This document shows positions 1 to 64,000 of a DNA stretch of 64,000 nucleotides, in pieces. The position numbers and the translations under genes are program-made. The notes beneath the pieces are model-generated. The model was not told where the DNA came from, did not search any database, and saw nothing but the letters and a program-made list of their open reading frames with translations. The stretch's first letter is position 1; each line of letters starts with the position of its first letter. The DNA is from Ranitomeya imitator (Eukaryota): contig NC_091291.1 in NCBI RefSeq assembly GCF_032444005.1, positions 112,468,001-112,532,000 on the forward strand, written 5' to 3'.

Positions 1-185
1 AATAAAGTCCTTTATTAGAAATCAGACTAAACACAGTATTACTCGCCTAACACCTAATTCCACCGAAGCCCTGATCTCCTGTAAGAAAACAAAAAGAAAA
101 TATAACCATATTAGCCACGTTCTCAACGATCAGGAATAATAGTGTCTTTGACGCGGCGTTCTGATCACGCAGGTAAATCCGCAGG

Positions 186-665
186 TGCTCAGTGATCCTG
201 TGTGCTCAGTGATCCGGTGCGCTCAGTGATGCAGTGCGATCAGTGGTCCAGTGCGCTCAGTGAACTGCTGCGCTCAGTGATCTGCGCTCAGTGACCCGCT
301 GCACTCAGTGATCCAGTGCGCTCAGTGATCTGCGCTCAGTGATCCAGTGCGCTCAGTGATCTGCGCTCAGTGATCCGCTGCACTCAGTGATCCAGTGCAG
401 TGATCTGCTGCGCTCAGTGATCCAGTGCGCTCAGTGATCCGCTGCACTCAGTGATCCGATGCGCTCAATGATCCGCTGCGCTCAGTGATCCGATGCGCTC
501 AGTGATCCGCTGCGCTCAGTGATCCGATGCGCTCAGTGATCCGCTGCGCTCAGTGATCCGATGCGCTCAGTGATCCGATGCGCTCAGTGATCCGATGCGC
601 TCAGTGATCCGATGCGCTCAGTGATCAGATGCGCTCAGTGATCAGATGCGCTCAGTGATCCGATC
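186..665. repeat. Tandem repeat, ~17-20 bp unit (GTGATCCGATGCGCTCA)
   Basis: About 25 degenerate copies of gctcagtgatcc(g/a)..gc read directly. Confidence 0.9.
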
Positions 666-1040
666 CCCGCCATAAGGGACCCCCTATCCATCCATACACA
701 TGCCCCCACCATAACGGACCCCCTTATCTATCCGTACTCACCCCCCCCAGTAAGGGTCCCCCTATCTATCCGTACTCACCTCCCCCACCCCCCGCAGTAA
801 GGGACCCCCTATCTATCCATACACGGGCCCCCGTCATAAGGGACCCCCTATCCATCCATACACTGACCCCCGCCATAACGGACCCCCTTATCTATCCATA
901 CTCACCCCCCCACCCCAGTAAGGGACCCCCTATCTATCCGTACTCACCCTCCCCCCCCCCCAGTAAGGGACCCCCTATCCATCCATACACGGGCCCCCGC
1001 CATAACGGACCCCCCTATCTATCCGTGCTCACCCCCCCGC
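666..1040. repeat. Tandem repeat, ~45-60 bp C-rich unit (CCCCGCCATAAGGGACCCCCTATCCATCCATAC)
   Basis: About 7 copies with variable poly-C spacers. Confidence 0.85.
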
Positions 1041-1149
1041 GCGCCCTCTCCCCCCTCTCTGAGCCTCCCCGCACCCTCTCACCCCTAAAGGGTTAATACC
1101 GGTAGAAGTGTTGGCACCCCCCCTAAAGGGTTAATACCGGTAGCAGTGT

Positions 1150-1620
1150 CACTGTCCGCTGTCTGGCATGCCGCCAAAACGAGAAGGCGGGAGAAGGGGG
1201 TTGGGGCGTGTTTCGCTGAGAGAGAACCCGCCCAGGAGACCACCCGCCCACCACAAGGCATTGCTATTACAGCCTCGGGCGGCGCGCAGCTACTGCGCAT
1301 GCGGTAGGTGCGCGCGGCCGTGCAGCCTCGGGCGGCGCGCAGTAGCCTAACTACTGCGCAAGCGCCAGGTGCGCGCGGCCGTGCGTGCCGCGCGTGCATG
1401 TGGCGCATCCGCAATTATCATATAATACTGCCCACAATGCCTTGTTTGCTATTACAGCCTCGGGCGGCGCGCAGCTACTGCGCATGCGCCAGGTGCGCGC
1501 GGCCGAGCAGCCTCGGGCGGCGCGCAGTAGCCCTTGCAACTGCGCAAGCGCCAAGTGCGCGCGGCCGTGCGTGCATGTGGCGCATGCGCAATTATCATAA
1601 TACTGCCCACACTGCCTTGT
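1150..1620. other. CpG-rich segment with ~185-bp tandem duplication
   Basis: 1262-1444 is repeated at 1445-1620; dense CG/GC dinucleotides; GCGCATGCG motifs near 1294, 1479 and 1580. Confidence 0.7.
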
Positions 1621-2156
1621 GAAGCCACACGGGGAGAGGAGGAGAAGGCTGGAGGAGGGGAGGGGCACGTTCATGTTCCCACTCTCACCCGTGATTGATT
1701 CCCACCCGTGACCCGTCACCTCCGCACATATAGTGTACGCTCTGCTCTGTTATATCTCGTCTTCCCTCACACAGAGATCTTCATACTTCACACCTACACA
1801 AATCCACTGAGGCCAGACAGAGCAAGTATGGAAACCGCCGGCTATCAGAAGTCGCGCCATGTGGTTTTGAGGGTAGAAAAAAAAAACAGTTTTCATCTAT
1901 GTCTGAAAATTAGTCCAGTTTTCCAGGAGTGGGAGTGTGGGGCGAGCGCGCAGACGGAGCCTGGCCCGTACGCGAGTATTGAATTCGCAGGTTGAATGTG
2001 TTGTGGGCGTGTCAGGGGAGTGGCAGTCTCTGTGAGCTGCAGCGCTGATTGGTTCATCAGGGCATGGAAGGCGGTACAATATGGAAGGAGCAATTTCAGG
2101 AGCGTGCATTTATGCCTTTCGGCGCGCATTTGTAAGGAAGCGCGCATTCAGGATCG

Positions 2157-2570
2157 CAGATCCGTATTCTGCCTGTAGTAATCTGTTACCTTTATTCCCA
2201 GCGGATCCATATTCTGCTTGTAGTAATCTGTTGCCTTTATTCCCAGCGGATCCGTATTCTGCCTGTAGTAATCTGTTACCTTTATTCCCAGCGGATCCAT
2301 ATTCTGCCTGTAGTAATCTGTTACCTTTATTCCCAGCGGATCCGTATTCTGCCTGTAGTAATCTGTTACCTTTATTCCCAGCGGATCCATATTCTGCCTG
2401 TAGTAATCTGTTGCGTTTATTCCCAGCGGATCCGTATTCTGCCTGTAGTAATCTGTTACCTTTATTCCCAGCGGATCCATATTCTGCTTGTAGTAATCTG
2501 TTGCGTTTATTCCCAGGGGATCCGTATTCTGCCTGTAGTAATCTGTTGCCTTTATTCCCAGCGGATCCAT
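2157..2570 (-). repeat. 45-bp minisatellite, ~9 units (inverted copy of the array family at 17.3-34.7 kb)
   Basis: Unit cggatccgtattctgcctgtagtaatctgttgcctttattcccag; explains the 15-aa periodic ORFs. Confidence 0.95.
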
Positions 2571-3210
2571 AGTGCAGTGCACAGTAAATTACAGCAGTGC
2601 GCAGGTGCCTGGAAAAGTCAGAGAGGCCCTGCGCCTGCAGTACTTTGCTGTGCCCTCAACAGGGCAGATAAGTATGCCTGCGCAGGAGACGCGACACGAA
2701 GTAAGGAAGAGGACGTCATCGTATGAAGATGGGAGGCTCTGGACCGCGATGCCCATCGAACGGGACAGCCCCCCGCTCCCGGGTGAGTATAATCTTGTTT
2801 TTCTTCTATTTCAGGTTTGATCGGAGGCTTATCTACAGCATTACTGCTAGGTCTTCTGGGTTATTGCCGCAATGCATTACTGGCAACGCTAGCTGCCGGG
2901 AGCATTGGTAACGTTGCACGAAACGCTGGAAGGTAAGAATATTGCGATCTTTTTTTTTCATTATTTTCTTTTTTTTTCACCTGGGTTGTGTTGTGTATGC
3001 GTTTTCGCAGCGGAAAACTGCTGCGAAGACGCATACACAGCATGTACACATAGCTTCGACGGGTCTGTCAGGAAAACGGGCCCAGTGCACACGTTTTCCA
3101 CAATCTGCACAGGATCCGTCATTTCAACTTCTTGACGGATCCTGTGCAGATTTGGAAGACGGAAGTGTGAAAGAGGCCTTACAGGGCCAAAACGACGTGA
3201 CAGGTTCCCT
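2571..3210. mobile_element. Half of a T2/Kolobok-type MITE (inverted copy of 16679-17318)
   Basis: Ends cgacgtgacaggttccct followed by TTAA (3211-3214); reverse complement of the left half of the element at 16679. Confidence 0.75.
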
Positions 3211-3317
3211 TTAACCATCACTTAGCCAGAGTAGGTGCCCAGTTACACGCTGCGGTCAGGAGTGCTGGAATATTAGGGGCTGGTTGGTTCCTCATCCCCC
3301 GTCCCCCCTTTTTGCAG

Positions 3318-3986
3318 ACAGCTGGATTGCCTTCGGCAGCTGGTCATCATCCTGTGTGAACGTTCACAGCTCCATGAACTTGTGGAATTCCCTTACGTGA
3401 ATTTACAGTGAGGTGAGCGTCGCCCGGCCGGAGCCATCGTCTTCTTACCGAGCCAGCTGTATATCACTGCTGTGTCTCCCTCAGGTTGTGAGCATCATTG
3501 AAGCTCGGGCTCGAGCCGCGGATCTGCTGACCCATAATATGCTTTCCATATTCATCGGCACAACTATCCGAAAGGTATCGGGGGTTTTACTCTTCTGATC
3601 TTATCTCTAGTAAGAGATTGTATTACAAATTCTGGAGCCGCTAATTTTAGTACTGTACATTCCTCCTGGATGTTATGTGAAGCCCTCCATTTGTCTTTGC
3701 ACACAGAGGGGGGGGGGGCACACTGGGGGGTCAGGTAGTTATCCGTCGTATTTGAGATTGTCCCCTCTAGTGATCTCTCCATTCCTCTTTTGATTTCCGT
3801 CTCTGTTGAATGTCCTTGTCTCCTTCCTCAGCCGGCACCATGATGTTTGTGTACAGGATGCATCTCAGCAGAGAGGTCCGAACCCTTAAAGGTCTTCAGA
3901 AGCAAGTGAATGCGTACCTGGCGTGTCTGACCTGTCTGCAGCTTATACGGCCCGAATACTCCGGGATTGTGCAGTCGGGGGCAGTG
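3318..3986 (+). pseudogene. nup160: nup160 pseudogene fragment, 3 exons (3318-3412, 3485-3574, 3832-3986)
   Basis: Exons translate QLDCLRQLVIILCERSQLHELVEFPYVNL, VVSIIEARARAADLLTHN..YAFHIHRHNY.K and AGTMMFVYRMHLSREVRTLKGLQKQVNAYLACLTCLQLIRPEY. These match recalled vertebrate NUP160 (QLDCLRQLVVVLCERSQLQDLVEFPYVNLHNE/VVGIIESRARAVDLMTHNYYELLYAFHIYRHNYRK/AGTVMFEYGMRLGREVRTLRGLEKQGNCYLAALNCLRLIRPEY). AG acceptors and phases are consistent; there are frameshifting deletions. Confidence 0.9.
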
Positions 3987-4321
3987 GGAAAGAAATGTAT
4001 AGTTACAGGGGTTTTCCTGTCCAGGGGTGGATTCTCGTCTCAGGCGTTCACGGTAAAATCTGTCAGTCAGCACAAGTGTATGCCATTTATTATTATAGTG
4101 CCATTTTTTATTACAGCACCATTTATTGCAGTACGCTATAATACGCCATTTACCAAACTCTTCATTAAGAGTCACAGAACCGGCGCGGCACACCCATATC
4201 CGTAGCTTCAACCCTTAGAGTTATATCGGGGTCCAAGCCGTGAACGAACTCTGTCTATGCGCTGGTCGGAGCTGTGGAAATGGCTGAGCTGGTCGTGCAA
4301 TGCCATTTCTGTAGGTGGATG

Positions 4322-4760
4322 CAGGGCTGGCTCCAGGTTTTTGAGGGCCCCGGGCGAAAGAGTCTGTGGGCCCCCCCTTTAACACATACCCCGATTCATG
4401 ATCGCATATAAACACAGCCATGTAGTATATAGCAGCCCATGTAGCATATAGCAGCGCAGCCCACGTAGTATATAGCAGAGCAGCCCACGTAGTATATAGC
4501 AGAGCAGCCCACGTAGTATATAGCAGAGCAGCCCACGTAGTATATAGCAGCGCAGCCCACGTAGTATATAGCAGCGCAGCCCACGTAGTATATAGCAGCG
4601 CAGCCCACGTAGTATATAGCAGCGCAGCCCACGTAGTATATAGCAGCGCAGCCCACGTAGTATATAGCAGCCCACGTAGTCTATAGCAGCGCAGCCCACG
4701 TAGTATATAGCAGCCCACGTAGTCTATAGCAGCGCAGCCCACATAGTATATAGCAGCGCC
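4322..4760 (+). mobile_element. One end of a putative hAT-like non-autonomous element carrying a 24-bp minisatellite (4420-4757)
   Basis: Begins CAGGGCTGGCTCCAGG exactly where the inverted homology stops; unit cacgtagtatatagcagcgcagcc, ~14 copies; matching far end and TSD not found. Confidence 0.45.
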
Positions 4761-4829
4761 ACTCACTCAGGCACTGGTAGGACTAGGAGCTCCTCCAGAA
4801 TCTGCCTGATAAGTTCAGCAGGGCAGCCA

Positions 4830-5043
4830 GCCAGGGGCGGAGATCAGAGCAGAGAACGTGCTCTCTCCGCCCACAAACAATGTCACACTGGCTGCCTTCT
4901 CTTAACCCCTATGTGTGCCTGCCTGGCTGCACTCACTGAGTGAGAAGATGCTTGTGTCAGAGCTGGCACATAGGGGTTAAGAGAACGCAGCCAGCAGTGA
5001 CTTTGTGGGCGGAGAAAGCACGTTATCTCCTGCTCTGCTCTCC
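4830..5043. repeat. Imperfect inverted repeat (MITE-like hairpin) cut by the Gypsy insertion
   Basis: ccgcccacaaa..cactggctgc..tctcttaacccctatgtg mirrored by cacataggggttaagaga..gcagccag..tttgtgggcgg. Confidence 0.7.
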
Positions 5044-5788
5044 TGTTGTGAATTCTGTGGCTGAGTTCACTTCTGTGGTCACAAGTGGTATTGCAGTCTC
5101 TGGGCTTCCTCCCTCAGGTGTTTTGGTGAGCTCGTTGGCTGCCTTGCTATTTAGCTCCACCTGAGTCTGTCTTCCTTGCTCCTTGTCAATGTTCCAGTGT
5201 TGGATCTGAGCTACTGCATCTTTCCTTGGGCCTGCTGCTCTGCTAGATAAGTGCTTCTAGTTTGTTTTCTGTTTTTTCTGTCCAGCTTGCTATTAACTTT
5301 TGCTGGAAGCTCTGAGAAGCAAAGGGGTGCACCGCCGTGCTGTTAGTTCGGCACGGTGGGTCTTTTTGCCCCTTTGCGTGGTTTTCGTTTTAGGGTTTTT
5401 TGTAGACTGCATAGTTCTCTTTGCTATCCTCGCTCTGTCTAGAATATCGGGCCTCACTTTGCTGAATCTATTTCATTCCTACGTTTGTCTTTTCATCTTG
5501 CTAACAGTCATATGTGGGGGGCTGCCTATTCCTTTGGGGTATTTCTCTGAGGTAAGTCAGGCTTGTATTTCTATCTTCAGGCTAGTCAGCTCCTCAGGCA
5601 GTGCCGAGTTGCATAGGTAGTGATAGGCGCAATCCACTGCTGCTTATAGTTGTGTGAGGATAGATCAGGTACTGCAGTCTACAGAGATTCCACGTCTCAG
5701 AGCTCGTCCTATTGTTTTTGGTTATTGCCAGATCTCTGTATGTGCGCTGATTACTGCACGCTGTGTTGCCTGATTGCCAGCCATAACA
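5044..5788 (+). repeat. 5' LTR of the Gypsy element
   Basis: TGTTGTGAATT...CATAACA, direct repeat of 9980-10727. Confidence 0.95.
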
Positions 5789-5920
5789 GTACAAGGAGCC
5801 AACCAATGATTCCGAATAGAGGGAAAAAAGAAATCCTGACATCATTTTTTTTTCTTAGCTCTGTCTTCAGTCTTTTTTTTTCCCCTAGACATTGGAGTGC
5901 TTCAGGACACAGCTGTGGAC

Positions 5921-6465
5921 ATGGATATTCAGGCTCTGTGCTCCTCAATGGATAATCTCGTTGTAAATGTACAAAAGATTCAAGATACTATTGATCAGAA
6001 ATCGATGCTAGAACCAAGAATTCCGATTCCTGATTTGTTTTTTGGTGACAGAACTAAGTTCCTGAGCTTCAGAAATAATTGTAAGCTATTTTTGGCCTTG
6101 AAACCTCATTCTTCTGGTAATCCTATTCAACAGGTTTTGATTATTATTTCTTTTTTGCGCGGCGACCCACAGGACTGGGCGTTTTCTCTTGCACCAGGAG
6201 ATTCTGCATTGAGTAATGTTGATGCATTTTTCCAGGCGCTGGGATTGCTTTACGATGAGCCTAATTCAGTGGATCAGGCTGAGAAAAATCTGCTGGCTTT
6301 ATGCCAGGGTCAGGATGATGTAGAAGTATATTGTCAGAAATTTAGGAAGTGGTCAGTACTCACTCTGTGGAATGAATCTGCACTAGCGGCTTTGTTCAGA
6401 AAGGGTCTCTCTGAAGCTCTTAAGGATGTAATGGTGGGATTTCCTATGCCTGCTGGTTTGAATGA
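5921..6465 (+). CDS. gag: Gag N-terminal/capsid part of the Gypsy element, separated from the rest by an apparent 2-nt deletion near 6468
   Basis: EPRIPIPDLFFGDRTKFLSFRNNCKLF..LRGDPQDWA..LCQGQDDVEVYCQKF is a retrotransposon gag signature; GAG T ATG TCC suggests loss of CT from E-S-M-S. Confidence 0.85.
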
Positions 6466-9400
6466 GTATGTCCTTGGCCATTCAGATCGGTCGTCGCTTG
6501 CGCGAGCGTAAATCTGTGCACCATCTGGCGGTATTGTCTGAGAGTAAACCTGAGCCTATGCAGTGCGACAGGACTATGACTAAAGTAGAACGGCAAGAAC
6601 ACAGACGTCTGAACAGACTGTGTTTCTATTGTGGTGATTCTACTCATGCTATTTCTAATTGTCCTAAACGCACTAGGCGGTTCGATAGCTCTGCCGTTAT
6701 TGGTACTGTACAGTCCAAATTCCTTTTGTCCATTACCTTAATGTGCTCTTTGTCATCGTATTCTGTCATGGCGTTTGTGGATTCAGGCGCTGCCCTGAAT
6801 CTGATGGATTTGGATTATGCTAAACGTTGTGGATTTTTCTTGGAGCCTTTGCGGTGTCCTATTCCATTGAGAGGAATTGATGCTACACCTTTGGCCAAGA
6901 ATAAGCCTCAGTACTGGGCCCAGCTGACCATGTGCATGGCTCCTGCACATCAGGAAGTTATTCGCTTTCTGGTACTGCATAATTTGCATGATGTGGTCGT
7001 GTTGGGGTTGCCATGGCTACAAACCCATAATCCAGTATTGGATTGGAACTCTATGTCGGTAACAAGCTGGGGTTGTCAGGGAGTACATGGTGATGTTCCA
7101 TTTTTGTCTATTTCGTCATCCATTCCTTCTGACATCCCAGAGTTCTTGTCGGACTTTCAGGATGTATTTGAAGAGTCCAAGTCTGATGCCCTACCTCCGC
7201 ATAGGAATTGTGATTGTGCTATCGATTTGATTCCTGGTAGTAAATTCCCTAAGGGTCGTTTATTTAATTTGTCCGTACCTGAACACACCGCTATGCGCAG
7301 TTATGTGAAGGAGTCCCTGGAGAAGGGACATATTCGCCCATCGTCGTCACCATTGGGAGCAGGGTTCTTTTTTGTAGCCAAGAAGGATGGTTCGCTAAGA
7401 CCGTGTATTGATTACCGCCTTCTTAATAAGATCACTGTTAAGTTTCAGTATCCCTTGCCATTGATTTCTGACTTGTTTGCTCGGATTAAGGGGGCTAGTT
7501 GGTTTACTAAGATTGATCTTCGTGGTGCGTATAATCTGGTGAGAATCAGGCAGGGAGATGAATGGAAAACGGCATTTAATACGCCCGAGGGTCATTTTGA
7601 GTATCTGGTGATGCCGTTCGGACTTGCCAATGCTCCATCTGTTTTTCAGTCTTTTATGCATGACATTTTCCGTGAGTATCTGGATAAATTCTTGATTGTT
7701 TACTTGGATGACATTTTGATCTTCTCAGATGATTGGGAGTCTCATGTGAAGCAAGTCAGAATGGTTTTCCAGGTACTGCGTGCTAATTCCTTGTTCGTGA
7801 AGGGATCAAAGTGTCTCTTCGGTGTGCAGAAAGTTTCATTTTTGGGGTTCATCTTTTCCCCTTCTACTATCGAGATGGATCCGGTTAAGGTTCAGGCCAT
7901 CCAGGATTGGACTCAGCCGACATCTCTAAAAAGTCTGCAGAAATTCCTGGGCTTTGCTAATTTTTATCGTCGCTTCATCTGTAATTTTTCTAGCATTGCC
8001 AGACCATTGACCGATTTGACCAAGAAGGGTGCTGATTTGGTTAATTGGTCTTCTGCTGCCGTGGAAGCTTTTCAGGAGTTGAAGTGTCGTTTTTGCTGTG
8101 CCCCTGTGTTGTGTCAACCTGATGTTTCTCTTCCGTTCCAGGTCGAGGTTGATGCTTCTGAGATTGGTGCAGGGGCGGTTTTGTCACAGAGAGGTTCTGG
8201 TTGCTCAGTGTTCAAACCATGTGCCTTCTTTTCCAGGAAATTTTCTGCTGCTGAGCGTAATTATGATGTGGGCAACCGAGAGTTGCTGGCCATGAAGTGG
8301 GCATTCGAGGAGTGGCGTCATTGGCTTGAGGGTGCTAAGCATCGCGTGGTGGTTTTGACTGATCATAAGAACCTTACTTATCTTGAGTCTGCCAAGCGCT
8401 TGAATCCTAGACAGGCCCGTTGGTCGTTATTTTTTGCTCGTTTTGATTTTGTGATTTCATACCTTCCGGGCTCTAAAAATGTGAAGGCGGATGCTCTGTC
8501 TAGGAGTTTTGTGCCCAACTCTCCGGGGTTATCTGAGCCGGCGAGTATCCTCAAGGAAGGAGTCATTGTGTCTGCCATCTCCCCTGATTTGCGGAGAGTG
8601 TTGCAGAAATTTCAGGCTAATAAACCTGATCGTTGTCCGGCCGAGAAACTGTTCGTCCCTGATAGGTGGACTAGTAAAGTTATCTCTGAACTTCTTTGTT
8701 CGGTGCTGGCCGGTCATCCAGGAATCTTTGGTACCAGGGAGTTGGTTGCTAGATCTTTCTGGTGGCCATCTCTGTCGCGGGATGTGCGTGCTTTTGTGCA
8801 GTCCTGTGGAATTTGTGCTAGGGCTAAGCCCTGCTGTTCACGTGCCAGTGGGTTGCTTTTGCCCTTGCCGGTCCCGAAGAGGCCTTGGACACATATTTCG
8901 ATGGATTTCATTTCTGACCTTCCCGTTTCTCAAAAAATGTCGGTCATTTGGGTGGTCTGTGATCGCTTTTCTAAAATGGTCCATCTGGTGCCCTTGGTTA
9001 AATTGCCTTCCTCCTCTGATTTGGTGCCTTTGTTCTTCCAGCATGTGGTTCGTTTACATGGCATTCCTGAGAATATTGTTTCTGACAGAGGTTCCCAGTT
9101 TGTCTCGAGGTTCTGGCGAGCCTTTTGTGGTAGGATGGGCATTGACCTATCTTTCTCCTCGGCCTTCCATCCTCAGACTAATGGCCAGACCGAACGAACC
9201 AATCAGACCTTGGAAACATATCTGAGATGTTTTGTTTCCGCTGACCAGGATGATTGGGTGTCATTTTTGCCGTTGGCTGAGTTCGCCCTTAATAATCGGG
9301 CCAGCTCGGCTACCTTGGTCTCTCCATTTTTCTGCAATTCTGGGTTCCATCCTCGTTTCTCTTCAGGACAGGTTGAGTCTTCGGACTGTCCTGGTGTGGA

Positions 9401-10100
9401 TTCTGTGGTGGACAGGTTGCAGCAGATCTGGACTCAGGTAGTGGACAATTTGACCTTGTCCCAGGAGAAGGCTCAGCTTTTCGCTAATCGCAGACGCCGT
9501 GTGGGACCCCGACTTCGTGTTGGGGATCTGGTTTGGTTATCTTCTCGTCATATTCCTATGAAGGTTTCCTCTCCTAAATTTAAACCTCGTTTTATTGGTC
9601 CGTATAGGATTTCTGAGATTCTCAATCCGGTGTCTTTTCGTCTGACCCTCCCAGACTCCTTTTCCATACATAATGTATTCCATAGGTCGTTGTTGAGGAG
9701 ATACGTGGCACCTATGGTTCCATCTGTGGAGCCTCCTGCCCCTGTTTTGGTGGAGGGGGAATTGGAGTATATTGTGGAGAAGATTTTGGATTCTCGTGTC
9801 TCTAGACGGAAACTCCAGTATCTGGTCAAATGGAAGGGTTATGCTCAGGAAGATAATTCCTGGGTTTTTGCCTCTGATGTCCATGCCCCAGATCTTGTTC
9901 GTGCCTTTCATGTGGCTCATCCTGGTCGGCCTGGGGGTTCTGGTGAGGGTTCGGTGACCCCTCCTCAAGGGGGGGGTACTGTTGTGAATTCTGTGGCTGA
10001 GTTCACTTCTGTGGTCACAAGTGGTATTGCAGTCTCTGGGCTTCCTCCCTCAGGTGTTTTGGTGAGCTCGTTGGCTGCCTTGCTATTTAGCTCCACCTGA
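6462..10100 (+). CDS. pol: Gag C-terminus + Pol polyprotein (zinc knuckle, protease, RT, RNase H, integrase, chromodomain)
   Basis: 1212-aa ORF: CFYCGDSTHAISNC, FVDSGA, YLDD, VEVDASEIG, GHPG..C..C, MDFISDLP, SDRGSQF, FHPQTNGQTE, GPY, EYIVEKILDSR..YLVKWKGY. Confidence 0.97.
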   Translation: MSMSLAIQIGRRLRERKSVHHLAVLSESKPEPMQCDRTMTKVERQEHRRLNRLCFYCGDSTHAISNCPKRTRRFDSSAVIGTVQSKFLLSITLMCSLSSYSVMAFVDSGAALNLMDLDYAKRCGFFLEPLRCPIPLRGIDATPLAKNKPQYWAQLTMCMAPAHQEVIRFLVLHNLHDVVVLGLPWLQTHNPVLDWNSMSVTSWGCQGVHGDVPFLSISSSIPSDIPEFLSDFQDVFEESKSDALPPHRNCDCAIDLIPGSKFPKGRLFNLSVPEHTAMRSYVKESLEKGHIRPSSSPLGAGFFFVAKKDGSLRPCIDYRLLNKITVKFQYPLPLISDLFARIKGASWFTKIDLRGAYNLVRIRQGDEWKTAFNTPEGHFEYLVMPFGLANAPSVFQSFMHDIFREYLDKFLIVYLDDILIFSDDWESHVKQVRMVFQVLRANSLFVKGSKCLFGVQKVSFLGFIFSPSTIEMDPVKVQAIQDWTQPTSLKSLQKFLGFANFYRRFICNFSSIARPLTDLTKKGADLVNWSSAAVEAFQELKCRFCCAPVLCQPDVSLPFQVEVDASEIGAGAVLSQRGSGCSVFKPCAFFSRKFSAAERNYDVGNRELLAMKWAFEEWRHWLEGAKHRVVVLTDHKNLTYLESAKRLNPRQARWSLFFARFDFVISYLPGSKNVKADALSRSFVPNSPGLSEPASILKEGVIVSAISPDLRRVLQKFQANKPDRCPAEKLFVPDRWTSKVISELLCSVLAGHPGIFGTRELVARSFWWPSLSRDVRAFVQSCGICARAKPCCSRASGLLLPLPVPKRPWTHISMDFISDLPVSQKMSVIWVVCDRFSKMVHLVPLVKLPSSSDLVPLFFQHVVRLHGIPENIVSDRGSQFVSRFWRAFCGRMGIDLSFSSAFHPQTNGQTERTNQTLETYLRCFVSADQDDWVSFLPLAEFALNNRASSATLVSPFFCNSGFHPRFSSGQVESSDCPGVDSVVDRLQQIWTQVVDNLTLSQEKAQLFANRRRRVGPRLRVGDLVWLSSRHIPMKVSSPKFKPRFIGPYRISEILNPVSFRLTLPDSFSIHNVFHRSLLRRYVAPMVPSVEPPAPVLVEGELEYIVEKILDSRVSRRKLQYLVKWKGYAQEDNSWVFASDVHAPDLVRAFHVAHPGRPGGSGEGSVTPPQGGGTVVNSVAEFTSVVTSGIAVSGLPPSGVLVSSLAALLFSST

Positions 10101-10727
10101 GTCTGTCTTCCTTGCTCCTTGTCAATGTTCCAGTGTTGGATCTGAGCTACTGCATCTTTCCTTGGGCCTGCTGCTCTGCTAGATAAGTGCTTCTAGTTTG
10201 TTTTCTGTTTTTTCTGTCCAGCTTGCTATTAACTTTTGCTGGAAGCTCTGAGAAGCAAAGGGGTGCACCGCCGTGCTGTTAGTTCGGCACGGTGGGTCTT
10301 TTTGCCCCTTTGCGTGGTTTTCGTTTTAGGGTTTTTTGTAGACTGCATAGTTCTCTTTGCTATCCTCGCTCTGTCTAGAATATCGGGCCTCACTTTGCTG
10401 AATCTATTTCATTCCTACGTTTGTCTTTTCATCTTGCTAACAGTCATTATATGTGGGGGGCTGCCTATTCCTTTGGGGTATTTCTCTGAGGTAAGTCAGG
10501 CTTGTATTTCTATCTTCAGGCTAGTCAGCTCCTCAGGCAGTGCCGAGTTGCATAGGTAGTGATAGGCGCAATCCACTGCTGCTTATACTTGTGTGAGGAT
10601 AGATCAGGTACTGCAGTCTACAGAGATTCCACGTCTCAGAGCTCGTCCTATTGTTTTTGGTTATTGCCAGATCTCTGTATGTGCGCTGATTACTGCACGC
10701 TGTGTTGCCTGATTGCCAGCCATAACA
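9980..10727 (+). repeat. 3' LTR of the Gypsy element
   Basis: Preceded by PPT plus AC; near-identical to the 5' LTR. Confidence 0.95.
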
Positions 10728-11546
10728 GTTATGATCTGGTGATTCAGAACCACAATGGGCCTAGTGGTTAAGAGCACACAAAGTGACCTGACAGTTACCA
10801 ATAACAAGGACGAGCTCTGAGACGTGGGAACTCTGCTGACCGTAATCCCTAATCCTATCATACCACACTAGAGGTAGCCGTGGAGCGCTCCTATCCAAGG
10901 CCTAGGCGCCTCGAGCACAGCCTGAGAAACTAGCTAGCCCTAAGAGAGGAAAATAAGCCTACCTTGCCTCAGAGAAATTCCCCAAAGGAAAAGGCAGCCC
11001 CCCACATATAATGACTGTGAGTTGAGATGAAAATACAAACACAGAGATGAAATAGATTTTAGCAAAGTGAGGCCCGACTGACTGAACAGACCGAAGATAG
11101 GAAAGATAGCTTTGCGGTCAACACAAAACCCTACAAACAACCACGCAGAGGGCGCAAAAAGACCCTCCGCACCGACTAACGATACGGAGGTGCTCCCTCT
11201 GCGTCCCAGAGCTTCCAGCAAGCAAGAAAAACCAATATCGCAAGCTGGACAGAAAATATAGCAAACAAAAGTAACACCAGCAAAACTTAGCTTATGCAGG
11301 TTAGACAGGCCACAGGAACGATCCAGGAGAGAGCAAGACCAACACTGGAACATTGACTGGAGGCAATGAGCAAAGCACTAGGTAGACTTAAATAGAGCAG
11401 CACCTAACGACTTCACCTCATCACCTGAGGAAGGAAACTTAGAAGCCGCAGTACCACTCACATCCACCAACGGAAGCTCATAGACAGAACCAGCCGAAGT
11501 ACCACTCGTGACCACAGGAGGGAGCTTGACCACGGAATTCACAACA
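10728..11546 (-). mobile_element. Solitary LTR of a related Gypsy subfamily, inverted, fused to the 3' LTR
   Basis: Reverse complement begins TGTTGTGAATTCCGTGG and ends ..CATAAC; shares blocks with the 5044 LTR (gagctcgtcct, gtcaatgttccagtgttgg, ggggctgcct.ttcctttggg). Confidence 0.88.
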
Positions 11547-11769
11547 CACCTGGCCCCTAAGTAGGGGCCAGGTAACTGCAGCATCCTCCACACACCTTGG
11601 AAACGCCAGTCAAAAAGGTGACAGCAGTGGGCGGGATGGGGGTGACACCATGATACTCTGACTCCTCACCTTCCCTTTAAAGCGGTTGTCCAGGACTTTA
11701 ACGGCGCTAAGAAATAATTATGCGGCGCCCCCAGCATCAGCAAATCTCCAGGGAACATGATTCGGGTCG

Positions 11770-12017
11770 GATTTTACTGATTTAAGGGCACAAAAATTCT
11801 AAGTTTGAAAACTGTAAAATTTAAATTTTTGCTAAATTTCTGGTTTGTTTCAGAAATAAACGCAAGTCATATCGAATAAATTTTACCACTATCATAAAGT
11901 ATGATATGTCACAAAAAAACAAACAGTCAGTATCAGCGGGATCCATTGAGGCTCCAGAGCTGTAACCACAAAGGGACAGTGGTCAGAAATGTAAAAATTG
12001 CCTTGGTCAATAAGGGG
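11770..12017. mobile_element. 3' fragment of a piggyBac-like (TTAA) non-autonomous element
   Basis: Ends ttggtcaataagggg followed by TTAA. Confidence 0.55.
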
Positions 12018-12755
12018 TTAACATTGATAGCCCGTCTTTTCCACTGGTTACACCCGCCATCTTGGCTGTTAGCTCCTCCCTGGTGTCAGCTGGAGCTGCT
12101 CAGTCACCGACACCCAGAGCACAGCGGCGTCACCGGAGTCCAAGGTCGGGTACAGCACTTCTGTCGGCGGAGCTGTGCAGCGCAGGGACTGACAAGTTCC
12201 ATCCAACAACTTAAAAGGTGGAGGTGCTGGTGTCGCACCCCCACAGATCACACACAGATGACATACTCCAATGAGAGACCATCAATGTCACGGTCATGGA
12301 CAACCCCTTTAAAAAGAGAACAGTTCAAGGGATGAAAGCTCATGCCCACCATGGTAGCGCCTCCAACACTGCTGCAGCAGATCAGCACCACATCGTCGGC
12401 CGTAGTGATGACATCTGTACACAAGAGACCCGTGAGGACGAGGACCACGAGCCGCTCGTGTTTATATCGTGGCAGTTGTGAAAATGCAAGAACGGGGATG
12501 TTTCAATTCACTGCTTGCAAGCAGCTACAAAGAGCCGTTACTTACGCTCCGCCAGCTGGGCCCACCTTTATGACACAGTTCTAAAAAGTGGGAAAGGCTA
12601 AGTGGGAGGGGCGGAGTCTGCTAGTGGTTTAATTAATATAAGCCATAAACTTGATGTAAATTATCTATTGCTGAGGTCACGGCCCATTACCGAGAAACCA
12701 ACGACTCAGTATCGCAAAAACATAGAAAATATAAAATTTTATTATACAAAAATGA

Positions 12756-12887
12756 CTAAATACAGATATAAAAGAGAAAACCATGGAGCACATAGTGGTG
12801 CTTGCGTCTCCAACGGAGCAGATGCGACGTGGAGTCTCCCAACTTCCGAAAGTAGTAGTCGAGTTTGTCACTGAGCTTCTCCCGCAG
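12756..12887 (-). pseudogene. nup160: nup160 last exon remnant
   Basis: tttcctttacag|LREKLSDKLDYYFRKLGDSTSHLLRWRR.. vs recalled human LSQKILDKLEDYQQKVDKATRDLLYRRTL; TAG at 12756-12758, AATAAA at 12738-12743. Confidence 0.75.
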
Positions 12888-13457
12888 CTGTAAAGGAAAT
12901 GGAGGAAGACATTAATGGTGCAGACATGGTCTGAGCCCGGCTGCCATGGCTCTAATCCCTCACAGTTTCTGAGTGTGGCATTACGTCATCATGAATGACA
13001 TCACCATTAGTCACGACGGCCATGTGATGTGAATTCTCACCATAAACGGTCAGGGAGTCCAGGCGCATGCGGAGGACAAGCTTTGGCTTTGCCGGTTCTC
13101 ATCCTTAGGCTTCAGACCCATTTGCGATTAAAAAAAAAAGGTCTGATTTCCGGACAGAAAAAAGAAAGAAACATATGCGAGGTCAATGCGATTTTTTTAT
13201 CGCAACATCCGTATGCAATGCGATTTGAACATGAGCTTTTACATACAGCAGTTCTCTGTCATTTACACATCATTTTAATACTAAATATTTATCAAAACAC
13301 ATGTATGTATGTATATATATAATATATATATATATATAATAGATAGATAGAATAGCCGGCAATTCCTGTGCGCCTACAGTAAAATCACACTGACAGGTTA
13401 CAATACAATAGATAGAATAGAAATATACACATAGTATAGGTGTGTGTGTATATATAT

Positions 13458-13895
13458 TAGTGCCCTGCGATAGTATTCGGCCCCCTGGAACGTTTCAACC
13501 TTTTCCCACATTTCGTGCTTCAAATATAAAGATACCAAATGTAAATTTTTTGTGAAGAATCAACAACAAGTTGAACACAATTGTGAAGTTGAACGAAATT
13601 TATTGGTTATTAAAAAATTTTCTGGAAATTCAATAACTGAAAAGTGGGGCGTGAAATATTATTCGGCCCCTTTACTTTCAGTGCAGCAAACTCACTCCAG
13701 AAGGTCATTGTGGATCTCTGAATGATCCAATGTTGTCCTAAATGCCTAATGATGATACATATAATCCACCTGTGTGTAATCAAGTCTCCGTATAAAGGCA
13801 CCTGCTCTGTGATAGTCTCAGGGTTCTGTTTGAAGCACAGAAAGCATCATGAAGACCAAGGAACACAACAGGCAGGTCCGTGATACTGTTGTGTG
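13458..13895 (+). mobile_element. Tc1-like transposon 5' fragment
   Basis: After a TA run: tagtgccctgcgatagtattcggccccc; ends in transposase start MKTKEHNRQVRDTVV. Confidence 0.8.
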
Positions 13896-13909
13896 TATTA
13901 ATCCTTTAA

Positions 13910-14266
13910 GGCTGCTTTCACACTAGCATCGTACAACGCACGTTGCAATGCGTCGTTTTGGAGAAAAAACGCATCCTGCAAAGTTGCCCGCAGGATGCGT
14001 TTTTTTCTCCAAAGGCTTGCATTAGCGACACATTGCCACACGTCGCATCCGTCATGCGACGGATCCGTCGGCACAAAAAACGTTACATGTAAAAAAAAAT
14101 TGTGCGTCGTGTGCACCATTTCCGACCGCGCATGCACGGCCGGAACTCTGCCCCCTCCTCCCCGAACATTACATTGGGGCAGCGGATGCGTTGAAAAACT
14201 GCATCCGCTGCCCTAGTGCTTCTATTTCACAGTATGCGTCGGTATGACGCTAGTGTGAAAGTAGCC
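13910..14266. mobile_element. PIF/Harbinger-type MITE
   Basis: TIR ggctgctttcacactagc / gctagtgtgaaagtagcc, TAA on both sides. Confidence 0.85.
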
Positions 14267-14946
14267 TAATTTAACACCTACAGCTCCAAAATTTTACACA
14301 CACACACACTACTAACATTATTAGTGAGGGGCATATAAAAATCTAACGGATATGCAATGGTTCACTGTATGTAAATCACGTCTCATATCCTGTCAGCTTC
14401 TGTAATGATTATGCAGAAGCCGGCAATTGAATTACCAGCTTTTCTGCTATCTATGAAATAGTAAGATATATATATATATATATACACACACACATACATA
14501 TTCTATGTATATAGATATCTATTCTATTCTAACCTGTCAGTGTGATTTTCCTGTACACCGCACATGAATTACCAGCTTTTCAAAGGACACCGGTGCGTAA
14601 AATAATCGGAGAGCACTCGCATGGTGCGTTTTTTTTAATCAGTCCTATTTAGGATGAGAAAAATCTCGCTAATGAGATGTCCCCTATTGAATAACATTGG
14701 TCCGAGTGCAATCTGATTTTTTATTGGATTGCACTCGTCTGTGTCTCGCACAAATGGGTATGAGGCCTTACATGTCAATCATCCCAGCTGCACCAGGCAG
14801 CACAGACTTAGAATGGGGTCTCCTGTGGCATCCGGTAAGTATGGCGGCAGAATGTGCAGTGACTCATGGAGGACAAGTCCTATAATTGGAGCATATACCA
14901 AGTCCTCCGAACACCACACACGTGTGACGGTGACTGCGGCTCTTAC

Positions 14947-15048
14947 CTCGCGGTTTAGCCGACTGTTATTTTCTTCCAGCGCTTGCAGAAGGTGATCGAT
15001 GGAGGAATACAGCAGCCAAACCAAAGGAGACACGGCGGACAGAGGCCA
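14947..15048 (-). pseudogene. nup160: nup160 penultimate exon remnant
   Basis: ctcaccag|WPLSAVSPLVWLLYSSIDHLLQALEENNSRLNRE|gtaaga vs recalled FPLSATAPMVWLPYSSIDQLLQALGENS; 102 nt, phase 0/0. Confidence 0.9.
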
Positions 15049-15623
15049 CTGGTGAGAAGTATACTGGATCGCAAAGAATAAAAATTTATAACAGAAGTTT
15101 CTAGATGGAGAAGTTTATCAATCTGGATCATGCAAAATAAATTGCTCTGGTTATGTGGGGTAAATAAAAGGGACTTTCTTCTCTCACTCACTGATGGGAA
15201 CATGTCAAGTGTTCAGAGTTTCAGACACATCGGCCGGAGCCCATCCACTTACAGACATGGCATTGCACGACCAGCTCAGCCATTTCCACAGCTCCGACCA
15301 GCGCATAGATAGAGTTCGTTCACGGCTTGGACCCCGATATAAGTTTAAGGGTTGAAGCTACGGATATGGGTGTGCTGCGCCGGTTCTGTGACTCTTAATG
15401 AAGAGTTTGGTAAATTGCGTATTATAGCGTACTGCAATAAATGGCGCTGTAATAATAAATGGCGCTATAATAAATGGCATACACTTGTGCTGACTGACAG
15501 ATTTTACCGTGAACGCCTGAGACGAGAATCCACCCCAGGACAGGAAAACCCCTGTAACTATACATTTCTTTCCCACTGCCCCCGACGCCGGCTGCACAAT
15601 CCAGGAGTATTCGGGCCGTATAA

Positions 15624-15943
15624 GGCTACTTTCACACTAACGTCGGACTAGATTCCGACGCTAGCGTTGTTAGCGCCGCACAATGGGTGCAGCGGATGCA
15701 TTTCTCCGGCACATCCGCTGCCCCATTGTGAGGTTACATTTAACGTTTTTGCTACCGGCGGTCCGCCACAACACCGCGCAACCGTCGCAAGACGGTTGCG
15801 ACGTGTGTCAATACATCGCAATGCGTCGCTAATGTTACTCTATGGGGTAAAAACGCATTCTGCAAACAACTTTGCAGGATGCGTTTTTTCCCCTAAACGA
15901 CGCATTGCGACGTATTCCAAAAAACGCCAGCGTGAAAGTAGCC
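15624..15943. mobile_element. PIF/Harbinger-type MITE inserted in a nup160 pseudo-exon
   Basis: TIR ggctactttcac / gtgaaagtagcc; absent from the inverted duplicate near 3945, which shows the empty site. Confidence 0.9.
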
Positions 15944-16678
15944 TTAGCTGCAGACAGGTCAGACACGCCAGGTACGCATTCACTTGCTTCTGAAGACCTT
16001 TAAGGGTTCGGACCTCTCTGCTGAGATGCATCCTGTACACAAACATCATGGTGCCGGCTGAGGAAGGAGACAAGGACATTCAACAGAGACGGAAATCAAA
16101 AGAGGAATGGAGAGATCACTAGAGGGGACAATCTCAAATACGACGGATAACTACCTGACCCCCCAGTGTGCCCCCCCCCCCTCTGTGTGCAAAGACAAAT
16201 GGAGGGCTTCACATAACATCCAGGAGGAATGTACAGTACTAAAATTAGCGGCTCCAGAATTTGTAATACAATCTCTTACTAGAGATAAGATCAGAAGAGT
16301 AAAACCCCCGATACCTTTCGGATAGTTGTGCCGATGAATATGGAAAGCATATTATGGGTCAGGAGATCCGCGGCTCGAGCCCGAGCTTCAATGATGCTCA
16401 CAACCTGAGGGAGACACAGCAGTGATATACAGCTGGCTCGGTAAGAAGACGATGGCTCCGGCCGGGCGACGCTCACCTCACTGTAAATTCACGTAAGGGA
16501 ATTCCACAAGTTCATGGAGCTGTGAACGTTCACACAGGATGATGACCAGCTGCCGAAGGCAATCCAGCTGTCTGCAAAAAGGGGGGACGGGGGATGAGGA
16601 ACCAACCAGCCCCTAATATTCCAGCACTCCTGACCGCAGCGTGTAACTGGGCACCTACTCTGGCTAAGTGATGGTTAA

Positions 16679-17799
16679 AGGGAACCTGTCACGTCGTTTT
16701 GGCCCTGTAAGGCTTCTTTCACACTTCCGTCTTCCAAATCTGCACAGGATCCGTCAAGAAGTTGAAATGACGGATCTTGTGCAGATTGTGGAAAACGTGT
16801 GCACTGGGCCCGTTTTCCTGACAGACCCGTCGAAGCTATGTGTACATGCTGTGTATGCGTCTTCGCAGCAGTTTTCCGCTGCGAAAACGCATACACAACA
16901 CAACCCAGGTGAAAAAAAAAGAAAATAATGAAAAAAAAAGATCGCAATATTCTTACCTTCCAGCGTTTCGTGCAACGTTACCAATGCTCCCGGCAGCTAG
17001 CGTTGCCAGTAATGCATTGCGGCAATAACCCAGAAGACCTAGCAGTAATGCTGTAGATAAGCCTCCGATCAAACCTGAAATAGAAGAAAAACAAGATTAT
17101 ACTCACCCGGGAGCGGGGGGCTGTCCCGTTCGATGGGCATCGCGGTCCAGAGCCTCCCATCTTCATACGATGACGTCCTCTTCCTTACTTCGTGTCGCGT
17201 CTCCTGCGCAGGCATACTTATCTGCCCTGTTGAGGGCACAGCAAAGTACTGCAGGCGCAGGGCCTCTCTGACTTTTCCAGGCACCTGCGCACTGCTGTAA
17301 TTTACTGTGCACTGCACTATGGATCCGCTGGGAATAAAGGCAACAGATTACTACAGGCAGAATACGGATCCCCTGGGAATAAACGCAACAGATTACTACA
17401 AGCAGAATATGGATCCGCTGGGAATAAAGGTAACAGATTACTACAGGCAGAATACGGATCCGCTGGGAATAAACGCAACAGATTACTCTCTGACTTTTCC
17501 AGGCACCTGCGCACTGCTGTAATATACTGTGCCCTCAACAGGGCAGATAAGTACGCCTGCGCAGGAGCCGCGACACAAAGCAAGGAGGAGGACGTCATCG
17601 CATGAAGATGGGAGGCGCCGGACCTGGACCTGAGACACCCATCGGAACCGACCGCCCCAGGGTGAGTATAATAAAACTTGTTTTTCTTCTATTTCAGGTT
17701 GGACAGGGGGCTTATCTGCAGCATTATAGAATACTGTATATAAGCCCTGAAAGGCGGTGGCCGCAGCTTACAGGGGCAAACCGACGTGACAGGTTCACT
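16679..17799. mobile_element. T2/Kolobok-type palindromic MITE with nested fragments and a minisatellite insert
   Basis: TTAA-agggaacctgtcacgtcg ... cgacgtgacaggttcact-TTAA; long internal inverted arms. Confidence 0.8.
17311..17485 (+). repeat. ~4 units of the 45-bp minisatellite
   Basis: Same unit as 19457-19857; flanked by a 47-bp direct duplication. Confidence 0.9.
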
Positions 17800-18024
17800 T
17801 TAACAAGTGGGGTCACTGTGAGATTTCTGCCCATTGCTATTTCCTGCAGTGCCTTTAATACATTCCCAACCATTGAGGTGCATGTAAATTACAGGCCAGG
17901 AGCCGGTGTACGGAGCAGCTCATGATCAGGGCCTGTCACTAAAAAGATATGCTTCCATCCTCCATTTGGCCATGTATGGAGCATATGCCGGGGTCTAAGG
18001 CTCAGGCACAACGTACACACCTCC

Positions 18025-19158
18025 GCCCCACACCAAGAGCTGTCGGCCTTGCACCCCACACCACGAGCTGTCAGCAAGGCACCCCACACCACGAGCTGTC
18101 AGCCCTGCACCCCACACCACGAGCTGTCAGCCCTGCACCCCACGCCACGAGCTGTCAGCCCTGCACCCCACGCCACGAGCTGTCAGCCCTGCACCCCACG
18201 CCACGAGCTGTCAGCAAGGCACCCCACACCACGAGCTGTCAGCCCTGCACCCCACACCACGAGCTGTCAGCCCTGCACCCCACACCACGAGCTGTCAGCC
18301 CTGCACCCCACACCACGAGCTGTCAGCCCTGCACCCCACACCACGAGCTGTCAGCCCTGCACCCCACACCACGAGCTGTCGGCCCTGCACCCCACACCAC
18401 GAGCTGTCAGCAAGGCACCCCACACCACGAGCTGTCAGCCCTGCACCCCACACCACGAGCTGTCAGCCCTGCACCCCACACCACGAGCTGTCGGCCCTGC
18501 ACCCCACACCACGAGCTGTCGGCCCTGCACCCCACACCACGAGCTGTCAGCAAGGCACCCCACACCACGAGCTGTCAGCCCTGCACCCCACACCACGAGC
18601 TGTCAGCCCTGCACCCCACACCACGAGCTGTCGGCCCTGCACCCCACACCACGAGCTGTCGGCCCTGCACCCCACACCACGAGCTGTCAGCAAGGCACCC
18701 CACACCACGAGCTGTCAGCAAGGCACCCCACACCACGAGCTGTCAGCCCTGCACCCCACACCACGAGCTGTCAGCCCTGCACCCCACACCACGAGCTGTC
18801 GGCCCTGCACCTCACACCACGAGCTGTCAGCCCTGCACCCCACACCACGAGCTGTCGGCCCTGCACCCCACACCACGAGCTGTCAGCCCTGCACCCCACA
18901 CCACGAGCTGTCAGCCCTGCACCCCACACCACGAGCTGTCAGCCCTGCACCCCACACCACGAGCTGTCAGCCCTGCACCCCACACCACGAGCTGTCAGCC
19001 CTGCACCCCACACCACGAGCTGTCAGCCCTGCACCCCACACCACGAGCTGTCAGCCCTGCACCCCACACCACGAGCTGTCAGCCCTGCACCCCACACCAC
19101 GAGCTGTCAGCCCTGCACCCCACACCACGAGCTGTCAGCCCTGCACCCCACACCACGA
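18025..19158. repeat. 28-bp minisatellite, ~40 copies (GCACCCCACACCACGAGCTGTCAGCCCT), in a nup160 intron
   Basis: 28-bp period read directly; explains the 28-aa periodic ORFs. Confidence 0.95.
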
Positions 19159-19179
19159 GTAATCAGACCTCCATCTCAT

Positions 19180-19454
19180 CTGCTGTGATCGGGAATATGC
19201 GCAACAGTGTTGTACGACTGGCGGTTGTATCCGAAATCCAGGTGATGCTTGGAGATACAAGTCCTCAAAGTTGCCTACAATCAGGAGACATATGGTCACT
19301 CACCAAAAAATATCATAGATACATAGAGAAGGAGATGAGAGCTTGTACATGGCATTACCTGACTGTTCAGGTCATCCACAGTCTCCGAAATAGCCAATGT
19401 TGCTAATTAAATCAGCAGCTCTGGCAAATCCACACGTTCCAGGAGATGCGGCAC
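19180..19454 (-). pseudogene. nup160: Two nup160 exon remnants (19454-19359, 19274-19180)
   Basis: VPHLLERVDLPELLI*LATLAISETVDDLNSQ and ATLRTCISKHHLDFGYNRQSYNTVAHIPDHSR vs recalled VLRLLDVIGLPELVIQLATSAITEAGDDWKSQ/ATLRTCIFKHHLDLGHNSQAYEALTQIPDSSR. Confidence 0.92.
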
Positions 19455-19456
19455 CT

Positions 19457-19857
19457 GAGAATACAGGCAACAGCTCACTACAGGCAGAATACGGATCCGC
19501 TGGGAATACAGGCAACAGCTCACTACAGGCAGAATACGGATCTGCTGGGAATACAGGCAACAGATTACTACAGGCAGAATACGGATCCGCTGGGAATAAA
19601 GGCAACAGGTTACTACAGGCAGAATACGGATCCGCTGGGAATAAAGGCAACAGATTATTACAGGCAGAATACGGATCCGCTGGGAATAAACGCAACAGAT
19701 TATTACAGGCACAATGCGGATCCGCTGGGAATAAACGCAACAGGTTACTACAGGCAGAATGCGGATCCGCTGGGAATAAACGCAACAGGTTACTACAGGC
19801 AGAATACGGATCCGCTGGGAATAAACGCAACAGGTTACTACAGGCAGAATACGGATC
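19457..19857 (+). repeat. 45-bp minisatellite, part 1 of an interrupted array
   Basis: ~9 units; resumes at 25715 after the LTR element. Confidence 0.95.
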
Positions 19858-20393
19858 TGTTAAATATTAATTATTCTTATTTTTATTCTGTACTGAGCAC
19901 ATTGCTTATTGCTGACACGATCAAAAGCTATTTCTGTGTATGTAGCTCAGAGTATAAGTTAACTCCATATACAGAAGACACGTGATCAGTGTTGAACATA
20001 TATAAACGTCTCTTAGGAGGGTGTGGGGGCTTTTTGTCACGTGGGACGGTCACCTCCCTTCCTTCACCATCATTCTCTATGGACATGGGACAAGACACGA
20101 GAAACAACAGCTGTTAGCTACTCCATGCCATGATGACTTCAGACTTCACACAGACAGATGACTTTTACCATTCAGGACCTTGGGAAAGATGAGTAACAAG
20201 ACAAGCGCTGATATTTACACATGGACACTCTGTTCGTAACTATTTCATCTACTTTTATGTTCTTTCTGCAATGGTGGATAATTCAATAAACCACTATTCT
20301 TTTATCAGAATATCATGACATTTTTCTTTTAAGAACAACGCACCTTGTTAAGTCTTGATTAGATATTTTTGCGCAATAACGATTTTTAACATT

Positions 20394-20410
20394 TGGCCAA
20401 GCCAGCCAGG
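20394..20410 (+). promoter_or_regulatory. Degenerate primer-binding site, tRNA-Arg(ACG)-like
   Basis: TGGCCAAGCCAGCCAGG vs TGGCGAGCCAGCCAGGAG, the complement of the recalled tRNA-Arg(ACG) 3' end; starts 2 nt after the LTR. Confidence 0.7.
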
Positions 20411-20669
20411 TTTGATTTTTTGTGCTATTTTTGCGTGAATTTCCTTCTTCTTGCACACGGGGGAAGACAGAACAGTTCCGCTAGATTGTGCAAGTATTCA
20501 GGAATTCCACTTCAAGTCACAAAGATCTCACAAGAACCTACGAATTACAGAGACTCTAACAGGTGTCAGACGGATTAACAAGCAGTAGCTGAAGACAGCC
20601 GTGCTGAAGTCCGGAGCCCAGCGTTGTAAAATTAAAGGGACTACAAGCTGAGATTTCAAGGTAAGACAA

Positions 20670-22013
20670 ATGGATTTGATTAATTCATATGCTAAATCAA
20701 GTCAGATAGAATTTGTAAGTTTATACAGATCTAGCTTAGAAATATTTTGGCATTGTTTATTTGCAGAATGCAGAATAGCAAATTTGAAATTGGATTCTAA
20801 GCTAATGTCTAGGAAAAAAGAAAAAGAGCAACTTAAAAATATTTTACATATGGTTTATGTATTTAACGAGTTTGTTACAGAGAAGTCCAAAAAAGACAGT
20901 GTAGAAAGAATTTCTAAGGAAATGGAAATTAATGATGTTCCCAAGATTGACTGTAATGGGAAGAGTGAGGAAGATGTTACACACGTATCTGTGATGACGA
21001 TGACCACCCAAAGTGACATTGACTTTGTGACACAAGATGAAAAACAAGATGGAGGAAGCGTAGGAGAAACTGACAAAGATGATCTACGAGGGACAGATGT
21101 ACCATTGCCCTTAAAAATAGACGACTCAGAGGCCCAACTCCAACCTAAATCTAGGAAAATCTTGCTAAAATTATGCAAAATTATTCCTGCATATGATGAC
21201 AAAATCCATGTGTGCAGAAATTCAGAGATATTTGAAAGTTTTGCTGATAAGTTTGATTTGACTAATCAGGAGAAAAATAATTTGTTTAAAATTTGGATTC
21301 CGGGAAATTTTATGAGAAGATTTTCATTTAAAATGCAGAAGGAGGAGTATGAAAATATGACTGATGTAGAAAGATTAAGAATTTTGATTTTCTGTGGATT
21401 AAAAGAAAATTATCCAGATCTTGATATTCTTCTAAAATTGAAGATTGGCCAGAAAGAGTGTACTTTTACATTCATGTCCATTTTTGAAAGGACTTATAAA
21501 TTGGTCTGTACGAATTTGAATCAACAATCCATGATAAATTGTTTTGTAAACAAATTTAAATTCTTAAATCCTGTATCTCGTATAATTGCTTCACAAAAAG
21601 ATTCTTTATACGAATGTGCCAAATCCCTAGATTTTTCTAGAAAACATGAGAATCTTGAAAGGAAAACAAATTTTACTAAGTTTTTGAAACCAGGCAGAAT
21701 TCAATCTTATCAAAAGCCAAAATCAAAATCTTCAAATCTGATCCAAAATCAAATCTATGAAGTACGAAGAAAATTACATATTTGCTACAAACCCTATGAA
21801 ACGATTCAGGAATCTATTAAAGAAATTCCTTTGAAAGGGTTAAAATCTGAAGGCTCAGATCTGTCGGAAATTGACAGATGGAAGCAGGTGTGCAACAGCA
21901 TAGGGAGCGAGCTGAACACTCCGTTTTCACAGCTCATAAGACTAAAGATGGCAGTTTTAGGTTTTCAACAAATTATCAACAGAGAGGTAAATTTTGGGAT
22001 AGGGATTAGCTAA
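20670..22013 (+). CDS. 447-aa ORF in gag position, no recognisable CCHC knuckle
   Basis: Uninterrupted ATG-to-TAA ORF just downstream of the PBS; acidic linker, probably helical central region, basic C-terminal part; gag assignment is positional only. Confidence 0.65.
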   Translation: MDLINSYAKSSQIEFVSLYRSSLEIFWHCLFAECRIANLKLDSKLMSRKKEKEQLKNILHMVYVFNEFVTEKSKKDSVERISKEMEINDVPKIDCNGKSEEDVTHVSVMTMTTQSDIDFVTQDEKQDGGSVGETDKDDLRGTDVPLPLKIDDSEAQLQPKSRKILLKLCKIIPAYDDKIHVCRNSEIFESFADKFDLTNQEKNNLFKIWIPGNFMRRFSFKMQKEEYENMTDVERLRILIFCGLKENYPDLDILLKLKIGQKECTFTFMSIFERTYKLVCTNLNQQSMINCFVNKFKFLNPVSRIIASQKDSLYECAKSLDFSRKHENLERKTNFTKFLKPGRIQSYQKPKSKSSNLIQNQIYEVRRKLHICYKPYETIQESIKEIPLKGLKSEGSDLSEIDRWKQVCNSIGSELNTPFSQLIRLKMAVLGFQQIINREVNFGIGIS

Positions 22014-25000
22014 AAATGTAATTACTGGTATATTATATGATGAGTTATACAATGTATTATTTATTAATGTAATTATTTTATTTCAATATAATTCTGCTGT
22101 TACATATATTAATATAATATACAGTAAATACTGTAGCATATTTGTATAAGTAGAGATTATATTAACTGCATTTTTATATATATAGTGAAATAATTAAAAT
22201 TTACTCCAGTAAAAATATTTAGAATTACAATTAAATACATTTATTAAATATATACATATGTATAAGATATCTAAATTATTTTGTTTTGAAATAAATATGA
22301 AATTAACCTTTATCTTTCATTTTCCCTTAGAATTTTACTTTCAAAGCGAGGATTGAACAAAAAAATACCTGTTTCATGAATTTATGTCTTATTCACACAG
22401 GAAGTTATATTAACTGCATGATTTTTATATATTTAACACTTATACTATTTATTTTTATCTAATTACCTAAAAATGTGTGTACTACATGTTTTTCTGTAAC
22501 ATTATGTTTTCTCCCACTGCATGGTGTGACTTATGTGAGTTAAAGATATCATATAGCCTTGTTTTTAGTTTTAGGAATTTTCCTCAGCTTTACTTGCAAA
22601 TGGATTCCTGAACCAAAATAGCGTTGGAACATTCAACTCGGATTTCTTGTAAATGGGTCCAGTCTTTTCTATAGGTTAAAACATACTGTTAGATAATATT
22701 TGGGGAATATTCAAAGGAATATTAGACTACTAAATTTAATAGATTACAATGCGCATTGATTGATAATTAGGATACAATATTTTGGGTTAATATACATGTT
22801 TTTTATTCTTTGTATGTGAAATGTATTGTGAACGTCTATGTGAGTCACAGTTTGAGTGACAGGTGGCAGCTGCTGAGTGAACTTGACATATGAGAGTGAA
22901 AGAACCTAATGCTAGGTGTGTAATGCAAGAGTGACCAGAGCGTGGTATGTGGAATGTGGAATGTGTATGCACAGTTTGACAGAGGCCTCATGATTCATGG
23001 TATGTTGCGAAAAAAGAAAAAAAAAAACAACCTTGTGTTAATGAGAAAATAAGATTCAGTTAAATTATTAGAATATTAAAATATATTTCAATATTATTTA
23101 TTCAACATATATGCAACATATTTTTCTTTTAATAATTATTTTTTTTTTATTTAGTTAATAGTGAATAAGTACAATAATACATCAATATGATTTTTCTAGA
23201 AAATCTACATTTAGAATAATTTTTCCAAATTATAATTTTATGATATTCAGTGTTTTTTATGGTTACATAGATGAGTACACATCTTCAAACAAATATAAGT
23301 CATAAAGCTAATATGACAGTTATAAAAACAATTATTTTTCACTTGGGTTTTTACAAATTAATTTTTTCATGAAATAATATTTTTTGATATTAAGGGGGAA
23401 ATGTGTTTTTGATCCTGATCACATCATCAAATTTCATCAATACCTCTTCTTCACACATTTTAATAAAGAAGAAATATGAATAAGGTATTATTAGGTACAA
23501 TAACATTAAATATTATAAAAGTCATTTTTTTCCTCTAATGAAGGGTATTCTATGCAAAGCTGCATAATTTCAATATTTTGGTAATCCAAGGTTATGACAA
23601 CATCTACAAAAATATTAAGGGAATGTGTTACTGAGACATAACCTCAGCATTTGTCATCAACATATAAAGGCCTTATTCTTATTTTTATTTTTTATTCTCA
23701 TTTTTATTTTTCATTTTTCATTTTTATTTTTTATCTCAAGAAAAAAATCTATATTTCATAAAGAAATGTCTAATACAAGAATATTGCTTGATCAAATATA
23801 GTGATCATATGGTTTCATTATATAAGAAATGTTTCAATCCTGAGTTACATACAACAATTCTTTAATTCATTCATTCATTCATATATATATATATTCTTAT
23901 TTTGGTTCATGGCTATACATACTTACATATTATTGGTCTACTGAACATAAATTAATAAAGTTTTAATAATAAATATCAGCACTTGTTACATAAAAGACAC
24001 ACTGACATCTATGGGTTCAAAAAGAAATTACACCTATGACATAAAAATGTCCAATCACATGAAGAATATAGTTAATATTATTATTATTATTATTATTTAA
24101 TTTTTCCAAATATAAATTTCATATTAATATTCTGATAAAATAATTATATGAATATTACTGATTGCTATGGTACGCTGTGATATTATAAGTTAGGGAAATT
24201 ATCAGATTTGGTATAGAATAGGGAATGAAGACTTCAATCAAGATACCGGAGATACGTTAATAAAGACATTTCATTTTTCTAAATTCAATTGATTCTTAAA
24301 AGTTGCAAGAAGAAAAGTCGTTATCCAGAAGTTCCACGAGGTAACAATGCTATGATTTCTGAGTAATAATAGACTGTGTCAAATGCAATTCATGTCACTA
24401 CTGACAACAACTACAGTATCCATCACTGACAACTGAGTACAGTATCAAAGATGAACGGTGTTATCACGTTCCAGTGGTTTCCTATCACCTATAAGACTTC
24501 CATGAAAGCTGGAGAACACTCAGGTAATTGTCAGGACGCTACAACCCTGACATGTGTCCTGTGCACTAAGGACTGGTTATGGTGCTATGTTTGGCAAGGA
24601 AGAGTCAATGTAACCCTTGCTGTGCTGACCAAAGACGTCACACCTGTTCCAAGACCAGTGCGGACGATATGAGGATTCCAGATGATTTCCAAGGCGAGCC
24701 AATGTAAGTCCAGGTCTATAAAGGTGACACTGCACAGATATTAAAGCTGCATTTCATCTATGAACTTTGTTTTCTTATCAACATTTAAATTTATGGACTT
24801 TGATTGACACATGACACACAGTCTATACATATCTACATGCTATCATCTATTTCAAAAGACTTATATTAAAGATTGTTTAAAAGAACCAAGAAGACATCAA
24901 TATGAAGACCAGATGACATCAGATGACATCACACCTGAGATGCTTCAAGTAGATATAGGGAAGTATAATATATATTTTATATGAATATTAGTCACGGCTT

Positions 25001-25714
25001 ACCATAACATGAATTACCATAACATGAATTTACATATCATTATATTATTGAGAACATATAACAATATTATTATTGATATTATTATTTATTACATCATTTT
25101 GCCAAAGAAGAAAATAGATCTTATTAATATTTTTAATTTGAGGGTTCCAATCAATATCTGTCACCCTCAAAAGGGGGAATTGTTAAATATTAATTATTCT
25201 TATTTTTATTCTGTACTGAGCACATTGCTTATTGCTGACACGAGCAAAAGCTATTTCTGTGTATGTAGCTCAGAGTATAAGTTAACTCCATATACAGAAG
25301 ACACGTGATCAGTGTTGAACATATATAAACGTCTCTTAGGAGGGTGTGGGGGCTTTTTGTCACGTGGGACGGTCACCTCCCTTCCTTCACCATCATTCTC
25401 TATGGACATGGGACAAGACACGAGAAACAACAGCTGTTAGCTACTCCATGCCATGATGACTTCAGACTTCACACAGACAGATGACTTTTACCATTCAGGA
25501 CCTTGGGAAAGATGAGTAACAAGACAAGCGCTGATATTTACACATGGACGCTCTGTTCGTAACTATTTCATCTACTTTTATGTTCTTTCTGCAATGGTGG
25601 ATAATTCAATAAACCACTATTCTTTTATCAGAATATCATGACATTTTTCTTTTAAGAACAACGCACCTGGTTAAGTCTTGATTAGATATTTTTGGGCAAT
25701 AACGATTTTTAACA

Positions 25715-27035
25715 GGATCCGCTGGGAATAAACACAACAGGTTACTACAGGCAGAATACGGATCCACTGGGAATAAACGCAACAGGTTACTACAGGCAGA
25801 ATACGGATCCGCTGGGAATAAACGCAACAGGTTACTACAGGCAGAATACGGATCCGCTGGGAATAAACGCAACAGGTTACTACAGGCAGAATACGGATCC
25901 GCTGGGAATAAAGGCAACAGATTATTACAGGCAGAATACGGATCCGCTGGGAATGAATGCAACAGGTTACTACAGGCAGAATACGGATACACTGGGAATA
26001 AACGCAACAGGTTACTACAGGCAGAATACGGATCCGCTGGGAATAAACGCAACAGGTTACTACAGGCAGAATACGGATCCGCTGGGAATAAAGGCAACAG
26101 ATTATTACAGGCAGAATACGGATCCGCTGGGAATGAATGCAACAGGTTACTACAGGCAGAATACGGATACACTGGGAATAAACGCAACAGGTTACTACAG
26201 GCATAAAAGGGATCAGCTGGGAATAAAAGCAACAGATTACTACAGGCAGAATACGGATACGCTGGGAATAAAGGCAACAGCTTACTACAGGCAGAATAGG
26301 GATCTGCTGGGAATAAACGAAACAGGTTACTACAGGCATAAAAGGGATCCGCTGGGAATAAACGCAACAGATTACTACAGGCAGAATACGGATACGCTGG
26401 GAATAAAGGCAACAGCTCACTACAGACAAAATACGGATACGCTGAGAATAAACGCAACAGGTTACTACAGGCAGAATACGGATCCGCTGGGAATAAACGC
26501 AACAGATTACTACAGGCAGAATACGGATCCGCTGGGAATAAAGGCAACAACTTACTACAGGCAGAATACGGATCCGCTGGGAATAAAGGCAACAGATTAC
26601 TGCAGGCAGAATACGGATCCGCTGGGAATAAATGCAACAGATTACTACAGGCAGAATACGGATTTGCTAGGAATAATCGCAACAGATTACTACAGGCAGA
26701 ATACGGATACGCTGGGAATAAACGCAACAGCTTACTACAGGTAGAATAGGGATCCACTGGAAATAAAGGCAACAGCTCACTACAGGCAGAATACAGATCC
26801 GCTGGGAATAAATGCAACAGATTACTACAGGCAGAATACGGATCCGCTGGGAATAAAGGCAACAGCTCACTACAGGCAGAATACAGATCCGCTGGGAATA
26901 AATGCAACAGATTACTACAGGGAGAATACGGATACGCTGGGAATAAAGTCAACAGGTTACTACAAGCAGAATACGGATCCGCTGGGAATAAACGCAACAT
27001 ATTACTACAAGCAGAATACGGATCCGCTGGGAATA
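25715..27035 (+). repeat. 45-bp minisatellite, part 2 (~29 units)
   Basis: Unit caggcagaatacggatccgctgggaataaa(c/g)gcaacagattacta. Confidence 0.95.
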
Positions 27036-27143
27036 AATGAAAAAGAAAAAATAATCTCCAGCATGGATCTTCTAAAAAGTCAATTTATTGAAAACACTTT
27101 AAAATGCAAACATTTGCAAAAAAGAGATGGGGGTCCCAGGTGG

Positions 27144-27188
27144 TCAACGCCGACGCGTTTCGACCATCAGGTCTTAGTCATGGCATGA
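27144..27188 (-). ncRNA. Minimal type I hammerhead ribozyme (copy 1)
   Basis: Exact reverse complement of 34299-34343. Confidence 0.7.
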
Positions 27189-27512
27189 AAATGGGACCAC
27201 ATATTAACATTTTATACAACACAGAACACTAAAACAACAAGTGCTTAGATTAAAATTCAGGTGGGCAATCAGAACATTCATTAGATTAACCCCCTGTGAA
27301 CCGCAAAAGAGAAAGACATGTCTATGGAAAAAGAACCACAATGGTGTATCAAAAAATTACATTAGCCGGAGTAATAGAACCAATTCACAGTGTGTACAAT
27401 ATTAAATATCACCTTCTTATGGAGAGAAGAAAGAAAAAAAAAAAAAAAAAAAACACGGAAAAAAAAAAAAATAAAATTGGATTATATGAAATAAATATAT
27501 GAAATTATTACA

Positions 27513-30017
27513 TTAATCTAACTGCAAAATGAGGTCAAGACGTTTGTTCAGCCCTAAGGGCACCCTTGACTGTAGAGAAAATATCCAAAAGGATTCACGA
27601 TTTAATATCTTACGTCTATGATCACCGCCTCTAGGGGGTTTATGCACTTTTTCAATAGCAGTCACTTTAATCATGCTGGTATTACCTGCATGGATTGTTT
27701 TGCAGTGGTGAGAGACTGCAGAAATGTTATGTGATGTATTATTAAGTGCAGATTCTGAGATATGCTTACAAAACCTTCTTTTTAGAGGGCCCACTGTGCA
27801 GCCCACATATTGCAGTTTACATAAGTCGCATTCTATCAAGTAAATGACACCTTCTGAGTTGCAATTCATGTGCGTTCGAATCGGATAAGTAATGCCTGTC
27901 ACACTAGAGGTGAAACTAGTAGTTTTTCTTACGAAATTACACGTTTTACACGGGTGGTGACCACATTTAAAAAAACCCTTATATGTTAACCAGGCACTAT
28001 TTCCTGCAGTCAATTTACTATGGAGATAAAGACTCGGAGATAGGATGTCACGTAAGGAAGGTGCTTTTTTGGCAAGATATCGTATGTGAGTACGATCTAA
28101 AATATGTGCTAGCTTCACATCACTATATAAAATAGGAACATATTTTTTCACAATTTGAATTATTTCTGCATACTGCGGACTATAAACTGTGGAAAAATTT
28201 ATCGTACTCAGAGAGTGAGAGGCAGGCTCTGTGTGTTTATTTTCATTAAGCCTTTTTCTTTTAATTTTTTTCATTTTATTATTATTCTTGTTGGGGTTCC
28301 TAGAAAGAGACCCTGAATCCTCATTATCACTCCATAATAAAGACTTCCTATCAATGTCTTTTGTCACTGATTTTGCTCTGTGTAGCATCCAATTAGGATA
28401 ACCGCGATCTTTAAGTCTGAAAACTGCAGACTCAGTTTCCTGTGTGAATTGTGCAGCTGAACTACAATTTCTTTTAAGCCTGATAAATTCACCCACTGGT
28501 ATATTCTTAATGACATGTTTTGGGTGACAAGAGTGTGCCTCCAAAATTGAGTTGCTGTCAGTAGATTTTCTATAAGGGGAAACAGCAACTAAATTAGTAT
28601 TTTCATTTACTGATAAGGAAATATCCAAATAATTGATAGAAGTCTTGGAGGTATTAAAAGTAAAGGAGAGATTAAAATCGGTATTATTCACGTATTTTAT
28701 GAAATCCGCAATCAGCATATCTTCCCCCTTCCAAATTATAATCAAATCATCGATATAGCGACCAAAAAATACAATGTTATTAGAAAAGGGATTATTCTCA
28801 TTGAAAATATATTTCTCTTCCCAAACCGCTACTGTAATATTGGCTAATGAAGGGGAACATTTCCCTCCCATACTAACGCCCTTTTTTTGAATAAAAAACA
28901 ACCTGTCAAATGAAAAATAATTATGGGTCAACAGAAAAGAAACTGAATCTATAATAAAAAATTGAATCTCCTGTTTGTATGTGCTGTACTTATTGAGAAA
29001 ATATGACAGGCTGGTTAGAATGATATTATGTGGTATGGAAGGATATAAACCAACCACATCACAGGTGACCCATGTATAATGTGAAGACCACAAAAAGCCA
29101 TCTAATGCGGCAATGACTGCTTTGGTATCTTTAATGTAACCCGGTAAATTGATCACTAAGGGTTGTAGAAAATGATCCACCCATTCTCCCAAATTTTCTG
29201 AGAGTGACCCTATACCAGAGATGATGGCTCTAAACGGAGGAGGAAAAACATTTTTATGAATCTTAGGGAACGCATGATAAATAGGGATAACTGGATGTTT
29301 GATATTTAAATAATCATATATTTTTTGTGTAATAGCACCTGTGGATAGGCCATCTATTAATAATTTCTCTAAATGTATCTGAAATTCTTTTGTGGGATCA
29401 TATGGAATTTGGGTGTAAGTAGAACAATCACTAAGAATGCGAAGATTTTCCACGTAATATAAACCAGCATTCAAAATTACCACCCCCCCTCCTTTGTCAG
29501 CCTGTCTGATCAATAAATCCTCATTATGGCGTAAATTACTTATAGCCTGTCTTTCCAAAACAGTCAGATTATCATGCACAAAATCTATGTTACTATCCAG
29601 TTTCATTAAATCCCTCTCTACCAGTTCTTGGAAGGTGTCCAAGACAGTGGGTCTGGATTGTACTGGATAGAAAAGAGCATTAGGTGTACCAAAATCCTTA
29701 TTCATATTACAGTCTTTCTCAAGTGAATCGGATTGCAAATCTCGTAAAATAGAATAATCCAAAAGTTCCTGAAAGGAAAAATTACCATGTGGAGAAACAG
29801 CATTGGTATATCCAGGAGGTTGCACAGTATCAGAAAAAGCAGAATCTTGTTCAAAGTGACATTTCAAGGTTAAGTTTCTGGCAAATTTGTTTACATCCAA
29901 TAAAGTCCTAAATACGTCAAATTTTTTTATTGGACAAAAACCAAGTCCTTTTCCCAAAAGAGAAATTTCAGCTTCAGACAAAATATAGCTGGAAAGATTC
30001 CAGACTGGAAGTGTCAA
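27513..30017 (-). CDS. Penelope-like reverse transcriptase + GIY-YIG endonuclease, 834 aa, intact (TTG start in the ORF track)
   Basis: NLSSYILSEAEISLLGKGL, ADKGGGVV, DVVGLYPSI, GVSMGGKCSPSLANI, GRYIDD, Cys linker CGHHPCKTC, GVIYLIECDLCKLQYVG..R..KH. Confidence 0.95.
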   Translation of the reverse strand: MTLPVWNLSSYILSEAEISLLGKGLGFCPIKKFDVFRTLLDVNKFARNLTLKCHFEQDSAFSDTVQPPGYTNAVSPHGNFSFQELLDYSILRDLQSDSLEKDCNMNKDFGTPNALFYPVQSRPTVLDTFQELVERDLMKLDSNIDFVHDNLTVLERQAISNLRHNEDLLIRQADKGGGVVILNAGLYYVENLRILSDCSTYTQIPYDPTKEFQIHLEKLLIDGLSTGAITQKIYDYLNIKHPVIPIYHAFPKIHKNVFPPPFRAIISGIGSLSENLGEWVDHFLQPLVINLPGYIKDTKAVIAALDGFLWSSHYTWVTCDVVGLYPSIPHNIILTSLSYFLNKYSTYKQEIQFFIIDSVSFLLTHNYFSFDRLFFIQKKGVSMGGKCSPSLANITVAVWEEKYIFNENNPFSNNIVFFGRYIDDLIIIWKGEDMLIADFIKYVNNTDFNLSFTFNTSKTSINYLDISLSVNENTNLVAVSPYRKSTDSNSILEAHSCHPKHVIKNIPVGEFIRLKRNCSSAAQFTQETESAVFRLKDRGYPNWMLHRAKSVTKDIDRKSLLWSDNEDSGSLSRNPNKNNNKMKKIKRKRLNENKHTEPASHSLSTINFSTVYSPQYAEIIQIVKKYVPILYSDVKLAHILDRTHIRYLAKKAPSLRDILSPSLYLHSKLTAGNSAWLTYKGFFKCGHHPCKTCNFVRKTTSFTSSVTGITYPIRTHMNCNSEGVIYLIECDLCKLQYVGCTVGPLKRRFCKHISESALNNTSHNISAVSHHCKTIHAGNTSMIKVTAIEKVHKPPRGGDHRRKILNRESFWIFSLQSRVPLGLNKRLDLILQLD

Positions 30018-30643
30018 TACTTCCTCTGATTCCTGAGCGGGTAAGTTCTTACGTTTGTGCTTCCTCCCCGCCCTCCTCCGGCGTTTTTTGCTTTGCTGAT
30101 GGCACCTGATCTCTCATTAAATGTCTCATTATGCCTGTTGGATCCAAACGATACATCCGAAAAATCTTCTGAAGTATTATGATTTGAGCTGGATGAACCC
30201 ATCGACTCATGAGAAGCAGTGAAGCTGACCCTTCGCCCTTTATAATTGGAATCAAAGAAATCATGTTGCGGGCGTCTATTCCTTCTATTCCAGGTACGGG
30301 AGATTTTCCAGGTGTAAACTTGGTTCAATTCATAATCCCGTTTATCTCTCTGGAATTTGTCATGTTTAATATCAGCAACATGTTCCTCTAGTTTCAGTAA
30401 GTTTTTTTCCATTCTCTGGTTTAAAATGTTGAAATCCTCAACATTGTTATATTTATTCAGGGATGTCTGTATTTTTGTAATGTCATCTTTTATATGATTA
30501 ATCTCAATTTCTGGTTTTGATTGGTGAGCTGACTTATTTTCTTCCCATTTTTTCCTTTTTCCCTATTTTTGTATTTTGTGGACCAAGTCTTGCTTCCTCC
30601 CCTATTTAATTTTTTCTATACTTACCATTGGTTATGAACTGAT

Positions 30644-31498
30644 TTGCCTGCTATGGATAATCACAGTGCAATATCTATGGATAGTGATAGAAAACGCATG
30701 AATAGGTTTGCGTCTATCTTTAATCAAACTAATGAAGATGTGTCTCGGAATAATGGGGTTTCCTCAGGCGAGTCTATTGAGGACCTTTTTAAAACACTGG
30801 AGAACCGTAAAAGTAAAGAGACGAGATTATGGTGGGACATGACCTCTCTTAAATCATATTTGTCTAAAAAACTTATACCAAGGGGTTTAAGAATCAATAA
30901 GAAACCCACCTTTTCTTATTCAGATGAGTTTAAAACGGAATGGGAATCAATACTTTCACAATGTTCATATAAGTTGATGGAACTAATCACCAAACATGAA
31001 GAAATTGAGATTAATCATATAAAAGATGACATTACAAAAATACAGACATCCCTGAATAAATATAACAATGTTGAGGATTTCAACATTTTAAACCAGAGAA
31101 TGGAAAAAAACTTACTGAAACTAGAGGAACATGTTGCTGATATTAAACATGACAAATTCCAGAGAGATAAACGGGATTATGAATTGAACCAAGTTTACAC
31201 CTGGAAAATCTCCCGTACCTGGAATAGAAGGAATAGACGCCCGCAACATGATTTCTTTGATTCCAATTATAAAGGGCGAAGGGTCAGCTTCACTGCTTCT
31301 CATGAGTCGATGGGTTCATCCAGCTCAAATCATAATACTTCAGAAGATTTTTCGGATGTATCGTTTGGATCCAACAGGCATAATGAGACATTTAATGAGA
31401 GATCAGGTGCCATCAGCAAAGCAAAAAACGCCGGAGGAGGGCGGGGAGGAAGCACAAACGTAAGAACTTACCCGCTCAGGAATCAGAGGAAGTATTGA
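30644..31498 (+). CDS. Upstream ORF of the Penelope-like element (284 aa from TTG; ATGs at 30653 and 30677)
   Basis: Open frame with LWWD..SL..YL....IPRGLRI motif, coiled-coil-like middle and basic/Ser-rich tail; its TGA overlaps the TTG of the RT ORF; 3' half identical in the inverted copy (30014-30412). Confidence 0.8.
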   Translation: MPAMDNHSAISMDSDRKRMNRFASIFNQTNEDVSRNNGVSSGESIEDLFKTLENRKSKETRLWWDMTSLKSYLSKKLIPRGLRINKKPTFSYSDEFKTEWESILSQCSYKLMELITKHEEIEINHIKDDITKIQTSLNKYNNVEDFNILNQRMEKNLLKLEEHVADIKHDKFQRDKRDYELNQVYTWKISRTWNRRNRRPQHDFFDSNYKGRRVSFTASHESMGSSSSNHNTSEDFSDVSFGSNRHNETFNERSGAISKAKNAGGGRGGSTNVRTYPLRNQRKY

Positions 31499-34001
31499 CA
31501 CTTCCAGTCTGGAATCTTTCCAGCTATATTTTGTCTGAAGCTGAAATTTCTCTTTTGGGAAAAGGACTTGGTTTTTGTCCAATAAAAAAATTTGACGTAT
31601 TTAGGACTTTATTGGATGTAAACAAATTTGCCAGAAACTTAACCTTGAAATGTCACTTTGAACAAGATTCTGCTTTTTCTGATACTGTGCAACCTCCTGG
31701 ATATACCAATGCTGTTTCTCCACATGGTAATTTTTCCTTTCAGGAACTTTTGGATTATTCTATTTTACGAGATTTGCAATCCGATTCACTTGAGAAAGAC
31801 TGTAATATGAATAAGGATTTTGGTACACCTAATGCTCTTTTCTATCCAGTACAATCCAGACCCACTGTCTTGGACACCTTCCAAGAACTGGTAGAGAGGG
31901 ATTTAATGAAACTGGATAGTAACATAGATTTTGTGCATGATAATCTGACTGTTTTGGAAAGACAGGCTATAAGTAATTTACGCCATAATGAGGATTTATT
32001 GATCAGACAGGCTGACAAAGGAGGGGGGGTGGTAATTTTGAATGCTGGTTTATATTACGTGGAAAATCTTCGCATTCTTAGTGATTGTTCTACTTACACC
32101 CAAATTCCATATGATCCCACAAAAGAATTTCAGATACATTTAGAGAAATTATTAATAGATGGCCTATCCACAGGTGCTATTACACAAAAAATATATGATT
32201 ATTTAAATATCAAACATCCAGTTATCCCTATTTATCATGCGTTCCCTAAGATTCATAAAAATGTTTTTCCTCCTCCGTTTAGAGCCATCATCTCTGGTAT
32301 AGGGTCACTCTCAGAAAATTTGGGAGAATGGGTGGATCATTTTCTACAACCCTTAGTGATCAATTTACCGGGTTACATTAAAGATACCAAAGCAGTCATT
32401 GCCGCATTAGATGGCTTTTTGTGGTCTTCACATTATACATGGGTCACCTGTGATGTGGTTGGTTTATATCCTTCCATACCACATAATATCATTCTAACCA
32501 GCCTGTCATATTTTCTCAATAAGTACAGCACATACAAACAGGAGATTCAATTTTTTATTATAGATTCAGTTTCTTTTCTGTTGACCCATAATTATTTTTC
32601 ATTTGACAGGTTGTTTTTTATTCAAAAAAAAGGGCGTTAGTATGGGAGGGAAATGTTCCCCTTCATTAGCCAATATTACAGTAGCGGTTTGGGAAGAGAA
32701 ATATATTTTCAATGAGAATAATCCCTTTTCTAATAACATTGTATTTTTTGGTCGCTATATCGATGATTTGATTATAATTTGGAAGGGGGAAGATATGCTG
32801 ATTGCGGATTTCATAAAATACGTGAATAATACCGATTTTAATCTCTCCTTTACTTTTAATACCTCCAAGACTTCTATCAATTATTTGGATATTTCCTTAT
32901 CAGTAAATGAAAATACTAATTTAGTTGCTGTTTCCCCTTATAGAAAATCTACTGACAGCAACTCAATTTTGGAGGCACACTCTTGTCACCCAAAACATGT
33001 CATTAAGAATATACCAGTGGGTGAATTTATCAGGCTTAAAAGAAATTGTAGTTCAGCTGCACAATTCACACAGGAAACTGAGTCTGCAGTTTTCAGACTT
33101 AAAGATCGCGGTTATCCTAATTGGATGCTACACAGAGCAAAATCAGTGACAAAAGACATTGATAGGAAGTCTTTATTATGGAGTGATAATGAGGATTCAG
33201 GGTCTCTTTCTAGGAACCCCAACAAGAATAATAATAAAATGAAAAAAAATTAAAAGAAAAAGGCTTAATGAAAATAAACACACAGAGCCTGCCTCTCACT
33301 CTCTGAGTACGATAAATTTTTCCACAGTTTATAGTCCGCAGTATGCAGAAATAATTCAAATTGTGAAAAAATATGTTCCTATTTTATATAGTGATGTGAA
33401 GCTAGCACATATTTTAGATCGTACTCACATACGATATCTTGCCAAAAAAGCACCTTCCTTACGTGACATCCTATCTCCGAGTCTTTATCTCCATAGTAAA
33501 TTGACTGCAGGAAATAGTGCCTGGTTAACATATAAGGGTTTTTTTAAATGTGGTCACCACCCGTGTAAAACGTGTAATTTCGTAAGAAAAACTACTAGTT
33601 TCACCTCTAGTGTGACAGGCATTACTTATCCGATTCGAACGCACATGAATTGCAACTCAGAAGGTGTCATTTACTTGATAGAATGCGACTTATGTAAACT
33701 GCAATATGTGGGCTGCACAGTGGGCCCTCTAAAAAGAAGGTTTTGTAAGCATATCTCAGAATCTGCACTTAATAATACATCACATAACATTTCTGCAGTC
33801 TCTCACCACTGCAAAACAATCCATGCAGGTAATACCAGCATGATTAAAGTGACTGCTATTGAAAAAGTGCATAAACCCCCTAGAGGCGGTGATCATAGAC
33901 GTAAGATATTAAATCGTGAATCCTTTTGGATATTTTCTCTACAGTCAAGGGTGCCCTTAGGGCTGAACAAACGTCTTGACCTCATTTTGCAGTTAGATTA
34001 A
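31495..34001 (+). pseudogene. Penelope-like RT-GIY-YIG ORF with two +1 frameshifts
   Basis: Otherwise matches 27513-30017; each break is an extra A in an A-run (8 vs 7) near 32631 and 33249, so these may be sequencing errors. Confidence 0.85.
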
Positions 34002-34298
34002 TGTAATAATTTCATATATTTATTTCATATAATCCAATTTTTTTTTTTTTTTTCTTTCTTCTCTCCATAAGAAGGTGATATTTAATATTGTACACACTGT
34101 GAATTGGTTCTATTACTCCGGCTAATGTAATTTTTTGATACACCATTGTGGTTCTTTTTCCATAGACATGTCTTTCTCTTTTGCGGTTCACAGGGGGTTA
34201 ATCTAATGAATGTTCTGATTGCCCACCTGAATTTTAATCTAAGCACTTGTTGTTTTAGTGTTCTGTGTTGTATAAAATGTTAATATGTGGTCCCATTT

Positions 34299-34343
34299 TC
34301 ATGCCATGACTAAGACCTGATGGTCGAAACGCGTCGGCGTTGA
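34299..34343 (+). ncRNA. Minimal type I hammerhead ribozyme (copy 2), predicted cleavage after C34335
   Basis: AUGCC | AUGACUA | A GACC-UGAU-GGUC | GAA | ACGCGU | C | GGCGU: helix I 5 bp, helix II 4 bp, palindromic helix III. Confidence 0.7.
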
Positions 34344-34572
34344 CCACCTGGGACCCCCATCTCTTTTTTGCAAATGTTTGCATTTTAAAGTGTTTTCAAT
34401 AAATTGACTTTTTAGAAGATCCATGCTGGAGATTATTTTTTCTTTTTCATTGCTGGCTCTGGACTACGCCCTTGACCAAGGCGGCTCCGTGCATGGACAT
34501 CATTGCACTGTTGAGGGATTGGTGAGCTGACTTATTTTCTTCCCATTTTTTCCTTTTTCCCTATTTTTGTAT

Positions 34573-34705
34573 GCTGGGAATAAATGCAACATATTGCTAC
34601 AAGCAGAATACGGATCCGCTGGGAATAAACGCAACAGATTACTACAGGGAGAATACGGATCCGCTGGGAATAAAGGCAACAGATTACTACAGGCAGACTA
34701 GGGAT
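34573..34705 (+). repeat. 45-bp minisatellite, part 3 (~3 units)
   Basis: Array resumes with gctgggaataaatg, the same 14 bp as 27026-27039. Confidence 0.9.
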
Positions 34706-35328
34706 CCGCGATCCTGAATGCGCGCTTCCTTACATTCGAAATGCGCGCCGAAAGGCATAAATGCACGCTCCTGAATGCGCGCCGGCAGAAATGCGGGAAT
34801 TGCGTGTCGGCAGAAATGCGCGCTCCTGAAAGTGCTCCTTCCATATTGCAAGCCTGTCGTCTCAGTAACAGAGCGCGCTCCTAAATGCACCGCCTTCGAT
34901 GCCCTGATGAACCAATCAGCGCTGCAGCTCAGAGAGACTGCCACTCCCCTGACACGCCCACAACACATTCAACCTGCAAATTCAATACTCGCGGCCCGCA
35001 CCCTGTAGATAATGGCTGACAGGGTGCAGTCAGGTGACAGTATGGTGCGCAATGATCGGACTGGCCGGCAGGTGTCCCGTCCAGCAGAAGATTACGCTCC
35101 TCATAATTCCTTGGATTAGAACATAAAAACATCAGGGAGTGTTTCCACATTCAGGAAACGCTGCGTGTTTGTCGCTGTGTAGAGCCGCAGCATCAAACAC
35201 GCAGCATCCAGATGTTACAGCATAGTGGAGGGGATTTCATGAAATCCTGTCTCCACTATGCGGTAAAACACGCAGGCGGCAGACCCTCGTAAACGGACAT
35301 GCGGCGTGTCTTTTCAGAACGCAGCATG

Positions 35329-36090
35329 TCTACTGAGGCGCGTAACCGGTGGCCGGAACACCGAGGAAGTAACTGACTCAAGGCATTACTTCAAACTCCG
35401 CAGGGCAGTTAATTATAGGTTGGCTGCCTCACCTAAACACCTAAGCAGACATAGGGGGCAACGCGTGGAGAGGGGCATCTCTAGGGTCCCGGAAGAGCTC
35501 CAAGCCTTCCCGTCATACGGGTGCATCCTAGCCATAACATACCTGGGGGACGTTGAACTAGAAAGATCTGGAACGAATTAGAACGAACGAACGAGAACAG
35601 AAGCTGTGAGGACTATTCCGAATGCTCAGCAGGGTAGCACTACAACACACAGGCGCTATTGGTAGGCAACGATTTCCACCTGCAAAGGGAACCCATCGGA
35701 ACGGCCGGTCTCAGACAGCCCTGTTAACTGTGCTCTGGATTGAGGATCCTGAAGTCTTCGGTAAAGAGACTGCAATCCTGTGTCCTCGTTATTGACTGCA
35801 CCTCACACCATTACCATCCACCTTACTGGGAAGCCCTGGGGATAAACTTCACCTGTGGGAAGGTATACCATCCAGCTGCCATTCCATCACTCCAGCGGAC
35901 CCCACAGCAGCGTCGGTCACCCTGACCGAAGACCACAGGTGGCGTCACGAATCCCTGACAAACTGTATCACCTTTATTGGACGCCCCTTAGCAGGGTCGC
36001 GGACCGGGTCTAGCCACCGTGACAGCCTCAGAACCGAACCCGAGAGGCCCGGTACCGAGAACTCGTGGCCCTGTGTCTGGGGGCGCTCCA
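35329..36090 (+). mobile_element. 5'-truncated solo LTR related to 46344-47612
   Basis: Shares ctactgaggcgcgta.ccggtggccggaacaccgaggaagtaactgactc... and the terminal ccctgtgtctgggggcgctCCA. Confidence 0.75.
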
Positions 36091-36109
36091 CATACAACAA
36101 ACACCATCC

Positions 36110-36320
36110 AACAAGCGACATGCAACATGCGACGACATGCAGCATGCGACAACATGCAACATGTGTCAATATGCAACATGCGACAACATGCAGTGACATG
36201 CGACGACATGCAATATGCGACATGCCACATGCGACGACATGCAACATGCGTCAACATGCAACATGTGGCAACATGCGACAACATGCGATAACATGCAACA
36301 TGTGACGACATACGACATGC
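36110..36320. repeat. Degenerate short tandem repeat (gcaacat/gcgacat units)
   Basis: Read directly. Confidence 0.8.
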
Positions 36321-36504
36321 ACCATACAACATACACCATACAACACATACATACAGTACATACATATAGACATACAGTACATACAATATAGAGTACATAC
36401 TCACCATCATTTGTCACTTTGATCCCCGAAGCCAGTGTCACCTGTAAAAAATATTAAAATAATAAACAAACAATATACTCCCTGATCCACAGATATCGAA
36501 TTAA

Positions 36505-37022
36505 GGCTACTTTCACACTTCCGTCTTTTCAGATCCCTTGCAATGCGTCATTTTGGGGAAAAAACGGATCCTGCAAATGTGCCCGCAGGATCCGTTTTTT
36601 GCCATAGACTTGTATTAGCGATGGATCGTGACGGAGGCCACACATCGCATCCGTCGTGTTTTGGCGGACCGTCGTCTGGAAAAAACGTTCAATGTATTGT
36701 TTTTTGTCTGCGTCGAAAAAATGTACAGCGACGGATCGTGCGGCGTCCGTCGTTGGCTAGAATGGAGCCCATGGGCGCAGAATCCGTTGCTGTCCGTCAA
36801 ATGACAGAATCCAGCAACAGATTCCGCTTTTTTACACTGAGCATGCCAGGAAGGATTTTTGTTCCTTTAATTTAACCCATTTTTCCTGCAGCTGCTGCAT
36901 CGACAGATCCATCAAAAAACAGGATTCAGTGCATCCGTTTTTTACAATCTGCACAGGATCCATCTTTTCAACACTTTGACGGATTGTGACTGATTCTAAA
37001 AGACGGAAGTGTGAAAGTAGCC
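36505..37022. mobile_element. PIF/Harbinger-type MITE
   Basis: TIR ggctactttcacacttccgtc / gacggaagtgtgaaagtagcc. Confidence 0.85.
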
Positions 37023-38075
37023 GAAAACGTGTGTCCCACGACGATCTCCCGTGGAGAGCTGCAGCATTAGCTGATGTGACCGCTCTCCAGGGGCTCCAGG
37101 AATACAATGATGGAAGGTATCCTTCCACAATGTATTCCCCACAATGTATTCCTAAACCCCTGTGAGAAAATAGTCCCTAGTCTCACTTCTGGCACTGCTG
37201 TGTGAGAAAGTTCCCACGCAGCAATGCCATAAAGTGAGACCCTGAACTGAGGTAACCTCAGTGATACACTGCAGGAGCCATTATCTCCTGTCAGTGTGTC
37301 ACTGAGGGTCCTATAGAGCAGTAACATCACCCGATGTCACTGTTCTATAGGGGAGATCGTCATGGGACACTCGTAATTAATTGGACTACGGCTGAAAGTG
37401 AGTATACAGTTTATTATTTTTATTTTTTTGCAGGCGCTGAAGTATGGTAAGTATGGTTAAATTAAGAATATTAAAATACTTTTTTCTGGCTGTGTCTTTA
37501 TTTTTTTTTAACTCTTTCTCTACTCTAGGATTAGTAATGGATAGGTGACTTATTGACGCCTCTCCGTTATTAACCCGGCTTAATGTCACCTTACAATATC
37601 AAGGTGATATTAACCCCTTATTACCCCATATCCCACCACTACACGGGATGGGAAGAGAGGGGCTAAGTGCCGGAATTTGCGCATCTTACAGATGCGCCAT
37701 TTCTGAGGCGGCTGGGGGCTGGTATTTGTAGCCGGGGGGCAATACCCATGGCCCCTCTCTAGGCTATGAATATCAGCCCGCAGTTGTCTGCGTAGCCTTT
37801 CTGGCTATAAAATATAGGGAGGCCCCACTTTTCTTTTGGGGGGGCCCCCCTATCTTTATAGCCACTAAAGGCTACGCAGACAGCTGTGGGCTGATATTCA
37901 TAGCCTAGAGAGGGGCCATAGGTATTACCCCCTTCCCAGGATACAAATATTGGCCCCAGGCCGTCGGCTTTCCCCCTCTGGCGCAGAAAATTGCGCGGGA
38001 GCCCACGCCATTTTTTTCCCATTTTTTTTTTATTAAACCTTCATTCATAAACATCGGCCTTGCTATTACATATCT

Positions 38076-39124
38076 ACCAGATGGTGGCCCGATTCTAAGG
38101 CATAGGGTATTCTAGAATATGTATGTAGTTTATTTACAAAGTGGTGTTTAAATCCCGCTGCAATATCGCTGATTGGTCGCAGCCAGCCGGGCGTGAGTAA
38201 TTAGCGAAGCGTGGTTCAAATCCGGTGCCAATTCACGGCCGGACTGCACCTGTTGCTGATTGGTCGCGCCAGCCGCCCACGACCAATCAGCGACGCGGGA
38301 TTTCCATAACAGACAAACAAACCCTTAGACGATTATATATATACTAGATGGTGGCTCGATTCTAACGCATTGGGTAGTCTAGAATATGTATGTATGTATG
38401 TCACGCTGTGAGTGGGGGTTAAATTCCATGCCAATATCGCTGATTGGTCGCGGCCGGCCGCGTAGTATATAGCACAGCCCACGTAGTATATAGCACAGCC
38501 ACGTAGTATATAGCACAGCAATGTATACAGTATAGCACAGCCCACGTAATATATAGCACAGCCACATAGTATATAGCAGCCACGTAGTATATAGCACAGC
38601 CATGTAGTATATAGCACAGCAATGTAGTATATAGCACAGCAATGTAGTATCTAACACAGCCCACGTAGTATATAGCAGCCACGTAGTATATAGCACAGCC
38701 ACATAGTATATAGCACAGCCACGTAGTATATAGCGCAGCGATGTAGTATACAACACAGCCCACACAGTAGATAGCGCAGCCACGTAGTATATAGCTGCCA
38801 CGTAGTATATAGCAGCCACGTAGTAAATAACACAGCCCACAAAAAGAATTAAAATAAAAAATAATTATATACTCACCTTCTGTCGTCCACCGAAGCTGTC
38901 CCGCTCCTCGCGATGCGGCCAGCAGCTTCCGTTCCCAGAGATGCATTGCGAAATTGCCCAGATAACTTAGTGGTCTTTGCCAGAGACCGCTAAGTCATCT
39001 GTGTAATTTCGCAATGCATCTCTGAGAACGGAAGCTGCCGGCCGCGACCAATCAGCGACTCGGGATTTCTGTTACAGACAGAAAGACAGACAGAAACAGA
39101 CAGAAGTACCCCTGATTATATAGA
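38076..39124 (+). mobile_element. Two head-to-tail copies (38076-38342, 38343-39124) of a TSD-less non-autonomous element, possibly Helitron/Helentron-like
   Basis: Both start a(c/t)tagatggtggc.cgattctaa.gcat.gggta.tctagaatatg and end cagaca..ccc..gattatata; ~20-bp minisatellite at 38460-38840; same family as 52961-54222. Confidence 0.5.
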
Positions 39125-39290
39125 TAGATGAATAATCTAGCTAAAGATATATTTATAGATAGATATATCGATAGATACATAGATATACTAAACATCGGGC
39201 TTGGTATTATCTATTGTATCTATCTATTATCTATCATCTATCTATTATCTATCTATCATCTATCTATTATCTATCTGTCAATATATCTAT
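39125..39290. repeat. GATA/TATC microsatellite flanking the assembly gap
   Basis: Read directly. Confidence 0.85.
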
Positions 39291-39549
39291 NNNNNNNNNN
39301 NNNNNNNNNNNNNNNNNNNNNNNNNNNNNNNNNNNNNNNNNNNNNNNNNNNNNNNNNNNNNNNNNNNNNNNNNNNNNNNNNNNNNNNNNNNNNNNNNNNN
39401 NNNNNNNNNNNNNNNNNNNNNNNNNNNNNNNNNNNNNNNNNNNNNNNNNNNNNNNNNNNNNNNNNNNNNNNNNNNNNNNNNNNNNNNNNNNNNNNNNNNN
39501 NNNNNNNNNNNNNNNNNNNNNNNNNNNNNNNNNNNNNNNNNNNNNNNNN
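39291..39549. other. Assembly gap (259 N)
   Basis: Run of N. Confidence 1.
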
Positions 39550-39959
39550 TAAACATTATTCTTCAATGGAGTATGTAAATGAAGAGGTTGGACAAGAAAT
39601 GACATCACCCTTTTTTTATATATATCTTTATTGAGCTTACAAAAACACACACAAATCCGCATGAAAAAACGCATGAAAAACGCAGATGACCTGCCAGTGA
39701 CCTCAGGTGCAGATTTGGTGCAGATTTTACCTGCGTTAAATCCTGATCAAATCCTGATGCAATCCTGAACGTGGACACGTACCCTTAGGGCCACGTGATC
39801 TGGAAATATATTTATGGTTCCCTGGAGGACAATGCTTGGAATCCTCCCACAAGTTTCGCTGTTGTTTTGTGATTGCCACTAGAAACAGGGCTTTCCCATA
39901 CAGATATTTAAGGTATGCCTCAGGTTAGAAATAACGTTAAATAACTAACATTAAGAACT

Positions 39960-40755
39960 AACGCTTTTTGTAGCCAGACAAGAGACTTACAATTCTTGTT
40001 TGAGGGATTTTCTTCCTTGGGAAATTCTTCCAGTTCTGTGACATTCCTGGATCGTCTTGCTTCCACTGCTATTTTGAGGTCTAGCCACAGATTTTCAATG
40101 ATGTACAGATCAGGGGACTGTGAGGGCAACTGTAAAACCCTCAGCTTGCGCCTTTTGAGGTCTTCTATTGTGGATTTTTATTTGTGTTCAGATCATTATC
40201 CATTTGTAGAAGACATTCTCTTTTCAACTTCAGCTTTTTTTTTTACAGATGGTGTTATGTTTGTATCAGGAATTTGTTGAAATTTCCTTGAATAGATTCT
40301 TCCCTCTACATGTGAAATGGTGCTCATGGCATTGACTGCAACACAACCCCAAAGCATGATTGATCCACCCCCATGCTTAATGGTTGGCGAGATGTTCTTT
40401 TCCTGAAATTCTGTGCTCTTTTATTCTCCACATTGCTTTTATCATTGGGGACAAATGACTTGTTTCCAAATTGCATTAAGCTTGTTTACATGTTCTTTTG
40501 CACACTTCTGACTCTGAATTTTATAGTGAGGACGCAGGAGAGGTTTTCTTTTGAGGAATCTTCCATAAAGGCCATATTTGTGGAGATGTCTGAGCAGTAG
40601 AACAATGCACCACAACTCCAGACTCTGCTAAATCTTTTTGAAGGTCTTTTGCAGCGAAGCCGGGGTTCTGATTTGCCTCTCTAGCAATACCATGAGCAGC
40701 TCTCACTGAAATTTTACTTGGTCTTCCAGACATTATCTTGACTTCCACTGTCTGT
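39960..40755 (-). pseudogene. Decayed Tc1-like transposase
   Basis: Fragments PSQSPDL.IIENLWLDLK, KHGGGSIM.WG, GRPSKIS..in shifting frames. Confidence 0.8.
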
Positions 40756-40764
40756 TTCTGTTAA

Positions 40765-42033
40765 CCCCTTAACGACCAGAAGTATTTTTATTTTTGCATT
40801 TTCATTTTTTGCTCCCCTTCTTCCCAATGCCATCACTTTTATATTTTTTAGTCAAAATGGCCATGCGAGGGCTTGTTTTTTGTGGGACGAGTTGTACTTT
40901 TGAACAACACTATTGGTTTTACCATATTGTGTCTGGAAAATGGGGAAAAAATTCCAAGTGCGGTGAAATTGCAAAAAAAAGTGCAATCCCACAGTTGTTG
41001 TTTTTTTCTGTTTATTTTTTTAACAAAGTTCACTAAATAATAAAACTGACCTGCCATTATGATTCTCCAGGTCACTACGAGTTCATAGACACCAAACATG
41101 TCTAGGTTCTTTTTGATTTAAGTGGTGAAAAAGTTCCAAAGTTTGTTAAAAATATAAAAAATTGCGCCATTTTCTGATACCTGTAGCGTCTCCATTTTTC
41201 GTGATCTGGGATTGGGTGAGGGCTGAATTTTTCCATGCAGAGCTGCCATTTTAAATGATATTATTTTGTGTGCAGATACGTTCTTTTGATCACCCCTTAT
41301 TGCATTTTAATGTAATGTTGCGGCGACCAAAAAAACGTAATTGTGGTGTTTTGACTTTTTTTCTCGTTTAACGATCAGGTTAATTCTTTTTTCATATTGA
41401 TGGATCGTGTGATTCTGAATGTGGTGATACCAAATATGTGTATATTTCATTTTTTTATTGTTTTATTTTGAATGGGGCGAAAGGGGTTATTTGAACTTTT
41501 ATATTTTTTTATTTTTTTAATATTTTTAAAAACATTTTTTTTTACTGTTTGTATGCTTCAATAGTCTCCATGGAAGACTAGAAGCTGTAGCTGTCTGATT
41601 GCCTCTGCTACTCACAGGCAATGATCACATCGCCTGTATGTTGCAGAAATGCTCACTTGCTATGAGCGCCGACCATCGGGCTGTGCTCATAGCAATCTGG
41701 CTATGACATCCATAAAGGTCTGCTGGAGAGCTCTGGTTGTCATGTTGACCCATCAGTGACCCACGATCATGTGCCGGGGTCACTGATAGGCAGGTTTAGT
41801 GACGTGATTCCGGTAAGTGCGAGTTAAATGCCACTATCAGAGATTGACAAAAGCATTTAACTAGCTAAACGCCGCGGGTGGATCGTGACTACACCCGCAG
41901 CTGTTGCGGGCACATGTCAGCTGTATATATCAGCTGTCATGTGCCCGGAAAGGTGTGGGCTCAGCATCGGAGCCCGCACCAAATAGGGGGATTCCGATGT
42001 CGGCATAGTATTACGCACGATGTCGGAAAGAGG
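40765..42033. mobile_element. piggyBac-like non-autonomous element
   Basis: TTAA-ccccttaacgacc ... gtcggaaagagg-TTAA. Confidence 0.7.
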
Positions 42034-43648
42034 TTAATTGTAATTTCTTAATTACATTTCAAACTGAGGAAAGAGCAACTTGAAAACGCTTTGCTACCTT
42101 CTTATAGTCTTCTCCTGCTTTGTGGCCTCCACCATTTTTATTTTCAGAGTGCTAGGCAGCTGCTTAGAAGAACCCATGGCTGCTGTTTTTCGGCACAAGG
42201 TTAGAGGAGGCTGGGTTTTTATAAAGTTGGAAAATTTGCATCATCTGGCCTTTCCCAACATTGATAGTAAAGAAGCCATAACGCTAATTAAGGTCTGAAA
42301 CCTTGGTCAAAATAATCTGAGCACATAAACCCCCAAGGGTGGCCAAACTTTGCATCGGCTCAACACTGGCGTCACTGTCCCCACCTCCTGCCGAATTGAG
42401 CAGGAATAGGAAATCCAGGATCAGCTGCAGCCCGGACTTCCTCTTCAAGTTCAATTTGTGTGAAGGAGGAGACAGTGTCGCCAGCGCTGATTTGGCACCG
42501 GCGTCACGTGTCACATCAACTGCATGAGAGCCCCGGGGAGAGCGAGTGCCAACACTGCAAGAACGGCGCCGGTACAGGAGCTGAGTATAGGCTTTAGTAT
42601 ATTATGGGGGCCAAACATTTAGATCAAGAAGGGGTTATCCTAGTAGTGGACAGCCCCTTTAAGGAGACCCATATCTCTGGAACCAAATGGTAGATTTAAA
42701 GGAAAAACCTGGAATATTCAATAAATCAGCGGGAATAAACCAAGAGCAAAAAACAGACATTTTGGACCTAGCAACAGGTCCTGCAAGTAATCCTGATTTA
42801 GTTTTCTTTTATTACTTGTATCAATTATGACCTACTTGTGGCTATTTTTTTTTTTAGGGATAACAGAATTTTTTTTGGGGGGATAACGGACATTCCCTTT
42901 GTTGTCAGTGTGTGTATAGTCTAAAGTAATGTCATCAGTGCGTGCCATGTGCTCTTCTCTTCCCCAGTTCACTTCTGCATTCATCATGTTCCTGCAGTTC
43001 CATGTTCTCTTTTTGGTTTAGGTTTCCAGGAACCGCAAGATAAATGGACATGTTGCGGATTTAAAACACGCGCCGCAGGTCAGTTTACACTACGTAAGAA
43101 AAAAAAAGCACAGCGGGCATGAGATTCCTCTAAATCCCGTCCACCATTGCTGGAACTATGAGACGCTGCATTTTTAAAAAAAAATTTTGCTGTGAAAATT
43201 CTCTGTTAAATACTCATGGTGGGAACCTAACGCTTTCACATTCACACTGACTACATGCGAACATATGTAAGGAGATTTTCCCACAGATTCTCTTCACTTC
43301 TATTGTTCCCTTTTGGAATATTTGCATTGAAATCTGAAGTTGTTAAAAAAAAAAATAAAAAAAACACTGCAGATTTGTTTTCAGAAATGCTCCTGATTTT
43401 CCGCACATTTAACTCTTTGTTTAACTTGTGAAATTCACCATGACATATGCAGCATGAATCAACAATGCAAATTTTATTCCTGCAATGTCGGTCAGTTTAT
43501 GCTGCAGGTTTTCTCCGGTTTGTGTGGATGAGATCTCGTGACGGTTCATTTACAGCGCTGCTATTGTAAATCCCCAAGAAAAATCCCATATGTATAATCC
43601 CCATGGATACACACTCCAAAAGCAAATCCCCTGCAGGCTCTCATTTAA

Positions 43649-43976
43649 AGGGAACCTGTCACCTGAATTTGGCGGGACCGGTTTTGGGTCATATGGGCGG
43701 AGTTTTTGGGTGTTTGATTCACCCTTTCCTTACCCGCTGGCTGCATGCTGGCTGCAATATTGGATTGAAGTTCATTATCTGTCCTCCATAGTACATACCT
43801 GCACAAGGCAAGATTGCTTTGCGCAGGCGTGTACTATGGAGGACAGAGAATGAACTTCAATCCAATATTGCAGCCAGCATGCAGCCAGAGGGTAAGGAAA
43901 GGGTGAATCAAACACCCGAAAACTCCGCCCATGTGACCCAAAACCAGTCCCGCCAAATTCAGGTGACAGAGTCCCT
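43649..43976. mobile_element. T2/Kolobok-type palindromic MITE
   Basis: TTAA-agggaacctgtcacctgaatttgg ... ccaaattcaggtgacagagtccct-TTAA; near-perfect hairpin. Confidence 0.9.
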
Positions 43977-44060
43977 TTAATTCTGACAAAATTGCACTAA
44001 GCAACTAGTAAACACATCGTGGGTGGGATTTGAATCCAGGACTCCAGCGATGCACTGTTA

Positions 44061-44362
44061 GGGTGTGTGCACACGTAGAAAGCTCCTCTGCGGATTTTTC
44101 CGCAGCGGATTTGATAAATCCGCAGTGCAAAACCGCTGCGGTTTTTCCTGCAGATTTATCACGTTTTCTATTGCGGATTCCGCTGCGGTTTTACATCTGC
44201 ATTTTTCTATTGGAGCAGGTGTAAAAACGCTGCGTTTCCGCACGTTTTTTTTCCGCAGCATGTGCACTGCGGATTTCGTTTTCCATAGGTTTACATTGTA
44301 CTGTAAATTCATGGGAAACTGCTGCGGATCCGCAGCAAAATCTGCATCATGTGCACATACCC
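44061..44362. mobile_element. PIF/Harbinger-type MITE
   Basis: TTA-gggtgtgtgcacacg ... tgtgcacataccc-TTA. Confidence 0.8.
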
Positions 44363-44492
44363 TTAACCACTGAGCCACCGTGCTGCTCAATAACCCGAAT
44401 AAGGATAAATGGTAGACATCGTACTGCCTCATACACTCCTGCCTCAGAGTCTGGAGCTTATATCTGCAGTGGCATCAGTTACGTTTCGTTTA

Positions 44493-44952
44493 GGCCATGT
44501 TCACACCTTGCTTCTTTGCTGCGTTTTTTTTTTTTTTTCGGCAGCAAAACCCGCTCTCTTGGCTGTAAGAAACTTGCTGAAAAAAGCATGTTTTTGCTTG
44601 TTTCGTTTTTGCGCTTTTTTACTCTTTTTTGGTCATGCTACATTTATCTCAGGTGCATGCTGATCAAGTTTAGTGGTCAAAAAAAAAATCTGATTCTACT
44701 TCATCAGGTTGTCACAAAAAAAGAGTTTTATTTTTTTCACCACCTTACTTTCAATGGGTGAAAAAACAGTGAAGGAAGTGGCATTGTCTATTCTGCAAAA
44801 TCCAAGATTTTGCGCAAAATACTTAGGACAAAAAAAAAAAGCTGTGTGCACGAGATTTCCAAGATCTCATAGACTTTGATGGTACTGAAAACGCAGCTAA
44901 AATTTGCATAAAAAAAAAGCTGAAACAAAATGCACCTAGTGTGAACATAGCC
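44493..44952. mobile_element. PIF/Harbinger-type MITE
   Basis: ggccatgttcacac ... gtgtgaacatagcc; flanks TTA/CTA. Confidence 0.7.
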
Positions 44953-46343
44953 CTAGGCACACGACTAGGCCAGGAACATACCCTAGGATAAGCATACAGC
45001 CTCAGGCACATGACCTTACTCCATCTTTGTAAGGAAACCAGAATAAGGCACCATAGACTTCCATAGGACTCTTCTGTGCCGCCACATGGCTCCGATTTCA
45101 TATGGAACTTCGTCTGTATGGATAAAAGCCATGTTTCAGTAGACATTATAGTAAGGAGACATCCATGCAAGAATGGGGGAATCTTTGTCATACAGCCCCA
45201 TATATTAGCAGATGGAGTACCATAGAGCCGCAGAGGGCTGCATGTGCCGCGATTAACCCTCAGAAAACCGCCATCCATTTTTTTTTTTTGCATATGAGAA
45301 AACAAAGGATAGCACAGATGAAAAACAGCCCGTTTCTTAACGGATGTGAAAAATAAGTCTTGCGGCTGATTTCACACATATGTTTTATGATCTGAGTCTG
45401 GAAGGAGAAGTGCGCTCCTGACCTGAACTTAGGGGACTTATAGGTATATACGAGGCTGTCAATTTCGGGTTAAGTCACACTCAGCCGTGTAATGTAATTT
45501 GTGGTCGTACTGCTTTTTTTTTTTTAACATGACGTTACGTGCACAGCGACTGTCTGTGGGGGCCAGACTCCTGGAGTCGTTTTCACGGTGATTCACACTT
45601 AAATTTTATCATTTACATTTTTCATTTTTTTACAAACCATTTTTATTGACCATCCTTGACTCACTACAGGCACTTTTACTTTGTATATGATAGAAACGAC
45701 ATCAGACAATAATATAATAACAGACTCAAGTGTTACTCACCCTCCCCAGGTCCAGTGTTGTGCCTCCGCCACTGATCCTGTCTTTATTGGAAGGTTGCAG
45801 CGTTGATATCATGCTTACAGTGCACTGACCACTGCAGCCAATCACCAGGGTCAGTGACTAATGCTGTCTATATCAGCTGCGCCAGTGAGCAGAGTGATTG
45901 GCTGTAGCTGTCGTTGTGATGTCACCGCTGCTCCCGAACAACAAAGACCGGAATACATTTGTAACAGAGGAGCACAGATTAAAGAAAAGATGTTGTAGAG
46001 TCAGTTGAGCAGCGGCAATTGGAGGAGGGACTGTGTGTAAAATACAAAAAATACAGTGAAAGGTTCTAAAGAGAAGGAAACCGCTCTGAAATCGTGTGAA
46101 ACACCCGTTACTCAAAAATACACAAACTAGAAGATATAGCAGATATTTCACACTATAAAGAATAATCTGCAGTACCGGTAACATATGAGTGTTACACCCC
46201 TTATGAGGTTGTAAACCACAAAACACCAGGATATGACTATTGTGTATCACGTATAGTATTCACACCTACATTGTACTTCTGAACATCTTAGCTTCCCACA
46301 ACCAGCTAAAACTCTTTAACTTAAAACGTTCAGAACAATCTAG

Positions 46344-47612
46344 TGCAGCGCCCCAGAGATCTGGTCGTTGCAGTATGACGCTCTGCCACTAAGGGGAGTG
46401 ATGGTACGTCTGATGGCACTAAGGAGTTCTACTGACCAGGTATCACCAGCACACATTACACTTCACACTCCGGCCACTAGGGGGGAGCAAAAGGCTTTAT
46501 TTATTGGGCCACTCCTCACACTGGTAAAAATAGGGGCTGGGGAGGAAGTTAGTGAGAAGCTGACTGGGTTGGATTCAGGCAACATCCCGTGGCAGGGGGT
46601 GTTGCATGGAGAAGACACAGGGGGGTCCCTGTCAGGCGTGGGAACCTGGCAGGTGCCTAGCGAACAGAGCAGAACGTAACGGAACCGCTCCTGCACACCC
46701 CGTGGCGGTATCCAAGAGAGAGACACGAAGGGAAGGATATTGTGGAACAGTGTAAACGAGATCAAGCACAAAGGAGTACCAGTAGGAGTCGTGCCGTGAG
46801 ACCGAGGCAACATCCTACTGAGGCGCGTAGCCGGTGGCCGGAACACCGAGGAAGTAACTGACTCTAGGCCTTACTTTGAACTCCGCAGGACAGTTAATTA
46901 TAGGTTGGCTGTCTACCTTACTACACCTACGAAGACATAGGGGGCAACAGTGGGAAAGGGGCGTCTCTAGGGTCCCGGAAGACCTCCAGGCCTTCCCGTC
47001 ATACGGGTGCATCCTAGCCATAACATACTGGGGGACGAGAAACTAGTAACATCTGGAACTGAAGAGAGAGAGAAAGCTGTAGAGAACGAACGAACGAGAA
47101 CAGCAGTTGTGAAGACTATTCCGAATGCTCAGCAGGGTAGGACTACAACACACAGGCGCTAGTGGTAGGCAACGATTTCCACCTGCAAGGGAAACTCTGG
47201 AAGTGCCCATTGGACCGGCCGGTCTCAGATAGCCCTGTTAACCGTGCTCTGGATTGCGGATCCTGAAGTCTTCAGTAAAGAGGTAAAGAGACTGCAACCT
47301 TGTGTCCTCGTTATTGACTGCACCTCACAACATCACCATCCACCTTACTGGGAAGCCCTGGGGACATTCTTCACCTGTGGGAAGGTATACCACCCAGCTG
47401 CCATTCCATCACCCCAGCAGACCCCACAGCAACGTCGGTCACCCTGACCAAACACCACAGGTGGCGTCATGAACCCCTGACAGACTGCACCACCTTTATT
47501 GGACGCCCCTTAGCAGGATCGCGGACCGGGTCTAGCCACCGTGACAGCCTCAGAACCGAACCAGAGAGGCCCGGTACCGAGAACTCGTGGCCCTGTGTCT
47601 GGGGGTGCTCCA
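46344..47612 (+). mobile_element. Solo LTR (~1.27 kb, probably Gypsy)
   Basis: TGcagcgccccaga ... tctgggggtgctcCA terminal inverted repeat; flanks CTAG/CTAT; second partial copy at 35329-36090. Confidence 0.75.
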
Positions 47613-48207
47613 CTATGACTCCATGGCTCCGAGTCACCAACTTGTGCAGGAAGATTAGCTACAGTGCTATGGCTTGTAAACTTCTTGATTATGTTGCGCA
47701 CCGTGGACAAATGAACAACAAGATCTCTGGAGATGGACTTGTAACCTTGAGATTGTTTATATTTTTCAACAATTTTGATTCACAAGTCCTCAGACAGTGC
47801 TCTTCTCCTTTTCCTATTCTTCATGCTTAGTGCGGCAGACACACAATGCAAAGACTGAGTCAACTTCTCCCCTTTTTATCTGGTTTCAGGTGTGATTTTC
47901 ATACTGCCCACACCTGTTACTTGCCACAGGTGAGTTTGAACGAGTATCACATGCTTCAAACAAAGTGGTCTACCCACAATTTTGGAAAGCTGCCAACAAC
48001 TTTGACTGGCCCATTTTGGGGGTTTGGTGTGAAATTATGTCCTATTTGCCTTTTCTTCTGTTTTTTATTTTTGTGTTGTTCCAATGCGCACAAAGGAAAT
48101 ATATATGTGTATAACAAAACATGTGAAATTGCAAACATTTTCGGGGAGAAATACTGCAATTTTTGGAACAATTTCAAGGGTGCCAACACTTTCGGCCATG
48201 ACTATAT
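47613..48207 (-). mobile_element. Tc1-like element 5' fragment
   Basis: Terminal (ta)tagtcatggccgaaagtgttggcaccc on the minus strand; transposase N-terminal remnant STVRNIIKKF in the ORF track. Confidence 0.7.
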
Positions 48208-48632
48208 GTATATTGTATCCAGTTTGTTGTGTTTAAATTGGTGACAAATCTGCTTTTGGCTAATAATTATCAGCCATATATAAATCATAGGACTATAATA
48301 GGAAAAGTCATGAGCTGACCAGTAGCGAGTCTAGCGACCAGAAGTTTTGCGGTTTTTTTAAAGTGTGATTACTTCTGCCTGGTTTTTGTGATGCCATTTT
48401 CCTGGTGATTTTAGTAAACTGGAAGCAAATGGTTGTCAGCGATAAGGATGAAAATTGTGTTTGATATTGTTTTATCCCTTTATGTGTTAGTTTTCAACAT
48501 TTGCTGGGCATATTTTAGCATGGGTAGTTGAATTTTGCCTAAAACTTTTTTTTGTTTGTGTGTTTTTCGGATAAAACATGGCAAAGACAAAGCCAAATTT
48601 ATCACCAGATGTCAGGAGGCTTCTTATTCTGA

Positions 48633-49004
48633 GGCTACGTGCACACGTTGCGGAAAGTCTTGCTGATTTTGGTAAATCCGCAGGAAATCCGCACAGAGGA
48701 ATTACCGCGGATTTATCGCGTTTTTTTTTTTTTTTCATTTTTTGGGCGGATTTCACCTGCTGTTTTACACCTGTGGATTCCAATTATGGAGCAGGTGTAA
48801 AGCAGAATCCGCACAAAAAATTGACATGCTGCGGAATAAACAATGCAGCGTTTCCACGTGTTTTTTTTCTGCAGCATGCGCACTGCGGATTTTGTTTTCC
48901 ATTAGCTTACATGGTACTGTACAACGCATGGAAAACTGCAGCGAATCTGCACCGGCTAATCCGCTGCAGATCCCCAGTAAAATCCGCAGCTTGTGCACAC
49001 AGCC
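48633..49004. mobile_element. PIF/Harbinger-type MITE
   Basis: TGA-ggctacgtgcacac ... gtgcacacagcc-TGA. Confidence 0.8.
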
Positions 49005-49029
49005 TGAGAGTGAAGGCAGGGAAAAGCCA

Positions 49030-49745
49030 AAAAGAGGAGTTATGGAATTCAACTAGTCTCAGAGTCAAGTGTCACGTATATAAAGAAAGAAAAAGAAGGT
49101 TACGGAACAGCTGACAAACCTAGAAGTGGACGACCAAGGAAAACTTCCTGCAAAATTATTAAGAAAAAGTCAGTATCTGATGTCCACAAAAGTGCTGCAC
49201 AGATTTGACACATAATGAACGAAGAGTATGGGGTCAAAGTGAGTCGCCAAACTGTGGTGCCACGGCTCAGAGCAGTAGGGTTGAATACATGAGTTCCGGT
49301 CAAGAACCTTTGATCTCTGCTAAGAACCGGAAGGTCCGACTTGAGTTTGACAAAGAACACAGCCAATGGAAAGAGACAGATTGGTCTAAGGCAGTGTTTC
49401 TCAACTCCAGTCCTCAAGACCCCACAACAGGTCATGTTTTCAGGATTTCCTTAGTATTGCACAGGTGATAATTTCATCACCTGCTCGAGCATTAATTCCA
49501 TCGCCAATGCAATACTAAGGAAATCCTGAAAACATGACCTGTTGGTGGGTCTGGAGTTGAGAAACACTGGTCTAAGGTGTTATGGTCAGATTAATCCATG
49601 TTCAGTCTGTTTGGCAGTGATGGCAAACACTATATATACCGCTCAATTGGAGAACCTAATAATGCAAGGAATTAAACACCTACAGTGAAACATGGTGGTG
49701 GCAATGCCATGATTTGGGGCTGCTTTCCTGCATTTTCCATTGGCC
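49030..49745 (+). pseudogene. Decayed Tc1-like transposase with nested hAT MITE
   Basis: VKVSRQTV..RL, KNRKVRLEF.KEH..W...[21 protein letters not shown]. Confidence 0.75.
49392..49569. mobile_element. hAT-type MITE
   Basis: TIR cagtgtttctcaactccag / ctggagttgagaaacactg; 8-bp TSD GTCTAAGG (49384-49391, 49570-49577). Confidence 0.92.
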
Positions 49746-51796
49746 CTCTGTATAGACTTTCTAAATCAAGTCCTATCAGTTTAATTAAACACAGCTGGCC
49801 TTCAATGAAGGAGTAGAACCATCTCGAGGAGGATCACAAGGAAATGGACAGCATGTGACTTAAATATGAGTGTCTCAGCAAAGGGTCAATACTTATGACC
49901 GTGTGATATTTCAGTTTTTCTTTTTTAATAAATTTGCAAAACTTTCTACATTTCTGGGTATTTTTTCAGCCAATATGGGGCGCAGAGTGTACATTAATGA
50001 GAAAAAAATGAACTTTTTTGAATTTACCAAATTCATCACCAGGAAAGTGGCATCACAACAACTAGACAGAAGGAATCACACTTAAAAAAAAAAAAAAAAA
50101 GCAAAACGTTTGGTCGCCTCTGTAGGTCACGAGGCTCTAACATCTGAGAAGCAAAGCAGTAAAAAATGGAACGCTTCATTTAGTTCTTTGTTGTGCAATT
50201 CAGTATTTTAGCAATTTCCAAGCGGCTTGAAATCTGATCTAAAAAATACAAGAATCCTCAGTGTCAGTCATTTTATGCTGAATGTTTTCTCTGTATCGTG
50301 TGAACGAAAAAAATACTGAAGGAAATCTGCGAAGTATATGACCTGTGTTAACACTGTCAGGAGTGTCAGAGTCTGTAGTAACATTCCCTTTCAACAAGAA
50401 AAATGTTAATTCCCAGTATTTGATTTACTCGTGCATTTCCAGGAGGAATAACAGAGGGACAGCCCATTGCGGCTATATAAATAAAATGCTTTGGAATTGT
50501 TGCTTCAGAGAGAATACAAGTATTTATGGTAGACATGTAGCCTAATAACCAATGGCGTCGTGGGTTATAATCTGGCGATAGATAATATATAACTGGTGGA
50601 GAAACGTTGTATTTACAACAGGATGCGCAGTCGCTTTACAACAGGATGAGCAGTGCAGATGTGGCCGTGGCACCGTGCAGCTGCGGTTCAGACTCTTCTA
50701 TCTGCCAAAGATGTAACGACAGATAGTAAAGTGAAAGTCTTACTGTATGTTCCACTATATCGCTCGCAGTATTGTTTTGCACGCTTTCTTTCTTTTAACC
50801 TTTTTACGAGCACAGCTCATTTTGGCCTTGATTCATCTTTACATTTTTTGCTTTCCGACAGGCATCTTTTTTTTTTTTTTTCTTTTTACGCTTTTTGCAT
50901 TTCGGGTGTATACTTCGGATCATTATTCAATACTTTCACATTTTGTTTTGATTTATAGGTTTGTTTGTTTTTTTTTCTAATTCAAAATTTTGTATTGTTT
51001 TATAATACAATACACAACTAAAGCAATGTTTGTTTTTTGTAAAGGAAAATGTATCAACAATTCAGTTCTGACGATGTTTTTTTTCTTCCATTCTCATCTT
51101 GCTTTATTATTATTATTATTTATTGTTATAGCGCCATTTATTCCATGGCGCTTTACACGTTATGTTTTTAATGCCTTGTAGGGGAAGTAATGATTAAAGG
51201 ACAAGGAACAGAATATTTTTAATCATTTCTAACCATTTGCAGATGTTATGGATGGAAAGAAAAAGAACAACAGGGAGGCACTAAAGCATGTATGTAACGG
51301 CAATATCTAGGGGAGACTTTTTTTGTTTTTTTTTTAATGATCGGAAATGAAAACTTGTTCATTTATGATCTTTACAGGATTAGATAAACATGGCAGCTTT
51401 CTTACGCCAGTCATTAGGTTCTGAGTGTTTTTTTTGCAGCTTAACATCGTTCACTTCGCTAGGAATCTCTCGGGTCTTTATATGGTTTTGCCTCATTTCT
51501 GGCTGTATTTCACCAGGTTACGCACTTTTTGTAAAGTTATTTCTTTTTTGGACTAGTTTTGCCCATGGCGACATCTGGTAATTTTATGCTGCCTGAATTC
51601 TTGTCCTCTTCGGTGGGTGCAGCTTGTATATAGTGCACTCAGGTACGGTATATAACTGGCATTTATCCTGTATTATCACTTATGGTGTGAGTATTACATA
51701 TACCTACCGATAGTGTCGCATCTTGGGGATTTACATTATCTTTATGCACACAGGTATCACGATCAAAGGAATTGTCTCAACATCTTAATTGCTTAA

Positions 51797-52155
51797 AGGG
51801 GATGTCCACTACTTTTTCGTGACTTATGATGGGTCATCAATGTCTGATCGACCGGCACCACCACCAATCAACTGTTATCTGCGGCAGGAGGAAGTGCTCA
51901 CATGCGGAGCTGCGCCGTCTTCTGATAGTGGCCGGGCTTGGTACTACACATCCGCCTCCCATTCAAATCAACAAGAAGCGGATGTGCAGTACCCGGCGTG
52001 GCCACTATCAGATGACGGCGCAGCTCCGCAAGTGAGCACTTCCTCCCGCCACCGATAACAGCTGATTGGTGGGGGTGGCGGTCGATCAGACATTGATGAC
52101 CCATCCTAAGGATAAGATAGGTCATCATTCAATCAAAAAGCAGTGGACAACCTCT
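51797..52155. mobile_element. T2/Kolobok-type MITE
   Basis: TTAA-aggggatgtccact ... agtggacaacctct-TTAA; internal inverted arms. Confidence 0.8.
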
Positions 52156-52960
52156 TTAAAATTGCAAAATGCTTGTAAAAACAAGCAACTGTGCAATTTT
52201 TACCCCTTATTAACAATCCTCTTTATTCCCAAGAACGGAAATATTTATAATTTTATAGCTTACTGTACATATTACATCATTTATTGGCCACCTTTGAAGT
52301 CTATCAGCAGTGACCGCTTTCCCAGACAAGGAGCGCAGCGCTTACAAGCTGTTTCCTGTCCAGCTTACAAGCCAAGGTTGCCAAGTTGACTTTTTTTTTT
52401 TTTTTCTCGGCAGCTTACCAAAAAATTACAGACAGATAATACTTTTTATGGACACATTGGAAAATCGTATTAAATCATTATGATTATCAGCGATCCAGGT
52501 CTGCAGCCCGCATGTCTGATATGAAGACATCAGCTGCATTCACTGGAAACTGTAAAACGATGATAATTACAGTCAAAATCATCGGTAAAAATGTCTTCAG
52601 CTTCAAAAAATCACAGATGCCTCAATTTTTTTTTTTGTTTACAGACAGGACAAAAAAGTAAAAGTGCCCTATTTTTACGGACAGTCCTGGAATTTTTGGA
52701 GGGTTGGCAAACCTGATGTAAGCGCAGTTCTGCAGTTGGTCCGGTCACTGCATTCTCATCAGAGGTGGCAGAGGCCGAAACTGCAGAATCACAGCGTGCA
52801 TACTTCAAATTAGTGGCTGGTCAGAACTATTAATCTTCAGGAGCGAGCAACAAGCAGGGAGGGGAAAGGCAGAGTGGCAGTGCACTCCTGGAGAAGGTAG
52901 GTAAGACAACCCTTTTAAACTTACTAACAACTAAAAAGTTGGTCTGGGTGAATCTTGTAT

Positions 52961-54222
52961 ACTAGATGGTGGCCCGATTCTAACGCATCGGGTATTCTAG
53001 AATATGCATGTCCACGCAGCCACGTAGTATATTGCCGAGTTACGTAGTATATTGCCCAGCCACGTAGTATATTGCCCAGCCACGTAGTATATTGCCCAGC
53101 CACGTAGTATATTGCCCAGCCACGTAGTATATTGCCCAGCCACGTAGTATATTGCCCAGTGACGTAGTGTATTGCCCAGCCACGTAGTATATTGCCCAGT
53201 CACGTAGTATATTGCCCAGTCACGTAGTGTATTGCCCAGCCACGTAGTATATTGCCCAGTGACGTAGTATATTGCCCAGCCACGTAGTATATTGCCCAGC
53301 CACGTAGTATATTGCCTAGCCACGTAGTATACAGCACAGAGCCACGTAGTATATTGCCCAGCCCACGTAGTATATTTCCCAGCCACGTAGTATATTGCCC
53401 AGCCACATAGTATATTGCCCAGCCACGTAGTATACAGCACAGAGCCACGTAGTATTTTGCCCAGCCACGTAGTATATTGCCCAGCCACGTAGTATATTGC
53501 CCAGCCACGTAGTATACAGCACAGAGCCACGTAGTATATTGCCCAGCCACGTAGTATACAGCACAGAGCCACATAGTATATTGCCCAGCCACGTATGTCA
53601 CCGGTGGAAAAATAAAAAATACACATACTCACCTTCTGATCCGAGGGCCCCTTGTAGTTCTGTCACCTGTGCGAGGTACAGGTGGCAGCTTCCGGTCCCA
53701 GTCTGCTCGCGCAGGCGCACAGGGCCTATAATGACGTCGCGGTCACATGACCGTGACGCCACGGCAGGTCCTTCTGCCAGACGATCTGTGCCAACGGAAC
53801 GTGGCGGTTGTATCGCGAGGAGGGCGAAAGGCGGCGTAGGTGAGTATCTAATCGTTTTTTATTTTTTTAAATTATTTTTAACATTAGATGTTTTTACTAT
53901 TGGCGCTGCATAGGCAGCGTCAATAGTAAAAAACTTGGTTACACAGGGTTAATAGCAGCGGTAACGGAGTGCGTTACCGGCGGGATAACGCGGTCCGTTA
54001 CCGCGGGCATTAACCCTGTGTGAGCGGTGAGTGGAGGGGTGTATGCGGGCACCGGGCAGTCAGTGCGGGGAGTAAGGAGCGGCCATTTTCTTCCGGACTG
54101 TGCGCGTCGCTAATTGGTCGCGGCAGCCATGACAGGCAGCTGCCGAGACCAATCAGCGAACGAATAACCATGACAGAAGGACAGACAGACGGAAGTGACC
54201 CTTAGACAATTATGTATATAGA
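52961..54222 (+). mobile_element. TSD-less non-autonomous element with a 20-bp minisatellite (53020-53595), possibly Helitron/Helentron-like
   Basis: 5' actagatggtgg with hairpin cccgat-N8-atcggg; 3' ggaagtgacccttagacaattatgtatataga; unit cacgtagtatattgcccagc. Confidence 0.5.
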
Positions 54223-54508
54223 TACTGCATCTCTGGAGGCCAGTGCGCTGCTGCCCTCTGGTGGCTGTCATGAGTTTTTCTCCTTCTTTATAGTCTGATT
54301 TTATTGTTATTTGTAAATAGCTATAGATTATTAGTAAGACGTTGGTGTCGCTTGCAGTTGTTTAGGTGGATGCAGTAGTTACAGAGGTAAGAGGTGTAGA
54401 CCGATGGTCCAGACAAATTCATTATAATTTACAATAGCAGAACTGTGACCTGTTCCCCATCTTTAATACATCTTATGCAACCGGAAAAAAAGGTCCCAAA
54501 CTGATTAA

Positions 54509-54745
54509 AGGGAACCTGTCACCTGAATTTGGCGGGACCAGTTTTGGGTCATATGGGCGGAGTTTTCAGGTGTTTGATTCACCCTTTCCTTACCTGCTGG
54601 CTGCATGCTGGCCGAAATATTAGATTGAAGTTCATTCTCTGTCCTCCGTAGTACACGCCTGCGCAAGGTAATCTTGCCTTGCACAGGCGTGTACTACGGA
54701 GGACAGAGAATGAACTTCAATCCAAATTCAGGTGACAGGTTCCCT
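54509..54745. mobile_element. T2/Kolobok-type MITE, internally deleted relative to 43649-43976
   Basis: Same TIRs and TTAA flanks. Confidence 0.85.
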
Positions 54746-55880
54746 TTAAAAGTGACTTTGCTGCATCTTACTCCAGCACTATCTGCCGTTACACCGGTAT
54801 AGAAAACGCCACTTTTGATGAATCGTTCCCTTCTCTTTTTAGAACCTTCCCATTGATCTAAAGTCTCTTGCTTCTTAATAAATTTGGAACATCTTGGTCC
54901 GTGCTGAAAAGGGAAAGTAACAGACAGACGTAAATTTGTGCTGAAATGTGAACTTTCCGTAGTGCGAGGGTAATGGTGTTGAAAATATGCGAATCGCGCC
55001 CCCTCCAGAATAATGCTGACCAATTTTCTTTTGCCTGGAAACAGTTGAGAAAAGACAAAAAGGGATTGCACAAATTTGTTGTGCGCCAAAACGTATGACT
55101 TTTTTTTTTTAAGCCTAATGGTCATATCTGGTGCAAGATAATTAGTAATATTGACCACAAGGGGGCAGAATGCACAGTGATAATAAGATGGGTGAGACTG
55201 AAGACAGGACAATGTGTACAAGCCCTATATACATGCTGCTCCTTCCTTTCTAATCATAGATGAAAGTGACTTGTGCATCCAGCAGGGGGCAGCATCGGTT
55301 AGTGTCAGTGCCGCCTGCTCATTGCGCTGATATAGCAGTGACAGCATATTGCCGCCCCTGAGCACTGGGCTTGTGGCTGTCACTGTCTCCTCGTGCACGG
55401 TACTGACTATGGATGATACTTTATGGGAGGCTGTCAGGCACGATACATAGAGAACTTTAATGTAATCGCTTAGTTATTCTTCACGGTTGATCCAACCTTC
55501 GCGTTCCACCTGGATAAGCCATCCGTGTGATATGGATGGAGCAGACAACATTCCCCTGGCGTCTGTTGCTGAGCGAAAGAAGGATGAGGCATGTTGAATT
55601 TTAACATGCCCCATCCTTTGTCCCTTAGAGGTGATGACAGCAGCTGCCATCTTTTCCTATTAACATTTTTGTAGAGAGAAAAAAATCAGCTAAAAATGTG
55701 CATTTTTTAGATAATAATTTGTTTTTATTTATTGCATTTTTATAGTTGGATTGTTGCAGTTCATGGTTGATTCCCTGCTACTTAATAACTATATTTACTA
55801 AATATACCTGGCAGCAATTGTGCATCCAGGCTCTGATTTCTGCTACACACAGCGTGATTCAGATGACAGGTTCCTCTTAA

Positions 55881-56363
55881 AGAGAATCTGTCAGCAGGAT
55901 TTTACATCCCAAACAATTTAGATGTGCATGTAGCTCTTTCATTGCCAAGTCCAGCGATACCTTTACATGGCCAGTACGTTCCTCCGTTACTGAGAAATTA
56001 GCGTTTTACTTTATATGTAAATGAGGCTGAAGAGTTATGGTAGATCTGAAGCCTCCGTCACTCCAGCTCTATTTTAGTCACCTCCTCCGGCCCAATTGAC
56101 AACTCCTTTGCCTGGAGTCACGCAGTACAGAGGCTGTCAGTCTAGAAGGAGTAGGCGATGCTGGGTGGGGAATAGAGCTGGAGTGACAGAGGCTACAGAT
56201 CTACCCTAGCTCTTCAGCCTCATTTGCATATAAATTTAAACCCTGATTTCTCAGTAATGGAGGAACTGGCATGTACTGTAAATATATTGCTGGACTTGTA
56301 TGTGAAAGAGCTACATGAGCATATGAATAGTCTGGGGAGTGAAATCCTGCTGACAGATTCCCT
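55881..56363. mobile_element. T2/Kolobok-type MITE
   Basis: TTAA-agagaatctgtcagcaggattt ... aaatcctgctgacagattccct-TTAA. Confidence 0.85.
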
Positions 56364-57411
56364 TTAAAGCATAATGAGATATGGTAAGGCCCGTAGACTT
56401 CTATGGGCAATGTAATATGGCGTATTATGTAGGTTGTAAGGAGCTGTAGTACAGAATAGTGTATGAAGACTTATAGTTGGTGGAGGATTAAAAGCGATAA
56501 ACCCTTGTGTTATACATATTCCCATCAGACATAAATGGACACTGAATATATTTTATATTTTATGGTTTCAAATTATTATACAGCACTTATTACTTAATAC
56601 TTTAGATAAATATGGCACTTGCAATATAATTAAAAAAGGAAAAAAAACAGCATTTCCTATATTAAAATATATTTAATTCTCACTTAATAAAGACACGTAA
56701 AGCGCATATATAATATGCAGACAAGGACAGAATTCCAAAGTCCACTTTAGAAGCAAAACACTTTGCAATTACACAAGACAATCATGAGTTTCAAAATGAA
56801 ATACGTTGTCCTCACTTCACCTTTATCATAAAGCATAAGCTATTTTATCAAAATTAACAAGTAGTAGAAATATTCTACATACATAATACATAACCCCCAT
56901 CAGGACTCGGCCCGGGATCGGACTGTAGGGCTCGGGAGCACATAGGGCTCGGCGTCCTATTATTAGGGTTATGTGACTTACGTTTAAAGCTACAAGCTTT
57001 TACATCGAATCTTGAGAATTTTCTCATACAAAAGCAATCTAGAAATAGATAACATAACAATATTTATACGTGCAGTCAGAAAACTGCAGGTACCGTAATG
57101 GGGCGTGTAGGGAGGCCAACTCGTCATAATACTATAAATTGTAAGAATCAATCAATACAGCTGTGTGAGGTTGTACCCCACCACCGCTCTGGTGCCGAGA
57201 TCTTGATCGAGATCTACAAAAGTTGCAGTATGCAATACAGGTGAACAGAGGTCAGACTCTAACTTTGAGTCATCAGTCACACTCTATTCTTTCAGAGAAG
57301 AATCTATCAACCTCCTAGCGTTCGAGGTTGAGGAAAATGTTTCCTACTGAGCAAGAGGACGACAACTGAATATACTTCTAAGTCCTCTGGGTTTGTGAGC
57401 GAAGAGTCCAT

Positions 57412-58435
57412 CTACCAAGGTCTCCAGAGTGCGCTGCCGCTGCTCAGATCTGAGGGCTTGACGTGACAGTATCTGGCAGGAGATGAAGGAGAAGATGATG
57501 AAGAAGAAGAAGGAGAAGACATGGTGGCCTCCTCATTCAGCCTGAAATGGTTCCAAAGCCTGAGTTCTGTTGTACTTTGATTTTGATGGAGGGAAAGGAA
57601 GCTGAGGACTTCATTGAAGCATCTGTTGTAGCCATCGCTGAACTCAATGTGTAGACTGTTATTTTGATGGACTGTGTCTGAGAAAGAAGAAGAAGAAGAA
57701 GAACGTTAGATACCTGGCTAGAACGCAAACAGTCCATGATTCATTTTCTTTTTGTATTTAAAGACTAAACTATATATAGTTTAGTCTTTAAATACAAATA
57801 TATTGTATATTTACATATATATATCTTTAGTCTTGAAATACAAACAGGAAAAAAAGATATAGAATAGCAGGAGAGCAGTGCTTGGATGATCTCTTCTGCC
57901 CCTTCGTTTTAGAGATTTTTGAGGGTCTCAGTATTTGGACCAACACTGATTTTCATTTCTAGGATACTTTTATGACATTTCAAAAAAAGTTTTCTAAAAG
58001 TTCAGTTCCACTTTTAACAACCAACCTTTTACCACCATGGCAAAGTATGAATTATAAGTTGAATGTAACAAGAGACACTCACTGCTGGTTGTGGTCAGAG
58101 TCTGCTGCTTGAGGTAGGTGACGGCCATCTCCAGTATGTCGGCCTTCTCCAGCTTGACATTGGGCTGTTGCTTGTGGAACTCCTTTTCCAGGAGAAGCTT
58201 GAGCTGCTCGATGCTGCTGTTAATCCGATCTCTGCGCATCTTCTCCACGATGGGTTTCCTCATCTGTAGACGGAGGATACATCGCATTACTACATTTGTC
58301 ACCTTGTGTCGTCTACATTTATAGTTGTGCAATATTTGTCGATTGTTGCACTACACGTTGCATCATGACTCTTACCTTATTTTTTTCCTTTGGGGAGACC
58401 TTGTGCTGCTCCAGGTACACCGTGCCGGGCGCCAT
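57412..58435 (-). CDS. hes5: Hes5-type bHLH-Orange-WRPW transcriptional repressor, 168 aa, 3 exons (58435-58376, 58263-58083, 57677-57412)
   Basis: MAPGTVYLEQHKVSPKEKNK|MRKPIVEKMRRDRINSSIEQLKLLLEKEFHKQQPNVKLEKADILEMAVTYLKQQ..|..EFSDGYNRCFNEVLSFL..ALWRPW*; canonical GT-AG introns, CTAAC branch point, 507-nt open CDS; paralog number not determinable. Confidence 0.95.
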
Positions 58436-58493
58436 GGGTAGAGATGATCAGATCCTTGGATGTAGTGTTGTGGTGGAGCGTGGCGGAGCCTCC

Positions 58494-58568
58494 TATTTAT
58501 ACTCCTCGGACTAACTAACGATATGTGAGTCTGAGGTCTGCTCTAGTTTCCCACACTCTGCAGCCAAT
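58494..58568 (-). promoter_or_regulatory. hes5 proximal promoter: TATA box, RBPJ/CSL site, CCAAT
   Basis: TATAAATA 58494-58501 (minus), TGTGGGAA 58548-58555 (minus), CCAAT 58564-58568. Confidence 0.8.
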
Positions 58569-58939
58569 GGTAGGACGTGGACGGACAATAGAGGAGGCAT
58601 CCATTATGTCATGCTGCATTGACAGTGAATGGCTTGGGCATAATAAGCTGGTCTCAGAGGAGCAGGTGGGGAGTGTGTGAGCGGGATATAGTGTGCTGGG
58701 AATGACGTGACCTGTGCTGGGAAAAAAGCTTCCTTTACCAGTGCCGGACCACTGACTAATGCCCCCGATCAATAGCATTCTGCCAACACACACTTAGCAA
58801 TTCGCAGCAATTCATGAATTTCTCAACTATTTGCTTTTGGCGGGAAGATGCTAATCACAAGAGACAGAAATGAGTGGGATAACGCACTAATCTCTGGTGG
58901 TACACGTGCAGACACTCAGACCCACCGTGTAAGCTGGAC

Positions 58940-58955
58940 AGACAGATAGATAGAT

Positions 58956-59005
<50 letters not shown>
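58940..59005. repeat. (GATA)n microsatellite
   Basis: Read directly. Confidence 0.9.
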
Positions 59006-59087
59006 ATGGAAACAAATACAGAACAGATAATAACAGAAAGAAAGCATAAGGGAATGTATTAGATGGAAACAAGAAGATAGATATGCT

Positions 59088-60614
59088 CAGTTGGTACTGA
59101 GCGTATTCAGACCCCTTTAAATTTTGCACTCTTTGTTTCATTGCAGCCATTTGGTAAATTCCAAAAAGTTCATTTTTTTTTCTCATTAATATACACTATG
59201 CACACCATCTTGGCTGAAAAAAAAGAAATATAGTAATTTTTGCAAATTTATTAAAAAAGAAAAACTGAAATATCACATGACCATAAGTATTCAGACCCTT
59301 TGCTCAGTATAGAGTAGAAGCCCCTTTTGAGCTAGTACAGCCATGAGTCCTCTTGGGAATGATGCAACAAGTTTTTCACACCTGGATTTGGGGATCCTCG
59401 GCCATTCTTCCTTGCGGATCCTCTCCAGTTCCGTCATGTTGGATGGTGAACGTTGGTGGACGGCCATTTTCAGGTATCTCCAGAGATGATCAATTGGGTT
59501 TATGTCAGGGCTCTGGCTGGGCCAGTCAAAAATGGCCACAGAGTTGTTCTGAAGCCACTCCTTTGTTATTTTAGCTGTGTGCTTAGGGTCATTGTCTTGT
59601 TGGAAGGTGAACCTTTGGCCAAGTCTGAGGTCCAGAGCACTCTGGAAGAGGTTTTCATCCAGGATATCTCTGTACTTGGCCGCATTCATGTTTCCTTCAA
59701 TGGCAACCAGTCATCCTGTCCCTGCAGCTGAAAACCACCCCATAGCATGATGCTGCCACCACCATGCTTCACTGTTGGGGTTGTACTGGGCAGGTGATGA
59801 GCAGTGCCTGGTTTTCTCCACACATACCGCTAAGAATTACCACCAAAAAGGTCTATCTTCATCTCATCAGACCAAAGAATCTTATTTCTCATAGTCTGGG
59901 AGTCATGTGTTTTTTTTTAGCAAACTCTATGCGGGCTTTCATATGTCTTGCACTGAGGAGAAGCTCCTGTTGGGCCTTTCTGCCATAAAGACCGACTGGT
60001 GGGGGGCTGCAGTGATAGTTGACTTTGTAGAACTTTCTCTCATCTCCCTACTGCATCTCTGGACCTGTGATATTGAGGTTCATCTTTACCTCTCTCACCA
60101 AGGCTCTTCTCCCACGATTGCTCAGTTTGCCTGGACGGCCAGGTCTAGGAAGACTTCTGGTGGTCCCAAACTTCTTCCATTTAAGGATTATGGCGGCCAC
60201 TGTGCTCTTAGGAACCTTGAATACTGCAGAAATTCTGTTGTAGCCTTGGCCAGATCTGAGCCTTGCCACAATTCTGTCTCTGAGCTCCTCGGCCAGTTCC
60301 TTTGACCTCTTGATTCTCATTGGTCTGACATGCACTGTGAGCTGTGAGGTCTTATATAGACAGGTGTGCGCCTTTCCAAATCAAGTCCTATTAAACACAG
60401 CTGGACTCCAATGAAGGAGTAGAACCATCTCAAGGAGGATCACAAGGAAATAAACTTTGCGTGACTTAAATATGAGTGTCTGAGCAAAGGGTCTGAATAC
60501 TTATGACCATGAGATATTTGAGTTTTTCTTTTTTAATAAATTTGCAAAAATTTCACCATTTCTGTTTTTTTCAGTGAAGATGGGGTGCAGCGTGTACATT
60601 AATGTGAAAAAAAA
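59088..60614 (-). mobile_element. Tc1-like transposon with long ITRs and frameshifted transposase (59291-60335)
   Basis: SKEL.EELRDRIVA...G.GY..IS..F.VP.STV..II.KWK.FGTT..LPRPGRP; FQQDNDPKHT; WPSQSPDINPI; ITR-like blocks at 59088-59305 and 60470-60614 (outer end missing). Confidence 0.92.
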
Positions 60615-61594
60615 TTAGTGACCTACCACCCAGTAAGCCCCCTAAGCTCTCCCGTGTGTAACTATATAGAAGTGCCTGGTACACCGTGGATGCTGCGGAT
60701 GACCTGGGCTGGATTACAGGCCCGTCTTATCTTGGCTTTGCAGCGAGCAATGACCCGGCAGGCAAATATATTGCGCTACATATGTGATGTTTGCGGTCTG
60801 TGCCACATTTGGAAATTTCCACGGTAATTGATTAGTTGCTATCGCATCCACGAGCTATTACTGATCTGAGGGAATGGCCTGATGACAGATCCTCTTTAAA
60901 TCCTAGGTTACAGGTTTTTGGGAAACTGTATAAAATGCCATATGAACATAAGCCCTTTGTGTGGCCGGGCCGCACACTAAACACACGTATTGTCTTTTAC
61001 CTACATGTAACTAAACCCAGGTAGGACTTAAGCTCACAAGTCTATTGTCCTCTCCGCACTTTTGTTATAAGATCGGGCCCTTTGTTTGGTGGAGCAGCTG
61101 TGGGGCTTTCAGGCCCCTTTGTAAACTTGTGGGAAAGTGTCTGTCACTACTTCTCAGACGGCCTCATAGAAACCGAAGATTAGCTCATTCTGTGTGTAAC
61201 AGCAATATGGTCCTCAGAACAGCCATCCCTCTTTCTCTTCTGGTGCCCCTCAGATGGTTGTCATAGACTCTCCTAATGCCTGGAGGTTGGAGACCACACT
61301 CGTCCCAAATCAATACTGATAATCTCCATTCACGTTTACTCCTTAGTTTCACTAGAGTCACCCGGGTGTCATTATATCTGATGTCACTATATCTGATGTC
61401 ATTATACACTTGTCCTCAAAAGTTTACATACCCCGGCAGAATTTTGGCTTTCTTGACCTTTTTTCAGACAATATGAATGATAACACCAAAACGTTTTCCT
61501 CCACTCATGGTTAGTGGTTGGGTGAAGCCATTTATTGTCAAACTACTGAGTTTTCTCTTTTTAAATCATAATGAGATTTTATTACTATATTAGG

Positions 61595-61920
61595 GTTAGG
61601 GTGTTTTCTTGTGCTTTTCTATAAAAACGCATGCAAAAGCATGTGCTTAAAAACGCATGCGTTTACATAGACATCAATACTTTTTTTGCCGCGAAAAAAC
61701 GCATGCTTTTTTTGCGGCAAAAAAAACGCCGCAAAAATTACTACATGTTGCATTTCTGCAACACAACGCATGCAGAGAAAAACGCATGCGTTGCAAAAAT
61801 GCATCAAAACGCATGCAAAAAAGCGCATGCGTTTTTAATGTTAAATATAGGGGAAAAAACGCATGCTTTTTTTGCGTTTTTTTACCGCAAAAACAAAAAA
61901 ACCCAAATGTGAAACCAGCC
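61595..61920. mobile_element. Degenerate Harbinger-type MITE (AAAACGCATG-rich)
   Basis: Internal inverted aaaacgcatgc repeats; ends gtgaaaccagcc-TAA. Confidence 0.55.
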
Positions 61921-62164
61921 TAAGACTTATACATCCAACCAGTTTCGGTACTAAAGTAGTCTTAATAGATTGCCTTGAAATAACAATATGTGGCACCTCC
62001 TTTTACGTCCATGTGTCATTTTTGAAAATAGGAAGCATGTTCAATAAAATCAGATTTTTTTTTTATACATTAAAATAGCAGATTTCATTAATATTCATCA
62101 TCATATATGAAAAACAATAGAACACTTCCTGAGCATTGATAATTGAACTAAAAAGCTTCTTTAA

Positions 62165-62532
62165 GAGTAGGTGCACACGTTGCGGATTTTGGTGCGGATC
62201 CGCAGAGATTGTCCATGAGTTTCCAGTACAGTGTAAACCTATGGGAAACAAAATCCGCAGTGCACATGCTGCTGAAAAAACACGCGGAAACCTAGCGTTG
62301 TTTATTCCACAGCATGTACGTTCTTTGTGCGGATTCCGCAGCGGTTTACACCTGCTCCATTATAGGAATCCGCAGGTGTAAAACCGCAGGTGGAATCCGC
62401 ACAAAAAACGCATAAAATCTGCGGTAAATCTGCAGTAAATCCGCAGGTAAAACGCAGTGCTTTTTACCTGCAGATTTCTCAAAACAGGTGCGGAGAAATC
62501 CGCAGAGGATCCAGCTACGTGTGCACATACCC
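62165..62532. mobile_element. PIF/Harbinger-type MITE
   Basis: gagtaggtgcacacgt ... acgtgtgcacataccc; TAA/TTA flanks. Confidence 0.75.
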
Positions 62533-62783
62533 TTAGAGAGAAAAAGGTGACTCTGTTACGGCCCTCTGCACTGCCCCGATGACTGGAAACGATCGGCTGC
62601 ATGGAGAATATCTTCACTTTTTCTCTGCCACATATGTTTAAAATGGTATTTTCCTTTAGATTACGACTGTCTGTGTTTAATTAAAAGCATTTTTTTTTTG
62701 CTGACAGGTTCACTTTAATAAATGGTTCGTGTATAAACCCAAAAGTATACTATAGACGTGTGTAATACGACAGTTTTATAGTA

Positions 62784-64000
62784 CACTGCTCAAAAAAATA
62801 AAGGGAACACTTAAACAACAGAATATAACTCCAACTAAATCAAACTTCTGTGAAATCAAACTGTCCACTTAGGAAGCAACACTGACAATCAATTTCAGAT
62901 GCTGTTGTGCAAATGGAATAGACAACAGATGGAAATTATTGGCAATTATCAAGGCACTCAATAAAGGAGTGGTTCTGCAGGTGGAGACCACAGACCACAT
63001 GTCAGTACCAATGCTTTCTGGCTGCTGTTTTGGTCACTTTTGAATGTTGGTTGTGCTTTCACACTCATGGTAGCATGAGACGGACTCTACAACCCACACA
63101 AGTGGCTCAGGTAGTGCAGCTCATCCAGGATGGCACATCAATGCGAGCTGTGGCAAGATGGTTTGCTGTGTCTGTCAACGTAGTGTCCAGAGGCTGGAGG
63201 AGCTACCAGGAGACAGGCCATTACACCAGGATATTTGGAGGGGGCCGTAGGAGGGCAACAACCCAGCAGCAGGACCGCTACCTCAGCCTTTGTGTAAGGA
63301 GGAGCACTGCCAGAACCCTGCAAAATGACCTCCAGCAGGCCACAAATGTGGATATGTCTGCACAAACGGTTAGAAACCGGCTCCATGAGGATGGTCTGAG
63401 TGCCCGACATTCACAGATGGGGGTTGTGCTCAGCCCAACACTGTGCAGGATGCATGGCATTTGCCACAGAACACCAGGATTGGCAAATTCGCCACTGGCA
63501 CCCTGTGCTCTTCACAGATGAAACCAGGTTCACACTGAGCACATATGACACGTGACAGAGTCTGGAGATGCCGCAGAGAGCGATCTGCTGCCTGCAACAT
63601 CCTTCAGCATGATCGGTTTGGCAGTGGGTCAGTAATGGTGTGGGGTGGCATTTCTTTGGAGGGCCGCACAGCCCTCCATGTTCTCGCCAGAGGTAGCCTG
63701 ACTGCCATTAGGTACCGAGATGAGATCCTCAGTCCCCTTGTGAGACCATATGCTGGTGCGTTTGGCCCTGGGTTCCTCCTAATTCAGGACAATGCCAGAA
63801 CTGATGTGGCTGGAGTGTGTCAGCAGCTCCTGCAAGATGAAGGCATTGAAGCTATGGACTGGCCCGCCCATTCCCCAGACCTGAATCCGATTGAACTCAT
63901 CTGGGACATCATGTCTCGCACCATCCACCAATGTCACATTGCACCACAGACTGTCCAGGAGTTGGTGGATGCTTTAGTCCAGGTCTGGGAGGAGATTCCT
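62784..64000 (+). mobile_element. Tc1-like transposon (runs off the window), frameshifted transposase from ATG 63075
   Basis: TA-cactgctcaaaaaaataaagggaacac; [26 protein letters not shown]..; VLFTDE, MVWGGI, QDNA, WPAHSPDLNPIE.IWD. Confidence 0.92.

Follow-up and report, generated by a model that had tools for sequence, protein, structure and literature searches.

A young LTR element with a single gag gene

How does an LTR element that keeps gag and lacks a polymerase gene come to be copied and inserted? This question is raised by positions 19858..25714 of a 64,000-nucleotide stretch of the Ranitomeya imitator genome (contig NC_091291.1, positions 112,468,001 to 112,532,000 of the forward strand; hereafter, the window), which hold an LTR retroelement with paired LTRs, a primer-binding site (PBS), a polypurine tract (PPT), and one 447-aa ORF. 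The reading we favor, with a probability of about 75%, is that this is a young copy from a high-copy family without pol and env, which has kept a capsid-like Gag and is likely copied and inserted by a rare gag-pol-env endogenous retrovirus in the same genome. Re-reading of the sequence bore out the anatomy given in an earlier note on this DNA (534-bp LTRs with about four differences, a 5-bp target-site duplication [TSD], a PPT, and TATA and polyA signals):

19853..19857, + strand: left TSD, GGATC, inside a 45-bp tandem array
19858..20391, + strand: 5' LTR, 534 bp, TGTT...AACA
19999 and 20285, + strand: 5' LTR signals, TATATAAA at 19999 and AATAAA at 20285
20394..20410, + strand: PBS for tRNA-Arg(ACG), 4 + 11 matches around a bulge/mismatch
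20411..20669, + strand: leader, homologous to that of a complete gag-pol-env family
20657..20666, + strand: splice donor CAAG/GTAAG, directly ahead of the gag ATG
20661-22330, + strand: predicted intron
20670..22013, + strand: gag ORF, 447 aa, without a zinc knuckle
21138..21680, + strand: predicted two-lobed capsid (CA) domain, residues 157-337
21765..21797, + strand: basic motif RRKLHICYKPY, residues 366-376, where relatives have the CCHC knuckle region
22014..25168, + strand: A+T-rich 3' region, 3.1 kb, without a trace of pol or env
24451-24672, + strand: 73-codon ORF in the 3' region, absent from some copies
25169..25179, + strand: PPT
25181..25714, + strand: 3' LTR, 534 bp
25715..25719, + strand: right TSD, GGATC

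The two LTRs differ by 4 mismatches and zero gaps. The target is a 45-bp tandem array with one GGATC per unit; because the array spacing is preserved on both flanks, the right-hand GGATC is a genuine TSD. The arginine primer site proposed earlier is there in imperfect form: TGGC is followed by CA opposite one tRNA base and then by 11 contiguous matches to tRNA-Arg(ACG), for which the genome has 8 genes. A frame scan and tblastn likewise agreed with the description of an intact 447-aa ORF lacking a CCHC knuckle and accompanied by no pol or env ORF: no other plus-strand stop-to-stop frame longer than 107 aa lies inside the element, searches with the Pol and Env proteins of a related gag-pol-env family gave no match to it below E 2, and its 3.1-kb 3' region has no homology to that family. 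The leader probably holds the packaging signal. Two small frames were discounted. The antisense frame at 20855-21265 has no Pfam match and was treated as a shadow of gag. The 3' ORF keeps all 73 codons, counted from its ATG, in 37 of the 75 fetched copies and is shortened to 21 codons in 19; not being kept in all copies, and having no Pfam or Env match, it was rejected as an essential gene.

A high-copy family without pol and env

The window element is young and belongs to an LTR family that has many copies and neither pol nor env. Genome-wide, the family has 523 exact PPT-LTR junctions, and a genome search with the element, which scored the best candidates only, returned 1423 candidates, 94 of them scored, at 88-100% identity. 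Not one of the 75 fetched copies has a Pol or Env match between its paired LTRs (such matches fall only outside LTR pairs), and all share the same element plan. The element is thus non-autonomous and multi-copy, as the earlier note supposed. Because 523 junctions follow one plan, it is not a one-off deletion, and the two outcomes by which that note's reading could have failed, a unique post-insertion deletion and an ORF that is a host gene or mostly disrupted, were not found.

LTRs, PBS, and PPT are retained in all copies. Among two-LTR copies, examined in two sets with 4 copies in common, a 5-bp TSD flanks 30 of 32 and 27 of 28, and the LTR pair is identical in 15 of 32 and 12 of 28. Of 31 assessable copies chosen by noncoding DNA, 24 have an open gag ORF. 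The comparison across copies that the earlier note proposed gave dN/dS of about 0.4 (0.38 [0.30-0.49] and 0.44 [0.32-0.64], computed from intact ORFs only by pairwise counts that share ancestry), and by these ratios the ORF is under purifying selection. No published description of the family was found in the openly available articles searched; an entry in a repeat library such as Repbase or Dfam may exist.

The splice-donor pattern is matched in 64 of 75 copies, and in a single contig from an RNA-like run the predicted intron, which has GT..AG ends, is missing. Among 15 runs containing element sequence, none is recorded as RNA and 9 were guessed to be RNA, so the contigs attest to the presence of the sequence only.

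A capsid-like Gag that has lost its zinc knuckle

The window ORF is predicted to encode a capsid-like (Gag) protein. Structure prediction, which the earlier note had suggested, gave residues 157-337 a retroviral capsid fold (pLDDT 88.8). With this predicted CA domain, the top Foldseek match was MLV CA (best E 0.005), and the top 23 rows from VIA-align were all retroviral or retrotransposon capsids; VIA comparison gave Z 8.4 over 172 residues (rmsd 5.1) with MLV CA and Z 9.9 over 81 residues (rmsd 2.2) with the C-lobe of Copia CA. The reliable model is confined to the CA domain and does not extend to the N-terminal and C-terminal parts; a full-length model built from 6 sequences reached pLDDT 35. 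A Pfam scan of the ORF found nothing real, and sequence searches of the PDB gave no capsid match, with knuckle matches only from relatives. An atlas lookup returned Retrotrans_gag at 0.87, a lead only.

The earlier note recognized no family for this ORF and supposed an undescribed amphibian lineage. Neither statement held. Homologs named "posterior protein-like" by NCBI occur in Xenopus, Bufo, Spea, Hyperolius, and Discoglossus, those from Bufo (E 6e-65) and X. tropicalis (E 2e-16) among them, which places the window Gag, by the database names of its homologs, among the frog "posterior protein-like" (Xpo-type) Gags. With a Gag of Xpo type, and with published LTR elements of Xenopus and zebrafish that have a gag-like gene and no pol, the lineage cannot be called undescribed.

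A CCHC knuckle is present in homologs P0009, P0014, P0023, and P0029 and in none of the 36 intact ORFs of the 523-junction family. Within the knuckle-less clade, 7 of 8 Gags have the motif RRKLHICYKPY, compared with 0 of 25 other rows, and it likely stands in for the knuckle in RNA binding. By sequence comparison, the knuckle-less Gags make up an old clade that spans hyloid frogs; both the clade and its conserved basic motif are new. Gags without a knuckle occur in Dendrobates, Phyllobates, Anomaloglossus, Engystomops, Leptodactylus, and Dendropsophus. The clade roughly tracks the relationships of the hosts. A tree uniting the window Gag with the Gag of the complete family described below, apart from the knuckle-less Gags of other frogs, was rejected (p-AU 3e-5).

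A complete gag-pol-env family in the same genome

The search for an autonomous partner, also proposed in the earlier note, located a gag-pol-env family with 23 exact PPT-LTR junctions, so that the pol-less family outnumbers this candidate helper about 20 to 1. It encodes a 558-aa gag with a CCHC knuckle, a TGA stop, a pol with PR-RT-tether-RNaseH-IN, and an 884-aa env-like ORF. Three of the 14 copies fetched have every frame open, the LTR pairs are 98.6-100% alike, and 4 of 5 full copies have a 5-bp TSD. The 884-aa ORF has no PF00523 match, only weak Ig-domain matches (E up to 0.1), and no dUTPase motif or Pfam match was found in the family. In the atlas, its Env fell in one unnamed cluster at 0.81. 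In a tree of 22 Pol pieces, none from a named snakehead retrovirus (SnRV), Pols of Xenopus and Rana and unnamed Pols join the candidate helper in one group (100/100), and the five class I-type rows fall outside it.

The two families are alike in several places. Both have an Arg PBS and the same splice donor position, their Gags are 30% identical (E 6e-42), and their leaders align with a score of 120 vs 53 +/- 7.6 (maximum 80) over 300 shuffles. Their LTRs and 3' ends show no similarity above shuffles, terminal likeness being limited to TGT...AACA ends and a G-rich PPT. That a gag-pol-env family in the same genome has its Arg PBS, leader, splice donor, and 5-bp TSD in common with the pol-less family is new. 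That the window element arose recently from the complete retrovirus by internal deletion, or by a deletion unique to this copy after insertion, has next to no probability: the leader and primer type in common and the related Gags speak for it, but the 523 junctions of one plan, the low Gag identity, the unrelated LTR and 3' region, and the p-AU of 3e-5 against the two Gags grouping together refute it.

Other candidates were also considered. Another abundant, intact ERV family has a Lys PBS (4 of 4) and was rejected as helper. In the RT search, four relatives at 48-51% were inspected: in three the reading frame is interrupted and only short frames are left, and the fourth has no long Pol frame either. 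Four other loci (L215-L218) have a perfect Arg PBS and no link to either family. No longer fused Gag-Pol relatives were found among 4975 candidates, which is weak evidence, and a leader consensus fold (7 sequences, two groups) was too thin to count.

A locus joining the two families

One locus, L117, runs from an LTR of the pol-less-family type through an 18-nt tRNA copy into the leader, gag, and part of pol of the candidate helper, followed by an inverted 3' end of the pol-less-family type. Its PBS pairs without a mismatch with the last 18 nt of the tRNA, CCA included; in all five of its nearest relatives having internal sequence, the PBS is imperfect. The joint has a 7-nt microhomology, which occurs once in the candidate helper. 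The LTR of L117 is 82% identical to the window LTR, and its helper part is about 95% identical to helper copies. It has no normal left end and no TSD. This structure, which is new, is what joint reverse transcription of the two families would produce; L117 is a single, older event and could be cDNA captured by DNA repair.

Relation to known elements

Snakehead retrovirus has an Arg-tRNA primer site, as do the window element and the candidate helper; a scan of viral contigs for SnRV-like sequence found nothing. Plant TR-GAG elements are LTR elements reduced to gag that need a partner; they derive from Metaviridae, whereas the R. imitator element comes from a vertebrate retrovirus lineage. Xretpos of Xenopus encodes the "posterior protein" Xpo, which carries a CCHC knuckle.

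Xretpos, lambda-olt 2-1, and 1A11 are pol-less Xenopus LTR elements judged probably no longer mobile (PMC4585706). They share with the window element the plan of a frog LTR element with a single gag-like ORF and no pol; however, the window Gag lacks the CCHC knuckle, the R. imitator family has at least 523 copies vs about 50 for the Xenopus elements, and it combines many identical LTR pairs with a candidate helper. Zebrafish BHIKHARI (Bik-1, Bik-2) and chicken ENS-1/ERNI are likewise non-autonomous, recently active, gag-only ERV families, with a helical N-terminus, a capsid domain, a non-knuckle C-terminal patch, and a need for a Pol partner (PMC12067270). Bhikhari is described as a lokiretrovirus relative whose partner was not found (PMC12067270); in contrast, far more copies have an open ORF in the R. 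imitator family, and the Env of the candidate helper has no match to PF00523, the paramyxovirus fusion protein family to which lokiretrovirus Envs are related. The published Loki-Xtr and Loki-Rca proteins, compared by eye only, looked unlike the candidate helper.

The candidate helper itself resembles SnRV-like and class III-like frog ERVs (PMC4131045, PMC12193657, PMC8278194) in having pol in frame with gag beyond a stop codon, a dual RNase H, a 5-bp TSD, TGT...ACA ends, and a length of about 9.7 kb. ERV-L and XtERV-S have a dUTPase in pol and a Ser or Leu PBS, the primer of XtERV-S being Ser; in the helper the PBS is Arg and no dUTPase was found.

How the element may move

The borrowed Pol put forward in the earlier note is the most likely explanation, given the shared cis signals and the one chimera. 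Element RNA would be made from the 5' LTR in the germline or early embryo. Element Gag would favor its own RNA, the conserved basic motif likely performing the RNA binding formerly done by the lost zinc knuckle, and would co-assemble with helper Gag-Pol produced by readthrough of the TGA stop. Helper RT, primed with tRNA-Arg(ACG), would copy the element RNA, and helper integrase would create the 5-bp duplication; the element would thus be a genomic parasite of the helper.

It is unlikely that the mover is some other autonomous element or one outside the sample, such as an element with this LTR that segregates in other individuals, and that the gag-pol-env family is a cousin occasionally sharing particles. 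On the one hand, the element and the candidate helper have no LTR similarity, the chimera is a single, older event, and Chang et al. propose a rare autonomous copy for Bhikhari; a different helper could also be missed, because the genome searches score best candidates only. On the other hand, among 75 fetched copies and the 30 nearest LTR relatives of L117, pol stands behind a pol-less-family LTR in L117 alone, and among the best candidates of the RT search, open full-length Pol frames occur only in the candidate helper and the Lys-primed family.

There is a slim chance that Gag is kept mainly for host benefit, through an embryonic role or a dominant-negative block of the helper, with helper Gag alone packaging the RNA. 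Loss of the knuckle in all intact ORFs and the rough agreement of the knuckle-less clade with the host tree are in keeping with this, as are the accounts in which Bik-1 and Bik-2 Gags are reported necessary in development and xretpos(L) has posterior-ventralizing activity. However, all copies retain LTRs, PBS, and PPT, and purifying selection acts across hundreds of young copies at scattered sites, a pattern that would fit selection during replication better than selection at one host locus. The host-benefit and parasite roles of Gag are not exclusive.

Beyond movement by the gag-pol-env family, a broader proposal is tentative and rather doubtful: that a capsid-only satellite lineage has lived on one helper lineage across the hyloid radiation, its knuckle replaced by the basic motif and its Gag forming mixed capsids with helper Gag-Pol.

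What the pairing would mean

Gag-only ERV families such as Xretpos, 1A11, and Bhikhari serve as embryonic markers and are sometimes required host factors; in the available accounts, they were deemed immobile or their partner was left unnamed. Pol-less, capsid-only elements are already known, and what is new is that a likely helper can be named. Because this candidate partner has open frames, shared signals, and a chimera, movement and Gag retention become testable by population genomics and expression. The knuckle-less clade points to an unstudied mode of RNA binding by retroviral Gag. If the satellite-helper pairing is true, it would be an ancient one among vertebrate retroviruses, tens of millions of years old, and would explain the movement of Xpo/Xretpos-type elements.

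Structure, insertion site, and age of the element

The gag-only LTR retroelement described in an earlier note proved to be real and well formed. Its primer-binding site (PBS), polypurine tract (PPT), TATA box, and poly(A) signals lie where that note had placed them; its two 534-bp LTRs differ at 4 positions, and its target site duplication (TSD), GGATC, is genuine, because the element lies within a 45-bp tandem array whose unit spacing shows the duplication. At all four differing positions (25244, 25550, 25669, and 25695), it is the 3' LTR that carries G, and three of the changes are transversions; this bias may be due to chance or sequencing error. Among the frog dates in the available text of Wang and Han, a divergence of 0.003 corresponds to 0.68 Myr; at the rate implied by these dates, 4/534 would give the window copy a rough age of ~1.7 Myr. 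The features of the window are as follows.

19858-25714: the element, 5857 bp
20440-20470: leader hairpin of the element
20670-22013: gag ORF, 447 aa
2402-17487: 1542-bp inverted repeats (99.8%) around a Gypsy-like LTR element
~5043-10729: the Gypsy-like element, with a 1212-aa ORF
27036-34451: 3479-bp near-perfect inverted repeat, whose motifs suggest a Penelope-like element in palindromic arrangement
27516-30113 (-) and 31399-33998 (+): RT-like ORFs of this repeat

A Gag protein from a clade that lacks the zinc knuckle

Pfam and PDB sequence searches with the window ORF gave no real match. The closest named homologs belong to dendrobatid poison frogs. A profile search identified 45 proteins (E up to 0.001), and of the 20 looked up, 19 were from frogs and one was unnamed. 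Several of these are named "posterior protein-like"; the posterior protein is the product of the Xretpos ORF. Many of the homologs carry a CCHC knuckle, and two continue into pol-like sequence. The structure predicted for residues 157-337 from 30 sequences (pLDDT 88.8) has a capsid fold, as the earlier note had suspected: Foldseek ranked the MLV capsid first (E 0.005, with none under 0.001), and the top 23 VIA-align rows were all retroviral or retrotransposon capsids (Z up to 9.9), a consistent list although the Z values for this model are moderate. Thus, the window protein is a Gag.

In the capsid tree, this protein falls into a 100/100 clade of eight Gags that lack the knuckle, found in Leptodactylus, Dendropsophus, Engystomops, Anomaloglossus, Phyllobates, Dendrobates, and Ranitomeya, and its poison-frog members branch in the order of the host tree. 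A basic, RRxxHxxxKPY-like motif is present in 7 of the 8 members and in 0 of 25 other rows, and five of the eight end in G[IL]GI[GS]. Another knuckle-less Gag (491 aa; locus L122, G000:C10:14891000-14900950), with no further long ORF nearby, groups separately with proteins of Leptodactylus, Mantella, Hyperolius, and Gastrophryne and perhaps belongs to another lineage that became gag-only, or was domesticated, independently.

An abundant gag-only family

The window ORF had 1423 candidate matches in the 5.96-Gb R. imitator genome, and the 94 scored were 88-100% identical. The exact PPT-LTR junction occurs at least 523 times. We compared 40 copies chosen by protein and 39 chosen by a non-coding 3' stretch (L211 was left out of the latter as part of L213); four were in both sets, giving 75 distinct copies. 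All share one plan, and Pol or Env matches occurred in these stretches only outside the paired LTRs. The same pol-less plan in every copy compared, together with the junction count, excludes a unique post-insertion deletion, the alternative raised for the window copy. Among copies with two full LTRs, a 5-bp TSD was found in 30/32 and 27/28 (two sets), and mismatch-free LTR pairs in 15/32 and 12/28. Of the 39 copies chosen by the 3' stretch, 24 have an open ORF, 6 have a broken one, and 1 has an internal deletion in it; in the remaining 8, the ORF lies partly or wholly beyond the stretch taken and was not judged. Pooled pairwise dN/dS was 0.38 (0.30-0.49) when computed from the 36 ORFs that were open among 41, and 0.44 (0.32-0.64) for 24 open ORFs; because these pairs share ancestry and omit broken copies, the sequences point only roughly to purifying selection on gag.

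A candidate helper family

Searching the genome with knuckle-bearing relatives of the window Gag revealed a candidate for the autonomous partner that the earlier note had called for, a gag-pol-env ERV family with open frames. Its Gag (558 aa, CCHC) ends, in copy L109, in TGA followed by CAA-TCA with Pol in frame downstream, matching the CARYYA context for readthrough. Pol comprises protease, RT, tether, RNase H, and integrase. The Env-like ORF (L109:6339-8990; 884 aa) has a furin site (RSKR), a C-terminal membrane span, and a weak Ig-domain match, but resembles neither class I nor paramyxovirus-type Env families. Of the 14 copies examined, 3 keep all three frames open; in five full copies, LTR pairs are 98.6-100% alike, and four have a 5-bp TSD. 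The junction pattern of this family occurs 23 times in the genome.

Both families have imperfect Arg primer sites, termini of the form TGT...AACA, a splice donor immediately upstream of the gag ATG, and leaders that are homologous (score 120 versus 53 +/- 7.6 for shuffles; maximum 80 of 300). An Arg primer is also used by snakehead retrovirus. Their Gags are 30% identical, and their LTR bodies and 3' ends show no likeness beyond shuffles. A recent origin of one family from the other was rejected by a tree test.

The helper primer sites (L106, L109, L110, L114, and L115) are imperfect by a substitution or short insertion, and in each family the imperfections persist despite the correction that a tRNA copy would bring; escape from tRNA-fragment silencing is one possible explanation. 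The leader hairpin, also present in L109, has a palindromic loop that reads TGTACA in the helper; the window family has TGCACA there, and the hairpin is a possible dimer-initiation site. One Env-only helper copy (L220, G000:C5:161594800-161604700), in which the donor before the gag ATG is joined to the env acceptor, looks like reverse-transcribed spliced RNA. Most old, broken helper copies cluster at G000:C2, about 235-390 Mb, possibly a heterochromatic or piRNA-cluster-like trap. Another abundant intact gag-pol-env ERV family (L222-L225) has a Lys primer site and a Pol 30% identical to that of the helper.

A chimera of the two families

Locus L117 starts with a gag-only-type LTR (82% identical to that of the window), followed by 18 nt exactly complementary to the 3' end of tRNA-Arg(ACG), with CCA included, and then by helper leader, gag, and the first part of pol (~95% identical to helper copies). 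It ends in an inverted piece made up of gag-only-type LTR, PPT, and 3' region; the LTR part of this piece and the first LTR are 97.4% identical. The final 7 nt of the copied tRNA form a 7-mer that occurs once in helper copy L109, at precisely the position of the join. In retroviruses, an 18-nt copy of the primer forms the end of plus-strand strong-stop DNA. Erroneous transfer of such DNA to the minus-strand DNA of the helper would explain the join and requires both templates in one reverse-transcription complex. Against this reading, L117 is a single, older event with no normal left end and no TSD, and capture of a cDNA through DNA repair is a possible alternative. The join is unique (1/40 scored; one match genome-wide). 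The five nearest relatives of the L117 LTR with internal sequence (30 loci examined) have the usual imperfect PBS and knuckle-less gag. In an ordinary copy, L188, a 15-nt PBS matches the tRNA perfectly, again in keeping with a tRNA-Arg primer.

Proposed mobilization and relation to known elements

Most likely, the element's own Gag and the Gag-Pol of the helper would jointly package its RNA, tRNA-Arg would prime reverse transcription, and the helper integrase would insert the product; we infer co-assembly, cis preference, germline expression, and a role for the basic motif. Most of the element is represented in contigs from four runs presumed to be RNA, and a single contig lacks 20661-22330, a gap bounded by GT..AG; such contigs demonstrate presence of the sequence, not expression.

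XtERV-S differs from the helper in its Ser primer and dUTPase (available text of PMC8278194), and the 884-aa ORF does not match PF00523, to which the Env that defines lokiretroviruses is related (available text of PMC7947760). In the terms searched, the available texts of PMC4131045, PMC12193657, PMC10435555, PMC3337140, and bioRxiv 10.1101/2024.07.05.601823 and 10.1101/2023.11.06.565769 do not describe the window family. Gag-only elements as a kind are already in print; our literature search found no description of the knuckle-less clade, the number of copies, the candidate helper, or the chimera. Bhikhari, according to the available text of PMC12067270, is likewise gag-only and recently active, but its partner is unknown, whereas the window family comes with a candidate helper in the same genome.
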